From IMG/VR virus record IMGVR_UViG_3300021139_000002, positions 42,022 to 106,021 of that record: a stretch of DNA of 64,000 nucleotides; one strand, written 5' to 3'. The position numbers and the translations under genes were made by a program. Source of the stretch: a virus. The notes under the pieces are model-generated. The model had not been told where the DNA came from. It did no database searches and saw only the letters and a program-made list of their open reading frames with translations. Positions 1 through 64,000 of this stretch are shown in pieces (within the stretch, counting starts at the first letter, position 1; each line of letters starts with the position of its first letter).

Positions 1-1
1 A

Positions 2-67
2 GACAGCCAAACTCTTGTAACTAAAAAGCCTACAACAACCAAAGCAAAAAAGACAACAGATGAGTGA
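2..67 (+). CDS. 3' end of an upstream CDS (partial, Lys/Thr-rich C-terminus)
   Basis: Frame 2 is open from the window edge (DSQTLVTKKPTTTKAKKTTDE*); its stop overlaps the start of the next gene (ATGAGTGA). Confidence 0.45.
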   Translation, partial: DSQTLVTKKPTTTKAKKTTDE

Positions 68-443
68 ACTATCAATGATTTGGGTTACCTTCCAGAAAGA
101 AGGTATCCACTGCTACCCTGCCGCGGCAACTGATCCTAAACTTGCCACAGGCGATGAGTATGATGTTAGTTTCTTAGGAACACCGCATCGTCATATCTTT
201 CACTTCAAAGTTTCTATTGAAGTCTTTCAAGATGATCGTGATATCGAATTTATCCAGTTTAAGCGTTGGCTTGAAAAGTGCTACAGCGATGGCACATTAG
301 AGCTTAACCACAAATCCTGTGAGATGATTGCTCGTGATCTTAACACGACAATTACCGCAAGATATCCAGGTCGTAAGACCTCGATTGAAGTAAGTGAGGA
401 TGGCGAGAATGGCGCTACCCTTGCATTTTTTAACCAAACCTAA
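60..443 (+). CDS. QueD-like / 6-pyruvoyl-tetrahydropterin synthase-like T-fold protein (phage type)
   Basis: N-terminal His (EGIH), HRH metal motif (PHRHIFHFKV), SCEMIA and terminal VSEDGENGA resemble the PTPS/QueD pattern; QueE lies 3 kb downstream. Confidence 0.65.
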   Translation: MSELSMIWVTFQKEGIHCYPAAATDPKLATGDEYDVSFLGTPHRHIFHFKVSIEVFQDDRDIEFIQFKRWLEKCYSDGTLELNHKSCEMIARDLNTTITARYPGRKTSIEVSEDGENGATLAFFNQT

Positions 444-460
444 TATTAGGAAATAATAAA

Positions 461-703
461 ATGGCACAACCCGCCTACATTCAAAAAACCCTTCGTATGA
501 AACCCGAAGTCGAAAAAATCTTCGATGACCTCGATGCATGGCTTGACCATTGCCGTTTCAACCTGTTGGATTTTAATCCAGCAGACTTGTATCGCTCGCA
601 AGAGTATCGATACTTTGCCAATCGCGGCAAACCACGCGAAGGATACAAGGGTAAAAATCCTCGTTACGAGAATCGAAACAATGGCGAACGTTTTTCTCGT
701 TGA
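461..703 (+). CDS. hypothetical protein, 80 aa
   Basis: AGGA SD upstream; overlaps start of next gene. Confidence 0.7.
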   Translation: MAQPAYIQKTLRMKPEVEKIFDDLDAWLDHCRFNLLDFNPADLYRSQEYRYFANRGKPREGYKGKNPRYENRNNGERFSR

Positions 704-1754
704 TCTTGAAAGCGTAGAAACAAGGTACACGGGTCAATGGAAGGCCCATGTACCTAATCTACTTTCAAAAGCAGGACATAATGTTCAAGTTATATCTGGC
801 CCTACTGATATCCCTAGTGCTACTACCCCTGGTGCTTTTCTTAATTTTGGCGGCACCAATATCTACAAAGCAAATCAAGTCGAGCAGATTGGACGGTTAT
901 TTTGCTCCGGAGCAGTTAAACCTGGCGATCATTTTTTGTTTACTGACGCTTGGCATCCTGGCATCATTAATTTAAAGTACATGAGTCAATTACTAGGCAT
1001 CCCAGTAATTACACATGGACTATGGCATGCCGGGTCATACGACCCTCAAGACTTTTTAGGTCGTCTTGTTGGAGATACTCCTTGGGTTAGACATGCTGAA
1101 AAGAGTTTCTATCATTCGTTTGATCATAATCACTTTGCTACAGAATTTCACATCGAGATGTTCTGTAAAAATTTGTTAGATTATGTAAACTCAGATGTTG
1201 TTCGTCAATTTGCACCAACTAAAATTGTACGCACAGGTTGGCCAATGGAATATATGGTTGATACACTTTCTTCATACAAGGGTATGAATAAACGAGATCT
1301 AATCTTGTTCCCACATCGCATCGCACCTGAAAAACAAGTCGATATTTTCCGAGACTTAAAAGAACACTTATCACAATACGAGTTTGTTGTATGTCAGGAT
1401 CAGCAACTAACTAAAAATGAATATCATAATTTGTTAGGTGAAGCAAAACTGGTATTCAGTGCAAACTTGCAAGAAACATTGGGTATCAGTTGGTACGAAG
1501 GTGCTATTGTAGGTGCTATTCCAATGGTGCCAGATCGTTTAAGTTATAGCGAAATGGCATTTGATACATTTAAGTATCCTAGTGCGTGGACTGAAAATTT
1601 TAATTCATACGCATTTCATAGGCCGGAATTATGCAGTAAAATTATCCAATACATGGATAATTATGAAAAATTCTTACCTACGTTGAATAAGCAGGTCGAT
1701 TCTTTAACTGAAAATTTCTTTAGTGCAACTACATTGGTGGAGATGATTAAATGA
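681..1754 (+). CDS. glycosyltransferase (GT-B, GT4-like)
   Basis: Likely start ATG 681 (MANVFLVD); FPHRIAPEKQ and ETLGISWYEG (E-x7-E) GT-B motifs. Confidence 0.8.
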   Translation: MANVFLVDLESVETRYTGQWKAHVPNLLSKAGHNVQVISGPTDIPSATTPGAFLNFGGTNIYKANQVEQIGRLFCSGAVKPGDHFLFTDAWHPGIINLKYMSQLLGIPVITHGLWHAGSYDPQDFLGRLVGDTPWVRHAEKSFYHSFDHNHFATEFHIEMFCKNLLDYVNSDVVRQFAPTKIVRTGWPMEYMVDTLSSYKGMNKRDLILFPHRIAPEKQVDIFRDLKEHLSQYEFVVCQDQQLTKNEYHNLLGEAKLVFSANLQETLGISWYEGAIVGAIPMVPDRLSYSEMAFDTFKYPSAWTENFNSYAFHRPELCSKIIQYMDNYEKFLPTLNKQVDSLTENFFSATTLVEMIK

Positions 1755-2215
1755 AATGGTTATTAAATACACTCGAGCGTTTAGGTCGTAAACGTGTTGT
1801 GATGGATAGAATTAACGATGAACCTTATCTTGAACGTTATTACCTTTTTCTTAAAGATAGAAAGCGGTTCCCTTTCAATATGTTTCTTCACCGTTTCCTT
1901 AAGTCAGATCCCGATGATGTGCATGATCATCCATGGCCTTACGCTACACTTATCTTAAAAGGTGGTTATTATGAATGGACTCCTATATTCGACGGAGAAA
2001 ACAAAAAAATCGGAGAAGTACGAAAATGGAAGGGCGCTGGACACTTTCGTACTTGTAGTGCTCGCTCTTATCATCGTATTGAGCTTGACCCTAGCGTAGA
2101 ATGCTGGACATTGTTTATGCCTGGTCCACAAACCCGTGAATGGGGATTCTTATACAAGAATAAGTGGATGCACAACGACGAATATCTTAAAGGTCGAGCT
2201 GAGAGAATTTTGTAA
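1751..2215 (+). CDS. cupin-fold metal-binding protein
   Basis: HDHPW...GGYYE...YHRIEL cupin motifs; ATGA-type overlap with the upstream gene. Confidence 0.7.
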   Translation: MKWLLNTLERLGRKRVVMDRINDEPYLERYYLFLKDRKRFPFNMFLHRFLKSDPDDVHDHPWPYATLILKGGYYEWTPIFDGENKKIGEVRKWKGAGHFRTCSARSYHRIELDPSVECWTLFMPGPQTREWGFLYKNKWMHNDEYLKGRAERIL

Positions 2216-3224
2216 TTCTCTGATCATCTTCATTAATGCAGGAAATCATTCCGCATTTTTGAGGACCTTGAGGGGGCATCCATCCAGGATGCCATATATT
2301 GCCTAATGCAATGTTATTGCAATTACTGCCGGATACCCAACCTTGTCCGCCTATATTCAATCTTTCAACTCCAGCATTACATAGTTGTCCTACGTAACTA
2401 GGATGCTTACTATAGGTATCTTCATACCTTTCATCCCAAGTAGTTTCTTGAAAGTAAATCTTTTCTTCTACTAATTTACTTGTCTCCACGGGCGGTGGCG
2501 GTGGCGGTGGTGGGGGAGGAGGTTCCGGAGGCGGTGCTTCTGCTAGTCTACGTCGCATTTCTTCTTCGCGACGTTTTTGTTCTTCAATACGTTTTGCACG
2601 TTCTTCTAAAGTACGTTGACGCATTTCTTTAGACATGTTATAAAAATCAATTTTTTGCAAATCTTCGTATGAATATTTGAGCATACCTGCACTAGGATCT
2701 GCATTAAAATACAATTGAGTTTTCGAAACCAACATATCAATTGTATCTTCTAACTCAAGCACTCTATCAATATCTTCTTGTACATTGGTATTTCTTATAG
2801 GCGCACTAATTGTAAATTTTTTACCTTTGGCATTAAATGTATCTACAATATATTTTATCAATGCAGGATTTTGCCAATGGTGATATGTTAGCACTAAGTT
2901 ATCTACATACGGTTCTAACGCCCACCAATCTAACCAAAGTTTACCGCCATTAGTATGTAGTGTAACACTATCGCCGTTTGCTCTACATAATTTTAAAAAT
3001 TGAGCAATATAATCCATATCTAACGGTTCGCCGCCGTTAAAAATCCATTCTATACTTCTGCCCTGTTTCTCTTTATAAGAATCTATAAGTAATTGAGCAA
3101 TACGTAGATATTCGTTTATTTCGGGAGGAAGGCCGCCTCCCCTAGAATGAGTTGGACAATACTCACATTGGGCTTTGCAGTAATCGTTTAATGTCCAAGA
3201 TATAATTGTTTTTAAATTGTCCAT
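2187..3224 (-). CDS. radical SAM protein with SPASM/twitch-like C-terminus and poly-Pro insertion
   Basis: CKAQCEYC, GGEP, TNG motifs; C-terminal CNAG...C...LGNI...C...C. Confidence 0.85.
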   Translation of the reverse strand: MDNLKTIISWTLNDYCKAQCEYCPTHSRGGGLPPEINEYLRIAQLLIDSYKEKQGRSIEWIFNGGEPLDMDYIAQFLKLCRANGDSVTLHTNGGKLWLDWWALEPYVDNLVLTYHHWQNPALIKYIVDTFNAKGKKFTISAPIRNTNVQEDIDRVLELEDTIDMLVSKTQLYFNADPSAGMLKYSYEDLQKIDFYNMSKEMRQRTLEERAKRIEEQKRREEEMRRRLAEAPPPEPPPPPPPPPPPVETSKLVEEKIYFQETTWDERYEDTYSKHPSYVGQLCNAGVERLNIGGQGWVSGSNCNNIALGNIWHPGWMPPQGPQKCGMISCINEDDQRITKFSQLDL

Positions 3225-3231
3225 ACGGTCC

Positions 3232-3260
3232 TTGACAAGTCTAAATAAAGTATGTATAAT
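3232..3260 (+). promoter_or_regulatory. sigma70-type promoter with TAAATA late element in its spacer
   Basis: TTGACA-17 nt-TATAAT exact consensus; TAAATA at 3242-3247. Confidence 0.85.
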
Positions 3261-3284
3261 GTACTTATCTTATCAAGGCGTACA

Positions 3285-3569
3285 ATGGATTTAGACTCAA
3301 AAACTAAAGAAGTAATGGACATTCTACAAGAAGAATGTGCAGAGGTTATACAGGCAGTTAGTAAAATTAGCCGATTTGGAATTGATAACCTTAAACCAGG
3401 CAAACCAAAAACTAATCGAGAACATCTCGAGGAAGAACTCGGAGACATGTTGGCTATGATCGATATCTTAAAAGAAAAAGGTATCGTGTCCGGCGCTTGT
3501 TTAGAAGCAGCCAAATATGCCAAAATTGAAAAACTAAAAAAATGGTCAAACATATATGAGCAAAATTAA
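3285..3569 (+). CDS. MazG-like NTP pyrophosphohydrolase
   Basis: EECAEVIQA...LEEELGDML acidic motifs; start reassigned to ATG 3285, downstream of the promoter. Confidence 0.8.
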   Translation: MDLDSKTKEVMDILQEECAEVIQAVSKISRFGIDNLKPGKPKTNREHLEEELGDMLAMIDILKEKGIVSGACLEAAKYAKIEKLKKWSNIYEQN

Positions 3570-4410
3570 AATCGCAGAACTCTTTTACTCAATACAGGGC
3601 GAAGGTCGCTATATGGGCGTTCCCTCTGTATTTCTTCGCACCTTCGGGTGTAACTTTAAATGCCAAGGGTTTGGCATGCCTCGTGGAGAACTTAGCAATG
3701 AAGCAGAAAATATTGACCCGTCTAAGTACACCGAGTACAAATCGTTACCTTTGGTTAGTACAGGTTGTGATAGTTACGCTTCTTGGGATCCTCGCTTTAA
3801 GCATCTATCTCCCCTTCTTTCTACTGATGCGATTGCCACTGCTATTGTTGATACGCTACCGTACAAGGAATGGCGGGACGAACATCTCGTAATCACAGGC
3901 GGCGAGCCATTGCTAGGTTGGCAAAAGCAATATCCAGATTTACTCAATCACGAAAAGATGCGTGGCTTAAAAGAAATTACTTTTGAGACAAACGGCACAA
4001 TGCGTCTAACCTCAGACTTCACACAATTCATAAAAGACTGGGCATGGGATCATGAAAAATCACTAATGCGACAGGTGACATTCAGTGTTAGTGCTAAACT
4101 TCCATGTAGCGGTGAGCCATGGAAAGATGCTATTAAACCAGAGGTTGTTAAATCATATCAAGATACTGGTTCATATGTTTATTTGAAATTTGTTATTAGC
4201 ACAGAGGAGGACCTTAAAGATGCTGAACGAGCAGTTGAAGAATATCGTGCGGCGGGCTTTACTGGTCCTGTGTACATTATGCCTGTTGGTGGCGTTGAAC
4301 GGGTGTACACTCTTAATAATAGATCAGTAGCAGAGATGGCAATGCGAAAAGGATGGAGGTATTCAGACCGACTTCAAGTGCCACTATTTAAAAACGAATG
4401 GGGAACCTAA
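3556..4410 (+). CDS. queE: 7-carboxy-7-deazaguanine synthase QueE (radical SAM)
   Basis: ELFYSIQGEG, VFLRTFGCNFKC...GCDS, ITGGEP, ETNG, RLQ near C-terminus. Confidence 0.85.
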   Translation: MSKIKIAELFYSIQGEGRYMGVPSVFLRTFGCNFKCQGFGMPRGELSNEAENIDPSKYTEYKSLPLVSTGCDSYASWDPRFKHLSPLLSTDAIATAIVDTLPYKEWRDEHLVITGGEPLLGWQKQYPDLLNHEKMRGLKEITFETNGTMRLTSDFTQFIKDWAWDHEKSLMRQVTFSVSAKLPCSGEPWKDAIKPEVVKSYQDTGSYVYLKFVISTEEDLKDAERAVEEYRAAGFTGPVYIMPVGGVERVYTLNNRSVAEMAMRKGWRYSDRLQVPLFKNEWGT

Positions 4411-4589
4411 TGGAAACTCATAAAAGAACTATTGCTAGAACACTTAGCTATAGATTCACAGCATTACTTATAACTGCGTTATGGACAGGTTTAGGCGAAG
4501 CCGTTGCTATTCATTTTGTACTTGCATTGTGGCAATATTTTATAGAAAGAATCTGGCTTAAAATTAAATGGGGGAAGGTGAATGAATAA
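4410..4589 (+). CDS. small membrane protein (DUF2061-like)
   Basis: ETHKRTIARTLSYR...ERIW..IKWG pattern with hydrophobic core. Confidence 0.6.
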   Translation: METHKRTIARTLSYRFTALLITALWTGLGEAVAIHFVLALWQYFIERIWLKIKWGKVNE

Positions 4590-5028
4590 ATTTATTAAAA
4601 AAATATTTGGCATAGATAAAATCGAAGCCGCAACAGAACATGCAATCTCACAAGGCGAAGCAGCCGCAAGGTTAGCCAAAGAAGCATTAGATGCCGCAGA
4701 AGCCGCAAAAGAGCAAGAACGCCTTGCTAAACTTAGTCCAAAAGAATTGGCTACAGAAAAGAAAGAGCCTTGGATTGCTGTAACTAATACCCACGTAAAT
4801 AAAGATAACCTACGAAATGGATTTTTTGAACTTGATTGGAACGAGTATTTTGTGTTACAATTAAGGAGTGCAGGTTATATCGGTGAAACTGAAGAAGAAG
4901 TTGTAGACGAATGGTTCAGCGAACTATGTCGAAATTTGGGCAATGAAGAAGGTATCGATATGAGCCGCCGCGGTGCCGGTTACGTCAATCGTGCGTTACG
5001 TGATGATGGAAGATCTGAGGTCAGCTAA
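4582..5028 (+). CDS. hypothetical phage protein
   Basis: 148-aa ORF, coupled overlaps at both ends. Confidence 0.8.
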   Translation: MNKFIKKIFGIDKIEAATEHAISQGEAAARLAKEALDAAEAAKEQERLAKLSPKELATEKKEPWIAVTNTHVNKDNLRNGFFELDWNEYFVLQLRSAGYIGETEEEVVDEWFSELCRNLGNEEGIDMSRRGAGYVNRALRDDGRSEVS

Positions 5029-6020
5029 TGAACAAAACATACATTCTTGTAGATACTGCTAATACATTCTTTAGGGCTAGACACGTTATTCGTGGTAGCC
5101 TAGAAGATAAAGTTGGTATGAGTATTCACACCACTTTGAGTAGTATTCGCAAGGCATGGCGAGATTTTAACGGCAGTCATATTGTGTTCTGTTTAGAAGG
5201 TCGGTCGTGGCGCAAGGATCATTATGCTCCTTACAAGCGTAACCGCACCGACGCTCGGGCCGCGCAGAGCCCTCGCGAGGCTGAAGAAGATCGCGTATTT
5301 TGGGAAACATTTGATCAGTTCAAAGACTTCGTTATCAACAAAACAAATTGCACCGTATTACAACATCCGCAACTTGAAGCAGATGATTTAATTGCAGGTT
5401 TTATCCAAAGTCACCCTAACGACAATCACGTGATTATTTCAACAGATGGAGATTTTGCACAATTGATTTCTCCTAATGTTCGGCAATATAATGGTGTAAT
5501 GGAAATTACAACTACACACGAAGGATACTTTGATGCAAAAGGTAAGCGTGTCATTGATAAGAAAACTAAGCAAGAAAAGCCCGCTCCGGACCCACAATGG
5601 TTACTCTTTGAGAAGTGTATGCGTGGCGACACCTCCGACAATATCTTCTCTGCATATCCGGGAGTACGTGAGAAAGGCACAAAGAATAAGGTTGGTCTCC
5701 GTGAGGCCTTTGCCGATAGAGACAGCAAAGGATGGTCTTGGAACAATCTCATGTTGCAACGTTGGACTGACCACGAAGGTGTCGAACATCGTGTACTAGA
5801 CGATTATTATCGAAATGTTAAGTTGTGCGACCTTTCAGCACAACCTGATGAGATTAGAAAGATAATCGATGAGACAATCACTGCGGCAACTACAGCAGAG
5901 AAGAATATTCCACAGGTTGGCATACGCCTGCTAAAATTCTGTGCAGAGTACAACATGGTTAAAATTAGTGAGCAAGTACAAAGTTATGCAGATCCACTTA
6001 ATGCGAGGTACGTAGCATGA
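5028..6020 (+). CDS. rnh: T4 RNase H-like 5'-3' exonuclease (flap endonuclease family)
   Basis: ILVD..N, YKRNR, EADDLIA, STDGDFAQL, GDTSDNI motifs. Confidence 0.9.
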   Translation: MNKTYILVDTANTFFRARHVIRGSLEDKVGMSIHTTLSSIRKAWRDFNGSHIVFCLEGRSWRKDHYAPYKRNRTDARAAQSPREAEEDRVFWETFDQFKDFVINKTNCTVLQHPQLEADDLIAGFIQSHPNDNHVIISTDGDFAQLISPNVRQYNGVMEITTTHEGYFDAKGKRVIDKKTKQEKPAPDPQWLLFEKCMRGDTSDNIFSAYPGVREKGTKNKVGLREAFADRDSKGWSWNNLMLQRWTDHEGVEHRVLDDYYRNVKLCDLSAQPDEIRKIIDETITAATTAEKNIPQVGIRLLKFCAEYNMVKISEQVQSYADPLNARYVA

Positions 6021-6499
6021 ATTCAACAGCCAAAGTATTAGTTCCAAATAAAGAATGGCTAGTTACTGATAACAATCAGAAAATTGGTGCCATCACAAAA
6101 AACAAAAAAGGTTATATCTTTACTAGAAAAGGAAAAGCCATAGGATTTAAAAATCTAAATGACTTAAAAAGTCAATTAGGTATTGAGTTGTTTGAAGAAG
6201 GCATTAAAAAAATTACAGCCGATCCCGATAACAAAAACTATGCAATATACGATTTTCCGTGCAGTTCAAAACCTTATGAACCTGTATATAGTGTAAAAGA
6301 AAAACTTCCATTGTTTGCAAAAAGTGCCAAGAGTAAAAGCCGTTATTGTGCAGGTTATTACACAATCAAATTCCGCAAAGGATGGGTCAAATCATTCTGT
6401 CCTAAATTGATTACGTTACAACGATATGCCTATTACGGTCCTTTCAAAACTGAAACTGAAATGAAAGTTACATTAAATAATGTGAACAAATATGAGTAA
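6017..6499 (+). CDS. hypothetical phage protein
   Basis: 160-aa ORF in operon, ATGA overlap. Confidence 0.75.
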   Translation: MNSTAKVLVPNKEWLVTDNNQKIGAITKNKKGYIFTRKGKAIGFKNLNDLKSQLGIELFEEGIKKITADPDNKNYAIYDFPCSSKPYEPVYSVKEKLPLFAKSAKSKSRYCAGYYTIKFRKGWVKSFCPKLITLQRYAYYGPFKTETEMKVTLNNVNKYE

Positions 6500-6701
6500 T
6501 CTTAATACATTTCCAATCGAAGATTTCCTAAATAAGGCAAGATTAGCAATTAAAACTAATCAAAAAAACCTTACCTTGACTATTAAAGAAGTGACAGATT
6601 TACAAAATAGTCTTAGTGTTGTAATGACTAGAATTGCAGGTGAATCCAATTCTGATACACAAGAGGACATTGTTATCAAATTGAACGGTGGTACTTTTTA
6701 A
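6492..6701 (+). CDS. hypothetical protein
   Basis: 69-aa ORF overlapping the upstream stop. Confidence 0.7.
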   Translation: MSNLNTFPIEDFLNKARLAIKTNQKNLTLTIKEVTDLQNSLSVVMTRIAGESNSDTQEDIVIKLNGGTF

Positions 6702-6747
6702 ATAACTTTGGTAAATATATACGCACTTATCGGAGCAAGCGTATATC

Positions 6748-7047
6748 ATGAGCAGACCAAAGCCAACCGTGTTATTAGAGATAACAAATAAGAAAACATA
6801 TAAAACAGAACAGGTTTTAGATGCAGAGGCCATTTGGGCTGTGTTTTACAAAGACAAGCCTATAAATTTGAAAACCAGTAGTATGTTAGGACAACAACTA
6901 GGTCCAAAATATAAAAAAGTCAGTTTTTCAAATGCCGGCCATGCACATAATCTTGCTGAAAAGTTGAACAAAATGTTTAACTCCGAAGACTTCTCTGTTT
7001 TTAAACTAACTACCGGCGAGAAGTTATTAAATGACTCAAAAGAGTGA
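6748..7047 (+). CDS. hypothetical phage protein
   Basis: 99-aa ORF with GGAG SD and TAAATA at 6712-6717. Confidence 0.8.
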   Translation: MSRPKPTVLLEITNKKTYKTEQVLDAEAIWAVFYKDKPINLKTSSMLGQQLGPKYKKVSFSNAGHAHNLAEKLNKMFNSEDFSVFKLTTGEKLLNDSKE

Positions 7048-7423
7048 CATTACCAAATATGTAGCAGAACAAGAAGGGCTTTCCGTAGAGGAACCGCATC
7101 TTAAAAAATTGTTACCCGTTTGGTGGCAAAATCCTAGAAATAAACCAGTAGGAGGCCTACGTCTTACCGACGAAGGCTTTGCCCGATTGTCCAAATATTT
7201 TACAGCACTTCAAGTTAGATTTGAAGAAAAGTACGAAGACTTAAACTTTACAAACCAAATGATTCTCCGTTTGGATAACTTTATTACATGCCCTTGGTAC
7301 ATTACCAAAAAAGGTATGTGGGTTTTCGATGATAAAATGGCTGTCCAATTAGTGTTGTTTTCCGGCAACATTGAAAAATTTACATCTGCAAAAGCAAGAT
7401 CGCTTGACAAATCCGCAAAATAA
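7031..7423 (+). CDS. hypothetical phage protein
   Basis: 130-aa ORF overlapping the upstream gene. Confidence 0.75.
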   Translation: MTQKSDITKYVAEQEGLSVEEPHLKKLLPVWWQNPRNKPVGGLRLTDEGFARLSKYFTALQVRFEEKYEDLNFTNQMILRLDNFITCPWYITKKGMWVFDDKMAVQLVLFSGNIEKFTSAKARSLDKSAK

Positions 7424-7432
7424 GCGTATAAT
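7404..7432 (+). promoter_or_regulatory. sigma70-type promoter
   Basis: TTGACA-17 nt-TATAAT exact consensus upstream of the AAA ATPase. Confidence 0.85.
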
Positions 7433-7493
7433 CAATACATATTGAAGCACACGGCATTCAATATTTTTTAATCTAAATTTTTGAAAGCGTAAC

Positions 7494-8576
7494 ATGGCAG
7501 AGCAAATTTCAACTAGTCGCACCGTCACTCCTAACGAAGCTAAACGTGCTCTTCGTAAGTGTGTAAAAATCCAACGTCCAGTGTTCATGTGGGGTCCTCC
7601 CGGCATTGGCAAATCTGATATCGTTAAACAAATTGGCGATGAACAAGAACGTGAAGTTATTGACGTTCGTTTGAGCTTGTGGGAACCTACAGACATTAAA
7701 GGTATTCCTTACTTTGACTCAAATGCAAATACAATGACGTGGGCTCCTCCAGCAGAATTGCCTACAGATCCAAATTCTACTGCTATCCTGTTCTTAGACG
7801 AACTTAACTCTGCGGCTCCTGCTACTCAAGCGGCTGCTTTCCAGTTAGTGCTTAACCGCCGTGTTGGTACTTATCAACTTCCAAAAGGTGTTTCAATTGT
7901 TGCCGCAGGTAACCGTGAAACTGACAAAGGTGTTACTTATCGTATGCCTGCTCCGTTGGCTAACCGTTTCGTTCACATTGAACTTAAAACTGATTACGAA
8001 GATTGGTTGGAATGGGCTGTTACTAATAAAGTGCATGAGCAGGTTGTAGGTTATGTTGGCTTTGCCAAACAAGACTTGTATGACTTTGATCCAAAATCTA
8101 GCTCACGTGCCTTTGCTACTCCACGTAGCTGGTCATTTGTTTCCGAGTTGCTCAAAGATGACGACTTGCCAGAAAACACTTTGACTGATTTGGTTGCAGG
8201 TGCTATTGGCGAAGGTCTTGCTGTTAAGTTTATGGCACACCGCAAGGTTGCTAAACAAATGCCTAAGCCAGAAGATATCTTGGCAGGTAAAGTTAAGAAG
8301 TGCGACATCAAAGAAATCTCAGCGATGTATTCTTTGACCGTGTCAATGTGCTATGAACTTCAAACTGCTTATGAGAAGAAAGTTAAAGATTGGGATCCAA
8401 TGGCAGATAACTTCTTTGCGTTCATGATGGACAATTTCCCAACTGAACTAGTTGTTATGGGTGCCAAGGTTGCTCTTACTAACTATAACTTGCCATTCGA
8501 TGCAAGCAAACTTAACCACTTTGATCGTTTCCACGACAAATACGGTAAGTTCATTATCACTGCAATGGAAGGTTAA
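7494..8576 (+). CDS. MoxR/dynein-related AAA+ ATPase
   Basis: Walker A GPPGIGKS, Walker B ILFLDE, AAGN, LANRF, TPRSW. Confidence 0.9.
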   Translation: MAEQISTSRTVTPNEAKRALRKCVKIQRPVFMWGPPGIGKSDIVKQIGDEQEREVIDVRLSLWEPTDIKGIPYFDSNANTMTWAPPAELPTDPNSTAILFLDELNSAAPATQAAAFQLVLNRRVGTYQLPKGVSIVAAGNRETDKGVTYRMPAPLANRFVHIELKTDYEDWLEWAVTNKVHEQVVGYVGFAKQDLYDFDPKSSSRAFATPRSWSFVSELLKDDDLPENTLTDLVAGAIGEGLAVKFMAHRKVAKQMPKPEDILAGKVKKCDIKEISAMYSLTVSMCYELQTAYEKKVKDWDPMADNFFAFMMDNFPTELVVMGAKVALTNYNLPFDASKLNHFDRFHDKYGKFIITAMEG

Positions 8577-8580
8577 AATT

Positions 8581-8602
8581 GGGCCCTTAGGGGCCCTTTT
8601 TT
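8581..8602 (+). terminator. intrinsic terminator
   Basis: GGGCCC-TTAG-GGGCCC followed by T6. Confidence 0.8.
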
Positions 8603-8604
8603 AC

Positions 8605-8633
8605 TTGCATTATTTCTTATTTGAGTGTATAAT
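8605..8633 (+). promoter_or_regulatory. sigma70-type promoter
   Basis: TTGCAT-17 nt-TATAAT directly after the terminator. Confidence 0.7.
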
Positions 8634-8663
8634 TGTATATATACATGAAACAGGAGCATTAAA

Positions 8664-9926
8664 TTGTCTGCAAAATCTTCTACAGCAACTAAACAAAAGC
8701 AAATCCAAAAACAAGAATTTACTCAAGATCAAAAAAATAAGATCGTTGAGAAATTGATTACAGCCCGTATTGGCTTGCTGTTGCGTCATCCGTTTTTTGG
8801 CAACCTTGCAACACGCCTTAAACTTGTTGATGCCACAGATTGGTGTGGTACATTGGCTACAGATGGTCGCCACTTTTATTACAATAACGACTTCGTTCAC
8901 GCACTAACTCCTAAAGAATGTGAATTTGGCTTTGCACACGAAGTTCTTCACAATGTGTTTGATCACATGGGACGTCGCGAACATCGTGATCCTAAACTAT
9001 CAAACATTGCCGCAGACTACGCCGCTAATCAAATTCTTAAAGATGAGCGCATCGGTGATGTACCTAGTTTCATTCAAATTTATCAAGACAACAAATATCG
9101 CGGATGGAGCTACGAGCAAATCTACGAAGAAATTGAAAAGAACGCAATTAAAATTGACATGAGCCAACTCGGCGAATTGTTGGACGAACACTTAGATGGC
9201 GAGGGCGACGACAACGGGGAAGGTGAAGACGGAGATGAAAAAGACGGTAAAGGTCGTCCGAAACTAACACCCGAGGAAAAGAAAGCTATTCGTGATGAGA
9301 TCAAGGAAGCAATGGTAGCGGCGGCGCAAGCGGCTGGTGCTGGTAAAGTGCCTGCAGGTGTTGCACGTATGATTCAAAGCTTCACTGAACCTAAAATGGA
9401 TTGGCGTCAGATGTTGCGTATGAACATCCAAAGTATCTTCAAAAGCAATTTCAGTTTTACTCGTCCTAATCGTAAGTCACAACATTGCGGTGCAGTATTG
9501 CCCGGTATGATGAACGAAGAAACAATTGATGTGTCTGTGTGTATTGACATGTCAGGTTCTATTAGCGATGCTATGGCACGTGACTTCTTAAGTGAAGTTA
9601 AAGGTATTATGGAAGAATACAAAGACTTCAAACTAGATTTGTGGTGCTTTGATACAGAAATCTATAACTATCAAAAGTTCACAGGCGATACTGCTGACGA
9701 GATTAACGACTATAAATGCATGGGTGGTGGTGGAACTGATTTCGATGTCAACTATCAGTTTATGAAAGACAACGATATTAACCCTAAAAAGTTTATCATG
9801 TTTACAGACGGATATCCATGTGGTAGTTGGGGTGACGAGGACTATTGCGATAGCCTGTTTATTATCCATGGTAATGACAGCATTATTGCACCATTTGGGC
9901 AAACTGCACATTATGAGTCTAAGTAG
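8664..9926 (+). CDS. DUF2201-type metallopeptidase + VWA domain protein
   Basis: TTG start with AGGAG SD; HEVLH (HExxH); DMSGS MIDAS, GGGGTDF, FTDGY; typical partner of the upstream ATPase. Confidence 0.85.
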   Translation: MSAKSSTATKQKQIQKQEFTQDQKNKIVEKLITARIGLLLRHPFFGNLATRLKLVDATDWCGTLATDGRHFYYNNDFVHALTPKECEFGFAHEVLHNVFDHMGRREHRDPKLSNIAADYAANQILKDERIGDVPSFIQIYQDNKYRGWSYEQIYEEIEKNAIKIDMSQLGELLDEHLDGEGDDNGEGEDGDEKDGKGRPKLTPEEKKAIRDEIKEAMVAAAQAAGAGKVPAGVARMIQSFTEPKMDWRQMLRMNIQSIFKSNFSFTRPNRKSQHCGAVLPGMMNEETIDVSVCIDMSGSISDAMARDFLSEVKGIMEEYKDFKLDLWCFDTEIYNYQKFTGDTADEINDYKCMGGGGTDFDVNYQFMKDNDINPKKFIMFTDGYPCGSWGDEDYCDSLFIIHGNDSIIAPFGQTAHYESK

Positions 9927-10194
9927 AAACGAAGTAAATCCGTTAGGAGTCTTGGGGGTAAGGAAATTATCCTTTATCCCCGAGCACTTTACTAAACTAG
10001 CAGTATCAAATCCTGTCGATATCAAATTATTAGACCACTGGATTAACTACCACTTAAATAGTAGGTACGCAATCAAGAAGACATTATCACTGGATAGCAA
10101 TAATAAAACATCCGAAGTGGTAGAAATTGGTATAGAGGATCCCCGGGAGATTACTATGCTAACTTTAGGTTGTCCGTATATACATAGAAAATAA
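9913..10194 (+). CDS. hypothetical phage protein
   Basis: Likely start ATG 9913 (MSLSRNEVNPL) overlapping the upstream stop. Confidence 0.7.
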   Translation: MSLSRNEVNPLGVLGVRKLSFIPEHFTKLAVSNPVDIKLLDHWINYHLNSRYAIKKTLSLDSNNKTSEVVEIGIEDPREITMLTLGCPYIHRK

Positions 10195-10208
10195 AAGGAC
10201 TTTTTAAA

Positions 10209-10454
10209 ATGGAAAACCAAGATCAAGCACAAGTACCTAGCCAAGACGTTGGCGGTGCCGCAACTGCTCAACCAGAATTAAACATTAACGACTTACAAAA
10301 TATTCGTGCCGTTATTGATACCGCTGTACGTCGCGGTGCATTTGGTGCTGGAGAAATGACCGCAGTTGGTGGAGTATTCGATCGTTTGAATACTTTCTTA
10401 AATGCAGTAACACCTGCACCTGCACCAGCGGCCGCTGATCAAACAGCAGAATAA
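10209..10454 (+). CDS. hypothetical phage protein
   Basis: AAGGA SD; 81 aa with RRGAF motif. Confidence 0.8.
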   Translation: MENQDQAQVPSQDVGGAATAQPELNINDLQNIRAVIDTAVRRGAFGAGEMTAVGGVFDRLNTFLNAVTPAPAPAAADQTAE

Positions 10455-10466
10455 GGAAAAATTAAT

Positions 10467-11135
10467 ATGAAACACGTAGGCAAAATGAAAAACAATGGGG
10501 CTAGAATTGCTGTAGCCTACAGAACATTGCCAGGCGATTCTGGTAGTGCATTGGTAATCGGTACCGGTAACTTACCCCCATCCTGGCATGACTCATTAAT
10601 GAGTCTTATTCAAGATCCAAGCGGACAACAAGCAAACGAACTTGCAGACATTCTTTCTGTTCGTCGTTTCCCAGACGGCAATAACATGCTACAGGCATTA
10701 CACGCAGGTGGACATCTTAAGAAAGTTCCAACAAGCGGTGTGTTAATGACTCCAACTGGTAATCAAAACGTTACCGTTGTACTAAGTGAACTTAATCAGA
10801 TCATTGCTGAACAACGAGGTGTTAGTGTTGACGATCTTGCTATCAAAGATGGCAGTGTAGATACTAATCCAAAGACAAGTAAAAAGGTCGATGAAGAACT
10901 TTCTGCTGTTAACAACCAGTCTAACGCATTAAACGATCCAGGAAAAACAACTTCTTCTTCAGTAAATTATGAAGAACCAGCAGTTAACGTTCCTACAGAA
11001 CCGTTGACTCCTACTCAGTTACGTAGCAAAGCAGATGCTTTGTTTAAAGAAGCACAGGCTCTACGTAAACAAGCAGACGCAGTTGATCCTCCAAAAAGCA
11101 AAAAGAAACAAGTAGCAGACGCAGATGCATCCTGA
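10467..11135 (+). CDS. hypothetical phage protein
   Basis: AAGGA SD; 222 aa. Confidence 0.8.
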   Translation: MKHVGKMKNNGARIAVAYRTLPGDSGSALVIGTGNLPPSWHDSLMSLIQDPSGQQANELADILSVRRFPDGNNMLQALHAGGHLKKVPTSGVLMTPTGNQNVTVVLSELNQIIAEQRGVSVDDLAIKDGSVDTNPKTSKKVDEELSAVNNQSNALNDPGKTTSSSVNYEEPAVNVPTEPLTPTQLRSKADALFKEAQALRKQADAVDPPKSKKKQVADADAS

Positions 11136-12006
11136 TTTAGTCTATCTCAACGCATTAAAAGATATCTTAGAAAATGGCGAGGACCGTCCTGATCGTACAG
11201 GAACTGGTACTCGCAGTATCTTTGGTATGCAGATGCGATTCGATCTCACAGAAGGTTTCCCTGCTATTACTACAAAGAAGTTAGCATGGAAGGCCTGTAT
11301 TAGCGAACTATTATGGTTTATTGAAGGAAGCGGCGATGAACGACGGCTCGCTGAGATTCTACATGGAACTCGTGACACTAGCAAGAAGACTATCTGGACC
11401 GATAACGTTACAGCGGATTATTGGATTGCTAGACGCCATCAACGGAACGCAGGAGACCTCGGAAGAGTCTACGGAGTCCAATGGCGTAGATGGCGCAAAC
11501 CACTAATTCGTATTAACAAGGTTGTGTTACAAAATCACGATCAGTTAATCGAATTAATCAATGGTATTAAAGAAGATCCATACAGCCGTAGACATATCAT
11601 TACAGCATGGAATCCTGGTGAACTTGATTTAATGGCGTTGCCTCCATGTCACATGATGGCGCAGTTTTACGTTTCGAATGGTAAACTGAGTTGCCAAATG
11701 TATCAGCGTAGTGCGGATATGTTTCTTGGAGTGCCTTTTAACATTGCAAGTTACGCATTGTTCACGCACATGATTGCACAGGTATGTAATTTAGAAGTAG
11801 GTGATTTGATTATTACTATTGGCGATGCACACATCTATAACAATCACTTTGAACAAGTAAAGGAGCAATTAACTCGCAAACCTTTACCACTACCTACATT
11901 AAAATTGAATCCTGATATTTCAGTTATTATGGATTTTGAAATGGAAGATGTTGAGTTAGTAGGTTATCAAAGCCACGATGCAATTAAAGCACCAATGGCT
12001 GTTTAA
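11125..12006 (+). CDS. thyA: thymidylate synthase ThyA
   Basis: DRTGTGT, ELLWF, SRRHI, LPPCH, YQRSAD, PFNIASY (Asn of dUMP-specific enzymes), GDAHIY. Confidence 0.95.
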   Translation: MHPDLVYLNALKDILENGEDRPDRTGTGTRSIFGMQMRFDLTEGFPAITTKKLAWKACISELLWFIEGSGDERRLAEILHGTRDTSKKTIWTDNVTADYWIARRHQRNAGDLGRVYGVQWRRWRKPLIRINKVVLQNHDQLIELINGIKEDPYSRRHIITAWNPGELDLMALPPCHMMAQFYVSNGKLSCQMYQRSADMFLGVPFNIASYALFTHMIAQVCNLEVGDLIITIGDAHIYNNHFEQVKEQLTRKPLPLPTLKLNPDISVIMDFEMEDVELVGYQSHDAIKAPMAV

Positions 12007-13193
12007 ACTTTAACTTCAATAACTGCAAAGCCTTCGGAGTTCGCTTCGAGGGCTTTTCCAATTATAGCTCCCGAATGTACAGAGCTAGCCGCTGTGGCAT
12101 ATCCCGGATGTGCGCTTGTAACTAGTAGGTCACCCTTTTTAATATAGCCCACAACTTTGCAAGGAACACGACCTTTTAAGGCAATATAGGGGTGAGTTTC
12201 GTCGGTTCCGGCGTCGGAATTCATCATATATGCCGGGTTTTTACTCACTATACCCGCTACCCGTGTATCTGCGAATTGATCAGTAGTAGTAACTTCTTTT
12301 TCGCCGCCGATTACTAATACGGTTCCAACTTCGTATTCTTGATCTGCTTCATATCGTTCAGCAATATCTGCATACAATGCACTAGATGCCGTAATGTTTA
12401 AAATGTTAGTAGACGGATCATAAGAAAAAGTACTGGTTGTAGATAATATATTTTGACCAGTTTCATTAGCAACAAACGGTACATATTGAGTTTGAGAACC
12501 AGTAAGATTATGAGTTATTACTGATTGTGCTTGCAATGAATCAGATGCAGTTCCCCACAACAAATAACCAGTTGTTGTACTACTTGCACTAACACCTGTT
12601 ATAGGATCAGTATTGTATAAATTAATACCTTTCTTAATTAGAGGAAATTGTGTAAGATTTTCTGAAGAGTCTGGAGTGTATGCTGTGTTAGAAATTTCAA
12701 CAACCGATACTCCTCCTAATAATCCTTGAATAGCATATTCTTCTGTTAAAGAGGAATCAAGTACTCTAGAAAAATCCCAAGAGCTTCCGCCGCCGCCGTT
12801 TGCTTGGCTTGCAGACCATGTTCCACTTACTGATTCATATACCTTGATTTGACCATTAACACTATCCCACCATAAGTCACCTGTAGTTGCATTCTTTGGA
12901 GCAGATGAACTATACGGAACGTTTGCTAAATCTCTAAAATTATTACCGTCATATGAAACCAATAAACGTCTAGAATTTGGATTACTATTAAACCATAACT
13001 GACCTTGTATAGGTTTAGTAGGTTGCGAAGTATTAGCAAAGTTTTCTAATAACTTAACAAAGTTTTCTTCAATAGTTTGTCCGTAACCAGAATAGTTTCT
13101 TCCAACAAATGTTAAACTTGTTGAATTGTCTACACTAGCATCTTGTACCGTTGCTAATGTTGTTCCGTTAGTTTTCTTTAAAATATATGGCAT
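12003..13193 (-). CDS. tail/baseplate fibre protein with C-terminal intramolecular-chaperone-like domain
   Basis: N-terminal LxFVGRN.GYG..EN..LLENFA / GQLWF module; C-terminal YADIAERY...IALKGRVPCKVVG..KKGDLLVTS. Confidence 0.65.
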   Translation of the reverse strand: MPYILKKTNGTTLATVQDASVDNSTSLTFVGRNYSGYGQTIEENFVKLLENFANTSQPTKPIQGQLWFNSNPNSRRLLVSYDGNNFRDLANVPYSSSAPKNATTGDLWWDSVNGQIKVYESVSGTWSASQANGGGGSSWDFSRVLDSSLTEEYAIQGLLGGVSVVEISNTAYTPDSSENLTQFPLIKKGINLYNTDPITGVSASSTTTGYLLWGTASDSLQAQSVITHNLTGSQTQYVPFVANETGQNILSTTSTFSYDPSTNILNITASSALYADIAERYEADQEYEVGTVLVIGGEKEVTTTDQFADTRVAGIVSKNPAYMMNSDAGTDETHPYIALKGRVPCKVVGYIKKGDLLVTSAHPGYATAASSVHSGAIIGKALEANSEGFAVIEVKV

Positions 13194-13199
13194 AGTGTA

Positions 13200-13937
13200 T
13201 TATTGATATAAAGGTAGATAATAATTAGACCCGCCAACATCAACTTTTAACCAAGAAGCAGGAGTGGACGAATTAGTAGGTGTACCAGTTGTATGACCAA
13301 CATGTAGGTTACCAGTTGCTTTGATATCTCCAATAATAGTCAGGCCGGCAGCAATTGCAAATGAACTAGTACCAGCGTTAACAAATGTACTAGTGGATGT
13401 AGCAGTATTGGCAACAAAAGACGATGTGGTTATTGCACCAATTACATCACCATAACTTTTTAATAATGTTACATTTTTTGCATTAGAACTTTGATCTACT
13501 ATCGTAGTTAGAGAGGGTTGCCAACCACTAACATCGTACATAGGAAATGATGTTAGAGAACGATATTGTCCTGTATCATCTAGAAAGTTTAAAGATGCGT
13601 TAGTAGGGTTATACCAAAACTCTCCAGGAACTTGTCCAATAGGTTGTGATGTAGAAATTGTAGGTGAATTAACTGGAGTAAATCCAGTATCATTATCAAA
13701 GACTTTTAAAACACCATAGGTAGCATCATACCAAAGTTGCCCTTGCAGAGGATTATTAGGAGGAATACTATTAGTAGAAAAATTACTCAACATATCAACC
13801 AAGTTTTGATTGATATATCTTCCGTAGTTGTTAACATCTCTGCCAATTAAGGCGATGCTGGTTGTAGCTGTATTAATTTTACCTGTTGCTACCGTAGTTA
13901 ATATTGTTCCGCTGCTGGTGTAGATAATATATGACAT
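13200..13937 (-). CDS. tail/baseplate fibre-associated protein (paralogous N-terminus to 12003-13193)
   Basis: Shares LIGR...YG..NQN.V..L.NF...P..GQLWYD module. Confidence 0.65.
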   Translation of the reverse strand: MSYIIYTSSGTILTTVATGKINTATTSIALIGRDVNNYGRYINQNLVDMLSNFSTNSIPPNNPLQGQLWYDATYGVLKVFDNDTGFTPVNSPTISTSQPIGQVPGEFWYNPTNASLNFLDDTGQYRSLTSFPMYDVSGWQPSLTTIVDQSSNAKNVTLLKSYGDVIGAITTSSFVANTATSTSTFVNAGTSSFAIAAGLTIIGDIKATGNLHVGHTTGTPTNSSTPASWLKVDVGGSNYYLPLYQ

Positions 13938-13947
13938 TTTACACCTC

Positions 13948-14565
13948 TTAACTTGTTAGACTTTGTACACGAACGGTATAGTCAATCTGAATTAATCGAT
14001 TCAAGCTCTTTTGCACAGGATGGAAAATAACATGAGTAAGTAAAGATCCCATGCCAGGACCGTCTGGTGTATAAGCTCTTAAACCTAACTCGTCAAATAC
14101 ATAAGATTCATTAGAGTTAGCCGCAGTATCAAAAGCATCTTGTCCGGAAGGCTCTCCAAAATCTAATAAACAACTTACTAAAATATCTGTGTAGTATGCT
14201 CCTGCAACGTGTCTAACTTCCATAAAGTTTCTAGCAGGGTTTAAATCTCCAGGACGATTTGCATCAACCTGTTTAATATATGTTTGGTTATATAAACTAG
14301 CGGAACTATCAATTACGTTTGGAGTTAGATATGTGATAATACCTGTATCATCTACGCGAGTACCTCCGTTACCAAAACACATTTCAGCAATCATTCCAAA
14401 TCCTTGATTGCTGATACTTTGTGCTAATGCCAAACTAAAATTTTCATAGTGAATAGCGTTGTCTTTGTCTATTAAGACTTCTCCAGAAACTGGATCGTAA
14501 ATTTTGATATGGCCTTTCACTGAAAAAGCACCTTTATCTTTTGGATTTGTAAAAGTTTGACTCAT
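13948..14565 (-). CDS. virion structural protein (baseplate/tail)
   Basis: Likely start 14565 downstream of TATAAATA (14586-14593, minus); location in baseplate block. Confidence 0.6.
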   Translation of the reverse strand: MSQTFTNPKDKGAFSVKGHIKIYDPVSGEVLIDKDNAIHYENFSLALAQSISNQGFGMIAEMCFGNGGTRVDDTGIITYLTPNVIDSSASLYNQTYIKQVDANRPGDLNPARNFMEVRHVAGAYYTDILVSCLLDFGEPSGQDAFDTAANSNESYVFDELGLRAYTPDGPGMGSLLTHVIFHPVQKSLNRLIQIDYTVRVQSLTS

Positions 14566-14598
14566 TTTTTTATGTTCCGATATGCTATTTATACTCAA

Positions 14599-15840
14599 TT
14601 AAAGAGAGGCTATCCTTGCCTGAAAGTCTGAGAAACTGGTACTTGCGGCTACTACTGCTTGAAGTGTTGCTTTACTTATGTAAGATGTTGCTGTAAACGC
14701 AGTAGTTTGTACTGAAGTGTCTGGAAATTTCAATCCAGTATTGTCTAACTGATATCCTAAAATAGTAGCAGTTGATGTTGATAATGTTGCAATATGACTT
14801 TGATTAGAATTACTAATTATATGCAGATCGCTATTGTAATGATTTTCAGTAGGTTCTAAAACCAAACTTCTAATAGTACTAGATGTATATGTAGCACTGG
14901 ACATTGTATAGAAAACCATTTCTGATCCAGCTTGGGTGCCACTATAATCAGAACTTGCATGTACCTGAATGCTCGCTACGTTGACGCCATTGTTAGAAGC
15001 GTCTGTTTGATTTATTCCGTTAAACCCAATATAACCTACGGTGTCCTGATGTGCTAATGGTTGTTTAAATCCGTTATATGTATTGCTTCTACTGGTAACA
15101 AAGATATAAGCATTGGTAGATGTTAAAGTAGCATTCGGTGCTGTATTATCTTGTGTCGGTAATCCGTATTGTACTAGTTGCGAGTTAACAAAACTAACCT
15201 GCGCTCTACCAGGACCCATAAATGTGTGAACACCGTCGGTGGTTGTGTTAATATCCATCGGAGTGTTAGACATAGCACCAATTTGAATTATGTTTAAAGA
15301 GGGTAACGCAGGATTGCCTGTCGAGGTGCTGGTAACTATAATATTTCTAACTTTGCTGTTTATAGAAAGTTGAGTATTGTTAGGCTGATGATAAATGAAC
15401 CATCCGGCTCCGGCGGCGGTAGTTTTAGTTCCGTTGTTGGCCCAATTTTCAGAAGCAAACCCTGCGAATGCCACACTAGGTATCTTCTCTCCCTGGACAA
15501 TATCTTCATTACCATCAAATCCGCCAAATCTTAAAGAACCAATACCATCATTTGTTTGTAATGCAGTTCCGTCAGAATGATAAAAGTCTGTTTGAAATCC
15601 GTGCTGTGATTCGCCATTAGAATCTGGTGCAAAGTCTTGTATAGTAACACTTCTAAATGTTACGTCAGTAGTCGTAAACAAGTTTTGATCAGTTTTAAGG
15701 GTAGCAGGCAATGTTGCTTCTAATTGCGACACTAATTGTCCATAGCTAAATCTTCTCGCCAGCCCTTGATCAGACAAAATAAAATAAGATTGCTGATCGG
15801 TTGCTGTTGTAATTGTTTGTAATAAATTTATATTTGGCAT
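14599..15840 (-). CDS. tail fibre-like structural protein
   Basis: Thr/Ser/Asn-rich, duplicated D..G.(L/I).F.G motif; in baseplate operon. Confidence 0.55.
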   Translation of the reverse strand: MPNINLLQTITTATDQQSYFILSDQGLARRFSYGQLVSQLEATLPATLKTDQNLFTTTDVTFRSVTIQDFAPDSNGESQHGFQTDFYHSDGTALQTNDGIGSLRFGGFDGNEDIVQGEKIPSVAFAGFASENWANNGTKTTAAGAGWFIYHQPNNTQLSINSKVRNIIVTSTSTGNPALPSLNIIQIGAMSNTPMDINTTTDGVHTFMGPGRAQVSFVNSQLVQYGLPTQDNTAPNATLTSTNAYIFVTSRSNTYNGFKQPLAHQDTVGYIGFNGINQTDASNNGVNVASIQVHASSDYSGTQAGSEMVFYTMSSATYTSSTIRSLVLEPTENHYNSDLHIISNSNQSHIATLSTSTATILGYQLDNTGLKFPDTSVQTTAFTATSYISKATLQAVVAASTSFSDFQARIASL

Positions 15841-18800
15841 TTAAGTTCTTCCTGTTAAAATGCTACCATTTTCATCTGTCAATGGAACACCATTTTGATC
15901 TCTTAGTACGATATCACCTTCATAGTAATACGAGTTAGGCAATTCAGTAGGGAATTGTTTCAATTGACCTGCTATCGTTGTGCTACTTTCCCATAGAGGT
16001 AATGTTACACCCGGGCTAACTACCGTATTAAATGTATTACTTAAAGCAGATTTTTTAACAATTGCTAATTCTATATTGCTTTCGACTACAATATTTAATT
16101 GAATAGTTTGTGTGTTATTATGTGCAACGGTAAATTCTTGAGGTAATTCAGTTAAACCAGTATATACCCATCCTGGATATTGTACGTTTGTTGATCTATT
16201 TCCTACATACTGCCATACTTGACCAGATGATACAAGTATGTAAGCATCATTTAACATTGCTGATTGTGTAGACAGGTCACTGGTTGTTCCTTGAATGTAC
16301 GACTCGTCTATACTATCATATGCAATGGTTGTATCATGTACAAATATAGGAGATTTTCTAAGTTGACGGCCGCCGTAATACACTTCTAATTGATCGTTAT
16401 ATGGTAGAGAATCTACTAATTTAATACCTGCAGATGCAATTGTAGCTGTAGTTCCTGGAACTGGCGAAGTATAAGACGAAGTACTTATATGATAAACAGA
16501 ATTTGTAGCCGTAGTAAAAATATATTGAATACTTACCGCTTCTGGATTTCCAAGAACTTGTAACGTTCCTTGATCAACAACCTTCGATCCATATAATAAG
16601 TGCGGCGATACTCCAGTTCCGAGTGTACCTCTTGTTATTTCGTCTAATTTATAGCCGCCTGATGCTACGGTAATTTGATTAAATTCAATTCTTTCTGCGT
16701 TGATCAGCACCACACCAGGTGTAGTTTCAGTAGGAGCAGTAAGAACCGTAGCATCTGCAACATAGATTTCAGTATCATCAGGCGCTAATGGTTTGGTTAG
16801 ATATGTTGTATTTGCTTTACTTAATCTAGTAAACGTTGTATGTCCTAACAAGTCATTAAAGATTCTGTAGCCAAGAACCGTATCAATATATTGGGGACTC
16901 TTGAAGCTGATAATTTCTACCGTATCTAAATTTGAAATATTCCAACTATCGCTAATTTGAACCGTAACGTTATCATCTAATAAAATGTAATCAATACCGT
17001 TTATCAATCCAGAAACCGTATCATTTTGATGTATGATCGAAACCCACATGTAGATATCATTGCTAACAGGTCTGTTCATAATGAATCGCCTGTTTGGATT
17101 TCCTACAAAGTTTTCTATGTCAACGCCCATCTTACCTGTAGTGTCTATAAAAGTAACAACTTTAATTAAATCACCGGGGTTCAAATGTACAGAAATTGTT
17201 AGTGTAGACCCAACAATTGTGTATTCGTTCTTAGAAGTCAATAGTCTATTAGCAACTCCATTAACAATTTTTTCTACAATATAATCACCTTCCACATTTA
17301 ATGTAAACGTAGTCATCGAAGAAGTAGAAGAAGCAACAAATTGTTGATCAATTATTTGATTAAAATTACTATGAGATTCTGTAAAGAACCAGGCTTGGAC
17401 AGCATTACCTTGAGATGAATCTAACCCGTTAACGGTGACTACAGCAGGTCCTCGATTATTTGCAGAAACATCTAGAACATAATCAGATGTAGGAATTCCG
17501 TTAACCGTTACGTATACATCTTTTACAATATTAGCAAGATATCCACTGCTAACAATACCAACTGAGCTGTTTGTTGTAATAACAGATTCGCTGTCAATTA
17601 ATCCAAAATTGTTTGTGCCGCCTCCAACACCCACCATGCTGTAACTTAATTTTCCAGACGATACTTGAGGCGGAATTATTAATCGTTGTCCTACCCAATC
17701 AATTTCAAAACTAAGAGCGCCAGGCATTATTGGCGCACACTCTAATATAGTACCGTTTAGGATAACAGAAATACTATCAACCGTAACCGGCAACATAGGT
17801 AACGGATAATATTGCAAATCAGCACTAGGAGAAACATCAAAATATCCTGTTACTATTGTAGGTGCTTGAGCAGGACCTTGTGTATATACGTTAATTCCTA
17901 GCGTATCAATTGCAAAACCTGGAAGTAATTCTTCAGGTGCGTGACCAGATGCTGTGTTAATAAAACCTAACTCGCCACTTAATGTAATATCTTCAGGATT
18001 AGTTCCTAATGCAGATACTCTACCATCTGCATTCCAGGTACCACCTTCAATATTGCTATAAGGGTAAACACCGCCATACGGGTTTACAAATCTTTGACCG
18101 TCGACTAAGGTACCTGGATAACTTATTCCATCCATTAAGACCGTTAGGTCGAGACCAATCATGCCGTTTGTAGCCGTATAATATGCCAGTATGCGATCAG
18201 TTGCATTAAGAATGTCTGCACTCTTCTTATACTTAATTGTAATTGTTGCATTATTTGCAGGAGCATTATTAACAAAAACAAGTTTAGCAAACTTTTTAGA
18301 ATAACCGTTATAAGGTTGTTCATAATAATCAATAGTCCATTCACTACTTAAGGAAATGACGCTGTTTATTTTTACAGAAATTCCTGTTTTATTAAATGCA
18401 GGAACCCAACCTAAAACAAACTCAGATGTAATACCGTCTGCTATGAATGTATCAACTACTTCAAATCCACCAGATTGTCCTACATAACTAGTCCTATCAA
18501 ATTTTAATTCAATAGTAGAAACTCTGTCTTGTTCGATAATATCAGTGTATGTAGGCTCTAACACTGAATATTCAGTTGTAAAGTTTCTAATCTGCGTATG
18601 ATAAGGTTTAACTTCGTTGATATAATCTTCAAAGAAAGAACTATCGTTTAATTTATACACAGGAGGCTGATACAATTCACCAGATGTATTTGTTACATTG
18701 ATGAATGATGTTTTAAAAGCCCAATCTAAAAGTTTTTGTTCTGTTAAAGCGTACTTAACTGCCTTGAAGAACAACAGGTTCCAATTTATTTTTAGCTCGT

Positions 18801-21800
18801 TAATAAACAAATCGTTCTTCAATGCTTTAATAATGTATTCAAGTTCTGTGTCAGGTGTTTGATCATACAATGTTTGATCATAGGTATTAAGATTATCCCA
18901 ATTTAGCAAGCTGTTTGAAACATCCCAAATATCACTATTAAACTGGATTGTTCCATTTTGTTTATAGACTAAATCGTATCCATCTCCATAACTACCTAAG
19001 ACACCATCGGCGGCTTTTCTTAGCACAATATAATTGCCGTCACCGCCATTGTTAACTTTAACATATTGGCCTTCGACCGTAGATACAGAACTAAGTTCAT
19101 AAGGACTACCGATGACCGCAGTATAAATTTGATATTGATTATAATCTACACTTGCATAGTCAACATAGTCCCAATACAATGTTGTATCATAGCTTTGTGT
19201 ATGGGCCCTGTTCCAAGAATAGGTTACATAATCCCATTCGTATTGAGACCACTTACCATTATAAGTATCATCACTTTGTACAATAACCGTTTGAGGACGA
19301 GCAATTAATCTAAATTTAGAACTGAATCCGTTACCAGGATGTATAATTGATGCACTTATGATGCTACCGTGTTCGTTGACAACGGTTTTCATTTCAAATC
19401 CAGAACTATATGTATTAGGAACATCGCGGGTAAGGAAACGAGTTCTTAAATCATCAAACGTAGTCGTTGCATTGTCGAATATAGTTTCATACAAGTCGTT
19501 AGCAATAGTAAATGTAGGTCCTTCGTAACCAATAACGGTCCCTGTTGAACTATATACAGGATTTAGTGTTCCATATCCGTATCCAGCATCTGCAATTTGT
19601 ACAAGCTCAATAGATCCATTTGCATTTGGTGTGCAGTTAATTATAGCCTGTCTATATCCAGATGTATCAATTGATGTTAAAGATGCATTATCTTCTACCA
19701 AATTATCGTATGTATTCCCGTATTGGTTAGGAATTTCTTCCTGTGCATTTAAGTTTTTAAAACTATACTTGCCAGTAACAGGAATATTAATTAAAACATT
19801 ATTTGAAAATTCAATAATATTTCTTAATGCCGCATGTCTATCGTTAAACATTGTTTGACGAGGACGAACTGATGTTCCGTAACGTGTTCTTTCAGATAAT
19901 GCAATATCAGGAACTATGTTACCAAACTTGTCATGACCTAACAAGCTATCTATCAGTTTCTGTTCAAGACTTAACGGTGGCATGTTAACTGCATCGCCTT
20001 CTTGAAGCAATTTCCATTGAGTGTGTCTCGGTGTAACTACAGAAGAACTAGAAGAATCTTGTGCAATATTAATACTGATAGTATTTCCTACTGGAATATT
20101 TCCTACGTTGCTCAACATAATAGCATCTTTTGAAATAATAGATGCAAAACTTAAACCATAAGCTGATGGATCTGCAATAGCAGATGCTACTGCATACGAA
20201 CTTAGTCGTCTATCTTTATGTAAAGGTACCGTTACTTTATTCTTAACCCAGAAATAATAAACATTACTAAAAGTATTTGTTATTGTATCGTAAACTTGCT
20301 TAACAGAAATAACACTATTATCAACAAACTTAGGCTGACCACTAATTCCTTTTGCAAGACCTGCTGGAGTATCCGCAATAGCTGCCCAAGCACTAGGCAA
20401 CATTGTAGAGCTTACCCATTCATATACGTCGATGGTTGCTCCTGGGAATAATTTACCCCAATTGTTTTTACGATATTCAAGGTCTCCTTGTTCATACCAA
20501 ACGTATTTGGCTGTACTCAAATCCCACCATAATTCGCCAACATGGTCATCTAACCAATTTTTGTCTGTGTTGTTATTTGTTCCAGCAACACCAATAGAGT
20601 AAATTGCAGGATCGCTGATAAGTTTATATGTTAACTCTTGTTCTGCAATGCCTGGAATCTTACCTTTCAGAGGATCAAACAGATCTAGATAGTTAATTAT
20701 TTTTTCTTTTTCAGTATCAATAATTGCTATTCTACTTATAGGACTGATATCAGTAAACGTATCTTGTTCTACAATTTTGCTTAGACTATTTGTGGTTGTA
20801 TCAATTTTATCAAATACAAAGAATCCAGATGAGATACTAGTATTGTCAATTGCAGGAGCACCAGCAATTACTTCAGTATCGTCAACGACAATAGATTTTG
20901 CAAAATTATTACCATGAGTCGTTAAAATATAAGAATCAGTTAGTTCTTGACTATATACAAACCTAGCAGACTTTTTGTAATAAACATAGATAGTTCCTGA
21001 TCCTACTTCAGTTCCTTTTATCTTTGTAATATTGCCGTCAAACGTCATATTACTACTATCAAATGTTGTGTTTAATGTACGATTAATACCGGTTGCAGAA
21101 ACAATCAGTGTATCATTTCCTATTGTAATATCCATCGAAGAACCAAAGTGCATACCTTGCCCTGCTACAGGATTATATAATGTTTGATCTAAAACAAATG
21201 TACCATTAACATTTTTATATACTGAAACTTGCCCGTACGATCCGTCAGCATTACCTACAAACATATACGTGCCATCAGGGCTAACATTAATAGAAGTATT
21301 AGCAATATTAATTGTTTGAATGTTGGTTAAAGATTTGTTATAAATTTTAACCAAATCACCATTACCAATTGCAATAATTGTTGCATCTTCGGAACCAGAC
21401 AAGGCAGTAATGTTTAATTCAGATGCTACCTTTGACAGATATGTTACTGATATAGTTCCCCCATTGTCTTTAATTTCATATGCATATACTGCATTATTTG
21501 CACCAATCAATACAAGTTTATTTTTTGTATTTCTTTCAACAAAAATAAATTTTCCAAAATTAGTCGAGTTATTGTAATCTGGGTTTCCTACATAAGCAAA
21601 TACACCTTCTGAGAATATATTTGTATTAATGGAACTTATTTTTACAATACCATGAGTTACTAATGGAGCACCTACAAATACCAATCCGTATCTTGTTCCA
21701 GTAAAAGGAGTATCATCATAAACTATCGTACTGCCGAAACCGGTAGGTACATAAGAATAACTTGTACCAATTCTCCATCTAGCTATTTCTTGGTATGAAC

Positions 21801-24800
21801 CGTCAGCTTTTTCATATAAACGACAAATTCCGTAGTATAAAGAATTATAATTAACAGGATCGCCTACGACCAATACATTATCGCCTTTTCTCTTGCTGAT
21901 TGCATATCCAAGTTGTTCGTGTGAAGATAATGACAATGTAGGAGTTGTATTATAATTATTAATTTTTTCGTATACCTCCCAGTTAGTTGTGTCAGAACCA
22001 TCTATCCAAAATTTTGTTCCGTTTGAAAATCTAAACAGCACATTATCGGCAGGCAAATTATCAAAACTAGTTTTTCTTACACTTTCAAAAACATAAAGCT
22101 GTCCCGGAGTAGGTAATGGTGCATCAGTAATGCTTGCTAATGTACTTGGTACCGTAAATTGTCTTGCATTATCAACGCTGGTTATTCTGTATATTCCGTC
22201 GACCTGTGAGTTAAATTGATTGATACCAACTAATTGTCCAACAGATAGTCCGTGAGGGTATTGTGTTGTAAATGTTATACTGCTCACTGGAGCACTTACA
22301 TAGACACCAACTACGCCCACTGGGTAGTATGTATAACGGTATACATCCCAATCACCGTCTTGTTTGAATCCTAACCAAATAGTATCACCGTCTTTTAACT
22401 GACTGCTATTTGCAATATCTAGTAAACTATTTTCGTTATAAGCAGTTGCAGTAACATCGCTTAAACGTACATAGCCTGAATGTTGTAACAATAATGAATC
22501 AATGCTAGATGTTGTTGCAAATGTTGCTAACGGATCGTAATTGTTAGGTGTTATAGTAAGATCACTAGGCAACACATAATGAATTAAATCATTTGCATGA
22601 GCAGTAGGCAGCTCAGATACAAAGTTAATGATTTGGGGATTTTCTAAGAATGTTCCTTCAATTAATGGTGTTTCTAATTCTTGATAAGTTGGATAAGATC
22701 CGAACTCACCAACTCTAAATGCCCATTCTTCTGTATAACTTATGTCGCCCTTTAATGACTGAATGCTAGACTTTGAAAGTCTGTTAATAGCATTTTGCGT
22801 TCCCTTTTCTCTAATGAATCCTTGATAGAATTTATATTGTGCAACAGGGTCAGTAAAAATATTGTTTAGATAAGGGCGAGGAGTATAACCTGTCAAATGC
22901 TGTGCCATTTTTTGCTGACCGGCATCAAAGTTATCAGTATCGAGACTATAGAAATCTTCAAATTGTCCAATCTTATAATCAAAGTTTGGAAGTAGACCAG
23001 CTACAGGTTTTTCGTTTAAAATATCCCATTTTGTAAAATCAAAAGCAGAAGCACGTTCTACATTTTGATTTGCAGAATAATAGTTACCATTGAATCGAAC
23101 AGCAGTACCGACATAATATGCGGTATTAGGAGTCCAGTCAAATACTTCGCCAGTGTCATAAACAAATCCAGGACTTGCAAAATCACCAGCCCAGTTGGCT
23201 GTTCTAAAACCAGATAATTTTACTCGACGTTGACGACTTCCTGTTTCAGGATTAAAAATGACATCATTAAAGATTGTGTAATTATTAAAAACAATAACGT
23301 GTTCTTTTTGTACTAGGTTTAGTCTTACAAAATATACCCCGTCGGTATTAGGATTTGTAGCAACCGTACAGATACCGTCAGTTCTAGAAATGTTTAAATC
23401 AGACTGAGGGTACGCAGTTGCATCAGCTCTTAAAACGCTGTATTCATAAAATCTATCAAATAGATTATCAACTACTGCATTAGTTCCTTTGTACTTTAAT
23501 GTATTTGCAAAAGGGCTTAATGTTAAGACGCTGCCGGTTGCCCATGCTTGGGTAGACCAGAATAAAAATTCACTGGCGGTTAAATTCCAATCTAGTGTTG
23601 TTCCTAAATCAGCATTGTATTCGTCAAATATAAAACCTTGGCTCTCTAACCAACGTCCGTAACCTATAATCAAATCATACACATCTTGTAAATTAGTGTA
23701 TGTTGTTCCGTATAGAACTTTTGTTACAGATGTGTCAAATGCTGCCGCTGCCTGAACGGTTGCGCCGCCTGTTGTAGGTAATCTAGGTACAGACTGGAAG
23801 TAAGAACTTTCAAATGTAGAACCAGAATTATGAGATACTAAAACTTTGTAAAATTTACTACCATACTGGACATATTGTCCTTTTTGGTAGAAATGTCCAG
23901 TTGCTGCCGCTGATGCAGTAACCGTATCACTGATGCTTAGACCTGATGTCGCTGGTGTTCCGCTCGGTGTCCATACTACATATTTTTCAGATACGCCACC
24001 TACGGTAATCGAAGGTGTGCCTAAATTTCTTAAAGGTTTGAATACATTAAAGTAAGCATCTTGCTTATCATAGCCTCTTACAGAATAGCCGTTGTTTAAT
24101 TTCTGAACAATTAAACCAGATGCCGCAATAGATAATATAGGATTGCTTGTATTAAATTTTAATGTATAATCTTGTAAAGGTAGAATAGCACCGGGTGCAT
24201 TTGATGTAGGATCATATGCATCAATTACAATTTGTAAAGTACTCTTATCAGCAAAGCCATTTAATTTATAAAATAAGTTATAGTTTGCATAACTCAAATC
24301 TTGTCTTAATTGACTGATGTAATCTTTGTCTCTTGCTTGTCCTATTTCAGAAACAAATACACTATATCCGCTAGTTAGTGTTTGATTTTCTCCGTGGATA
24401 GGTAAGTTACTTAATTTAAAAAACGAATCGTCTGTGGTAGAAATCCATTGCCCTGAAAGATTCTTAATAACTCTGCTAACGTCGTAAAGTTTAGATGCGT
24501 AGGTAGCAGGCTTTGTTAATGCCAATAGTCGTTGAATTGCAAATGGGTAGTAACTACTTCTGTACCAAGCAGTCTCTGCTGGGCCAAGGTCTCCCACTTC
24601 CCAAGATTGACGTTTAGTTTCTTCAGTAATGTTAGTAACAAATTCTGTAGGATTTCTTAAACTACCTTCTGCATCAACAGGAATTATATTAGACAATCCC
24701 GGACGAGCATATAGTGAATTAACAACTCCGTTGATACTACCTGCTTCTAAATCTGTCCACAATGCTGTATTGGCGTTTGTATAAGGAGCAGCCCCATACA

Positions 24801-27624
24801 ATGTTTCCCACCATGTTGGTTTTTCACTTAATCCTAACATCTCCCAAGGAGCTAGGTTAGGTTTATCTGTGTCGTACAACCAGCGTAACAATCCTTTATA
24901 AGATCCAGACACCGGTGTATCTAGACTAGAGATATATCCATTATAAAAATTCCAAGTCTTAGATTGTGCAGGATCAAATGTATTGTTTGAAACATAGTCA
25001 ATACTAAATTTTGCAGCCCATCTTACAAAGTCGCCATCTAATATACCACTGACTTCGTCTTTAGAATAATCTGTAGTTCTAAATTGTCCAGGAATAGCTG
25101 AGTCAATATTAAACAATTCAGGACGGTAAGTTGCCTTAATGTTATTGTAGACACGTTTTTCAAACTCTAAAATAATAGCATCTCTATAGTCGTTATAAGC
25201 AAGCATTATGCTGCCATCATGTCCTTGAATAACACGTTGTGGAACTACATAACTTGTATCCATAAAGATAGACGGAATGAACTTAGGATACAGGCCTAAT
25301 TTTGTAGGAGTTGGAGGAATGTAAGAACCAGTAGTATCGGTATAGTCGTTGACAACTAATACATCACCAATTGCTAATGGTGCTAAAATTTCAATACTAG
25401 TTGTAGCAGTATTGAATACATAATCTTGTCCATAGACTAATTGTGTTCCATTTAGATATGGGTATACTGCACGTAGACTTAAAGATGTTAAATCAAAATC
25501 GCTATCTAATGGAAAAGAATTATTGTTTAAGTTAGCAATAGTCCATGTTCTAACTTTTTCTGCTGTCCCAAAACCAACCATGTCAGATAGGTAATAAGAA
25601 TCTGCATTTATTTTATTTTGATTTAGATCAAATAATACTTGGTCAATTACTTCAGCAGGAGATGTTTGTTCGCTTACTGAAATAATGCTATTCAATAAAG
25701 ACAATTTAAATGTATTATAGCTATCTGCAGATTTTATAATTGCATCTACTAAATTGTGTTCTTTTTTCCCAATGAACATCTGTGCGAAAGAGATAGGGTT
25801 TTCGTTAGATATTAACCGTGTTCCTAAATCAGTGTAATCTGCTCTATCGCGTACTGGAGTGATATCAAATAGCGGCGGCAATCTATCAATCATAGATTGT
25901 ACATGTTCAGACAATTCGCTGATGGTAAATTCTGATACAAGGCCGTTTAATGGATTGTTGGTTAAACTTAATGGCTCTTCATAATAACTATATACACCTG
26001 TTGCTGTTGAAGATATTACAGGAATAGAATAATCTTGTGCCAAAGTCCAAGAGTTTTCATATTGACCGTCAATCTTAACATAAGAAATATTTGAAGAAAT
26101 AGTATATGTAGGTTTAGAAATCTGACTCACAACAATTGTATCAGTTGCTAAATTGTTTTCAAACAGAATACTACCTACGGTTTCAATATTTCTATATGCA
26201 ATAGGAAAGCCTAAATAGGTATCGTTTGCTCCTGTGCCTGGTGCATAACTAAAAATTTTGTTACCTATAAAGTTACTCAAATAATAATCTTTATCGCCGT
26301 AGCTGTGTCCATCTTGGTCAAATAAGTCAAATAATGGCGGTTGATTTAAAGTAGTTCTTTGTTGAGAAAATACCCAACCAGATCCATTATACCACCAGTC
26401 AGTGCTATTATTGTTATCGCCTAACAAAATAGTAATAGCAGCTCCGGTGCTGGGATTATGATCGTTAGCAGATTGTAATGTTAATGTACGGACTCCGTTA
26501 ATAACAACAAAATGTATTTGATAAATTTTTCCTTTAACGGCTGTATTCGTAGCGGCATTAAAAATAACACGCAAGCCTTCTTCTAATTCTACACCATCAA
26601 CATACACAGGAGTTGTAGAACCTTCAATAGAATTATAAGGATCTAATGTAGTTGTATCAAGCAAATCAACTGGAAATAATCCTGTTGTACCAAAATTAAA
26701 CAATTGGATATCTGCTTTAAATTCAATAATAGGACGTTGGGCTCTACCTGTAGAAAAATTAGGAATAACGCCGTTTAAAGTTGCACTAGTTCTAATAACA
26801 TCTTTGTGGACCCAACGGTTGTATCGAGACCAAGGATTTAAATCTGCACTGGCTCTGTTAATAGTAATGTATTCTTGATCTAAGATAGGTAGTTCTCTAT
26901 CGTTATCAAACGGTAAACTCTCAAAAGCTGAAGAGTCAAAGCCGTCTGGAGTAGGCGATAAGAAATTTTCAGAAATAAGTAGACTATCGTAAGGTACTAA
27001 TTTAATAGCTGTGCCTACACCTTCTACAAAAAAACTTTTGTCATAAAAAGTAGGGTTTACATTATTTCCACTAAACTCTAATAACATTCCGTTTGAAAGA
27101 TTTGTAGAAGTAGTTGTACCGTCCGGTAGCAACACATCAACAGAGGCAGTAGCGTGTCCTATTATGTTGTTAGCAACATCTAAATTTGCGGTAACAACTT
27201 CAAGAAGTTCTGGGCCAGATGGCATCCAGTAATAATCTTGATAATTTACTAACTTGTCCCAATCGATATGAGAATTGTATGAATAGAATTCTGTTCTAAA
27301 TAATCTATCTAAATTGTCTGTTGAGCCGCCCTTGGCTGCAATTTCGTTAATTAAATCGTCGTAACCTTGTGTGGTTTGAATGTTGCCTAAACTATCATAG
27401 GTTATAAGAGCAGGATCTAATTGATAAGGATTTCCGTTGCTGATATAGATATCAGCCGTAGAATTATATGTAGGTGTTTGTGTACTGCCTACGTATCCAC
27501 TTAATCTTTCTATCTGTGGTTTCTGTATTAATTGATCAAGTGTGCTCGATAAGAATTTATTATTTCTATCTGTTCTTAGGTATTCTGGTAATAAATTAAC
27601 CGAACTAATTTTGTTATTTGCCAT
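15841..27624 (-). CDS. giant (~3930 aa) baseplate wedge-associated structural protein
   Basis: Uninterrupted ORF directly after gp6; likely start 27624 (MANNKISSVNLLPEYL); YINEVKPYHTQIR motif; beta-propeller-like repeats (FGSTI, VGAP). Confidence 0.75.
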   Translation of the reverse strand: MANNKISSVNLLPEYLRTDRNNKFLSSTLDQLIQKPQIERLSGYVGSTQTPTYNSTADIYISNGNPYQLDPALITYDSLGNIQTTQGYDDLINEIAAKGGSTDNLDRLFRTEFYSYNSHIDWDKLVNYQDYYWMPSGPELLEVVTANLDVANNIIGHATASVDVLLPDGTTTSTNLSNGMLLEFSGNNVNPTFYDKSFFVEGVGTAIKLVPYDSLLISENFLSPTPDGFDSSAFESLPFDNDRELPILDQEYITINRASADLNPWSRYNRWVHKDVIRTSATLNGVIPNFSTGRAQRPIIEFKADIQLFNFGTTGLFPVDLLDTTTLDPYNSIEGSTTPVYVDGVELEEGLRVIFNAATNTAVKGKIYQIHFVVINGVRTLTLQSANDHNPSTGAAITILLGDNNNSTDWWYNGSGWVFSQQRTTLNQPPLFDLFDQDGHSYGDKDYYLSNFIGNKIFSYAPGTGANDTYLGFPIAYRNIETVGSILFENNLATDTIVVSQISKPTYTISSNISYVKIDGQYENSWTLAQDYSIPVISSTATGVYSYYEEPLSLTNNPLNGLVSEFTISELSEHVQSMIDRLPPLFDITPVRDRADYTDLGTRLISNENPISFAQMFIGKKEHNLVDAIIKSADSYNTFKLSLLNSIISVSEQTSPAEVIDQVLFDLNQNKINADSYYLSDMVGFGTAEKVRTWTIANLNNNSFPLDSDFDLTSLSLRAVYPYLNGTQLVYGQDYVFNTATTSIEILAPLAIGDVLVVNDYTDTTGSYIPPTPTKLGLYPKFIPSIFMDTSYVVPQRVIQGHDGSIMLAYNDYRDAIILEFEKRVYNNIKATYRPELFNIDSAIPGQFRTTDYSKDEVSGILDGDFVRWAAKFSIDYVSNNTFDPAQSKTWNFYNGYISSLDTPVSGSYKGLLRWLYDTDKPNLAPWEMLGLSEKPTWWETLYGAAPYTNANTALWTDLEAGSINGVVNSLYARPGLSNIIPVDAEGSLRNPTEFVTNITEETKRQSWEVGDLGPAETAWYRSSYYPFAIQRLLALTKPATYASKLYDVSRVIKNLSGQWISTTDDSFFKLSNLPIHGENQTLTSGYSVFVSEIGQARDKDYISQLRQDLSYANYNLFYKLNGFADKSTLQIVIDAYDPTSNAPGAILPLQDYTLKFNTSNPILSIAASGLIVQKLNNGYSVRGYDKQDAYFNVFKPLRNLGTPSITVGGVSEKYVVWTPSGTPATSGLSISDTVTASAAATGHFYQKGQYVQYGSKFYKVLVSHNSGSTFESSYFQSVPRLPTTGGATVQAAAAFDTSVTKVLYGTTYTNLQDVYDLIIGYGRWLESQGFIFDEYNADLGTTLDWNLTASEFLFWSTQAWATGSVLTLSPFANTLKYKGTNAVVDNLFDRFYEYSVLRADATAYPQSDLNISRTDGICTVATNPNTDGVYFVRLNLVQKEHVIVFNNYTIFNDVIFNPETGSRQRRVKLSGFRTANWAGDFASPGFVYDTGEVFDWTPNTAYYVGTAVRFNGNYYSANQNVERASAFDFTKWDILNEKPVAGLLPNFDYKIGQFEDFYSLDTDNFDAGQQKMAQHLTGYTPRPYLNNIFTDPVAQYKFYQGFIREKGTQNAINRLSKSSIQSLKGDISYTEEWAFRVGEFGSYPTYQELETPLIEGTFLENPQIINFVSELPTAHANDLIHYVLPSDLTITPNNYDPLATFATTSSIDSLLLQHSGYVRLSDVTATAYNENSLLDIANSSQLKDGDTIWLGFKQDGDWDVYRYTYYPVGVVGVYVSAPVSSITFTTQYPHGLSVGQLVGINQFNSQVDGIYRITSVDNARQFTVPSTLASITDAPLPTPGQLYVFESVRKTSFDNLPADNVLFRFSNGTKFWIDGSDTTNWEVYEKINNYNTTPTLSLSSHEQLGYAISKRKGDNVLVVGDPVNYNSLYYGICRLYEKADGSYQEIARWRIGTSYSYVPTGFGSTIVYDDTPFTGTRYGLVFVGAPLVTHGIVKISSINTNIFSEGVFAYVGNPDYNNSTNFGKFIFVERNTKNKLVLIGANNAVYAYEIKDNGGTISVTYLSKVASELNITALSGSEDATIIAIGNGDLVKIYNKSLTNIQTINIANTSINVSPDGTYMFVGNADGSYGQVSVYKNVNGTFVLDQTLYNPVAGQGMHFGSSMDITIGNDTLIVSATGINRTLNTTFDSSNMTFDGNITKIKGTEVGSGTIYVYYKKSARFVYSQELTDSYILTTHGNNFAKSIVVDDTEVIAGAPAIDNTSISSGFFVFDKIDTTTNSLSKIVEQDTFTDISPISRIAIIDTEKEKIINYLDLFDPLKGKIPGIAEQELTYKLISDPAIYSIGVAGTNNNTDKNWLDDHVGELWWDLSTAKYVWYEQGDLEYRKNNWGKLFPGATIDVYEWVSSTMLPSAWAAIADTPAGLAKGISGQPKFVDNSVISVKQVYDTITNTFSNVYYFWVKNKVTVPLHKDRRLSSYAVASAIADPSAYGLSFASIISKDAIMLSNVGNIPVGNTISINIAQDSSSSSVVTPRHTQWKLLQEGDAVNMPPLSLEQKLIDSLLGHDKFGNIVPDIALSERTRYGTSVRPRQTMFNDRHAALRNIIEFSNNVLINIPVTGKYSFKNLNAQEEIPNQYGNTYDNLVEDNASLTSIDTSGYRQAIINCTPNANGSIELVQIADAGYGYGTLNPVYSSTGTVIGYEGPTFTIANDLYETIFDNATTTFDDLRTRFLTRDVPNTYSSGFEMKTVVNEHGSIISASIIHPGNGFSSKFRLIARPQTVIVQSDDTYNGKWSQYEWDYVTYSWNRAHTQSYDTTLYWDYVDYASVDYNQYQIYTAVIGSPYELSSVSTVEGQYVKVNNGGDGNYIVLRKAADGVLGSYGDGYDLVYKQNGTIQFNSDIWDVSNSLLNWDNLNTYDQTLYDQTPDTELEYIIKALKNDLFINELKINWNLLFFKAVKYALTEQKLLDWAFKTSFINVTNTSGELYQPPVYKLNDSSFFEDYINEVKPYHTQIRNFTTEYSVLEPTYTDIIEQDRVSTIELKFDRTSYVGQSGGFEVVDTFIADGITSEFVLGWVPAFNKTGISVKINSVISLSSEWTIDYYEQPYNGYSKKFAKLVFVNNAPANNATITIKYKKSADILNATDRILAYYTATNGMIGLDLTVLMDGISYPGTLVDGQRFVNPYGGVYPYSNIEGGTWNADGRVSALGTNPEDITLSGELGFINTASGHAPEELLPGFAIDTLGINVYTQGPAQAPTIVTGYFDVSPSADLQYYPLPMLPVTVDSISVILNGTILECAPIMPGALSFEIDWVGQRLIIPPQVSSGKLSYSMVGVGGGTNNFGLIDSESVITTNSSVGIVSSGYLANIVKDVYVTVNGIPTSDYVLDVSANNRGPAVVTVNGLDSSQGNAVQAWFFTESHSNFNQIIDQQFVASSTSSMTTFTLNVEGDYIVEKIVNGVANRLLTSKNEYTIVGSTLTISVHLNPGDLIKVVTFIDTTGKMGVDIENFVGNPNRRFIMNRPVSNDIYMWVSIIHQNDTVSGLINGIDYILLDDNVTVQISDSWNISNLDTVEIISFKSPQYIDTVLGYRIFNDLLGHTTFTRLSKANTTYLTKPLAPDDTEIYVADATVLTAPTETTPGVVLINAERIEFNQITVASGGYKLDEITRGTLGTGVSPHLLYGSKVVDQGTLQVLGNPEAVSIQYIFTTATNSVYHISTSSYTSPVPGTTATIASAGIKLVDSLPYNDQLEVYYGGRQLRKSPIFVHDTTIAYDSIDESYIQGTTSDLSTQSAMLNDAYILVSSGQVWQYVGNRSTNVQYPGWVYTGLTELPQEFTVAHNNTQTIQLNIVVESNIELAIVKKSALSNTFNTVVSPGVTLPLWESSTTIAGQLKQFPTELPNSYYYEGDIVLRDQNGVPLTDENGSILTGRT

Positions 27625-27631
27625 ATTTCTC

Positions 27632-30600
27632 TTATCCAGCAATTAAGGTTGTATTCAATTGTGCGGCTGTGATAGCATCGATTACTGCAATATCTGATGC
27701 TCGGGCACCGCTTATAAAAATTTCATTACTTTGACATGTAACTTCGTATAAACTACCAAAGTTATTAACAACAGGAACAATGACAAAGTTTGTAATATCA
27801 GGAGTTAACAAATTCATGATATAAGTCGACAACTCACTAAAGTGGAAACTTTGTCCAAAATCCCAGTTTTCTAATGCAAAGAAATTATTAATACCTTCTA
27901 GTATTTTAGAAATAATCTCGTTGTCACTGATTGTACTAGAAGAACTCTTAACCGCTTTAAACTTAGCCTGTAAGTTAATATCGGCGGAGGTTCCAAATAA
28001 TACCTTATATGTAACTGGTTGATATATTATTTCATCACTAATTGATTTAATAGGATCAAGTATATTTGCATAGTTATTATCAAGACTTTGACTAGATGGT
28101 GGTAGTGGTTTGCTACCCGATCCTGTTAGTAACCAATTTCTAAAACTTGTATCGTAATCACTAGTAAGCATATAGACATCTATTAAATTACTCTTGCTAG
28201 GATCAATTCTGTATTCTTCTCCACTATTATGTTGGTAGTGAAAACTTAAATCAGCACGACCGGGGTATGCTACATAGTTACTGGCCAAGACAAATTCATT
28301 AAAAGAATCTACCGTCTTAACGGTATTTGTATCAACAAAATAGTAAAGGTATTCAGTATCTAATATGTTACTATAATGTCCTCTTGCCGCATTCTCGGAT
28401 GAAAAAACAACATATTGATCAGTACTAACTGGAGTTAAACTCATGCCATCAGTTGTAAACTCAAACACCGCATAACCGTCCGACGTTCCAAGGTCATTAG
28501 AACTTCCTACAATATTTGCAAAGATATCAGGGTCTACTAATTGTCCTACGGTGCCGCTATCTTGATGGTTATAAAAACTTACTTCGACTCTAGATGGATC
28601 AACATATCCGTCTACTTCTATAATAGGTCCATTAATTTGCCAAACATAATCAGAACCTAAAGATTCGTTAGTTCCAGTTTTTGTATTAATAGACAACACC
28701 GTAATTTTATCTTTAACTACAGAATTATTGGTATAGTCAAAATTAACATCATTAGGATCGCTGTAGAAACCTGTTTGATTTACACTTTGGAAAATAAAAG
28801 ATGTTGTTCTATATCTAACTTTATATTCAGCTCCAGTCCATGTAAATGCAACCATCCAACTTGAATCTTTGTTTGCGTTGGTAACATCTCCTTGATATTC
28901 AAAACTAAAATCATTTACTAGATCTAAGTTTGTATCTTCAATAATCATCCAAGATCTTAAAGAAGAATCAAATCGTAAACCAAAATTTCTTTGTGTTAGG
29001 CATAGGTTAACTAGATCATTTTCAAAGGTATATGACAAAGTGTTAACAAACGCAGGAACAATTTCAACAGGAATAGATCCTTGGCCAGGTCGACTTCCTA
29101 GAATAATAGGGCCGGTGCCATCGGATAAATTTCCTTGTCCAACATTTGAACCATCCCCTATTACTTGTAATACCGTAGCCCAAATATAATCAACGGTCTT
29201 GTTTGTTTGTTGAGGAACAATTTTTCCGTTTGGTAAGAAATATTGCTGTGCTCCAGACGATGTCTTAGGAGGAACAAATTTTATAATAGCACCAGCAGTG
29301 ATATATTGTAGTACAGAACTCGTATACGTACCTACACTTTGTGGAACATTAACATTTAATCTTCTATTTTTAGAATAGAAAAATCCTCGACCTTGACCAG
29401 TTACTACATTTGACGAATTCCACTCATATGTAGGATCAATTAAATCAGAATTTAATGTGATCGATGCCATTCCTCTATAATGATCTAAGTAAAAATTTAA
29501 GAAGTAGTTAGAATCAATTATAGGTTCCAATTGTTGTTTAACAACAGAAAAAATATCATTCCTAGAAGAGTATGTAAATGTAAAATTCTTTTCTGTATTA
29601 TCTTTATAAACAATACCGTCTATTCCAAATATATTTGTAGAACTATATTTTCCGCTCACATCACTTAATTCGAAATACTTGCTTACACCGCTAGATTCTC
29701 TGTTAACACTTTTTACTTTTAAGATATTACTGGTCAACGTCAACGGTGCAATATTATAATCCTCTCCTGTTACCATACGATTCTGTGTATAATATGTTTG
29801 AGGAGCGTTCTTCTGTATGCTGGCATTTGTTTCCGGACCAGAACTATTAGAAATTGTATATTGTAAAGAGAATGTCACGGTCAACACATGATTTTGACCG
29901 CTCTTATTAGCATACGGAATACTAACAACAATCCCTGACATTTGGTCAGGCTTGATAGAATATGTCATTCCATTACTTTGACGATAAAATAATTGAAAAT
30001 TACCTTTAGGTAAATTTCCAAAAGTACCGTCTGCAAAAGTTAAATCAATCTGATCGTTATCTCGACTGGTTACGCTATAAAGATTTCTAATTGTTTGATT
30101 TAAACTATTATAGATAACATTGTTGCCTACAAGCGCAGGAACTTTAGTCCAAGGTGCAGATGGGTAAGATCCGCTAGGATCTAACTGCCATAACCATACA
30201 TCAGTATCATTAATGTTGTTGATATTGATACCAATAATCTCGTTAGGTACAGGATTACTAATATTAAAACTAGTAACACCTATGCTACCCTGTTTGAATA
30301 AGGCAAAAAATCCTGTGTTAGCACTTCCTGAACCCTGATTATCATTTTGAAATATGACTGAGAATTGTTCAGCTGGTTTTGGTGCTGTCTCATAAACATA
30401 GGGTTGGCCGCTAAACGTAGCAGGCACAATTTCAAAATTCATAGGAGTACCGTTGATGTTTTTTAAAAAACTAAAAACAGGTACATCTTGGTTTGTTGTG
30501 TTTAATTGGTATTGTTCTGTTAGTATGCCGTTTAATGTATTACGATCATTTGGTTTACCAAAAATTGTTACGCTCGGCATAGCAGAATTAAAAATGTTTG

Positions 30601-31069
30601 TAAATTGCTCGTACCAATTAGAATTAGATGGATCGTTCCACGCGATTGTTGTATTGGCTAAATTAACACCTGTACTATCAGTAACGCTGTCTGTTGTACT
30701 GACCGCTGTTACTTTTAACAGACCGTTAGCTGTACGGTTTCTTTTAGGAACATAGCTGATTAATTGTGCTAAACGTAAAATGCTATCACGACGCTGTGCT
30801 GTTTCTAAAAAGTTTTCACGAGCATTTAAATCAATACGGAAGGATAAGTTCTGTCCTAGGTAAGCAATGACATCAACTAATGCAACAAATTCACTACTAT
30901 CAATATAATCGTTGAAATCTTCAGGATAATTTTCTTGAAGATAGCCAATTAAAATGCGACGAATTGTTTCAAAGTCATAGCTCTGAAAGTCTGCATTTTT
31001 AAAAGATTGGTATATCTTTGTCCAATCTTCTGTTACCAGTAATTTTTTATTTGTTGATGGGATAGTCAT
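27632..31069 (-). CDS. baseplate wedge protein gp6-like
   Basis: DFETIR, ARENFLETAQRRDSILRLA..SY.PKR, FADG.FG..P, QNRMVTGEDY. Confidence 0.88.
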   Translation of the reverse strand: MTIPSTNKKLLVTEDWTKIYQSFKNADFQSYDFETIRRILIGYLQENYPEDFNDYIDSSEFVALVDVIAYLGQNLSFRIDLNARENFLETAQRRDSILRLAQLISYVPKRNRTANGLLKVTAVSTTDSVTDSTGVNLANTTIAWNDPSNSNWYEQFTNIFNSAMPSVTIFGKPNDRNTLNGILTEQYQLNTTNQDVPVFSFLKNINGTPMNFEIVPATFSGQPYVYETAPKPAEQFSVIFQNDNQGSGSANTGFFALFKQGSIGVTSFNISNPVPNEIIGININNINDTDVWLWQLDPSGSYPSAPWTKVPALVGNNVIYNSLNQTIRNLYSVTSRDNDQIDLTFADGTFGNLPKGNFQLFYRQSNGMTYSIKPDQMSGIVVSIPYANKSGQNHVLTVTFSLQYTISNSSGPETNASIQKNAPQTYYTQNRMVTGEDYNIAPLTLTSNILKVKSVNRESSGVSKYFELSDVSGKYSSTNIFGIDGIVYKDNTEKNFTFTYSSRNDIFSVVKQQLEPIIDSNYFLNFYLDHYRGMASITLNSDLIDPTYEWNSSNVVTGQGRGFFYSKNRRLNVNVPQSVGTYTSSVLQYITAGAIIKFVPPKTSSGAQQYFLPNGKIVPQQTNKTVDYIWATVLQVIGDGSNVGQGNLSDGTGPIILGSRPGQGSIPVEIVPAFVNTLSYTFENDLVNLCLTQRNFGLRFDSSLRSWMIIEDTNLDLVNDFSFEYQGDVTNANKDSSWMVAFTWTGAEYKVRYRTTSFIFQSVNQTGFYSDPNDVNFDYTNNSVVKDKITVLSINTKTGTNESLGSDYVWQINGPIIEVDGYVDPSRVEVSFYNHQDSGTVGQLVDPDIFANIVGSSNDLGTSDGYAVFEFTTDGMSLTPVSTDQYVVFSSENAARGHYSNILDTEYLYYFVDTNTVKTVDSFNEFVLASNYVAYPGRADLSFHYQHNSGEEYRIDPSKSNLIDVYMLTSDYDTSFRNWLLTGSGSKPLPPSSQSLDNNYANILDPIKSISDEIIYQPVTYKVLFGTSADINLQAKFKAVKSSSSTISDNEIISKILEGINNFFALENWDFGQSFHFSELSTYIMNLLTPDITNFVIVPVVNNFGSLYEVTCQSNEIFISGARASDIAVIDAITAAQLNTTLIAG

Positions 31070-31113
31070 AATATTGTTCTACACCGTATTTATTTTATCT
31101 ATAAACCACATAC

Positions 31114-31551
31114 TTAATGTGAGAGTAATCCGATTTCCTGATCAAAAGTTAATTTTAAATTAGTCGATTGATCAGTGCCTTTTAGTTTAAGAGTAGCTTC
31201 AACTATAAAACCTGTAGGATATTCTGTGACATTTATTCTAGTCGGTGTTACCCTTGGATCACTATTACAAATACCTGTTATATCTTTATTCAGTGCTTCT
31301 CTAACATCAGGAGTCATTGGCTCCATTAATAGATCCCATACAATACTTCCAAACTGAGGATTCATCACTCGCTCACCTTTGCGAGTATTGAATTGGTTGA
31401 TGATATCTTGCTTGATTAAATCTAAATCAAATAATTTTGCCGTAGGATTTAAAGGGTCAACGCTACTATAACCTTTATAAAATTGAGTTGTTTTTAAAGG
31501 TTGTTCTAGTACTGCATTGGCTGTGGTAATTTCTATTGACTTGTATGGCAT
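31114..31551 (-). CDS. baseplate wedge protein gp25-like
   Basis: DLIKQDIIN.FNTRKGERVMNP.FGS...LLMEP...DPRV. Confidence 0.9.
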   Translation of the reverse strand: MPYKSIEITTANAVLEQPLKTTQFYKGYSSVDPLNPTAKLFDLDLIKQDIINQFNTRKGERVMNPQFGSIVWDLLMEPMTPDVREALNKDITGICNSDPRVTPTRINVTEYPTGFIVEATLKLKGTDQSTNLKLTFDQEIGLLSH

Positions 31552-31558
31552 AGTGTAT

Positions 31559-33874
31559 TTATTGTCCGGACTTAACTGGGTTTCCTTGACTATCAGTTAG
31601 GATGGTTCCTCCGCCAGTGGTAACGTTTGTTGAGGAATTAGCCGAGATTGTACTCTTTAATTGTCCTAAGAAACATTCGTAATATCCCTTTTTCTTAGCA
31701 TAGATATCAGGTGTACATAATCCTACCGCTTTGTACGCGGCTTCAAAATATGCAGGACTATTTTGATCAACTTTACATCTATCTTTCAAATACCAAACAC
31801 TAACTTCTGCTGCCACTGCTGGGTCATTTAATAATTTTGGATTGTTTACAAGGTCGTATCCTGAAAGGTTTCCGTACTTGGTATAGTTTGCTCTACCAGT
31901 TAATTGAATATACCCTCTACCAATAAATGCCGCGCCGTCTCCAGGTTGAGTATTTCCTAATCCTCTACCTTTAGAAGTGTTGTAGCCATACAAGAATTCA
32001 GGAAGACTATTGTTAGGATTACCGGCATATTGCTGAGCCAGTGCTTGGTCGCCTTTGAATACACTTGGAAATACTTGTAATAGTCTAGCGGCAGAATAAT
32101 TAAATCCTTCCTCAACGGTTTTCCATCCGCTCTCTCCGCCCGCAATTCCTAACAATGCGGCTTGAGCATAAGGACTTGTAAATCCTAATTTTGCACACGC
32201 AGTTTTAATAGCTGCTTGTCCAGCTTTGCCAGCAGGTGCATTAATTTCAGCCGCCCTCTTAGGATCGCAAGTTCCGGGAACAATGTCTGGTTGGTTGGCA
32301 GGATCTTGGACTCCTGAGTTAGGGTTAATCTCAGCGCCGGCGGCTGCTCTTGCAGAGCCCGGGCCAGTACTCAAAGTAGCGTCTGTTGCTTGTGAACTAA
32401 ATTTTGATGGATTAACGTTCTCGTGCTGAGGCCAAGGTTCATGTGTTGGCACACGTTGCATAATTGAGGTAATTGTTCCTGTGTTATAAAACTTATCAGG
32501 ACCCCAACCGTAATTTACATCTCTGTTAGGCAAGCTATGAATATCTAATAGTGGAGGTGCTTCTGCACTTTCTGGAGAAGTAGGCGCACTAGCCGGAGGA
32601 CCGTTAAAGTGAACTTGAGCTCCTACCATTACAATATTGCCGTTGGCATCAACACTAAACACTCCGCCAGATCCTACCATAACACTTTCGCCACCAATAA
32701 GGTTCATGCCATTTGAGGCAGCGGCCATGATATCTTTTCCAACATTTAAATGGAAGTCACTTAGTACGGTCATCTTTGCAACATCACCGATTGCTAAATC
32801 GTAATTACTTTTAACAGATATCTTACTATAATCGTCGATAGCAAGGTAATGATATCCGCCAATATTTGTTTCCATATTTTTAACTGATCTCATATGGATA
32901 TCTCGACCTGCTTCAATATTAACATCTCGACCTGCTCGGAAGTTAAAATCTTGTTCAGTGTGTATACTCACGCTGTCAGCCGCATACATATCAATTTTAC
33001 CATTACTGGTTAGTTCAATCCATGCAGACCCTTTGCTATTGCCGATATAAATTAAATCTTGGCTATTGTGCAACAATATTTGATGACCGGTTCTTGTTCT
33101 TATTCTAACAAGTTCGTTCTGTCCGTTGATGTCCCCGTCGTCCATGACAAACGTACTGCCACCTAATCTACTAACAGGTGCAATACGTTTGCTTTCATAA
33201 CCTATTTGTGCAGTTTTTCCGCCAGGGCTTGTATCTAATGGGCCTGGAGTACTAATACCAAACACACCGCTTGGAACTTCTCGTCTGGCGCTACTTGATG
33301 TAACACCTCTAGTAGTATCTAACAACAATCCTTGTTGTACTAATCTATCTGCAAAGGGATGTACTGGTTTTTTTATTACGTTCGGATCTGGCACATCGTT
33401 TGTTTGTGTGCTTTTTAAAAATTCTGCAACAGGTAGATATGTTGTACCATATCTTTGTATCTGTTCAGGAGTCATTGATGTTTGTTGACTGGCAGCAATC
33501 CCGGGTATCATGTGATTCTGAAACTGATCAGGAACACACCCCATCCAGTAACCTTGGTTAGGATCTCCATCAATAAAAATAACCAGCACAACGGTTCCAA
33601 TATCAGGAGGAACCATCCACATACCGTATGACTTTTGTACGTCATTAAAGTTACTGCTATTATTACCTTCGTATCTAATAGATGTAACTCCGTAGAAAGG
33701 ACTTAGATAACGAACAATATACGTGTCTGTTTGATAGTCAATAGAGTTTTGTAGTGTTTTTATTAAAGACACTTCTAAACTTCCCATATATGTAGGATCA
33801 AGGTTATTGGTTATCTCAGCTAGGAACGGACCTGCTGAGGGTAACTTGCCTCTCGCTCTTTTCTCAACTGCCAT
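31559..33874 (-). CDS. baseplate hub/spike gp5-like with C-terminal GH19 (chitinase/lysozyme-like) domain
   Basis: OB-fold SYGMW.VPPD.G..VLV.F, RTRTGHQ, beta-repeat region; ESG...E, GDG..FIGRGYIQLTGRANY. Confidence 0.85.
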   Translation of the reverse strand: MAVEKRARGKLPSAGPFLAEITNNLDPTYMGSLEVSLIKTLQNSIDYQTDTYIVRYLSPFYGVTSIRYEGNNSSNFNDVQKSYGMWMVPPDIGTVVLVIFIDGDPNQGYWMGCVPDQFQNHMIPGIAASQQTSMTPEQIQRYGTTYLPVAEFLKSTQTNDVPDPNVIKKPVHPFADRLVQQGLLLDTTRGVTSSSARREVPSGVFGISTPGPLDTSPGGKTAQIGYESKRIAPVSRLGGSTFVMDDGDINGQNELVRIRTRTGHQILLHNSQDLIYIGNSKGSAWIELTSNGKIDMYAADSVSIHTEQDFNFRAGRDVNIEAGRDIHMRSVKNMETNIGGYHYLAIDDYSKISVKSNYDLAIGDVAKMTVLSDFHLNVGKDIMAAASNGMNLIGGESVMVGSGGVFSVDANGNIVMVGAQVHFNGPPASAPTSPESAEAPPLLDIHSLPNRDVNYGWGPDKFYNTGTITSIMQRVPTHEPWPQHENVNPSKFSSQATDATLSTGPGSARAAAGAEINPNSGVQDPANQPDIVPGTCDPKRAAEINAPAGKAGQAAIKTACAKLGFTSPYAQAALLGIAGGESGWKTVEEGFNYSAARLLQVFPSVFKGDQALAQQYAGNPNNSLPEFLYGYNTSKGRGLGNTQPGDGAAFIGRGYIQLTGRANYTKYGNLSGYDLVNNPKLLNDPAVAAEVSVWYLKDRCKVDQNSPAYFEAAYKAVGLCTPDIYAKKKGYYECFLGQLKSTISANSSTNVTTGGGTILTDSQGNPVKSGQ

Positions 33875-33879
33875 TTATA

Positions 33880-36800
33880 TTACCTTATCATTATTTTATC
33901 TAAAGGACTTGTTCCTGCAGATTTACTACCAAATTTGTTAACTACAGAACTGCCCAAGTCTCCCACAATATTAACTGGGCCTAATTGGTTTCTAACTCCT
34001 ATGAAGTTTCCTTCTAAAGATCCCGGTATTCCTGTTGGACCCATTAACGAATTTCTTTCTGCATATAATTTAGCACCAAGTACTAAAGCATCTGTACTAT
34101 TGTTAATGCCTAATTTGCTTAGGTAATTGTTAAGAACAGACGGAGAGTTTGAAGCCGCAGTTTGTGCAGAGTCAGTGGGCAATTGATCTTGAGAAACATC
34201 TCGAACATTATTTGCTCCATAGGTCCTAGCCAGTGCTTGCAATCCTCCACGTGCTGTTAGTTGATTTAAGAAAGATTGATCCGGCGCAGGGTTAGGAGCA
34301 GTATTGTACGGTGTTGTAGGTGGCAAATTAGCAATCCCATTAGCGCCCAATCCGTTTAAGTTTATACCCTGAGCAGATGCAATACCAAGATCAGTATTTT
34401 CTGGAGTACTACTTACTATGTTTTCTAGTTGTCCAACAACTTTACTTTGTAGGTTAGGACTTAGACCAGATAACTGACTTTGATTAACACCAAATAAAGA
34501 TGCTATTGCTAGAGGATCTGCTTTGTTTCCTTGTAAAGCAGATTGTATATTAGTGCCTGCGTTGTTTATTAAACTTGCACCACTATCAGGCATATTCGAT
34601 ACTGCGGATAGCGCATTTGTATTAAGTCCTGTGGCAATACCTGTTGTAGGTATCGCTGACGGCGGTGTTGCTAATTGTTGAGATCTAATACCGTATGCCG
34701 TTGTAGAATCTGTATTATTTTGTACAAGTTGTAGAACTGCTCCAACACCTATGCCGGATCCTACAGCAGTGGCTTGATTAATTTTTCTACCTTGTTCACC
34801 TAAGAACTGATTTAACAATTGAGCAGCAGGTCCTTTGACACCAAAACTATTTGCTAGTTGCATACCCATTGCTTGTACATATCCGCCAGGACTATATACT
34901 CGTTGTTGTAGACCAACTGCGGCTTTGCTAGGTAGTGGCATTCCAAATGCAGGTTGGTATTGCCCGCCTGGTATAGAACCACCAAATACTTGAGTAGACA
35001 ATCTGGTCATACCTGCTAAATTAGAAGTTGCACCGCTGACATTAACTACTCCAACGGTTCCGCCTAAGCCTCCTGTCGCATTTGTAAAATTACTCAATTG
35101 TCCAGGAAGTCCGGGACTAGGTAGTCCTCGATCAAGTTGTGACCATAAGTTTAATTCATCTGGTCGTTGTCCCGGAGCTTCATCAACTGCTGGTGTTTGG
35201 TCAGCGGTAACTGCATCAGATCTATTAGGAGTTAGTCGTGTATGTTTAGAAGGATCAGTTGGTGCAAATTGACCTTCGTTACTAGGAACTTTTTTAGCAG
35301 GTAGCTGTCCAGGTTGTCTTATCACTTCTAACGATTGTTTAAACACACCGTCTTTAATTTTACTATTACATTTTGTAACTCTGTAAACACCACTAAATGG
35401 AACTAACTCTGCATCAAATTGCATTGCACCAGTTGGTCCTATATCTACTGGATTTAAAAAATTCAAAGTTACTAAGACCTCGCCATAGGTATGCGCTGCC
35501 TCCCCGTTTTCTAATTGTCTAGGAGTATTAGAAGTTGGTTTTATATTTTGATTACCAATGCCTCCGGTACATAGATAAAACGGATCTCCTAGAATTTCTA
35601 ATTCTCCCTGAATTAAGTTAGCCTTGCTATCTGTAATTGCATTATGCATGGCTTTGGCCATCGCATAGTAAGGATCTCGTTGTGTTTGGCCCCCGTTATC
35701 TTTTTGCTGGTCAGTTAATTCTGCCGTAGACATCGTAGGTGCAGTAGGTAACCCGCTTTTATTATAAAGGTCAAGAGAGGCAGCAGCCTTTTTTCCTGAG
35801 TCAGTAAGCGGAGTTACGTTGCCCAAATCAACCTTGTTTGATTTAGCACCTGCTTCTCTTGCTGGAGCACTATTAATAGCACTACCTAATACTTTAGGAA
35901 TTGCTTCAAAATATAATAAATCAAATTTTAACTTAAAATTAAGAATATCTATATTTTGTCCAGAATAGATGTAATTGTATTCACGAAGACTCATCTTGAC
36001 TAAGGCGGTAGAATCAACTACTTGTTTTCCATAGTTAGGAATTCGTGTATATAAAATTTTATAAGGTGTGATTACATAGGTATAAGTTTGATATGGTTTA
36101 TTCTTGTCAGGATCGATTGCATCTTGATTTTCGACTTCTACCTTAATTAAAAAATAATCAACTAATCCATCTTTAACAACAGACTTCCATTCTGATTGAG
36201 AACTTAATTTTCTAAGTATTTCTCGAACATAATGACTATCTCTAATAATTGCTGTTATACATTCGTTTATGCTTTTACCTTCAGGAAATTGAACTACAGG
36301 ATTACTAGGAGATATTTTATAAAACTCAGGATTCTTAGCGTTCTGTTCAGGAGTCGGCTTAGTTTGATCAGTTGGCTGGTTTGCTGTAGGTTTAGTATTA
36401 GTACCAGCGTCAGGAAATTTATATAAAGTATTGTCTTTTAATATTTCAGTAACTTTACTTTTAGAAATATCATTTCCACCATCAACCCAGCCTTTAGCAT
36501 CATCCCAAGAAGGAAATTTAATTTTGTAAATATCATATCCCTTGCCTGCACCTGCGTTCTTTGCTTCTTCTTGAACTTGTTTATTAACACCATCAATTAG
36601 GTTAGATAAGATTCCTTCAACGGTATTGCCGTTGATACTGATAGGTCTTTTAATTTCGCTAGGATTTCCTAATATACGTTCAGTATTAGGAACTGCTTTG
36701 ACAGAATATTTTGTTCCTTTTTCGTCAACATTGATATCCATTTCTGTTATGGTTATTGTAAAATATCTTGTTGATTGGTCTACGGTTGAAGGTTCTGGTA

Positions 36801-37350
36801 AATCTGCATCATCAGTATACCCTTTAAATTCTATTCGAAGAACAAGAGTTGCACCAGAATAACTAGGATATCCGGCAGCAATAGATGCAACACTTAACGC
36901 TTCTAAAAATCCGTTTATACTATAAGGCTCAAATACGGTAAACGAAATATTTGTAGCCATGGTCATGCCAGTTCGATTGTCCGGAGTCATCAATGTTTCA
37001 ATTTCAACATCGTCTATAAACAAATCAAATCTGCCAGGACTATGTTCGTTGAAGCCACCGACTAATCCTGCTACCATAGTGGCATTTGTGTTTGAACTAA
37101 CAGCTCCGCCTGTGTACTGAATTCCTGTGCTACCTTTGCCGCCAGATTTTAAAATCACATAATCTAAATTATCTTTGGCCCATTTTTTAGGATCGCCTAC
37201 ATCTGCTTTGCTAACTGCTGCTAATGTAAAAATAGGCGTAACAGATCTATACTTGTTAAGGACGTTAGAACCTTTACCCTGAATAAGTTTAGGATCTCTA
37301 TTAGGGTTTGACGGTTTTTCTGTTTTATTTTCTACAGCTGAATCTGCCAT
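33880..37350 (-). CDS. baseplate hub protein (gp27-like) with long low-complexity C-terminal extension
   Basis: F.VFEPYS, YNYIYSGQNIDILNF, LEILGDP, FSGVYRV...G.FKQ.L; position between gp53 and gp5. Confidence 0.65.
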   Translation of the reverse strand: MADSAVENKTEKPSNPNRDPKLIQGKGSNVLNKYRSVTPIFTLAAVSKADVGDPKKWAKDNLDYVILKSGGKGSTGIQYTGGAVSSNTNATMVAGLVGGFNEHSPGRFDLFIDDVEIETLMTPDNRTGMTMATNISFTVFEPYSINGFLEALSVASIAAGYPSYSGATLVLRIEFKGYTDDADLPEPSTVDQSTRYFTITITEMDINVDEKGTKYSVKAVPNTERILGNPSEIKRPISINGNTVEGILSNLIDGVNKQVQEEAKNAGAGKGYDIYKIKFPSWDDAKGWVDGGNDISKSKVTEILKDNTLYKFPDAGTNTKPTANQPTDQTKPTPEQNAKNPEFYKISPSNPVVQFPEGKSINECITAIIRDSHYVREILRKLSSQSEWKSVVKDGLVDYFLIKVEVENQDAIDPDKNKPYQTYTYVITPYKILYTRIPNYGKQVVDSTALVKMSLREYNYIYSGQNIDILNFKLKFDLLYFEAIPKVLGSAINSAPAREAGAKSNKVDLGNVTPLTDSGKKAAASLDLYNKSGLPTAPTMSTAELTDQQKDNGGQTQRDPYYAMAKAMHNAITDSKANLIQGELEILGDPFYLCTGGIGNQNIKPTSNTPRQLENGEAAHTYGEVLVTLNFLNPVDIGPTGAMQFDAELVPFSGVYRVTKCNSKIKDGVFKQSLEVIRQPGQLPAKKVPSNEGQFAPTDPSKHTRLTPNRSDAVTADQTPAVDEAPGQRPDELNLWSQLDRGLPSPGLPGQLSNFTNATGGLGGTVGVVNVSGATSNLAGMTRLSTQVFGGSIPGGQYQPAFGMPLPSKAAVGLQQRVYSPGGYVQAMGMQLANSFGVKGPAAQLLNQFLGEQGRKINQATAVGSGIGVGAVLQLVQNNTDSTTAYGIRSQQLATPPSAIPTTGIATGLNTNALSAVSNMPDSGASLINNAGTNIQSALQGNKADPLAIASLFGVNQSQLSGLSPNLQSKVVGQLENIVSSTPENTDLGIASAQGINLNGLGANGIANLPPTTPYNTAPNPAPDQSFLNQLTARGGLQALARTYGANNVRDVSQDQLPTDSAQTAASNSPSVLNNYLSKLGINNSTDALVLGAKLYAERNSLMGPTGIPGSLEGNFIGVRNQLGPVNIVGDLGSSVVNKFGSKSAGTSPLDKIMIR

Positions 37351-37351
37351 T

Positions 37352-37651
37352 TTAAATTCCTAATGTTTTTTTCATTGCACTCATTTTAGGAATGTATATC
37401 TTAACTCCTGGTACCATGTCATATGTAGGATCTTTTAGTATAGATGGATTACGGGCAGCAAATACCCACCATAAATTTGCATCGTTATATAAATCGTATG
37501 CTAATAAATCTGGTCTATTTTCGTAACTCTTTGTAATTGTAAAAACAACATCATCACTTTCAGCAGGAACCTGACGCCAGGTCATGACATCTAAGTAACC
37601 TAGACTTTGATCTGTATTGTAATACGGACTTGTGCTATTGTATTCAGCCAT
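37352..37651 (-). CDS. baseplate wedge gp53-like (LysM-like) protein
   Basis: RPDLLAYDLY....LWWVFA..N....DP. Confidence 0.85.
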   Translation of the reverse strand: MAEYNSTSPYYNTDQSLGYLDVMTWRQVPAESDDVVFTITKSYENRPDLLAYDLYNDANLWWVFAARNPSILKDPTYDMVPGVKIYIPKMSAMKKTLGI

Positions 37652-38562
37652 TATAAGAATCCTCTACCTTTAAAAGAACCATTTAAATATCCTGCTACAG
37701 AAATTTGTTGCATCTCTGCTCTGCTGTACATTGGTTTTAATATAACCGTTAATGTTGCACTTGTAGGAACACTTGCAGCACCAAACGGTTGTGAAGATTC
37801 AGAGAGTGTATAAAAATCTACTTGGTCAGGTAAATCGTGTTTAAAACTTGTAATTGCTACTGGAACATTTTTTAACATATATTCCCCATAAGCATCTAAT
37901 CTGCAGATAGGTGGCGGAGTTCCTGCGTCACCATCTGGTCCAAATTTCATTTTAGTAAGAGATGCTAACAACCTTATTGTTGATAACCAAATAATTGCAT
38001 CAGTCTCGTTCTGTACCGTGAATTTTCCTGTAATTGTTATATCGGAAACTGAACTACCTTTATAAAAATTAATTGTATAGTTCGAATGAATTGGATTTTG
38101 GCTTGTATAATCAGCCTTGTGTTCCATTGTAATTTGAGGAGTATAGGGGAAAATTATTCCTCCTAGATTAGAACCGCCTAATTCTGAGTAACTGGTTCCC
38201 TGTGTAAGGTCTGTAATGTAATTCGAAGGAACTCGAATACGCACTCTCATATCAGTACCGCTGTCTGACGATGTAACATTGCCCTCGTCATTTACCGTAA
38301 TATTAGTAACGTTAGTTACTGGTGAATCTGGTATAGGATCTCCTCCCGGTGGGACATCGCCGGTATCACGAATTGGGCCGTTATTTAAATCAACACGGCG
38401 AGGATCTTGTGCGGCAAAATCTGCAGACCCAGGACCGGAGCCACCGTGACCAGTACCGCGACGAGGATTTCTGTATACCACGGTTCCGCCTGAGTTTAAG
38501 TTAACTCCTGTAAACCCATTCTGGGAATAAATATTTGATTCACCTAATATATTGCCCGGCAT
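37651..38562 (-). CDS. tail tube initiator / baseplate-tube junction (gp48/gp54-like)
   Basis: IIFPYTP.I, PPPICRL..YG....NVPV.ITSF...LP. Confidence 0.6.
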   Translation of the reverse strand: MPGNILGESNIYSQNGFTGVNLNSGGTVVYRNPRRGTGHGGSGPGSADFAAQDPRRVDLNNGPIRDTGDVPPGGDPIPDSPVTNVTNITVNDEGNVTSSDSGTDMRVRIRVPSNYITDLTQGTSYSELGGSNLGGIIFPYTPQITMEHKADYTSQNPIHSNYTINFYKGSSVSDITITGKFTVQNETDAIIWLSTIRLLASLTKMKFGPDGDAGTPPPICRLDAYGEYMLKNVPVAITSFKHDLPDQVDFYTLSESSQPFGAASVPTSATLTVILKPMYSRAEMQQISVAGYLNGSFKGRGFL

Positions 38563-38616
38563 ATTATTTTCCTTATACGTTATTTACCCATTAAATAAAA
38601 TGCTTACTTAATCTGG

Positions 38617-38644
38617 TTGACACATGTTACTTGTGTGTTATACT
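38617..38644 (+). promoter_or_regulatory. sigma70-type promoter for late sigma gene
   Basis: TTGACA-16 nt-TATACT with TGn extended -10. Confidence 0.65.
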
Positions 38645-38669
38645 ATCCATAAAGGACCTCCATTTCAAC

Positions 38670-39590
38670 ATGACACTCGGTTTAACAACAACAAGAAAAA
38701 CAAAATACCTAAACAATAGAGACTTATTAGCAGAAATACATCGAAGTAAATGTTCGTTTTCAAGTTTTACCAAACCTGAATACAGCCAATACGATGTTAT
38801 TTTACCAAGTCTAGATAAAGTTAATATAAGAACTATTGCTGAAGCAAAGCGCAATAAAGCAAAGCGTATAGGATTACACGCATTTACTGCTGCCAGACTA
38901 GCAGGTGATAAGAAAACAAAACTAGCAGAGCTAACTCCTGACTATACTAGCATTGCCAAGACTGATGTTATTATACGAATAATGACATTTGATCATATTC
39001 CACTTGCACCCGGACGCAAGAAAACTACCAGGACAACCGCAGATGCCCACGATAAAGTTAACTTTCCTCCCTTCCAACATTGGAAGTTTAACAATGAAGA
39101 TGAACTTGTTTGCGTAGGAAAAAGCCATTGGAAAGGCACCGTAGATAAAGGGCATTTTAGCAAAGATCACGGACGTATTACTGAGAATTTAGGTAAGATG
39201 TTTATTAAATTATCTGAACGTTACGCACAAAGATCCAACTGGCGCGGATATACTTACGTTGACGAAATGAAGGGACAGGCTATCCTACAACTAAGTCAAA
39301 TCGGTTTGCAGTTTGATGAATCCAAGTCGGAAAATCCATTTGCATATTATACTGCGGCAGTCACAAATAGCTTCACTCGTATATTGAACTTGGAGAAAAA
39401 GAGCCAAAATATCCGTGATGATTTACTTGAAAGCGCAGGGCTAACCCCAAGTCTTACAAGACAAAACCAACAAGAATACGCAGAAGAGACTGCACGTCAA
39501 GCAGAATTATATAAAAATATGCGTATGCCTAAGAGTGAAGAGGTAGGCATAGAAGAAGAGTTCGGCGAAGATGAAGCCGCAGATGCTTGA
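38670..39590 (+). CDS. late-transcription sigma factor, gp55-like
   Basis: YLNNRDLL.EI, NWRGYTY.DEM, FDE.KS.NPFAYYT....NSF.RIL..EKK; start reassigned to ATG 38670. Confidence 0.85.
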   Translation: MTLGLTTTRKTKYLNNRDLLAEIHRSKCSFSSFTKPEYSQYDVILPSLDKVNIRTIAEAKRNKAKRIGLHAFTAARLAGDKKTKLAELTPDYTSIAKTDVIIRIMTFDHIPLAPGRKKTTRTTADAHDKVNFPPFQHWKFNNEDELVCVGKSHWKGTVDKGHFSKDHGRITENLGKMFIKLSERYAQRSNWRGYTYVDEMKGQAILQLSQIGLQFDESKSENPFAYYTAAVTNSFTRILNLEKKSQNIRDDLLESAGLTPSLTRQNQQEYAEETARQAELYKNMRMPKSEEVGIEEEFGEDEAADA

Positions 39591-39615
39591 CCTTTGTATT
39601 TTTATACACTATACT
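39587..39615 (+). promoter_or_regulatory. sigma70-type promoter
   Basis: TTGACC-17 nt-TATACT, followed by AGGAG SD. Confidence 0.7.
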
Positions 39616-39638
39616 TTTAGTAGGAGAATTATAACTAT

Positions 39639-40652
39639 ATGAGCCTATTTAAAAAGGTAGCATGTTTTACAGACATACATTTTGGACTCAAATCTAACTC
39701 AGCAACACACTTAAAAGATTGCGAGGAATTTGTAGATTGGTTTATTGAAACTGCAAAGAAAGAAGGTTGCGAAACTGCAATCTTCTTAGGAGACTGGAGT
39801 CACAATCGTAATAGTTTAAATCTGTTTACATTAGACTCTAGCCTACGTTGTTTGGAAAAACTAGGCGCAGCATTTGAACAATTTTTCTGGTTCCCAGGAA
39901 ATCACGACTTGTTCTACAAAGACAAGCGTGATATTCATAGCTCTGCATTTGGAAGACATATTCCAGGAGTCACCGTGGTCGAAGAAGTAACTACCATAGG
40001 TGATGTGACCTTAGTACCGTGGTTGGTAGGTGACGAATGGAAAAATATTAGCAAAGTAAAGAGCAAATACATGTTCGGACACTTTGAATTGCCCTTGTTC
40101 TACATGAACGCAATGGTACAGATGCCCGATCACGGTGAATTGCAGGCCAATCACTTTGTACATCAAGACTATGTGTTCAGCGGACACTTCCATAAACGTC
40201 AAAGTCGTGATAAGATTCATTATATAGGTAATGCATTTCCGCATAACTTTGCGGATACATGGGATGATGCTCGCGGCATGATGGTCATGGATTGGGGCGG
40301 CACACCAAAATACATTGACTGGGAAAATTGCCCTAAGTATAGAGTAATTAAATTATCAGAGCTTATTGATAAAAAAGATGCAATTATGAAAAGTAAGATG
40401 CATATCAAAGTTAATCTAGATATCGATATTAGTTTTGAAGAAGCAAACTTTATCAAAGAAACGTTTGTTGCAGATTATGACATACGAGAAATTAGTCTAA
40501 TTCAAGATAAGACTAATCTTGATGGAACTATCGACGACAACCCAGATGCTAAATTCGAATCTGTTGATCAAATTGTCACTGAGCAATTAGTCAATATCGA
40601 ATCTAAAGAATTTGAAAAAACAACTCTTCTAGAAATTTATAATAATCTATAA
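39639..40652 (+). CDS. recombination endonuclease subunit gp47 (Mre11/SbcD-like)
   Basis: TDIHFG, LGD, GNHD, GHFH metallophosphoesterase motifs. Confidence 0.92.
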   Translation: MSLFKKVACFTDIHFGLKSNSATHLKDCEEFVDWFIETAKKEGCETAIFLGDWSHNRNSLNLFTLDSSLRCLEKLGAAFEQFFWFPGNHDLFYKDKRDIHSSAFGRHIPGVTVVEEVTTIGDVTLVPWLVGDEWKNISKVKSKYMFGHFELPLFYMNAMVQMPDHGELQANHFVHQDYVFSGHFHKRQSRDKIHYIGNAFPHNFADTWDDARGMMVMDWGGTPKYIDWENCPKYRVIKLSELIDKKDAIMKSKMHIKVNLDIDISFEEANFIKETFVADYDIREISLIQDKTNLDGTIDDNPDAKFESVDQIVTEQLVNIESKEFEKTTLLEIYNNL

Positions 40653-42430
40653 TGTTTCAACTTAAAAATTTAACCGTTAAAAACTTCATGAGCGTTGGTG
40701 CTCAGACCCAGGCTGTTGACTTTGACAAAGAACATCTCACGTTGGTACTAGGTTCTAACTTAGATTTAGGTGGCGATGATACAGGTTCACGTAACGGTAC
40801 TGGCAAAACTACAATGATCAACGCATTGAGTTATGCTTTGTACGGGCAAGCCCTTACTAACATTAAAAAAGAAAACTTAATCAATAAGATTAACGGTAAA
40901 GCTATGTTAGTTACCGTAGAGTTTGAAAAGGGCGGAAACAAATATCGCATCGAACGCGGACGAAAACCCAACGTACTTAAATTGTTTGTCAACGATAATC
41001 AATTAAAGACTGAAGAAAAAGAAGACGAGAGTCAAGGTGACAGCCGAGAAACTCAAAAGGCTATTGAGGAAATGCTTGAAATGAGTCATACCATGTTCAA
41101 GCACCTTGTTGCATTGAATACGTATACTGAGCCATTCCTAAGTATGCGAGCAGCTGACCAACGTGAAGTTATTGAACAACTACTTGGCATTACTCTGTTG
41201 AGTACAAAGGCAGAAGCACTTAAAGTTCAAGTCAAAGAAACCAAGGATGCTATTACCGCAGAAGAATTTAAAATTGCAGGTATTAAAACTGCAAACGAAA
41301 ATGTACAAAAAAGCATTGATAGTTTGCACTTAAAAAGCAATGCTTGGGAAAACAAACAACAACAAGAGTTAGAAAACTTAGGTCGTGCTATTGTAAACTT
41401 AGAATCAGTTGATATCGAAGCAGAACTCAAAGCGCACTCTGCTCTGAAGTGGTGGGATGAAGAAAATACACGCATTAGAAATTTGAATAAACAGAAGTCT
41501 ACACTAGAAACAGCAGTTATTCAAGCAGAAAAAACTCTAAACAAGTACAAACGAGAGTTAGAAAGTCTAGCAAATAAAACTTGTCACGCCTGTGAACAAC
41601 AACTTCATGATCACAAACATGAAGAAATGACTGCTACCGCTACACAGCATCTAAAAGAAGCAGAAGATTACTTTCAAAAAGTAAGCACTCAGCTTACCCA
41701 AATTATATATGATGTAGGTGACGGTACATTGCCAGACAAGCCTACTACCTTTTATGATACAGAAGCAGAAGCTCTTGGACATAAAAACAATTTAGCCGGA
41801 TTAGAGAAATCGTTAATTTCAAAAGCAGAAGAAAAAAATCCGTATGCTGAACAAATTGAAGAATTAAAGAAAACTGCTATCCAAGAAATCAATTGGGAAG
41901 GTATCAACACGTTAACAAAGTACAAAGACCATCAGGAGTTTTTGCATAAACTATTAACCAATAAAGATAGTTTCATTCGTAAAAAGATTATTGATCAAAA
42001 TTTAGCATACTTAAACAAGCGTCTAACTTATTACATTGACAAATTAGGACTTCCTCATCAAGTTGTATTCCAGAACGACTTAACCGTTATGATTACACAA
42101 CTAGGACAGGATCTAGATTTTGATAACTTATCACGTGGTGAGCGCAACCGTTTAATTCTTTCTATGAGTTTTGCATTCCGCGATGTATGGGAAGGCCTGT
42201 ATCAAAGTATTAATTTGTTGTTTATTGATGAACTTGTAGATGCAGGCATGGATAGTGCAGGTGTTGAAAGTGCATTAGGTGTATTGAAGAAAATGGCTCG
42301 TGAAAGAAACAAGAACATTTATCTTATTTCACACAAAGATGAATTAGTAGGCCGTGTTAATAATGTATTAAGAGTTGTTAAAGAAAACGGTTTTACCAGT
42401 TATAGCAACGATATAGAGTATGTTAGTTAA
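40652..42430 (+). CDS. recombination ATPase subunit gp46 (Rad50/SbcC-like)
   Basis: NGTGKTT Walker A, CHAC zinc hook, LSRGE signature, FIDE Walker B, ISH. Confidence 0.92.
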   Translation: MFQLKNLTVKNFMSVGAQTQAVDFDKEHLTLVLGSNLDLGGDDTGSRNGTGKTTMINALSYALYGQALTNIKKENLINKINGKAMLVTVEFEKGGNKYRIERGRKPNVLKLFVNDNQLKTEEKEDESQGDSRETQKAIEEMLEMSHTMFKHLVALNTYTEPFLSMRAADQREVIEQLLGITLLSTKAEALKVQVKETKDAITAEEFKIAGIKTANENVQKSIDSLHLKSNAWENKQQQELENLGRAIVNLESVDIEAELKAHSALKWWDEENTRIRNLNKQKSTLETAVIQAEKTLNKYKRELESLANKTCHACEQQLHDHKHEEMTATATQHLKEAEDYFQKVSTQLTQIIYDVGDGTLPDKPTTFYDTEAEALGHKNNLAGLEKSLISKAEEKNPYAEQIEELKKTAIQEINWEGINTLTKYKDHQEFLHKLLTNKDSFIRKKIIDQNLAYLNKRLTYYIDKLGLPHQVVFQNDLTVMITQLGQDLDFDNLSRGERNRLILSMSFAFRDVWEGLYQSINLLFIDELVDAGMDSAGVESALGVLKKMARERNKNIYLISHKDELVGRVNNVLRVVKENGFTSYSNDIEYVS

Positions 42431-42680
42431 TAAATCATTAGAACGATACAAAGAAATTTATTCAGAATACGTTGAATGTAGGGTTACTCTACATAACTAC
42501 CATGTGAATTTTTTAAGTTTCATTGGCAGAGAGTCTTACTACAAGGTAAGAAAAACTTTAGCAAGGATGCCAAAGTTAGAACGTGACTTAAGACTAGCAG
42601 CCAAGGCAGCATATGAAGAACAATTAAAGCTGAATGTAATCATTAGAGAAGAAAAAAGAAATAGCAAAAAGAAAAAATAA
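42420..42680 (+). CDS. hypothetical basic protein
   Basis: 86-aa ORF overlapping the gp46 stop. Confidence 0.55.
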   Translation: MLVNKSLERYKEIYSEYVECRVTLHNYHVNFLSFIGRESYYKVRKTLARMPKLERDLRLAAKAAYEEQLKLNVIIREEKRNSKKKK

Positions 42681-42723
42681 CCAGAAATTAGGACTATGTT
42701 TTTTAGTTGTTACTAATTAAAGT

Positions 42724-43158
42724 ATGTCCTGGTTCTATGAAAATAAAGAAATAACAGCATTGCCTGAAGATTGTGTAGGATTTGTATATCTTATAACAAA
42801 CACAATTGATGGACGTATGTATATAGGCAAAAAATTAGCAAAATTTAGTAAAACGACCTACAAAACTATTAAGTTGAAGAACGGCAACAAAAAGAAAAAG
42901 AAAATTAGAACTAAGATTGACAGCGACTGGCAGGAATATTACGGGTCCAGCACTGAACTAACGGCGGATATCGCTAAACTAGGCACACAAAATTTTAAAA
43001 GAGAAATACTTTATTATTGCAAATCTAAGGCAGAATGTAGTTACATTGAGGCAAGAGAACAATTTACCCGCAAAGTATTAGAATCAAACGAATATTATAA
43101 CGGACAGATTTCTGTTCGTGTCCATGGCTCCCATATAAAAAACAAATTAAACGGTTAA
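42724..43158 (+). CDS. GIY-YIG endonuclease (small, single domain; DenA/Seg-like)
   Basis: GFVYLI.N...GRMYIGKK, YYGSS, F.REIL, conserved Glu (YIEAREQF), YYN. Confidence 0.85.
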   Translation: MSWFYENKEITALPEDCVGFVYLITNTIDGRMYIGKKLAKFSKTTYKTIKLKNGNKKKKKIRTKIDSDWQEYYGSSTELTADIAKLGTQNFKREILYYCKSKAECSYIEAREQFTRKVLESNEYYNGQISVRVHGSHIKNKLNG

Positions 43159-43159
43159 T

Positions 43160-43588
43160 AAGCAAGCACAAGCTAACATCGTGTGCCCTAAACCTGGATC
43201 TCGGATCGCAGGGATGGAAACCTCTCGCCGTTAAGAGTACTCAATCACTACCCGAAAGGATGAAGATCGCTAATAAGACCTGCGATTTGGTTGTTTGAAA
43301 ATAGATAAATAGGCAAAATGAAGGGTTAGAGACGCCCTACGTTTGTATATATGTTAGCGTATGTATGCAAACCGCCGCTGGAATAAGACGCTGCTCGAGG
43401 TACAGGCCAACCGCCTCTGTAATGCAGTAACGCTAAGTGACATATGTTCGACTCGAATAATGTTTCTTTGCCCTTCCTGGGCAAAGTGTGACTGAACGAT
43501 CTGAATAATATTTAAACTACTTCGTAGTATCAGTATGAAATCAATTGCTTCGAGTGCGAGCGAAGAAGCAAACGAACGCAGTTCGTTT
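43160..43588 (+). ncRNA. putative large structured non-coding RNA (family not recognised)
   Basis: No ORF of 60 aa or more, more GC-rich than flanks, about ten hairpins/stems, several with G-U pairs on the + strand. Confidence 0.55.
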
Positions 43589-43595
43589 ATAAATA
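43588..43595 (+). promoter_or_regulatory. T4-type late promoter
   Basis: TATAAATA upstream of 43625; the phage encodes a gp55-like sigma. Confidence 0.75.
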
Positions 43596-43624
43596 AACAA
43601 TAATAAATTTAGGAATTTCCTGTT

Positions 43625-44257
43625 ATGCGTATCAATGAATTAATATTAGAACAACAACTTGATGAACTTAATCTTAAAGGGTTAGGAACAGGTTTAGGTA
43701 AGGCTGCTGGTGCAGTAGCCGGAGGTGTAGTTCAAGGTGCTAAAAATATGTGGGCTGGTGCAAAACAGGGATACGATGCAGCTCAACAAGCATTAAAACC
43801 AGATGGTACGCCAGCTACATCTGCTCCTACACAACAACCAAATACTTCTACTGCTCCTGCTAGCCCACAACAACCAGCTGGTGGAGAAGTTGCATCTAAT
43901 AACTTACTTCAAAGAGCACAGCAAGGAACTACTCAAGATCTTAATGCACAGCCAGCTACTCAAGCACCTACAGCTGGTACAACTCCTCAACAAGCAGCCG
44001 CACAGGATCAACAGGCAAAAATAGGAGTAGGACAGATCAATAAGATTATTCCTACTTTAAGAACACGTGATTTACAAAGTGTTAAGAAAAATGTTGATGC
44101 AACTATTGCTAAAAAGTCTAAACAACCAGCAGCTCCTGTTCAACCGCCAGCTCCGACACAAGCTGAATTAGATGCTGACCATGCAAGAATGGCCAGCGGA
44201 ACAAATGAAAGTAAAGTTATTCAATTCCGCAGTAAGTTTTTAGGGATAGATATTTAA
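43625..44257 (+). CDS. late low-complexity Gln/Ala/Pro-rich protein, possible internal head protein
   Basis: Late promoter; N-terminal I/L-x-E motifs (INE, ILE, LDE) resembling gp21 cleavage sites. Confidence 0.6.
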   Translation: MRINELILEQQLDELNLKGLGTGLGKAAGAVAGGVVQGAKNMWAGAKQGYDAAQQALKPDGTPATSAPTQQPNTSTAPASPQQPAGGEVASNNLLQRAQQGTTQDLNAQPATQAPTAGTTPQQAAAQDQQAKIGVGQINKIIPTLRTRDLQSVKKNVDATIAKKSKQPAAPVQPPAPTQAELDADHARMASGTNESKVIQFRSKFLGIDI

Positions 44258-44481
44258 AAGAACGGCTGTCCAGTTTCTTTAGCAATTTCAAGATTCTTTT
44301 CAATAATCTTACCAATTACTTCTCTATCTTCAAATGATAACATGAATGCCTCCGATGGAGGCATTCCTCTCATGTACCAACAGATTCTAAATACTTCGTC
44401 TTTTAAGGCTTTTGACTCTTGTTCATAATCCCTAACGAGCCTGTTGATGCCCTCAAGGTCAAGGGTTAAAAGCCTTAGACG
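44254..44481 (-). CDS. gp51/gpT-like C-terminal extension reached by -1 frameshift from the gp26-like gene
   Basis: 75 sense codons in the -1 frame starting at the slippery site (RLRLLTLD...ICWYMRGM...EAFMLSFEDREVI...KETGQPFF*); absent from the ORF track. Confidence 0.7.
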   Translation of the reverse strand, partial: RLRLLTLDLEGINRLVRDYEQESKALKDEVFRICWYMRGMPPSEAFMLSFEDREVIGKIIEKNLEIAKETGQPFF

Positions 44482-45332
44482 AAAAAAGTTGAAGCATCGA
44501 ACGTGATAGGAACTTGTACAACATCACCCGTTACTCCATTTTCTCTCATTTCATCGGTAACAGCTACAGACATTGGCTTGATTGTATTGTTATCCCTTAG
44601 TGCTTCTAAGTGAGTTTGAATTCTATTGAAGATTTCTTTGTCAATGTTCTCAACAAATTCTTTAATGTGATTGATATCGTTAGTGCTACCATTTATACTT
44701 TCGATTCTATCGATACTATCAGAGATAGTTCCTAATGTTGCACTACTTAACTTTTTGAAACTTTCCTGAAACAATTTGATTTTCTTATCATCTTCAATTT
44801 TTTCATCATTGACTACCTGCATGATCTTTTGAGTTTCAAAAGATTGTAGCGCAGCCGCACTAATTTGTTTATAGTTTAGAGGTTTAACAAATACGGTTAG
44901 TTCATCACTGATAGATACAACAGGATTCCAACTGATTTGATTCATTAAATTATCCATTACTACTCGCAAGTCGACTTGATAATCTAACTCTAAGGTATCA
45001 CTGAATGTAATAGGAGTAGTCATCATTTCACCGTAAGTTGCTAAACGAATAGCAATTAAAATAATGTCAACATCAATTGACGGAGCCAACCAAGCGTTTT
45101 TAATATTAGGAATACAATGTTGAATAACGTCTACTACAGCTTGTCCGTTCATTAGCGCATCGGGGACCTTGAGCATAAGTTCATCTTTGGCGGTCATAGA
45201 ATATACAGGAAACTCCCCGTTCTCTGGAATTTCTATACTTCCCGTAGGCCAATATTCACCGCCGCTGGGCAACTTGATATAAATCTTTGGTTGACGCATA
45301 AACATGGTTAGCGGATTGGTGGTAGAATTCAT
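44475..45332 (-). CDS. baseplate hub assembly / tail assembly chaperone, gp26-like
   Basis: I.LPS.G..W, MTAKDEL, D.D.ILIAIR.ATYGE; ends in TFFV; adjacent to tape measure. Confidence 0.8.
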   Translation of the reverse strand: MNSTTNPLTMFMRQPKIYIKLPSGGEYWPTGSIEIPENGEFPVYSMTAKDELMLKVPDALMNGQAVVDVIQHCIPNIKNAWLAPSIDVDIILIAIRLATYGEMMTTPITFSDTLELDYQVDLRVVMDNLMNQISWNPVVSISDELTVFVKPLNYKQISAAALQSFETQKIMQVVNDEKIEDDKKIKLFQESFKKLSSATLGTISDSIDRIESINGSTNDINHIKEFVENIDKEIFNRIQTHLEALRDNNTIKPMSVAVTDEMRENGVTGDVVQVPITFDASTFFV

Positions 45333-45348
45333 AGGTTTTGTCTCCGAA

Positions 45349-45383
45349 TAAATAAGTTAAGGGATTTCTAACAAGTATTTATA
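45349..45383. promoter_or_regulatory. pair of face-to-face late promoters
   Basis: TAAATA on + at 45349-45354; TATAAATA on - at 45376-45383. Confidence 0.6.
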
Positions 45384-45407
45384 TACGCACAAAACTACGG
45401 AAAAACA

Positions 45408-47798
45408 ATGTCAGTAACTGGAACAATAGGTAACGATCAAGTATTTTTAGATAACGCAGCCACCGAATCTACGTTACAGAAACTGCTGGCCGCTATAGAA
45501 AAATTAAACGGGACCGTGGCTGCACAAAAAGTTGCAGGGACTGCCAAAGCCGCGGGCATAGATCCTAAGATAGTTGATGAAGCAAATAACAAATTAGGTA
45601 CAATTGGTAAAACTGCAACAGGTGCAACTAAATCTCTAGACAATTTTACCACTACAACTGATACCGCTACCAACGGACTTAGTAAAATGGCCAATGCATC
45701 AGCAAGTGCATTGGGTAGTTTGTATGCACAATTAATGTCTGGACAGCCGTCCATCTCTGGAACACTGGCAGCATTTGAAGAACTTCCTGGGCCTCTTGGC
45801 GCGGTGGCAAAACTTTTTGGCGCCATTGCTGGATTTCAAGAAAAGAATTTAGATGCGTATCGTCAAATAACTTCTGTAGGTGCTAACTTTGCAGGTAGTT
45901 TATCTGATTTAAGAATTGCTTCTACAAAAACTTACATGACTTTAGATCAATTTTCTAAAGTCATTACAAATAATGCACAGACATTATCAAAGATGGGCAG
46001 CAATGTAAACGAAGGCACACAAGCATTTGTACAATTAAGTAATTCTTTATTAAGTAGTAAGGCTGGAGAAAACTTATTAGCACTTGGATATTCTACTGAA
46101 GAAGTAAACAATGGCATGCTTGGATTTATCAATGCTACCGGCGGACGTTCTGCACAAGAACTTAAAAATACACAGGCCATTACACAGGCTTCTGCAGATT
46201 ACATGACAGAGCTAGATAAACTAACTCAGTTTACTGGAGCAAGCAGAAAACAAATGGAAGAAGAACAGAAGAAAGCGGCTCAACAGGCTGCTTGGCAACG
46301 TGCTCTTTCTAAAATGTCTGAAGAACAACGTGCAAAAGCACAGACTGCTTATAACGCAGCCGCTGCCAGTGGTATTGCAGGCGCAACTGATTTAGTAATG
46401 TCAGAGATGGCAGGGTTACCTCCAGTAACTAAAGAAGCAAAAGAACTTGCTGGTACTATGCCCGATGCATACAATGGTATCAGAGACATGACAGATGCTG
46501 CTAAGAGCAACACATCTACACTAGGCGATGTTGAAAAAGGATTTGGTAAGTTTAACGAAGGCATATCTAATAACGTAAAGAACTTAGGTGTTGCAGGCGA
46601 TTATATGTCGTTGACTGGAAATAAACTGGTTAACAGCGCAGGACTATATGCAAACCAATTAGAAAAAGGTGGGAAAGATACTGCCGAGGGTACTGCAAAA
46701 GCATTTAAAGACATCTCGGCTCAACAAAAGAAACAAACAGAATCTCAAGCTGCCGATATGACAAAGGCTCAGAACCAACTTAAAGAGTTTGGACAAGTTC
46801 TTATGAGCATAGTTGCACCTATTGCAGGATTCTTAACACCTGCACTAAAATTCCTTGGACCTGCATTGATGGGATTAGTTGCCATAGTTGTTGGTGTAAG
46901 AACTGCAATGATGGCTTGGCAAGCTGCTATGGCTATTAGAGGTGCATTTGCAAGCGGCGGCGCAAGAGGCGTTGGCGGACTAATTGCTGAAAAAGTAACA
47001 GGTGGCGGCGGCGCTGCTGGGTCGGCTAGTGCCGCAGTAGGTAGCGGTGGCGGAGCCGCTGGTTTTGGTAAAGGATTTGTGACATTTGTTAAATCATTAG
47101 GTAGAGGACTTGCTAGTTTAGCACCTATTGCTGTTCCTATGTTAATAGGTGCTGGTGCTGTAGCAGGTGTTATTGCAATTTTAGGTGTGGGTATTGCTGC
47201 CGCTATAGCAGTTATTGGTGTAGGGCTACCTGTATTTGCTAAAGGATTAAAAACAATAACTGAAATAGATGGACTAGCATTGGCAAAAATAGCAGGCGGA
47301 TTGATGTTATTAGGACCTGCTATGGCAATATTTTCTGCCTCTATGATTGCTTCCAGCGTAGGAACCATTGGTGCAAAAATAGGAAACTTCTTCTCTGGTG
47401 GTGGCCCTGTATCATTAATTAAAGATTCTATAACACAATTGAGTCCGGTAATACCACAATTGGTACAAATTGGACCTGCACTTGAAGCATACGGTCGAGG
47501 AATTGTTGCATTTGGTAGAGCAGTAAGTACCGTTGACGTTGCTAAAGCGGAAAGATTAAAAGACATTATGAAAGGACCCGGAGTACTCGAAGGTATCGGA
47601 TCTGCAATCAAAGATGTTGGAGCCGCTACAGCAAAATTAATGGTTGGACAAACTGGTGGACAAGAAAAAAGTAATTTAGAGTTAACAACATTAAATAACA
47701 ATGTTAAAGAATTAACAAAAATAATGAAAGAAGTTGCTGAGCATACCAAGAAAACCGTAGATGCTACAAAGGCTTTGAATGGTAATGTATTCGCATAA
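45408..47798 (+). CDS. tape measure protein
   Basis: 796 aa, Ala/Gly-rich helical, with hydrophobic segments in the C-terminal half; next to chaperone gene. Confidence 0.7.
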   Translation: MSVTGTIGNDQVFLDNAATESTLQKLLAAIEKLNGTVAAQKVAGTAKAAGIDPKIVDEANNKLGTIGKTATGATKSLDNFTTTTDTATNGLSKMANASASALGSLYAQLMSGQPSISGTLAAFEELPGPLGAVAKLFGAIAGFQEKNLDAYRQITSVGANFAGSLSDLRIASTKTYMTLDQFSKVITNNAQTLSKMGSNVNEGTQAFVQLSNSLLSSKAGENLLALGYSTEEVNNGMLGFINATGGRSAQELKNTQAITQASADYMTELDKLTQFTGASRKQMEEEQKKAAQQAAWQRALSKMSEEQRAKAQTAYNAAAASGIAGATDLVMSEMAGLPPVTKEAKELAGTMPDAYNGIRDMTDAAKSNTSTLGDVEKGFGKFNEGISNNVKNLGVAGDYMSLTGNKLVNSAGLYANQLEKGGKDTAEGTAKAFKDISAQQKKQTESQAADMTKAQNQLKEFGQVLMSIVAPIAGFLTPALKFLGPALMGLVAIVVGVRTAMMAWQAAMAIRGAFASGGARGVGGLIAEKVTGGGGAAGSASAAVGSGGGAAGFGKGFVTFVKSLGRGLASLAPIAVPMLIGAGAVAGVIAILGVGIAAAIAVIGVGLPVFAKGLKTITEIDGLALAKIAGGLMLLGPAMAIFSASMIASSVGTIGAKIGNFFSGGGPVSLIKDSITQLSPVIPQLVQIGPALEAYGRGIVAFGRAVSTVDVAKAERLKDIMKGPGVLEGIGSAIKDVGAATAKLMVGQTGGQEKSNLELTTLNNNVKELTKIMKEVAEHTKKTVDATKALNGNVFA

Positions 47799-47809
47799 AG
47801 GAAACTAAA

Positions 47810-49531
47810 TTGTCTTGGAAAAAATATTTCACCCCGATTGATACAAGCGGAAAATTAAGCCCGATTAGCGGCAGTGCAGGTGGAGGAAACAATCTAAGCC
47901 GTACTAATTATTCTAGTTATTTGCCTGATGTATATGCAGGCCATCCTAACCGTTTAGAGCGTTACGGTCAATACGATACTATGGACACAGACAGCGAAGT
48001 TAATGCTGCCTTTGACATTTTAGCAGAGTTTTGTACACAGGCTAACGAAGAAAACGGTACTCCCTTTCAAATTAAATTTAAAGATCAAGCAACTCAAACT
48101 GAAATTAAAATTATTAAAAAGTACCTACAACAATGGACCAGACTTAATAAATTTAATATTCGTATGTTCAAACTTGTTCGCAATGCGTTCAAATACGGCG
48201 ATAGTTTCTTTGTTCGTGACCCAGAAACACAGGCATGGATGTATATAGATCCTGCAAAATTAGATAAAATTATTGTAAATGAAAGCGAAGGCAAAAAGCC
48301 TGAACAATACTTTATCCGTGACTTTAATCCTAACTTAGAAGCACTTTCAACAACTGCTATTCAACCGTCTAACGTTAATGGCGGTGGTAGTCAATTTGGT
48401 GGTAGCTACGGTTCTGGACAAAGCGGCGCAGGCGGTAGTAGAGGTATGACCGGTTCATTTCCGACAACTGCTAACTCTAGCCGTTTTAGTGAAAACCAAA
48501 ATCAATATGCAATCGACGCAAAACATGTTATTCATATTAGCATGAGCGAAGGTTTAGACAATAACTTCCCATTTGGTAACAGCCTGATGGAAAGTATTTT
48601 TAAAGTATTCAAACAAAAAGAATTACTAGAAGATAGTATTCTAATTTACCGTATACAACGTGCTCCTGAGCGTCGTGTATTCTATATTGACGTTGGTAAT
48701 ATGCCAAGTCACTTGGCAATGAGCTTTGTTGAACGTGTTAAAAACGAAGTAAATCAACGCCGTATTCCTAGTGTAACAGGTGGTGGATCTAGTGTAGTTG
48801 ATGCAAGTTATAACCCATTAAGTATTAACGAAGATTATTTCTTCCCGCAAACAGCAGAAGGTCGTGGATCTAAAGTTGAAATCCTACAAGGCGGTCAAAA
48901 CTTAGGAGAAATTGATGATCTTAGATATTTTACTAATAAGCTGTTTAGGGCTTTACGCATACCTAGCTCTTATCTACCTACCGGCTCTGACGACGGAGGA
49001 TCTAACTTCAATGATGGTCGAGTTGGTACCGCGTACATTCAAGAATTGCGATTCAACAAGTACTGCGAGCGTCTACAAAGTTTATTAAACGAACCTTTTG
49101 ATACAGAATTTAAACTATATTTGCATACTCAAGGTATCAATGTAGACAACAATGTTTTTGAAATTAAGTTCAATCCTCCACAAAACTTTGCCGCTTATCG
49201 CCAGGCAGAGATGGATACAGCCCGTGTGAATACATTTAATAGCATGGTTGCTGTTCCGTTTGTATCTAAGCGTTTTGCTATGAAGCGTTTCTTAGGCATG
49301 ACTACAGAAGAAGTTGCAGAAAACGAACGTATGTGGCGTGAAGAAAACGTTGATGAAGATCAATATCTAAGCGCAAGCAGTGAGTTACGTTCGGCAGGTA
49401 TTACTGCTAATGGAATGTCAGCAGATACAGCTTCTTTAGGCAGTTCAGAACCCTTACCAGATGACGGATCCCCACCAGAAGGTGGAGCAGCACCTGCGAG
49501 CGGCGAGGCAGCACCGCCCCCTGCCGCATAA
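47810..49531 (+). CDS. portal protein gp20
   Basis: TTG start with AAGGA SD; LLEDSILIYRIQRAPERRVFYIDVGNMP, EDYFFP, L.GGQNLGEIDD. Confidence 0.95.
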   Translation: MSWKKYFTPIDTSGKLSPISGSAGGGNNLSRTNYSSYLPDVYAGHPNRLERYGQYDTMDTDSEVNAAFDILAEFCTQANEENGTPFQIKFKDQATQTEIKIIKKYLQQWTRLNKFNIRMFKLVRNAFKYGDSFFVRDPETQAWMYIDPAKLDKIIVNESEGKKPEQYFIRDFNPNLEALSTTAIQPSNVNGGGSQFGGSYGSGQSGAGGSRGMTGSFPTTANSSRFSENQNQYAIDAKHVIHISMSEGLDNNFPFGNSLMESIFKVFKQKELLEDSILIYRIQRAPERRVFYIDVGNMPSHLAMSFVERVKNEVNQRRIPSVTGGGSSVVDASYNPLSINEDYFFPQTAEGRGSKVEILQGGQNLGEIDDLRYFTNKLFRALRIPSSYLPTGSDDGGSNFNDGRVGTAYIQELRFNKYCERLQSLLNEPFDTEFKLYLHTQGINVDNNVFEIKFNPPQNFAAYRQAEMDTARVNTFNSMVAVPFVSKRFAMKRFLGMTTEEVAENERMWREENVDEDQYLSASSELRSAGITANGMSADTASLGSSEPLPDDGSPPEGGAAPASGEAAPPPAA

Positions 49532-49539
49532 ATACTATT

Positions 49540-49788
49540 ATGATACTAAGAGAATTCATTTATTTTGATCGTAATCACGCAAGTCCTCAAGAGGATAATA
49601 GGTATATTAGTAGTAATGATACCAGTATTCTTAAGAGCAAAGACCTACGTAAGACTCGTTTGACATTAAAAATGATAAACGAAATACGCAAGGCAGCGGA
49701 AGCTCACGATAAAGAGAAGCGTGAAGAACTTGGTTTAGTTAGAAAAATGTACGCGGCACCTCCGCCAGAAGCGGCTGCGACGGCATAA
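49540..49788 (+). CDS. small head-morphogenesis-region protein
   Basis: 82 aa between portal and core genes; TAAATA 5 nt upstream of ATG. Confidence 0.75.
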   Translation: MILREFIYFDRNHASPQEDNRYISSNDTSILKSKDLRKTRLTLKMINEIRKAAEAHDKEKREELGLVRKMYAAPPPEAAATA

Positions 49789-49935
49789 AATAGTAAAATT
49801 TGTCAAAATCCAGAAGAAATTCTGCGTCAATTCGGCCGAAACGAACCGTTTTTGGCCTATTTCGTGCATGAAAATTATGTGTGTTGTAAATACACGCACA
49901 GCCTTGCCGCTACCCCAATAGGAGAATTTATTATT

Positions 49936-50973
49936 ATGTCAACAAAATTTGAACAATTGTTAGACCTTTTAATCAATGAAGAACATGAAAAAGCAAATGA
50001 ACTTTTCCATGAAATCGTTGTAGAAAAGTCTAGAGATATTTACGAGAACCTTATCGCTGAAGAAGAAGATGAGGAAATGGATGAAGCCGCCGACGAAGAT
50101 ATGGACGAAGGTGCTGATGAAGATATGGATGAGTCTGCCGACGAAGACATGGATGAGTCTGCTGATGAAGACATGGACGAAGGTGCTGATGAAGACATGG
50201 ATGAGTCCGATGAAGAATTAGAAGATTCTTACATGATGGACGGTGAAGAAGATGGTGAGATCGGTGGCGATGCTACTGATGATTTCGGTGCTGAAGTTGG
50301 CGCAGACCACGGTGAAATGGACCACGAAGGTGGCGAAGACCAAGCAATTTACGACATCAAGAGCGCTATCGAAGAACTAGAAGCTGCCTTTGCTGAATTA
50401 GAAAAAGCACAAGGTATGGAAACTGGTGATGACTTCGGTGACGAAGAAGGTGGAGAAGAAGGTGGAGAAGACGATATGATGATGGGTAAACCAGCATTTG
50501 AAGGTCGTCGTATGACACGTGAGTACACTGAGAAAGTTGGAAACGATTGGGAAAAGAACAGCCAAAAAACAGCTGGCCCAGTAGGTTCCGGTTCTGGTGA
50601 TAAAGCAGGTCAAACTTCTGTATCTAACACAAAAAGCCCAGTAAGTTCTGGTAAAGGTAAGCCTACAACAGGTGCTACCGCTGCTAACATCCTAGGTGAT
50701 TCTAGTGTTGGTAAAGGCAAAAATACAGGCGATCGTCCTGATAGCCTAAACAAAGGTATTGCACAAGTTGCTGGTGAGAAGTTTGCTAAAGGTATGCACA
50801 ACGTTGATGGCGTTAAGTCCGGCGTTAAGACCCTAAACAAACAAGGTTCTGGCTACCCAGGCAACAACAAAACAGCTGGTCCAGTTGGTTCTGGAACAGG
50901 TGACAAAGCAGGTCAAACAAGCGTTGGCCAAGCTAAGAGCCCATTAAACGGCGCTCCTAACCGCAACGCTTAA
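49936..50973 (+). CDS. acidic prohead core protein (gp67/gp68-like position)
   Basis: Start 49936 with AGGAG SD; very acidic N-half, basic Gly-rich C-half; lies between gp20 and gp21. Confidence 0.75.
   Translation: MSTKFEQLLDLLINEEHEKANELFHEIVVEKSRDIYENLIAEEEDEEMDEAADEDMDEGADEDMDESADEDMDESADEDMDEGADEDMDESDEELEDSYMMDGEEDGEIGGDATDDFGAEVGADHGEMDHEGGEDQAIYDIKSAIEELEAAFAELEKAQGMETGDDFGDEEGGEEGGEDDMMMGKPAFEGRRMTREYTEKVGNDWEKNSQKTAGPVGSGSGDKAGQTSVSNTKSPVSSGKGKPTTGATAANILGDSSVGKGKNTGDRPDSLNKGIAQVAGEKFAKGMHNVDGVKSGVKTLNKQGSGYPGNNKTAGPVGSGTGDKAGQTSVGQAKSPLNGAPNRNA
50068..50211 (+). repeat. 6 x 24-nt coding tandem repeat (DEDMDE[G/S/A]A)
   Basis: Imperfect copies of gatgaagacatggatgagtctgct. Confidence 0.9.
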
Positions 50974-50986
50974 TTAGAGAAACAGG

Positions 50987-51619
50987 ATGCATCAAATAAG
51001 TTATCTACGCGAACACCTAAGTTTCGATCAGGCTGGAGTAATTCTCGAGTCTGACGATAAGGATGGAAAAAGCCTTTACTTAAAAGGCATTGCCATCCAA
51101 GGTGGCATCCGCAATGCTAACCAACGTGTATACCCAGTTGACGAAATCGAACGTGCAGTTAAAACACTGAACGATCAAATTCAAAATGGTTATAGCGTTC
51201 TAGGCGAAGTAGATCATCCTGATGATTTAAAAGTGAATTTGGACCGTGTATCCCATATGATCACTCAAATGTGGATGGAGGGTCCCAATGGTTATGGTAA
51301 GATGAAAATTTTACCTACGCCGATGGGTAACTTAGTTCGTACTATGCTTGAAAGCGGAGTAAAACTTGGTGTTAGTTCTCGTGGTAGTGGCAATGTCAAC
51401 GACATGAATGGCCATGTATCCGATTTCGAGATTATCACGGTAGACGTAGTTGCTCAACCCAGTGCTCCTGGTGCGTATCCTACTCCTGTCTACGAGCATT
51501 TAATGAATGCCCGTGGCGGGATGAGAGCGTTTAAAGTTGCACAAGAAGTTAAAGAAGATCCAAAGGCCCAGAAATACCTTAAGGAAGCACTCCTTAATGT
51601 TATTAAAGGTCTAAAATAA
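50987..51619 (+). CDS. prohead protease gp21
   Basis: N.N.RVYP, GEVDHP, VSH, TPMG, GVSSRGSG, D.VA.PSAP.AY. Confidence 0.95.
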   Translation: MHQISYLREHLSFDQAGVILESDDKDGKSLYLKGIAIQGGIRNANQRVYPVDEIERAVKTLNDQIQNGYSVLGEVDHPDDLKVNLDRVSHMITQMWMEGPNGYGKMKILPTPMGNLVRTMLESGVKLGVSSRGSGNVNDMNGHVSDFEIITVDVVAQPSAPGAYPTPVYEHLMNARGGMRAFKVAQEVKEDPKAQKYLKEALLNVIKGLK

Positions 51620-51635
51620 GCCCGAGGAGAAATAA

Positions 51636-52730
51636 ATGTTGGACGCATTCAAACAATTAGTAGAATCAGGTGTAATGACAGCAGAGACACAACAAGTTGT
51701 CGAAACTGCCCTTGCTCAGAAACTACAAGAAACACGCGACCAAGTTACCGCAGAACTTCGTGAAGAATTTGCACAAAAATACAATCATGATAAAAGCATG
51801 ATGGTAGAAGCAATCGACAAGATGTTAGGCGACCGCTTGACCGTTGAGATGTCCGAATTGTACGCTGACAAACAAGCTCTAGCCGAAGCAAAAGCACAAT
51901 ACCAACAACGTATTGCTGGTGATGCTAAAAAGCTAGAAGGGTTTGTTATCAATCAACTAGGAAAAGAATTAGTTGAGTTCCAAGGTGACCGTAAAAAAGT
52001 TGCTGAGAACTTCAGCAAGTTAGAGCAATTCGTAGTTCACGCTCTAACAAAAGAAATCCAAGAATTTGCAACAGACAAGAAAGATCTAGCTGAAACTAAA
52101 GTTAAGTTAGTTCGTGAAGCAAAGAGCAAATTTGAGGACTTAAAGCAAAACTTCATTAAGCGTTCCGCTAAGGTAGTTGAAAACGCGATAACACGCAATC
52201 TAACAACTGAAATCAAGCAATTGAAAGAAGATATTGATTCCGCTCGCAACAACGACTTTGGACGTAAAATTTATGAAGCCTTTGCACAAGAATTCTCTGG
52301 TTCATTCTTAAATGAAAAATCTGAAACAAGTAAATTGTTAAAGATTATCGCTAAGAAAGATCAAGAACTAGCAGAAGCACAGCAAGCCGTAGCAGAAAAA
52401 GAATCTCTAGTAGAATCTACACAACGTGAAATTCGTGTCACAAAAGACCTAATGGAACGTAAGGCTGTTATGGGCGAGTTACTAGCACCCCTAAGTGCTG
52501 ATAAAAAAGCAATCATGAAAGAACTGCTAGAGTCAACTCCTACGCAGAAACTAAATGAATCTTTTGACAAATACCTACCAGCAGTTATGGAAGGCCAGAC
52601 ACGTAAGACAGCTCCTAAGAAAGCTATGCTTGCAGAAGGTGCAGAAGTAACAGGAAATCGTGAAAGTAAGCCAGAGGTAGGCTTAGATAACATTTTAGAC
52701 ATCCGCAAGTTAGCGGGTATATCTAAATAA
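51636..52730 (+). CDS. prohead scaffold protein gp22-like
   Basis: Coiled-coil 364 aa between gp21 and gp23; GRKIYEAF. Confidence 0.85.
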   Translation: MLDAFKQLVESGVMTAETQQVVETALAQKLQETRDQVTAELREEFAQKYNHDKSMMVEAIDKMLGDRLTVEMSELYADKQALAEAKAQYQQRIAGDAKKLEGFVINQLGKELVEFQGDRKKVAENFSKLEQFVVHALTKEIQEFATDKKDLAETKVKLVREAKSKFEDLKQNFIKRSAKVVENAITRNLTTEIKQLKEDIDSARNNDFGRKIYEAFAQEFSGSFLNEKSETSKLLKIIAKKDQELAEAQQAVAEKESLVESTQREIRVTKDLMERKAVMGELLAPLSADKKAIMKELLESTPTQKLNESFDKYLPAVMEGQTRKTAPKKAMLAEGAEVTGNRESKPEVGLDNILDIRKLAGISK

Positions 52731-52756
52731 TTTAAAATTCAAGGAGACAATATAAA

Positions 52757-53938
52757 ATGTCACAACTATTAAATGAAAGATGGTCAGAGACCAAAGAAAC
52801 TCTGCTTGAAGGCCTACAAGGTACACGTCGTTCTTCTATGGCAGTTTGCTTAGAAAACACACGTAAGTACTTGGCTGAAAGCGCCACAGCTGGTGCAACA
52901 AGCGCAGGTAACGTAGCAACACTTAACCGTGTTATTCTTCCAGTTATCCGCCGTGTTATGCCTACGGTTATTGCTAACGAGATCATCGGTGTTCAACCTA
53001 TGACTGGTCCAGTTGGTCAAATCCATACACTACGTGTACGTTATGCAGATAACGGAAGCGATGTTGTAGCTGGTGAAGAAGCATTGAGCCCATTCAAGAT
53101 CGCTCAAGCATATTCTGGTAACGACGGTACAGGTGGTGCATATAAAGCTGCTGCTACAAGTACTTTAGAAGGTACACCAGGTAAGCGTATGAGCATCCAA
53201 ATCTTGAAAGCTCCAGTCGAAGCTAAGTCTCGTAAACTAAGCGCTCGTTGGACTTTCGAGGCTGCACAAGATGCACAAGCTCAACAAGGTATTGATATCG
53301 AAGCAGAAATCATGGCCGCTTTAGCTCAAGAAATTACAGCTGAAATCGACCAAGAAATCCTAGCTTCTCTACGTAACTTAGCAACCGTAGAAGAAACATA
53401 TGACCAGTCATTAGTTTCTGGTACAGCTACATTCGTCGGTGACGAACACGCTGCTCTAGCTATCCAAATCAACCGTGTAAGCAACTTGATTGCTCAACGT
53501 ACACGTCGTGGTTCTGGTAACTGGGCTGTTGTTTCTAACCAAGCATTGACAATTCTTCAATCTGCTACAACTAGTGCGTTTGCTCGTACTACAGAAGGCA
53601 CATTTGAAGCTCCAACAAACACCAAGTTTGTTGGTACATTGAACGGTGCTATGCGTGTTTATGTAGATGCATATCTACCAGACACAGGATACGACAACAA
53701 CCAAGTTCTAGTTGGATACAAAGGTTCTAGCGAAGCTGATGCGGCTGCGTTCTATTGCCCATACATTCCTCTAATGTCTTCTGGTGTTGTTCTAGATCCA
53801 GCAACATTTGAACCAGTAGTTGGTTTCTTAACTCGTTACGGATACGTCGAGTTAAGCAACACAGCATCTAGCTTAGGCAATGCTGCTGACTACCTAGGTA
53901 AAGTTGCTATCACTAGCGCAAACGTAAGCTTCAAGTAA
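52757..53938 (+). CDS. major capsid protein gp23
   Basis: RRVMP..IA.EIIGVQPM.GP, SRKL.ARWT.EAAQD, EI.AEIDQEI, FYCPYIPL, TRYG. Confidence 0.97.
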   Translation: MSQLLNERWSETKETLLEGLQGTRRSSMAVCLENTRKYLAESATAGATSAGNVATLNRVILPVIRRVMPTVIANEIIGVQPMTGPVGQIHTLRVRYADNGSDVVAGEEALSPFKIAQAYSGNDGTGGAYKAAATSTLEGTPGKRMSIQILKAPVEAKSRKLSARWTFEAAQDAQAQQGIDIEAEIMAALAQEITAEIDQEILASLRNLATVEETYDQSLVSGTATFVGDEHAALAIQINRVSNLIAQRTRRGSGNWAVVSNQALTILQSATTSAFARTTEGTFEAPTNTKFVGTLNGAMRVYVDAYLPDTGYDNNQVLVGYKGSSEADAAAFYCPYIPLMSSGVVLDPATFEPVVGFLTRYGYVELSNTASSLGNAADYLGKVAITSANVSFK

Positions 53939-53965
53939 TCAAATACTTGGCTTAAAAAGCAAAAC

Positions 53966-53990
53966 AAAAACGCCCTTCGGGGCGTTTTTT
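53966..53990 (+). terminator. intrinsic terminator after gp23
   Basis: AAAAACGCCC-TTCG-GGGCGTTTTTT. Confidence 0.9.
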
Positions 53991-54066
53991 GTTAAATACT
54001 ATTCTATGTATTATGCAGTTCCATCTGCGTAGACCTAGAACGTCATATATTTTAAGGAGAAACAAA

Positions 54067-54987
54067 ATGGGACGTCCAATTAAAGCCAAATTTTTTGGTA
54101 ACTTAAACAACGAACAATTTAAAAATGTTGGTGTCAACAGCGGTATCGGTGGTGAAGGTGTTGCAGGTGTAAGTATTAGCAACACTGGTACAGGATATTC
54201 GAGAGGTGCTTTTATAACTTTTTCAGCACCAGACGAGCCAACAGGTGTAACAGCCCAAGGCCATCCAGTGTTTACAACTGACGGTGCTGGCCGTTTTGGT
54301 ATTACTAGCATTGTTATTGATACAGCAGGTAGCGGATATAATTCAGCACCTACAATTACCGTAACAACTGCAACAAGAGTTAATAGTGTTGCTAACAGCG
54401 GTATCGGTGGTCTTAACACATTTACGGTTACAACAGCGACTGGTATTGCAATCGGTATGACTATTTCTGGTGGTTCTACCGGTATTAACGGTAAAGTTAC
54501 AGGAGTTAGCGGTAATATTATTACAAGTACCGTAAACAACAGCGGTACATGGACTAACGCAACTAACTTATTCTTTGCTGACTATGGTTACGGATTTGCT
54601 GATACCGTTACTTTAACTTCAAGTCAAAAGTATTCTGCAATCAAAGGTAATGCTTATATTCCAACAGCCGCAGGCGGTTCTAGCGCAGTTGAATACGACA
54701 TTATCAAACAAGAAGCAAGTCATCGCTATCTTGTAAAAACAGCACAAGGTGTTGGTCAATGCCGTTTGGTATCAACAAGCACAATGACTTCAGGTCAAAT
54801 GAACATCATTGCTACTGATGCTAATGGTAACACATATTATGTTACAAAATTAACTGCTCACAAAGCTCTGTTAACTCGTCAAACACAAAGCGGTTCAAAT
54901 GCTTGGTTATATACAACTGGCCAAACAGCTAAATGGACTATCGGTTCAGCCGCAAGTGGTGTGGTAAGTATTACACATACAATCTAA
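54067..54987 (+). CDS. late virion protein (head decoration/fibre-like)
   Basis: Start 54067 with AAGGAG SD, TAAATA at 53993; Gly/Thr-rich with I...G.GY...P repeats. Confidence 0.7.
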   Translation: MGRPIKAKFFGNLNNEQFKNVGVNSGIGGEGVAGVSISNTGTGYSRGAFITFSAPDEPTGVTAQGHPVFTTDGAGRFGITSIVIDTAGSGYNSAPTITVTTATRVNSVANSGIGGLNTFTVTTATGIAIGMTISGGSTGINGKVTGVSGNIITSTVNNSGTWTNATNLFFADYGYGFADTVTLTSSQKYSAIKGNAYIPTAAGGSSAVEYDIIKQEASHRYLVKTAQGVGQCRLVSTSTMTSGQMNIIATDANGNTYYVTKLTAHKALLTRQTQSGSNAWLYTTGQTAKWTIGSAASGVVSITHTI

Positions 54988-55006
54988 TTAATTTAGATCT
55001 CAATAG

Positions 55007-55031
55007 AAAGGACTCTTCGGAGTCCTTTTTT
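55007..55031 (+). terminator. intrinsic terminator
   Basis: AAAGGACTC-TTCG-GAGTCCTTTTTT. Confidence 0.9.
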
Positions 55032-55048
55032 ATTATGGTAAATATGTG

Positions 55049-55558
55049 ATGAGCACCAAATGGTATACCCCAAATAACTTTATTCAATATGCAGAAGATG
55101 AGTCACATATTCGTTGGAATACAGCCGACTTCGAAGTTGTTAAAACATTAAACGGCGGAGTTCCTTTATCTGCACCGTTGTTACACATTGCTAGACAACC
55201 AAGAAACGATATAACAATGAAAACTTGGTATATACGTGCAACAAATTTTAATTTTCAAAATTTACCACACACAATTTCCGGAATACAATTTAAGTTTGAC
55301 GTTGATAGAGTAGGTCGTGTATTTGACGAAACGATTCAATTGACCTTTAACGAAGAATTAATAGGTGAAAATAAATGTTCTATGATTGTAGATCCTACAC
55401 AAATATATGGAAGCGCTACTGATACGTGGAAGGTTGGAAATATTAATAGCATTGTACAAGATCCTACATTTGGAATAGTAGTAAGATTAAAAAGTCATCC
55501 TCAGTGGCCGCATAAGACTGCTCCTATTTTAAGAGGCATGGCATTGCAGATCTACTAA
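55049..55558 (+). CDS. hypothetical late protein
   Basis: TAAATA at 55039-55044 just upstream. Confidence 0.7.
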   Translation: MSTKWYTPNNFIQYAEDESHIRWNTADFEVVKTLNGGVPLSAPLLHIARQPRNDITMKTWYIRATNFNFQNLPHTISGIQFKFDVDRVGRVFDETIQLTFNEELIGENKCSMIVDPTQIYGSATDTWKVGNINSIVQDPTFGIVVRLKSHPQWPHKTAPILRGMALQIY

Positions 55559-55589
55559 ACGAATAAATACCCTAAAGGAATCTAGAATA

Positions 55590-58500
55590 ATGACGGGAAT
55601 AAGAAAATCAGGTACACGATCATTAGCACCAACTAATGGAGCAATACAATCAAGCAGTGGTGTACCATCTTTATCACAGAAAGATAACGGCGTTACTTTA
55701 ATCCTATCGTCGGCAACTCAAGTTGGCGGATACTTACAATTGGTGAACAAAACTTCACCTAACCCTGTAATTGTTTTTAAAAATAATACACAGAACGTTG
55801 GAAATACTAACAATCCTACCGCGACTGACCCTGTTTCCATTGACCAGACAATATTCAGTAACACGGCAGAACGTCAATTAGCCGGTGCATATTTTTCTGG
55901 TGGGGTAGGTATTGAGAAAGATTTAGCGGTAGGTGGATTTATCTACGGTCGTATTGCGTCTGCAAACTCTGCCACCACAAGTAGTAATATTGTAGTTCTT
56001 AAAACAAATGAAAATGCCACTTACTATCCATTGATGACTGATAGTTCGGGTATTATTCAACAAGGTGCTAACTTATATGCTGACATTTTAAATCAAGATG
56101 CTACAGCAGGCGGTTTTAAATATAATCCGTATCTTGGAAAATTAACAACTGAAAGAATCCATGTTGACGGTACAGATAATTCTACCGGCATAACATCTGG
56201 CGCATTAGTAGTTGATGGTGGTGTAGGTATTGCATATGACCTTAACATAGGTGGCAACATATTACCCGCCGCAGCAGATGCTACAACAATCGGTGCTGAC
56301 GGTCTTGAATGGGCTGATGCATACCTTAATAAAGTATACTCAAAATTTGTTGGTAGTACAGCAAGCAACCTAACACTTGCACCGGGCGCAGGATTAACTG
56401 ATGTGTTTGGTGATATACGTGTACGTGGTCAAAATCCAATTGGTACTGCTCCTATCATTACAAACACATTGTATGTTACTATGGACGGCGACGATACTAA
56501 CGACGGTCGTGCTCAAGATGCTAGCCGTGCTTGCCGTACTATTGGTGGTGCAATGAAGTCACCTTACTATCAACCAGGAACACAAATCCTTGTAAGCCCT
56601 GGTAGATATTTAGAAAACAATCCTTTAGAAATGAAGCCATATACTTCTGTTAGAGGCAGTGACATTCGTACAACATTTATTGAACCTATTAACAAGACAC
56701 AAGATTTATTCCACGTAAACAGCGGATGCTACTTAAACTACATGAACTTCTTAAACGGACGTAGTGGTCGTTTAGAAGGTGCATATGATCAAAGATTTAA
56801 CCGTGGTGCATATTGTGCAACATTTCCTCCACAAACTGGAGACAATAGAATTGACGTATTCCAATCTCCGTACATTCAAAACTGCACAAACCAAAGTGGT
56901 CCGTGGTTAAAAGATGGAACAATGTTCTTACCGAACAACACGGTACAAGTTCCTGCGGCAGTTGGTATAGCGTCTTGGCCTGCTAATACAACAACCATTG
57001 TTGTTTCTATGTCAACTGGTACATTAAGTATCGGACAAAGTATCAACGTTGGTCAACAAAATCCAGGATTCTTTAATGCTCGTACATTGTTGTTGGCCAA
57101 CAAACCGTTCATTCAAAGTCAAACGGTCGCATGGGTTGATGCAACATTTAACAGCGGATCCTTTACATACGATCAGGCTAAATGTGCTCGAGACACTGGT
57201 CTAATTGTTGATGCAATTGCAACAGATATGTTGTACAATAGCACCAGCGATAGTATGTTTGCAGGTATACAATACTGGAATCAAGATACTTATACTGGAA
57301 ATATTTCTTCAGAGATAACAGCAACCATTGCGGCTATTAATCATCTTAAAGGAATTGTATTAAGTGAGATAAGCAGTGGTAATCAATCAGCAGTTACTAC
57401 ATTGTTTAACGACATAACAGGTATTTTAACATCTGGTACTTCCGGAATAACTGATCAAATAGTTTACGGCGGCCTGCCTACAACTAATGCAACAACCGTA
57501 AACGATTATAATACATTACAAACAAATAGATCTTCTATACAAGACAGCGTTATTTCTTGGATCAACTCAACATATCCTGGATTAGATTATAATCAAGATA
57601 CCTGCCGAAGAGATACTGGTTTTATTCTAGATAGTGTATGTTTTGATTTGTTGCATGGCGGTAATGTTCAAAGTATCAAGAGCGGTGTATATTACTACGG
57701 ATACAGCAACGTAAACACGTTAGCTGGAACTAATGAGGTTCCTGCGACTACAGCGGCTTACAATTTTATCAAGAGTATTATTCCTAACATCGTCGAAGGT
57801 AACCAATTATTAAAAACTTATCAGTTCAGTGTAAGTCAAGTTACAAACTTGCCTGCTGGTACAGCGCATGAAGTTACTACGCTACAAAATAACATTGATG
57901 TCATAACTGGTATTATTAGAAATGGTCCTGACTATGCTGGACCAAAAACACCTATCAACTTAACTGAGAATACTTCTGTTGGTGTTCTTAACGCTTACAA
58001 TTTATTAAAAGCTAACCTTAATTTTATCAAGGCAGAAGTTGTTGCATTCATTAATCAAACAATGAATAATTTTGATTATAACAGACAACTTTGCTACAGA
58101 GATGCAGGTATTATTGTAGAGAACATGGCTTACGACATGACATTTGGTGGAAACCAAAAGAGTGTTGAAAGTGGTTTAGCATACTACCGCGGCGTAACAA
58201 GTGTTATTGCTGGACAAGAAACACAGACAATAGGTGCAATTGATTATATTGGATACCTATGCAAGCTAATTGTACAAAATCAAACATGTCCAATTTTAAT
58301 TCCTCCTGCAAATATCCCTACGGCTACACAGGTAATTAACACAGCACTAACTGGTGGCGATATTGTATTGCCTTCAATTGGCAAGTTGTTTAATATTACA
58401 ACTAACATTATTGAGAATGGACCAAGTGCGGCACCTGACATCTTTATTAGTACAGGTCCTGATGCCGCATTTGTCAGCGCAGAAGTATTGTTACATGCTA

Positions 58501-61500
58501 ATCGTACATTTATTCAAGAAAACGTTGTTAACTATATCAACTATAACTTATGCAATCCTCCTAAAGCACTTCCTTATAATCAGATTAAGTGTCGTAGAGA
58601 TGCAGGAGTTATTCTTGATAGTGTAGCAATTGACTTGTTATTCTCAACTCCTACTAACACACAAGCTACCTTCTCTGGATTACAATATTTTAATCAAGGC
58701 GGCTATACTGGACAAATTTCTCAAGAAATTAATCCTACAATTGATGCAGTAACATACCTAAGAGATTTAAGTGTTAAGGTTGTACAAAATATTACTACAG
58801 CCACTGATGCCTTAATCGGTGTTACTCGTTATAGCAATGGTGTTCAGACAACATCTAGCAACTATGCAAGTAGTGCAGAAGTTGCTACGCTTCGCAGTGA
58901 ATTTGGAATCATCTTAACTATACTTAACGGACAGACAACTGGATGGACTGATCAAATTGTTCCAAACGGCGGAACTGCAAGTGATTTAACCAGTGTTCAA
59001 AATACCGTAAATCTACTGCAAGAAAATAAAACTTACATGGCGCAAGAAGTTACTGCTTATGTAAATGCTAATAATCCAGGATTTACATATTCAACAAGTA
59101 CATGTCAGCGAGATGTAGGATATATTATTGATAGTTTATGTTTTGATTTACTATACGGCGGTAACCGTCAAGCAATTCAATCTGGTCTAAGTTATTACAC
59201 CAGTGCAATTGATACCACGGTAATTCCTAACGAAACTACTGCTACGGTTGATGCATTTACATTTATGGGCAACGTGGCTTCTTCATTAATACAAGGTATT
59301 CCGTACACTCCTTTACAGACCAAAGTTAAACCTGTATTAACGTTACCTGCTAGTGATAGTGTAAACGCCGGAGTTGTAACAACAATTATCAGCACAATTA
59401 CAAATATTGTTGCAAATGGTCCTAGTGTAGCAGCTACACTTGTTCCTGTAACACTATCTCGTTCTACTGCAAGTGCTACAATATCTGCATTTGAAATATT
59501 AACTGCTAACCGTAACTTTATTGTAGAAGAAACTATTTCTTACTTAGACCAAACTTACAATGCTGGATCTTTCAACTATAATCAAGAATTATGTTTTAGA
59601 GATACAGGATTAATTATTGATGCAGTAAGTCAAGATATATTACTTGGCGGCAATCGCAAGTCTATTGAAGCAGGTTTAAGTTACTGGAATCAAGGTTATA
59701 ACTATGTTACAGGCCAAGAGACAACTACTACAGCGGCTATTAATTATGCTAGAGATTTAGCACTACAAGTAATTGCCAATGTGTCAGTTACTCCTGTTAC
59801 TGGTACGGTGGCAACACAAGTTATTAATCCGTTCTACCAATACGGTAGCGACTATATGCCGCAACAGGCCGTTGCTCGTAACTTTAATATTATAACTAAT
59901 ATCATCGAAAACGGTCCAAGCGTAACTCCGCCAGTTTACATAGGAGGCGGAATTTATCCGTTGACAGGTCCTAACGGTGATATTGTAACGGTTGCACCTA
60001 CCGTTACTTACATCAATAAAGTCTCTACAGGAACTTATGTAGTTGGTTTGAACACAAGTACTATTGGATTTGGTGATAATGCAACTATATACTTTGGAAA
60101 AACTTACGTTTATCCTTTACAAGATCCGCAAGTCGAAGCATTGAGCTTACAATTAACTGGCAACACAAGCACTTGGAACATTCGTAAAGTTGATCCAATC
60201 GGCGCAATGGGTGGAGCATTAGTTGACGGTGCTGTAGTTAGCGATCGTAGTCCGATTCAATCGTTTGTTTTTGATGCGTTCACACAATTGAACCAAGGCG
60301 GTATTGGTGTTAAAGTTACCAACAACGGATACGCACAGCTAGTTTCTGTGTTCACAATCTTCTGTTCAGTTGGTGTACAATGTGATAACGGCGGTATTGC
60401 TTCTATCACAAACTCCAATTGTAACTTTGGTGATATCTCGTTGTTGGCCAAAGGCTATGGTACTAGATCGTTTAGCGGTACGGTATTCAACCCTGCATAT
60501 CGTTCATACCCATTTAGCCCACAGGGCACTGATGGTAACGGAAATCCGTTACCATACTTAGACCAATTCTACCCAACAGGCTATTGGCCAAACAACGGTG
60601 GTAAAGTTGAAATATTTGTACCAGACGATGCTAATAGACCACATATTGGTCAGGTTATGGAAATTATTCCTCCAGAAGGACATGTTAACGAACAGGGTTT
60701 CTCTGGATTCTTAAACACGCAACCTAGCACCAGCACAATTACAACAGGTACAATTAACTTATCGAGTATTGATACCACAGATGTATTTGTAGGAAATACC
60801 GTTTATATTCGAGATCAATTTGGTCGTCAATGGGACGATAATGGTGTATGGTATGCAGCCACAGGAACCGTAGTTGCCGATGTTAACTATAACAGCATCA
60901 GTTTGAATAAATCGTTAACCAGTGGCGGCGGTGATCCTCTAAATCCAACATACTTTACAATATACTTCTGCGGAAATAGTTACTACACCGTACAAACAAG
61001 TCAGATTGCAGATCAACCTTATGCACCTAACACTAATATCTTAAGTGCAAATAGTAATTCTTCCTATCAAGGACCTGCAACAAGTCAAATTTCTGCACAC
61101 ATCTCTGCTGTAAATTATCTACAAACCGTTGTTGACAAAGTTATTGCTAATATTCCTGTAACAAAAACTTCAGGAAATACTAGCACACAAGTAATTAATG
61201 CAACCGTTGTCGGTGGAGCAGCCGCACAACCATTCATTGACTTGCGATTCAAGTACATGACTGACATTATTGGCGCCGCAAACATTACCGCCGCTGAAGC
61301 GGTAGTTCCACAAAGTCAAATTACAACTTCAGGTACGGTTCCGACAGGTGCAGGTAATGCAGTTGTGTTGATAACCAGTAACATCGATTTCATTGCACAA
61401 GAAGTAGCCGCTTATGTTGCAATAAATCTTGCAGGCGGGTTAGGTGACTATAACACTGACAAATGTAATCGAGATATTAAATTAATTTTACAACAACTAA

Positions 61501-61931
61501 TTTATGATCTACAATCTGGTGGAAACTACAATAGTGTTTACAGCGGATTAAGTTATTGGAGTCGTCTGGGTACTTACCACATTGTTGAATTAGGTGAAGC
61601 AGTTAACCGACCAGACTTATTCCCAGACGGATCAACAGCTAACTTCTATCAACGTAGTTACATTTCAGCATCTGGTTACTTGTTCGAATATGTAGGTGCT
61701 GGAACTAACTATGGTGCATTGCCTCAACGAGGCGTTGCTGATCCTGTACAATCTAAAGAAACCGTTCAGTTAAATGCAGGTAAAGTATTCTTTACAAGTA
61801 CTGACCAAAACGGTGACTTCCGAATTGGTCCAGGATTGGTTATTAGTCAAGCAACAGGTGTTCTAAGCGGTAGAACATTTGTACAATCATTATATGCAAA
61901 TATGACACCGTTCATATTGGCAATTGAATAA
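55590..61931 (+). CDS. 2113-aa virion protein: beta-helix scaffold with seven phycobiliprotein-like C-x-R-D repeat units
   Basis: TAAATA at 55564; YVTMDGDD.NDG...ACRTI..A...ILVSPGRY.E beta-helix cap; repeats with Cys at aa 532, 672, 835, 1001, 1172, 1335, 1959. Confidence 0.8.
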   Translation: MTGIRKSGTRSLAPTNGAIQSSSGVPSLSQKDNGVTLILSSATQVGGYLQLVNKTSPNPVIVFKNNTQNVGNTNNPTATDPVSIDQTIFSNTAERQLAGAYFSGGVGIEKDLAVGGFIYGRIASANSATTSSNIVVLKTNENATYYPLMTDSSGIIQQGANLYADILNQDATAGGFKYNPYLGKLTTERIHVDGTDNSTGITSGALVVDGGVGIAYDLNIGGNILPAAADATTIGADGLEWADAYLNKVYSKFVGSTASNLTLAPGAGLTDVFGDIRVRGQNPIGTAPIITNTLYVTMDGDDTNDGRAQDASRACRTIGGAMKSPYYQPGTQILVSPGRYLENNPLEMKPYTSVRGSDIRTTFIEPINKTQDLFHVNSGCYLNYMNFLNGRSGRLEGAYDQRFNRGAYCATFPPQTGDNRIDVFQSPYIQNCTNQSGPWLKDGTMFLPNNTVQVPAAVGIASWPANTTTIVVSMSTGTLSIGQSINVGQQNPGFFNARTLLLANKPFIQSQTVAWVDATFNSGSFTYDQAKCARDTGLIVDAIATDMLYNSTSDSMFAGIQYWNQDTYTGNISSEITATIAAINHLKGIVLSEISSGNQSAVTTLFNDITGILTSGTSGITDQIVYGGLPTTNATTVNDYNTLQTNRSSIQDSVISWINSTYPGLDYNQDTCRRDTGFILDSVCFDLLHGGNVQSIKSGVYYYGYSNVNTLAGTNEVPATTAAYNFIKSIIPNIVEGNQLLKTYQFSVSQVTNLPAGTAHEVTTLQNNIDVITGIIRNGPDYAGPKTPINLTENTSVGVLNAYNLLKANLNFIKAEVVAFINQTMNNFDYNRQLCYRDAGIIVENMAYDMTFGGNQKSVESGLAYYRGVTSVIAGQETQTIGAIDYIGYLCKLIVQNQTCPILIPPANIPTATQVINTALTGGDIVLPSIGKLFNITTNIIENGPSAAPDIFISTGPDAAFVSAEVLLHANRTFIQENVVNYINYNLCNPPKALPYNQIKCRRDAGVILDSVAIDLLFSTPTNTQATFSGLQYFNQGGYTGQISQEINPTIDAVTYLRDLSVKVVQNITTATDALIGVTRYSNGVQTTSSNYASSAEVATLRSEFGIILTILNGQTTGWTDQIVPNGGTASDLTSVQNTVNLLQENKTYMAQEVTAYVNANNPGFTYSTSTCQRDVGYIIDSLCFDLLYGGNRQAIQSGLSYYTSAIDTTVIPNETTATVDAFTFMGNVASSLIQGIPYTPLQTKVKPVLTLPASDSVNAGVVTTIISTITNIVANGPSVAATLVPVTLSRSTASATISAFEILTANRNFIVEETISYLDQTYNAGSFNYNQELCFRDTGLIIDAVSQDILLGGNRKSIEAGLSYWNQGYNYVTGQETTTTAAINYARDLALQVIANVSVTPVTGTVATQVINPFYQYGSDYMPQQAVARNFNIITNIIENGPSVTPPVYIGGGIYPLTGPNGDIVTVAPTVTYINKVSTGTYVVGLNTSTIGFGDNATIYFGKTYVYPLQDPQVEALSLQLTGNTSTWNIRKVDPIGAMGGALVDGAVVSDRSPIQSFVFDAFTQLNQGGIGVKVTNNGYAQLVSVFTIFCSVGVQCDNGGIASITNSNCNFGDISLLAKGYGTRSFSGTVFNPAYRSYPFSPQGTDGNGNPLPYLDQFYPTGYWPNNGGKVEIFVPDDANRPHIGQVMEIIPPEGHVNEQGFSGFLNTQPSTSTITTGTINLSSIDTTDVFVGNTVYIRDQFGRQWDDNGVWYAATGTVVADVNYNSISLNKSLTSGGGDPLNPTYFTIYFCGNSYYTVQTSQIADQPYAPNTNILSANSNSSYQGPATSQISAHISAVNYLQTVVDKVIANIPVTKTSGNTSTQVINATVVGGAAAQPFIDLRFKYMTDIIGAANITAAEAVVPQSQITTSGTVPTGAGNAVVLITSNIDFIAQEVAAYVAINLAGGLGDYNTDKCNRDIKLILQQLIYDLQSGGNYNSVYSGLSYWSRLGTYHIVELGEAVNRPDLFPDGSTANFYQRSYISASGYLFEYVGAGTNYGALPQRGVADPVQSKETVQLNAGKVFFTSTDQNGDFRIGPGLVISQATGVLSGRTFVQSLYANMTPFILAIE

Positions 61932-61942
61932 CAGGAAAGATT

Positions 61943-62326
61943 ATGGCACAATTACCATTAAATAAATTTTTAACAAAGACAGCATTGTTATCCACTAGCA
62001 CAACTGCTACGGTTTACACAGCACCGATTGGTGTAACCGCTATTGTGTTAATGGCGCAAGTTGCTAACTTAGACACAAACCCACATGCTGTAACTTTTGT
62101 TCATCATAGATACAAGACTATTCTTCCTGATGCTCAAGGATTTGGCGGACAACCGGGAAACACGGATAGCATGTTAGTTAGTCAATATGCTATTCCGCCA
62201 AATGATGCAGGAACACCACTAAGTGGAAAATTAATCATCGAAGAATTAGATAGTATTCGTGCGTATGCAGATACAACGGGGACAATGCAACTAGTATTAA
62301 GTATACTACAGACAGCAAATAGTTAA
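61943..62326 (+). CDS. small virion-associated protein
   Basis: AGGA SD; VYTAP.GVTAIVL.AQVAN beta-rich; co-operonic with the giant protein. Confidence 0.7.
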   Translation: MAQLPLNKFLTKTALLSTSTTATVYTAPIGVTAIVLMAQVANLDTNPHAVTFVHHRYKTILPDAQGFGGQPGNTDSMLVSQYAIPPNDAGTPLSGKLIIEELDSIRAYADTTGTMQLVLSILQTANS

Positions 62327-62340
62327 TAGGACAATATATA

Positions 62341-63534
62341 ATGCCAGGATTATTAAGTGGATCAATTTTAAGATCAGGAGGCAGCGGTCAGTTTATTAAA
62401 CTAGCCAATGCTATGCCACAACTTCCTGCAACTCCTAGTACAAGCACAGGCTATACACTTATAACAAGTAATAAGTTAGTAACTACCTACGCTACCAGCT
62501 TAGGTAATGTGCAATTTAATGCTGGTACAATGTATGCCAACGTTACAGGAACAAATTTACAACTAATAGGAACTGGAACTTTAGCAGTTATAGTATCTGG
62601 CGGAACTGCAACAACATCAACTAACACAGGTGCATTAATTGTAGAAGGTGGTTTAGGTGTTTGGGGTAATGCGTATGTTGGTGGTAATTTAGTATCTACT
62701 ATTTTTACAGCAACCACTGCAACAATACAAAATCTTAGTGTACAAAATTTAGATGTATATTCTACAGGCACATTCCACTTAGACTTAATTGTAGATCAAA
62801 ATGCAAATTTGTTTGGCGAATTAAATGTTGTAGGACAAGGATCTGTAAACATATCACCTGAAGCAGCCAGTGTATCTATTGAACCTACTTTAGGCGGGTC
62901 GGTCACTATTCAACCAAGTCTGACTGGTAATATTAACAATATGATCATTGGGGCATTTGAACCTCAAGATTCACATTTTTTAAATTCCTATGCAAATAAT
63001 TTTATAGGTCTTGCCACAACTTCAACTAACATTGCAGGCGGCGCACTAGGTAGTATTCCATACCAAACAAGTAGCGGAACCACTGCATTTATCAGCATAG
63101 GTAGCACAAATACCGTATTGGTATCAAACGGAACAACTGCAACTTGGTCAAGTTCAGCAAACCTTTCTGTATCAACTGCAACTTATGCTAACAATGTTTT
63201 TGTCACATCAACATCTAGCGGAAACTACGGTGTTATGTTAAGTACTGCAACTAATGCTTACGGAAAGTTAGAAGAGGATTCATACTTTACATATAATTCT
63301 GATTATAGACAACTTTCTGTTCCTAGCATTGAAGCATCGCAGAGCATTTACAGCCGAGAAGGTAACCCTAACGAAAATAATTTATTGTATGTACCAATAT
63401 CAACATTATCAATAGGAACACCTCCATCTAATCCACGCCTTGGAGATTTTTGGATCGACCCAAGCCAAGGTGCAACTTTTCAATATATGCTAGACGGCCC
63501 AAATAGAGTTTGGGTACAATTTACAGGACTATAA
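62341..63534 (+). CDS. tail fibre-like protein
   Basis: ST.TGALIVEGGLGV.G motif, Thr/Ser-rich, C-terminal PP.NP..GDFWID. Confidence 0.65.
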   Translation: MPGLLSGSILRSGGSGQFIKLANAMPQLPATPSTSTGYTLITSNKLVTTYATSLGNVQFNAGTMYANVTGTNLQLIGTGTLAVIVSGGTATTSTNTGALIVEGGLGVWGNAYVGGNLVSTIFTATTATIQNLSVQNLDVYSTGTFHLDLIVDQNANLFGELNVVGQGSVNISPEAASVSIEPTLGGSVTIQPSLTGNINNMIIGAFEPQDSHFLNSYANNFIGLATTSTNIAGGALGSIPYQTSSGTTAFISIGSTNTVLVSNGTTATWSSSANLSVSTATYANNVFVTSTSSGNYGVMLSTATNAYGKLEEDSYFTYNSDYRQLSVPSIEASQSIYSREGNPNENNLLYVPISTLSIGTPPSNPRLGDFWIDPSQGATFQYMLDGPNRVWVQFTGL

Positions 63535-63543
63535 GAATATAAT

Positions 63544-64000
63544 ATGTCATCAATTTTTCCATCAAATCCAAATACAGGTGACAAATTCACGGTAGGAACC
63601 ACAACTTATCAGTGGACAGGGTACGCTTGGATCAAGATAACTGAAACTACTCAGTTAACGAACCTTACTCTACAGAATTTAACTGCTACAAATTCTATTG
63701 TAATCACATCAGCCACAAACGCTGTTAGCACCGTATCAGGTGCGTTTCAGGTTGTTGGCGGTGTAGGTATAGGAAAAGATGTATGGATTGGTGGCACGGT
63801 CCACATTGCAAATACATCAACTATCGCAAATGCAGATATTATAACAACTGCAACATTGGCTCAGTATGTTAAACAACCACTATTTGTTGCAGGAACTGAC
63901 ACGGTCATTACTACATCTACCGCAGGATATATAGAAACCGTAACAATTTGGAACACAAGTACTCTACAGAGTGTAACAGATAGAGGAAATGTTACTACAG
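63544..64000 (+). CDS. tail fibre-like protein (partial, runs off window)
   Basis: MSSIFPSNPNTGDKFTVG..TYQWTG..W; GAFQVVGGVGIGKD motif; no stop before the edge. Confidence 0.7.
   Translation, partial: MSSIFPSNPNTGDKFTVGTTTYQWTGYAWIKITETTQLTNLTLQNLTATNSIVITSATNAVSTVSGAFQVVGGVGIGKDVWIGGTVHIANTSTIANADIITTATLAQYVKQPLFVAGTDTVITTSTAGYIETVTIWNTSTLQSVTDRGNVTT

Follow-up and report, generated by a model that had tools for sequence, protein, structure and literature searches.

The gene-free stretch behind a small GIY-YIG nuclease gene in an uncultured T4-like phage is, on the evidence of sequence and covariation, the gene for a full-length RNA of the Polynucleobacter-1 family. It occupies about 43140-43590 on the + strand of the window (the whole 64,000-nucleotide stretch of DNA analysed here, taken from a 106-kb IMG/VR record estimated to be ~30% complete) and consists of a 136-nt 5′ domain and an uncatalogued 3′ domain of ~300 nt. 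That this is a real, structured + strand RNA of that family we regard as nearly certain. The phage RNA (~440 nt) is a member of Rfam family RF01718 and not a new class; its true extent and its most striking features, among them two short boxes that remain identical to each other while their sequence drifts, are uncatalogued. The best explanation overall, to which we assign a probability of roughly 0.6, is that this full-length family member would be a folded mobile-element RNA whose boxes are read by an external partner.

A known RNA motif in a T4-like phage

A cmscan search of Rfam 15 matched 43161-43296 (+) to RF01718 across the entire model (positions 1-141 of 141; 114.6 bits vs a gathering score of 37, E = 4e-24), and no other Rfam family matched within 43000-43800, even at E up to 10. 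The Polynucleobacter-1 motif was first described by Weinberg et al. (2010, Genome Biol 11:R31; PMC2864571), who assigned it no function, reported no example in any purified phage and noted that its 3′ half was not always detected; the raw alignment of these authors reached ~43390 in a few truncated sequences. According to the supplement of that paper (PMC2864571), most examples lie downstream of GOS11034 genes, with possible homology to PSSM2_218 of P-SSM2. The gene upstream of the RNA in our window fits this usual context of RF01718: the window nuclease is 36% identical to PSSM2_218 (E = 3e-21), and both are now assigned to PF19835 (SegE_GIY-YIG). Since PSSM2_218 is itself a SegE_GIY-YIG protein, the gene-RNA neighbourhood has been on record since 2010, with the gene then unrecognised as a nuclease. 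The original prediction of a "possibly new" RNA therefore falls for the first 136 nt, whereas the remaining ~300 nt match no family.

The phage RNA thus shares with Polynucleobacter-1 the whole 141-position model, its six helices, the type of habitat and the upstream gene family. It differs in that the Rfam model covers only the first third; beyond this the phage RNA, here on the contig of a T4-like phage, continues for ~300 nt that include the twin boxes, two pseudoknots and a final hairpin. We found no description of the full-length RNA, its pseudoknots or its twin boxes in the searchable literature.

In the window, the neighbourhood of the RNA begins with SbcCD-like gp47/gp46 (39639-42430), followed by an 86-aa ORF and the SegE-type GIY-YIG nuclease gene (42724-43158, +; PF19835, 115 bits). 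The encoded protein of 144 aa consists of the catalytic domain only, with the Pfam match spanning residues 3-129. From its stop codon to the next ATG at 43625 there are only chance ORFs of at most 52 aa, in keeping with the original view of this stretch as non-coding; that it is the longest such stretch of the window stands only against the one other large gap with which it was compared (6499-7031), which has ORFs of 69 and 99 aa inside. GC content is 0.41-0.45 in the RNA gap vs 0.30-0.36 in its flanks. The ATG at 43625 opens a 210-aa ORF of no known family (43625-44257), and the gene at this place differs between relatives; beyond it come a T4 baseplate gene of opposite orientation and portal gp20. 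Elsewhere in the window, a second Rfam RNA, freshwater-2 (RF02980), is found at 53993-54069 (+) with 51.8 bits (cut-off 49.9). The gp23 major capsid gene (52757-53938) ends 55 nt before it, and it coincides with the start of the following ORF (53989-54987), which belongs to no Pfam family. The window also holds two very large ORFs, of 3933 aa (15841-27642, -) and 2113 aa (55590-61931, +).

Extent and strand of the RNA

A motif scan followed by nhmmer identified ~80 IMG/VR contigs homologous to the whole of 43140-43597, well beyond the first 136 nt. The counts of covariation come from MAFFT alignments of related sequences, which also served in part to derive the structure: in alignment A1 (61 distinct sequences, MAFFT; structure from mutual information and inspection), the consensus structure comprises 93 pairs, with 92.1% of cells paired vs 36-44% when the 3′ partners were slid by 1-3 columns, and 69 of the 93 pairs changed on both sides. 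The covariation score was 0.46 vs 0.07-0.09 for the slid controls, and none of 500 shuffles reached the observed values.

At the paired positions of A1, 332 cells are G-U and 90 are A-C, and in single-sequence folds compared with shuffles z was -2.4 for the + strand against -0.5 for the - strand. The excess of G-U cells and the better + strand fold indicate that the element acts as + strand RNA, which bears out the large structured RNA of the original prediction, including its argument from G-U pairs.

Architecture of the 5′ and 3′ domains

The RNA is preceded by a conserved 5′ flank (43140-43160, +; AGGCA..AARCRGU in relatives), visible in the alignment, which here overlaps the last nuclease codons and persists even where nuclease gene and RNA are ~1 kb apart. 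Pairing of this flank (CGGU/CAGU) with ACCGCC/ACUGCC showed no consistent covariation.

Helices 1-6 of the RF01718 domain (43161-43296, +) are 80-100% paired in the 61 relatives, with changes on both sides in 22 of 33 pairs. They comprise P1 (43166-70/82-86), P2 (43194-200/204-211), P3 (43220-25/34-38), P4 (43242-46/89-93), P5 with its GAAA loop (43248-53/58-62) and P6 (43265-70/82-87), all on the + strand. P1 is the GCACA/TGTGC stem (43166-86) that had been picked out from the letters alone, and it covaries. By contrast, the long-range stem proposed between CGGATCGCAGG and CCTGCGATTTG (43202-12 with 43279-89) does not hold: its pairs break without compensation, and its arms covary with local partners instead, in P2 (43194-211) and P6 (43265-70 with 43282-87). 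That pairing is an artefact of GAUCGC occurring twice. Nor is the duplicated AATAAGAC conserved in relatives. As a separate observation, P5 (window 43250-43261) has two forms whose features change in concert: C51/U61 goes with the GAAA tetraloop, the form found here, and U51/C61 with a UUUACA loop. One A-C opposition is retained in either form.

The 3′ domain opens with a conserved single-stranded linker, GUUUGAA ... AGGCAAAAUGA (43297-43321, +), of invariant or near-invariant columns. Hairpin P7 (43322-43338, +) has double changes in 4 of 4 pairs and is 75% paired on the MAFFT alignment. The long hairpin P8 (43341-43372, +) has compensatory changes in 12 of 12 pairs. Both had been foreseen, P7 as AGGGT/GCCCT and P8 as a 13-bp stem with three G-U pairs. 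The loop of P8 (43354-60) supplies the 5′ strand of pseudoknot PK1, which pairs with 43430-36 (+) through seven pairs that are 96.9% paired and all double-changed. A second pseudoknot, PK2 (+), joins 43377-81 to 43407-11 in the loop of P10 (97% paired; three pairs double-changed). P9 (43390-94/43424-28, +) encloses P10 (43396-400/43414-19, +), whose loop holds the invariant block GGUACnGG...ACCGCC. Of the two nested stems originally placed at 43390-428, the outer GCTGC/GCAGT covaries, whereas the inner TACAG/CTGTA presents a C-U mismatch at 43404/43418 in 43 of 61 sequences and clashes both with the covarying helix P10 (43398/43416, AU in 41 and UA in 19) and with PK2.

Twin box 1 (G-ACUC-GAAUAAU-G, 43450-43462, +) and twin box 2 (G-AUCU-GAAUAAU-A, 43498-43510, +) follow, on either side of hairpin P12 (43466-43486, +; 93% paired, four pairs double-changed). 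P12 is the predicted stem CTTTGCCC/GGGCAAAG, which covaries. So do the stems ACTAC/GTAGT, where the length of the region varies, TTGCTTC/GAAGCAA and AAACGAAC/GTTCGTTT, which brings the predicted stems borne out by covariation to eight. After box 2 come the small hairpin P14 (43516-43528, +), with a UUCG-type loop in most relatives and likewise in a region of variable length, and hairpin P15 (43547-43569, +), with an internal loop and a GNRA tetraloop, GCGA, at 43556-59; helices 15-17 covary. The last hairpin, P16 (43571-43587, +; 92-93% paired, 6 of 7 pairs double-changed), is the probable 3′ end of the RNA. A consensus scan did not call it as an intrinsic terminator, and the 8 bases that follow the stem include only 3 T. 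Conservation stops at 43597, right after a TATAAATA box (43589-43596, +), which, going by T4 biology, would be a T4-type late-promoter box for the variable downstream gene at 43625-44257. A scan of the + strand found no sigma-70-like promoter site for the RNA.

One further set of contacts involves P12. Position 43384 covaries identically, not complementarily, with 43483, and both the linker AAAGA (43384-88) and the 3′ strand of P12 can pair with its 5′ strand (43465-69). The pairing of 43384-88 with 43465-69, with 74% of cells paired over 7 positions and some compensation, could represent either a third knot or a pairing that competes with P12; two strands sharing one third strand shows how identical covariation can arise. 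A helix closing the region of box 1 and P12 (43445-49 with 43494-98) was rejected as not general, being 46-72% paired per position.

Twin boxes that change together

The twin boxes lie 48 nt apart, are unpaired in the consensus structure and covary with each other identically rather than complementarily at five positions. Each contains a 7-nt word (43455-61 in box 1, 43503-09 in box 2), which is GAAUAAU here and GGAUAAU, AGAUAAU, GCAUAAU, GGAUGAU, GGAUGAA and others in relatives. The two boxes of one RNA carry the same word in 60 of 61 sequences, compared with a mean of 9 and a maximum of 19 upon random re-pairing, and a tree from which the boxes were left out requires at least 22 changes of the word. 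The constant parts beside the words stay different (ACUC vs AUCU), so local gene conversion is unlikely to account for this identity. The simplest reading is selection for the identity of the two boxes.

The same arrangement extends beyond the aligned phage sequences. Bacterial copies of the RNA carry an AACUC-word and an AAUCU-word, with words such as AGCGAAA, AGAGAAA, GGAGAAA and AUCGAA. (the last incomplete). In a second phage type, "type B", the word is ACAUGAA and the 5′ domain differs, matching no Rfam family. Type B RNAs (L158:7985-8470 and L164:8513-8975, also L183, L185, L195, L204 and L209) occupy the same slot, after the GIY-YIG gene and an ORF of 92-105 aa, and end in the same tail as the main type, with twin boxes, GNRA hairpin, final hairpin and TATAAATA. 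With this tail present in bacterial and type B copies alike, the box-bearing part is the most widely shared module of the RNA. A single contig of Polynucleobacter sp. MWH-HuK1 (NZ_JACVPP010000001.1) carries two copies (L127 and L148) with the words AGCGAAA and AGAGAAA; two differing words within one genome make a single host-wide reader unlikely and favour an element-specific partner.

No such partner was found inside the RNA, where no column of the 61-sequence alignment pairs with the five variable positions. A U-rich site at ~43290, suggested by a per-sequence search for Watson-Crick and G-U pairing, was rejected, being invariant and fitting the words of other sequences equally well. In flanking DNA, the reverse complement of the word showed no positional peak. 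The target search covered related loci and the 106-kb piece of a genome that is ~30% complete. Within 0.55-1.3 Mb of loci and the 106-kb piece, a locus's own word, its complement and inverted repeats were in no excess over the words of other loci, and an extended partner able to match both boxes (complement + RRR + U) occurred ~6 times in 1.3 Mb, about as expected by chance, and not at all in the 106 kb. Several known kinds of short site were dropped by eye on account of the bacterial words (AGCGAAA and the like) or of words lacking GGA: CsrA-type GGA sites, DnaA boxes, box C/D and anticodon-loop mimicry, and likewise sense-plus-stop codon pairs and gene-60-type take-off and landing codons.

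Neighbours of the RNA in phages and bacterial islands

To describe the phage context, we took the 80 closest relatives chosen by gp46 similarity alone. A GIY-YIG gene followed by a twin-box RNA was found by profile search in 69 of 69 relatives with enough DNA (five matched in the tail only), and in L164, which the profile missed, the same order was read by eye, additional to the 69. The rest of the sample consists of L185 (an unread gap of ~520 nt), L188 (cut inside the nuclease gene) and eight loci that were too short. The adjacency noticed in the window is thus constant in this phage clade, where no RNA-only allele was seen; within one syntenic clade, it can be plain inheritance. The ORFs on either side of the RNA are complete, and the one downstream is unrelated and differs between relatives. 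In four phage loci, an unrelated ORF of 266-334 aa separates the nuclease gene from the RNA. These inserted ORFs (L069:529-1533, -; L064:5687-6487, -; also in L058 and L037) belong to no Pfam family, and the conserved 5′ flank of the RNA is retained.

The RNA is also carried by 27 bacterial loci, none of which has a GIY-YIG homologue nearby; 10 of the 10 scanned exceed the Rfam cut-off. In these loci no same-strand gene lies upstream. A divergent DUF6641 gene is found ~140 nt upstream of the RNA, a 188-aa tyrosine recombinase that is likewise a catalytic domain only starts ~850 nt or more downstream of the RNA start, and a full-size integrase is often near. DUF6641 is always divergent (L140:1571-2038, -; L146:4663-5106, -; and 20 more bacterial loci). 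Its AlphaFold model (pLDDT 80) shows a long helix, a small sheet and two helices, and a comparison with the PDB gave no sequence match and no fold match (best Z 5.3, generic helices). Neither a DUF6641 gene nor a tyrosine recombinase gene occurs in the 106 kb of this phage. Together, these loci suggest that the RNA is carried by mobile elements, namely T4-like phages and small genomic islands in freshwater Burkholderiales, including cultured strains such as Polynucleobacter asymbioticus QLW-P1DMWA-1 and Limnohabitans sp. DCL3. A blastn search with this RNA and the type B RNA, of limited sensitivity, found no cultured phage with the RNA among 50,697 phage records.

Possible functions

We consider most likely a trans-acting RNA of mobile elements with an element-specific partner for its boxes. 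Such an RNA would work as a folded RNA in its own right, neither as DNA nor as the leader of a particular gene, and would act in trans while being carried by mobile elements; its two boxes would be read through base pairing, both with a single nucleic acid sequence that is external and specific to the element. The variable downstream gene, the inserted ORFs in four loci and the divergent orientation of DUF6641 argue that the RNA is independent of its neighbouring genes. Because the boxes stay identical while the word drifts, no column inside the RNA is complementary to them and one genome holds two words, external, element-specific pairing is the most likely way in which they are read. Taken as a whole, a trans-acting RNA whose boxes base-pair with one external element-specific sequence has, in our estimate, about even odds. 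A protein may instead read the boxes, or they may take part in an intramolecular non-Watson-Crick contact.

The best placed of the alternatives, although improbable, is a decoy or sponge, in which a stable RNA would titrate a host factor or a defence nuclease and the boxes would be bait sites under arms-race pressure. Its presence in phages and islands alike, its very stable, knotted fold and its exposed, duplicated and drifting boxes would all suit such a role, but two islands in one genome differ in their words, which tells against one reader for the whole host, there is no known host factor, and the case is purely inferential.

Somewhat less probable is a cis-acting part of the nuclease mRNA, a 3′ UTR with a role in stabilising or processing the message or, by binding the nuclease, in autoregulation. 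The RNA begins at the stop codon, its conserved 5′ flank overlaps the last codons, and the sigma-70-like scan found no separate promoter on the + strand, so that in phages the RNA may be no more than the 3′ portion of the nuclease transcript. However, the bacterial copies lack an upstream same-strand gene, another ORF comes between gene and RNA in four phage loci, members of the nuclease family occur elsewhere without the RNA, and 440 nt with two pseudoknots and invariant loops go far beyond the needs of 3′ end protection.

The original prediction also offered a nuclease-associated RNP or guide, and we consider it unlikely that the RNA is a cofactor or guide of the minimal GIY-YIG nuclease (in the islands, of the mini tyrosine recombinase), with boxes that pair with DNA and aim an enzyme lacking a DNA-binding domain. 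The idea draws on a nuclease and a recombinase that are both reduced to the catalytic domain, on the constant adjacency of gene and RNA in the gp46-anchored relatives, on the bacterial RNA lying ~850 nt upstream of the recombinase and on words that are variable and element-specific. Yet the nuclease family is present in 478 cultured phage records, and in the four inspected (Melnitz, phiN3, ACP17 and S-SRM01) only 0-149 nt follow the nuclease gene, with no RF01718 match, while the 27 bacterial copies have the RNA and no such nuclease. The mutual dependence of enzyme and RNA that marks a generic RNA-guided system is thus lacking, each occurring without the other. With gp46 as the phylogenetic baseline, the association of nuclease columns with the word is no stronger than that of gp46 columns, and inheritance can explain adjacency within one clade. 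A Lys-rich stretch of the nuclease, originally noted as suited to nucleic-acid binding, recurs in part in the homologue from Melnitz, where the RNA is absent. Neither 1.3 Mb of loci nor the 106-kb piece yielded a complementary or inverted-repeat target, and seven nucleotides provide very little specificity. Slimmer still are the chances of a version in which the boxes are guide segments and the RNA would be the DNA-recognition module of both the GIY-YIG nuclease and the 188-aa recombinase, its words pairing with two half-sites or target copies. If the guide reading were true, this would be a new kind of RNA-programmed homing or integration system.

A DNA-level element, whether replication origin, packaging signal or recombination site, is very improbable. 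Tyrosine recombinases require identical overlap sequences, and a recombinase gene is near the bacterial copies, which would allow the boxes to be two matching recombination cores. The origin or packaging element raised at the outset is nevertheless disfavoured by the strand-specific G-U excess and by pseudoknot covariation, which makes sense only for a folding single strand; moreover, there is no recombinase in 106 kb of this phage, and the 48-nt deletion expected from recombination between the boxes is absent in all aligned relatives. Least credible is a self-templating RNA with the boxes as terminal repeats of a ~48-nt template on which a polymerase re-aligns, in the manner of telomerase RNA or DRT2-type rolling copying. 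Self-templating RNAs are marked by identical direct repeats on either side of a structured segment, but neither a reverse transcriptase nor another candidate polymerase is a neighbour of the RNA in phages or islands, indels alter the distance between the boxes, and no tandem copies of the unit were seen.

Comparison with known systems and significance

The RNA resembles several known systems in part. As with the free-standing GIY-YIG homing endonuclease genes of the T4 seg type, such as segB in the tRNA cluster, a small GIY-YIG gene adjoins a conserved structured-RNA gene in a T4-like genome; unlike them, the nuclease here is fixed and syntenic in all relatives rather than patchy, with a divergence about that of gp46. 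With GOLLD, ROOL and HEARO/omega RNAs it shares the character of a large, multi-domain, pseudoknotted orphan RNA on mobile DNA, and with HEARO also the adjoining nuclease gene, but no Rfam match to any of them appeared, even at E up to 10. HEARO/omega guides are located where a transposon ends, but here neither an element end nor a target came to light; the neighbour is a 144-aa GIY-YIG domain, with no IscB or TnpB gene. Group I introns likewise gave no Rfam match in 43000-43800 at E up to 10, and there is no split gene, the flanking ORFs being complete. The resemblance to IS110 bridge RNAs lies in a structured RNA, in the small recombinase that neighbours it in bacteria and in two short variable read-out segments. 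The differences are that the enzyme here is a tyrosine recombinase or a GIY-YIG nuclease and not DEDD/Tnp, that the two segments are identical to each other instead of matching two different DNAs, and that no target or donor match was found, leaving a likeness by analogy only.

More generally, the orphan motif of 2010 turns out to be the head of a larger, doubly knotted RNA that uncultured T4-like phages of fresh water and the mobile islands of abundant lake bacteria commonly carry. The tail of this RNA bears a rare evolutionary signature, two short sequences kept identical, not complementary, through at least 22 changes, which points to a sequence-reading function. If what reads the boxes is a nucleic acid target of the neighbouring minimal enzymes, this would be a new RNA-programmed system; if not, the RNA would still be among the larger structured phage RNAs without a known role. 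Island copies in cultured Polynucleobacter and Limnohabitans make its function testable at the bench.

Follow-up and report, generated by a model that had tools for sequence, protein, structure and literature searches.

Near the 3′ end of a gp26-like gene in the 64,000-nt stretch of DNA from a giant T4-like phage analysed here (the window), the minus strand reads ...GCT TCA ACT TTT TTC GTC TAA, and a −1 reading frame stays open beyond the stop. This raises the question of whether the gene encodes one protein or two nested ones. Long-tailed phages characteristically have a conserved frameshift in their tail assembly genes, and for the T4 group, the best-studied model of a contractile tail, we know of no recognised frameshift counterpart so far. 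Sequence comparison with relatives established the slip site, a downstream RNA stem, coding constraint in the −1 frame, and natural in-frame fusions of the two parts. We consider it likely, with a probability of roughly 0.85, that the gene makes a 285-aa and a 359-aa form by programmed −1 ribosomal slippage at U_UUU_UUC. A description of a gp26/gp51 frameshift was not found in a literature search.

The gp26-like gene and its predicted products

The zero-frame product (P0001) is a member of PF12322 (T4_baseplate; 36.5 bits against the curated gathering score of 24.5), scored 35.3 bits when the whole genome was searched with this family, and also matches the PHROGs baseplate hub family phrog_150. 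Its neighbors in the Atlas are PF12322 clusters. A Pfam search of the protein gave no match to a chaperone family, and blastn of the locus against GenBank phages returned no match. Upstream of the gene lies TATAAATA, one of only three late-promoter-like matches within the window; read against the T4 late-promoter consensus, it may act as the late promoter of the gp26-like gene. The features of the locus are collected in Table 1.

Table 1 Features of the gp26-like locus, in positions of the window.
Feature	Position	Strand	Basis
gp26-like gene, zero frame, 285 aa (short product)	44475..45332	minus	ORF list and translation
Zero-frame stop TAA, one codon 3′ of the heptamer	44475..44477	minus	sequence
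Slippery heptamer T_TTT_TTC, X_XXY_YYZ phase, zero-frame codons ACT TTT TTC	44481..44487	minus	sequence and relatives
Stem 5′ arm GGCTTTTAAC, 6 nt past the heptamer	44465..44474	minus	RNAalifold, columns 26-35 of alignment A2
Stem 3′ arm GTCAAAAGCC, closes a 48-nt loop	44407..44416	minus	RNAalifold, pair counts
−1 extension, 75 codons plus stop (44254-44256); predicted C-terminal helical domain of the 359-aa product	44254..44481	minus	translation
TATAAATA, T4 late-promoter-like box, 43 nt upstream of the gp26-like ATG	45376..45383	minus	motif match
796-aa protein, divergently transcribed, putative tail tape measure	45408..47798	plus	context

In the mechanism that we propose, this would be a late gene for a hub or tail assembly protein of the PF12322 (gp26/gp51) family. 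The majority of ribosomes would terminate at the TAA and release the short form, and some would pause at the RNA stem 6 nt downstream of the heptamer and shift −1 on U_UUU_UUC, with tRNA-Phe re-pairing in the P and A sites. The shifted ribosomes would translate 75 further codons to give the long form, with the junction ...STFF-RLRLL..., and structure models suggest that the added part is a small helical domain joining the body in one fold. By analogy with lambda G/GT or P2 E/E+E′, the products may form a pair of chaperones, one abundant and the other rare and extended, which would help the tape measure and the hub assemble and would themselves stay out of the virion.

The slip site, the downstream stem, and the −1 frame

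Within the window, TTTTTTC occurs 18 times against 27 copies expected; the heptamer alone is therefore not beyond chance here, and its significance comes only from the comparison with relatives. In-phase T_TTT_TTC is found throughout approximately 190 distinct relatives of the frameshift type, drawn from jumbo phages, cyanophages, and KVP40. It is present in 84/84 loci spanning 27–78% protein identity, among them the window, Phosso, PA5oct, and Atu_ph07, in a further 73 IMG/VR loci, and in all 59 distinct loci of the cyanophage and KVP40 types; XaC1, Serratia BF, Munch, Vibrio 2.275.O, GAP32, and RaK2 also carry it. P-SSM2, S-PM2, and KVP40 have the same heptamer, and HTVC008M has T_TTT_TTT instead. 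The site thus has the X_XXY_YYZ form of a −1 frameshift cassette, in zero-frame phase and with conserved synonymous positions. The preliminary description had placed it in this phase, one codon before the TAA, and had named its conservation in relatives as a check; the placement was correct, and conservation extends to every homologue of the frameshift type examined.

The 10-bp stem that begins 6 nt past the heptamer was evaluated in 52 sequences, in which 97.9% of cells are paired, five of the ten pairs covary, and 39 cells hold a double change. None of 500 shuffles matched this pairing and covariation, and slid controls were 28–56% paired. The window’s own RNA is predicted to fold at −27.9 kcal/mol (z = −3.78). 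Distant lineages have a stem of different sequence 3–10 nt past the heptamer, and stems are enriched relative to shuffles in both the jumbo and the cyanophage sets; RNAalifold found no single consensus when the cyanophage sequences were pooled, the stems being seen subgroup by subgroup. With covariation support and a 6-nt spacer, the element agrees with the stimulatory structure of a −1 cassette, which lies 5–9 nt downstream. It is this GGCTTTTAAC/GTCAAAAGCC stem, and not the CCCT/AGGG hairpin proposed earlier as the element after the site, that is conserved. The CCCT/AGGG hairpin falls in variable alignment columns and was ruled out as a conserved stimulator.

Translation of the −1 frame confirmed the 75 open codons, the lack of an ATG in the first ~36 of them (the first is codon 37, ..WY-M-RGM..), and predicted product sizes of 285 and 359 aa, all as initially described. 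The motif R.RLL directly follows the junction. From codon 5 onward, third-position entropy in the −1 frame lies far above second-position entropy, and over codons 6–36, upstream of the internal ATG, dN/dS is 0.32 in the −1 frame vs. 1.0–1.15 in the other frames. Judged by these alignments, the −1 peptide is under purifying selection starting at the slip site, which supplies the coding signal upstream of the internal MRGM that had been proposed as a second check. As in a −1 cassette, coding selection on the ORF begins at the slip site, and the ORF does not depend on a start codon of its own.

A profile of the extension matches 419 proteins at E ≤ 0.001 among 1.84 billion representatives. Searches of the extension against Pfam, PHROGs, and NCBIfam gave no match, nor did its profile match the T4, S-PM2, P-SSM2, KVP40, or HTVC008M genomes; RaK2 was found by the same profile. 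The AlphaFold2 (AF2) model of the extension is entirely helical (pLDDT 89.7) and has no match in the PDB by Foldseek. A complex prediction with body and extension in trans scored 0.30, the mark being 0.32.

In other lineages, body and extension occur in one frame, without the T-run, in at least 16 protein clusters and seven DNA loci. Such in-frame fusions show body and extension to be portions of a single polypeptide. The fused proteins match PF12322, and one of them was modeled as a single unit (pLDDT 94.3, pTM 0.91). A word-index search for longer proteins with the extension returned none, and such proteins were later found by the profile search. The fused model has no Foldseek match in the PDB, and the profile, searched against PDB sequences, likewise found none; VIA-align of the fused model to YqbN (3klu_A, Z = 4.5) and HK97 (2ob9_B, Z = 4.2) falls within the noise range, and all matches in a wide VIA-align search have Z ≤ 5. 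The preliminary description had held that an independent gene would be implied by homologues without the heptamer in which only the segment from the internal ATG was conserved; the relatives do not have this pattern, and the natural fusions likewise speak against it.

Three other accounts of the locus were weighed against programmed ribosomal slippage. If the downstream ORF were an independent small gene, translated from its own start or by termination-reinitiation, the T-run would merely encode a conserved Phe-Phe. GenBank annotates the ORF in this way for Phosso, XaC1, BF, Munch, GAP32, Vibrio 2.275.O, S-PM2, and KVP40, an ATG overlaps or closely follows the stop in Phosso, Atu_ph07, and many cyanophages, and a Phe-Phe motif is conserved at the C-terminus, even that of T4 gp26. 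T4, however, spells this pair TTC TTT, and Phe-Phe pairs elsewhere in the same genes shun the slippery spelling (TTC TTT in 53/68, T TTT TTC in only 1/68). The −1 ORF of PA5oct contains no ATG, GTG, or TTG at all; no start precedes codon 37 in the window and several jumbo loci, or codon 19 in some cyanophages, yet the peptide is both conserved and selected from the slip site. An independent gene would also leave a covarying stem at canonical spacing without a role, and the in-frame fusions place both parts in a single polypeptide. We therefore regard this account as improbable. Many cyanophage loci do have an ATG 3–4 codons past the slip site, at which separate initiation might take place as well.

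Slippage of RNA polymerase, with one U added in the T6 run and no ribosomal frameshifting, would yield an identical protein with the same ...TFFR... junction, and homopolymer runs can make polymerases slip. The run, however, comprises just six Ts and always ends in C, no longer run having been selected except for the T7 of HTVC008M; the conserved structure 3–10 nt downstream is a ribosomal arrangement; and the phase in which the heptamer sits with respect to the zero frame, which is invariant, matters to tRNA re-pairing but is irrelevant to a polymerase. Transcriptional slippage is accordingly quite improbable, slightly more so than an independent gene. That the open −1 frame is an unexpressed chance feature or remnant would suit the commonness of TTTTTTC in this AT-rich window, but separate phage families have conserved site, frame, peptide, and stem across ~190 distinct sequences, the −1 frame is under purifying selection, and the extension profile has its several hundred protein matches. 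This last account is scarcely credible.

Relation to T4 gp26 and gp51 and to mini-gp51

The −1 ORFs of S-PM2 and KVP40 are annotated as gp51 in GenBank and contain a stretch resembling the C-terminus of T4 gp51; an HMM of this cyanophage mini-gp51 matches residues 209–243 of T4 gp51 (E = 7.7e-9). T4 gp26 (208 aa) and T4 gp51 (249 aa) are both full-length members of PF12322, and these matches make T4 gp51 a paralogue of gp26 within PF12322, with the tail in frame. There are two PF12322 genes in T4 and one in each of the 8/8 frameshift-type genomes tested. That gp26 and gp51 are separate genes in T4, as the preliminary description had stated, is correct and proves to be the key to the locus: in cyanophages and KVP40, the −1 ORF is mini-gp51. 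The short and long forms would then correspond to T4 gp26 and gp51, T4 having swapped the frameshift for a gene duplication.

The window gene and the T4 pair share the PF12322 family, a Phe-Phe at the end of the body (...KEFFELL and stop in T4 gp26), and a divergent late-gene arrangement beside hub and tape-measure genes, the tape measure of the window being putative. In contrast to the window, T4 spreads the proteins over two genes, lacks a slip site, has gene 25 directly after gene 26, and makes an additional internal-start product, gp26′. Four cysteines conserved in relatives are lost in the window’s clade. The window extension is also longer than the gp51 tail (75 vs. about 48–60 residues) and only marginally similar to it in sequence.

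Mini-gp51 (S-PM2p208, KVP40.0327) resembles the window extension in setting. It lies in the −1 frame directly behind a PF12322 gene with T_TTT_TTC, is helical and of comparable size, and shares with the extension, in register, the motif pattern S/T..E...L/M.P..ER. Unlike the extension, it is annotated as a gene of its own, with its own ATG (baseplate hub assembly catalyst), and a frameshift annotation is absent from the GenBank records examined. Similarity between the window extension and mini-gp51 or the T4 gp51 tail is weak, with a marginal hhalign result (P = 0.017) and a modest excess over shuffles. The extension profile against T4 gp51 as a single sequence was not significant by hhalign, and the fused profile aligned with T4 gp51 only at a zinc-ribbon motif. 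The extension occupies the same position as mini-gp51 and the T4 gp51 tail, and mainly on this ground, as well as by frame and slip site, it may be their counterpart.

The preliminary description had presented the frameshift as a trait of this one lineage. By the distribution of the slip site, it is instead common across the T4 superfamily, with T4 itself the exception. On balance we favor a broader model in which the T4 superfamily has its own, hitherto unrecognised equivalent of lambda G/GT: one ancestral PF12322 gene whose −1 slippage on U_UUU_UUC would yield a short hub or tape-measure chaperone, gp26, and a rare long form, gp26 carrying the gp51 tail. The arrangement would have been retained in cyanophages, KVP40-like phages, and jumbo phages, fused in frame in some lineages, and duplicated into genes 26 and 51 in T4. 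If true, this would account for the catalytic amounts of gp51 and for its absence from virions. It provides a testable model in which gp26 and gp51 are short and long forms of a single chaperone, and ties a 57-aa core gene of cyanophages to the upstream body with which it truly belongs. The long product is probably missed or mis-annotated in hundreds of phage records in GenBank, and frameshift, in-frame fusion, and duplicated genes offer a natural series for asking why the ratio of short to long form matters.

Gene context and comparison with lambda and P2 tail chaperones

Frameshifting reportedly produces the tail assembly chaperones G/GT of lambda, and the same is said of E/E+E′ of P2. The P2 slip site is a T-run, like that of the window. 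As in both systems, a tail-assembly gene has a heptamer for −1 slippage close to its 3′ end, and the two nested products would have a common N-terminal body. The window gene differs from them in belonging to another protein family (PF12322), for which neither sequence nor fold searches gave a significant match to solved chaperones, in being divergent from the putative tape measure, and in having relatives with in-frame fusions or, in T4, two paralogous genes.

The 796-aa neighbor, a putative tail tape measure, has Gly/Ala-rich hydrophobic stretches, and the annotation of its homologue in RaK2 notes similarity to a tape measure protein. The neighbor matches no family in Pfam, PHROGs, or NCBIfam and has no significant BLAST similarity to T4 gp29 or KVP40.0326 and no recognisable tape-measure signature. 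PF25671 was not found in the contig, nor were the tube families PF23849 and PF06841 in its 106 kb. Mass spectrometry identifies the PA5oct homologue of the 796-aa protein as a virion component. In the same phage, the gp26-like homologue does not carry the ESI-MS/MS note that its neighbors carry, which only hints at absence from the virion. The claim that the chaperone gene is divergent from the tape measure thus stands as regards orientation, and its other half rests on a putative identity for the neighbor.

The window accordingly does not have the co-directional order tube, chaperone, tape measure of the lambda type. In S-PM2 and KVP40, the order is a tail-tube-family gene, gp26, the −1 gp51, and a long ORF, a likeness to lambda and P2 that matches the lambda-type order only if the long downstream ORFs are tape measures. 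By analogy, this gene order in relatives suggests a G/GT-like chaperone role for the gp26-like pair. Of the G/GT-type pair proposed at the outset, the mechanism with two nested products and the gene order in relatives are upheld; the sequence and fold searches did not significantly place the pair in a known tail-assembly-chaperone family.

Table 2 of PMC3004832 lists gp26 and gp51, the homologues in T4, as hub assembly chaperones; the same paper has gp51 needed for assembly and missing from the final particle and describes the roles of both proteins as contradictory or unknown. One GenBank record names a gp51 homologue as tape measure protein assembly chaperone.

Slip site and -1 frame in the window and its jumbo-phage relatives

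The 106-kb viral contig holding the window has a CheckV completeness of ~30%, and its source is therefore a jumbo phage. The window carries the T4-type genes gp46, gp47, gp20 portal and gp21 protease, along with genes for the major head protein and for baseplate proteins resembling gp5, gp25, and gp6. Its gp26-like gene, whose product also matches phrog_150 (baseplate hub), ends in ...ACT TTT TTC GTC TAA, and a -1 slip at this point is predicted to yield a long form of 359 aa beside the short form of 285 aa. Sequence and translation agree with the preliminary description as to the heptamer, its phase, the open -1 codons, and the two product lengths. Taken alone, without comparison, the heptamer means little because TTTTTTC is frequent in this AT-rich window (18 copies, below the 27 expected by chance). 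The window has only 3 copies of the TATAAATA box against 8.8 expected; the one upstream of the gene is compatible with a T4-type late promoter for the gp26-like gene.

Features of the gp26-like locus and of related loci (window positions unless a locus handle, L, is given)
Feature	Position	Strand	Remarks
gp26-like gene	44475-45332	minus	285 aa; Pfam PF12322 (T4_baseplate) above gathering score
Slippery heptamer T_TTT_TTC	44481-44487	minus	X_XXY_YYZ phase
-1 frame extension	stop at 44254-44256	minus	75 codons open; first ATG is codon 37
Stem 5′ arm GGCTTTTAAC	44465-44474	minus	RNAalifold; starts 6 nt after heptamer
Stem 3′ arm GTCAAAAGCC	44407-44416	minus	RNAalifold; pairs with GGCTTTTAAC
TATAAATA box	43 nt upstream of gp26-like ATG	minus	putative late promoter of minus-strand gene; in intergenic region 45333-45407
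Intergenic region	45333-45407		75 bp; separates divergent gp26-like and 796-aa genes
796-aa gene	45408-47798	plus	putative tail tape measure
210-aa ORF	43625-44257	plus	convergent with extension; end overlaps extension stop codon by a few bases; no family match
PA5oct -1 ORF	L002 3853-4071		unannotated in GenBank/RefSeq record
RaK2 -1 ORF	L090 ~2337-2550		unannotated in GenBank/RefSeq record
T4 gp26	L084 3803-4429	minus	divergent neighbour of gp51
T4 gp51	L084 4480-5229	plus	divergent neighbour of gp26
Phosso stem			GGCTCTTGTC / GGCAAGAGCC
Atu_ph07 stem			GGCTCTTTGT / ACAAAGAGCC
PA5oct stem			local 11-bp hairpin
Vibrio phage stem			GCTCTTGT / ACAGGAGC
RaK2 stem			CAGCTTCT / GGAAGCTG

By tblastn, homologues of the gp26-like gene with 23-31% identity occur in jumbo T4-like phages, including PA5oct, Phosso, Atu_ph07, RaK2, GAP32, Serratia BF, Munch, XaC1, and a Vibrio phage, and IMG/VR supplied 80 closer loci at 56-78% identity. 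The programmed -1 frameshift proposed in the preliminary description is supported by this comparison: every frameshift-type relative examined among the named jumbo phages and the IMG/VR loci keeps T_TTT_TTC in the same phase, 1-11 codons before the zero-frame stop, followed by a -1 ORF of 70-77 codons whose peptide starts R.(R/K/Q)LL directly at the junction. Of the 68 other Phe-Phe pairs in the same genes, 53 are written TTC TTT and just one T TTT TTC. From codon 5 of the -1 frame onward, third-position entropy far exceeds second-position entropy, and coding signal extends upstream of the internal ATG, with a dN/dS of 0.32 across codons 6-36 compared to 1.0-1.15 when the same bases are read in the other two frames. 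The PA5oct -1 ORF contains no ATG, GTG, or TTG anywhere. Many phage records probably miss the long product, since the -1 ORF is either unannotated (PA5oct, RaK2) or, in the records of other relatives, called from an internal or overlapping start as a truncated small hypothetical protein; no joined or slippage CDS is marked in the relatives' annotation tables examined.

Downstream RNA stem

An alignment of 52 sequences contains two mutually complementary blocks whose conservation extends to synonymous sites. In RNAalifold, columns 26-35 pair with columns 84-93. Standard pairs occupy 97.9% of cells, compared to 28-56% in a control with the partner slid by 1-3 columns. Both-side changes occur at five of the ten pairs, and 39 cells are changed on both sides; neither value was reached by any of 500 shuffles. 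The 86-nt segment of the window folds at -27.9 kcal/mol (z = -3.78). The CCCT/AGGG hairpin noted in the preliminary description falls in variable columns of the alignment and is not the conserved element.

Distant lineages keep a stem at 5-7 nt spacing, with differing sequences, and the share of sequences with a stem that reaches the 95th percentile of shuffles or higher is 81% among 127 jumbo and 70% among 54 cyanophage-type sequences. S-PM2-like cyanophages carry a perfect 11-bp hairpin (GTTCTATAATA / TATTATAGAAC) ~10 nt after the heptamer, with at least one compensatory change in a subgroup, while in another subgroup the hairpin is 12 bp long (AAGTATGGCTCA / TGAGTCATACTT) and lies 4 nt after it.

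In-frame fusions and relation to T4 gp51

A profile of the extension retrieved 419 matches (E ≤ 0.001) from 1.84 billion representative proteins, most of them stand-alone gene calls of 40-98 aa. At least 16 are proteins of 319-351 aa that match PF12322 in their first ~260 residues and carry the extension C-terminally, joined through ...LD.S..FR.(K/R)L(I/L)..., with a single Phe and no T-run. Among 80 further loci inspected as DNA, 7 are in-frame fusions (junction codons TTT AGA, TTC CGA, TTT CGG, and similar), and the remaining 73 have TTTTTTC and a -1 ORF. One fused protein was modeled by AlphaFold2 with a pLDDT of 94.3 and pTM of 0.91, its extension helices lying inside one confident model; the window's extension folded alone is all helical (pLDDT 89.7). 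The fusion carriers form a sister group of large phages, their contigs reaching 360 kb. Two CxxC pairs, presumably forming a zinc ribbon, supply four cysteines that never vary in the fused lineage and also occur in T4 gp26, KVP40, RaK2, and PA5oct; the window clade has lost them, its only remaining invariant Cys being at position 73.

Among classical T4-like relatives, the gp26 genes of P-SSM2, S-PM2, and KVP40 likewise have T TTT TTC a single codon ahead of the stop; pelagiphage HTVC008M has seven T and an immediate stop (T TTT TTT TAA), with no ATG near the start of its -1 ORF. In all four, the open -1 frame spans 60-67 codons. The S-PM2 record names this small ORF gp51, baseplate hub assembly catalyst (57 aa); the KVP40 record notes its similarity to 40 amino acids at the T4 gp51 C-terminus. 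The heptamer is kept in all 59 distinct loci of the cyanophage and KVP40 types, about one third of which lack a start codon ahead of -1 ORF codon 19.

Unlike these relatives, T4 gp26 ends ...KEFFELL*, with Phe-Phe written TTC TTT and gene 25 directly next. Both T4 gp51 (249 aa; E = 3.9e-52) and gp26 (E = 8.8e-64) match PF12322 over their full length; they are paralogues. An HMM of the small cyanophage ORF (mini-gp51) hits the additional C-terminal tail of gp51 (~residues 202-249) at E = 7.7e-9. T4 has two PF12322 genes, while PA5oct, Atu_ph07, Phosso, RaK2, S-PM2, P-SSM2, KVP40, and HTVC008M have one each. On the simplest reading, one ancestral gene would have produced the short and long forms by frameshifting; later, the two parts would have fused in frame in some lineages, and in T4 a duplication would have given rise to genes 26 (short) and 51 (long, in frame). 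The window's extension may be equivalent to the gp51 tail, mainly on the basis of the same gene, slip site, frame, and similar helical domain; direct similarity to the cyanophage/T4 tail is marginal (hhalign P = 0.017, register consistent; 18-39% of real scores above the 95th percentile of shuffles).

Alternative explanations and function

Lineages lacking start codons cannot be explained by independent initiation of the small ORF, nor can the heptamer's constraint at synonymous positions, the RNA stem, or the in-frame fusions; in cyanophages such initiation may occur alongside frameshifting. Transcriptional slippage would make an identical long protein, yet does not account for the heptamer's invariant phase, its terminating C, or the downstream stem at ribosomal spacing. 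Conservation is broad enough to rule out a chance open -1 frame. The mechanism type, -1 frameshifting, is already known. No description of a gp26/gp51 frameshift was found in the full-text literature, most subscription journals being outside coverage; the apparently new elements are the gene family, the gp26-gp51 link, and the distribution across the T4 superfamily.

In lambda and P2, genes are ordered tube, chaperone, frameshift extension, and tape measure. S-PM2 and KVP40 mirror this order, provided that their long ORFs are tape measures: gp26 is preceded by a tail-tube-family gene (PF23849 at 1e-50 for S-PM2 p206; PF06841 for KVP40.0329), and mini-gp51 is followed by a long ORF lacking any family match (1167 aa and 656 aa, respectively). 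In the window, unlike lambda and P2, the gp26-like gene is divergent from the putative tape measure, whose homologues are virion proteins; sequence searches found no tape-measure signature or family for it. PMC3004832 counts T4 gp26 and gp51 among the chaperones of hub assembly; according to it, gp51 is needed for assembly yet absent from particles, and gp26 is possibly also a hub component. One GenBank record names a gp51 homologue tape measure protein assembly chaperone.

The earlier proposal of a lambda G/GT-type pair holds in part. From the relatives' gene order and the T4 chaperone listing, we infer that the system works like G/GT; the PF12322 fold has no significant match to any solved structure, and we do not assign the system to a known chaperone family. 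Two phage tail chaperones among the weak structure matches (Z = 4.2-4.5) offer only a lead. The PF12322 fold is widespread in large myoviruses (BFVD).
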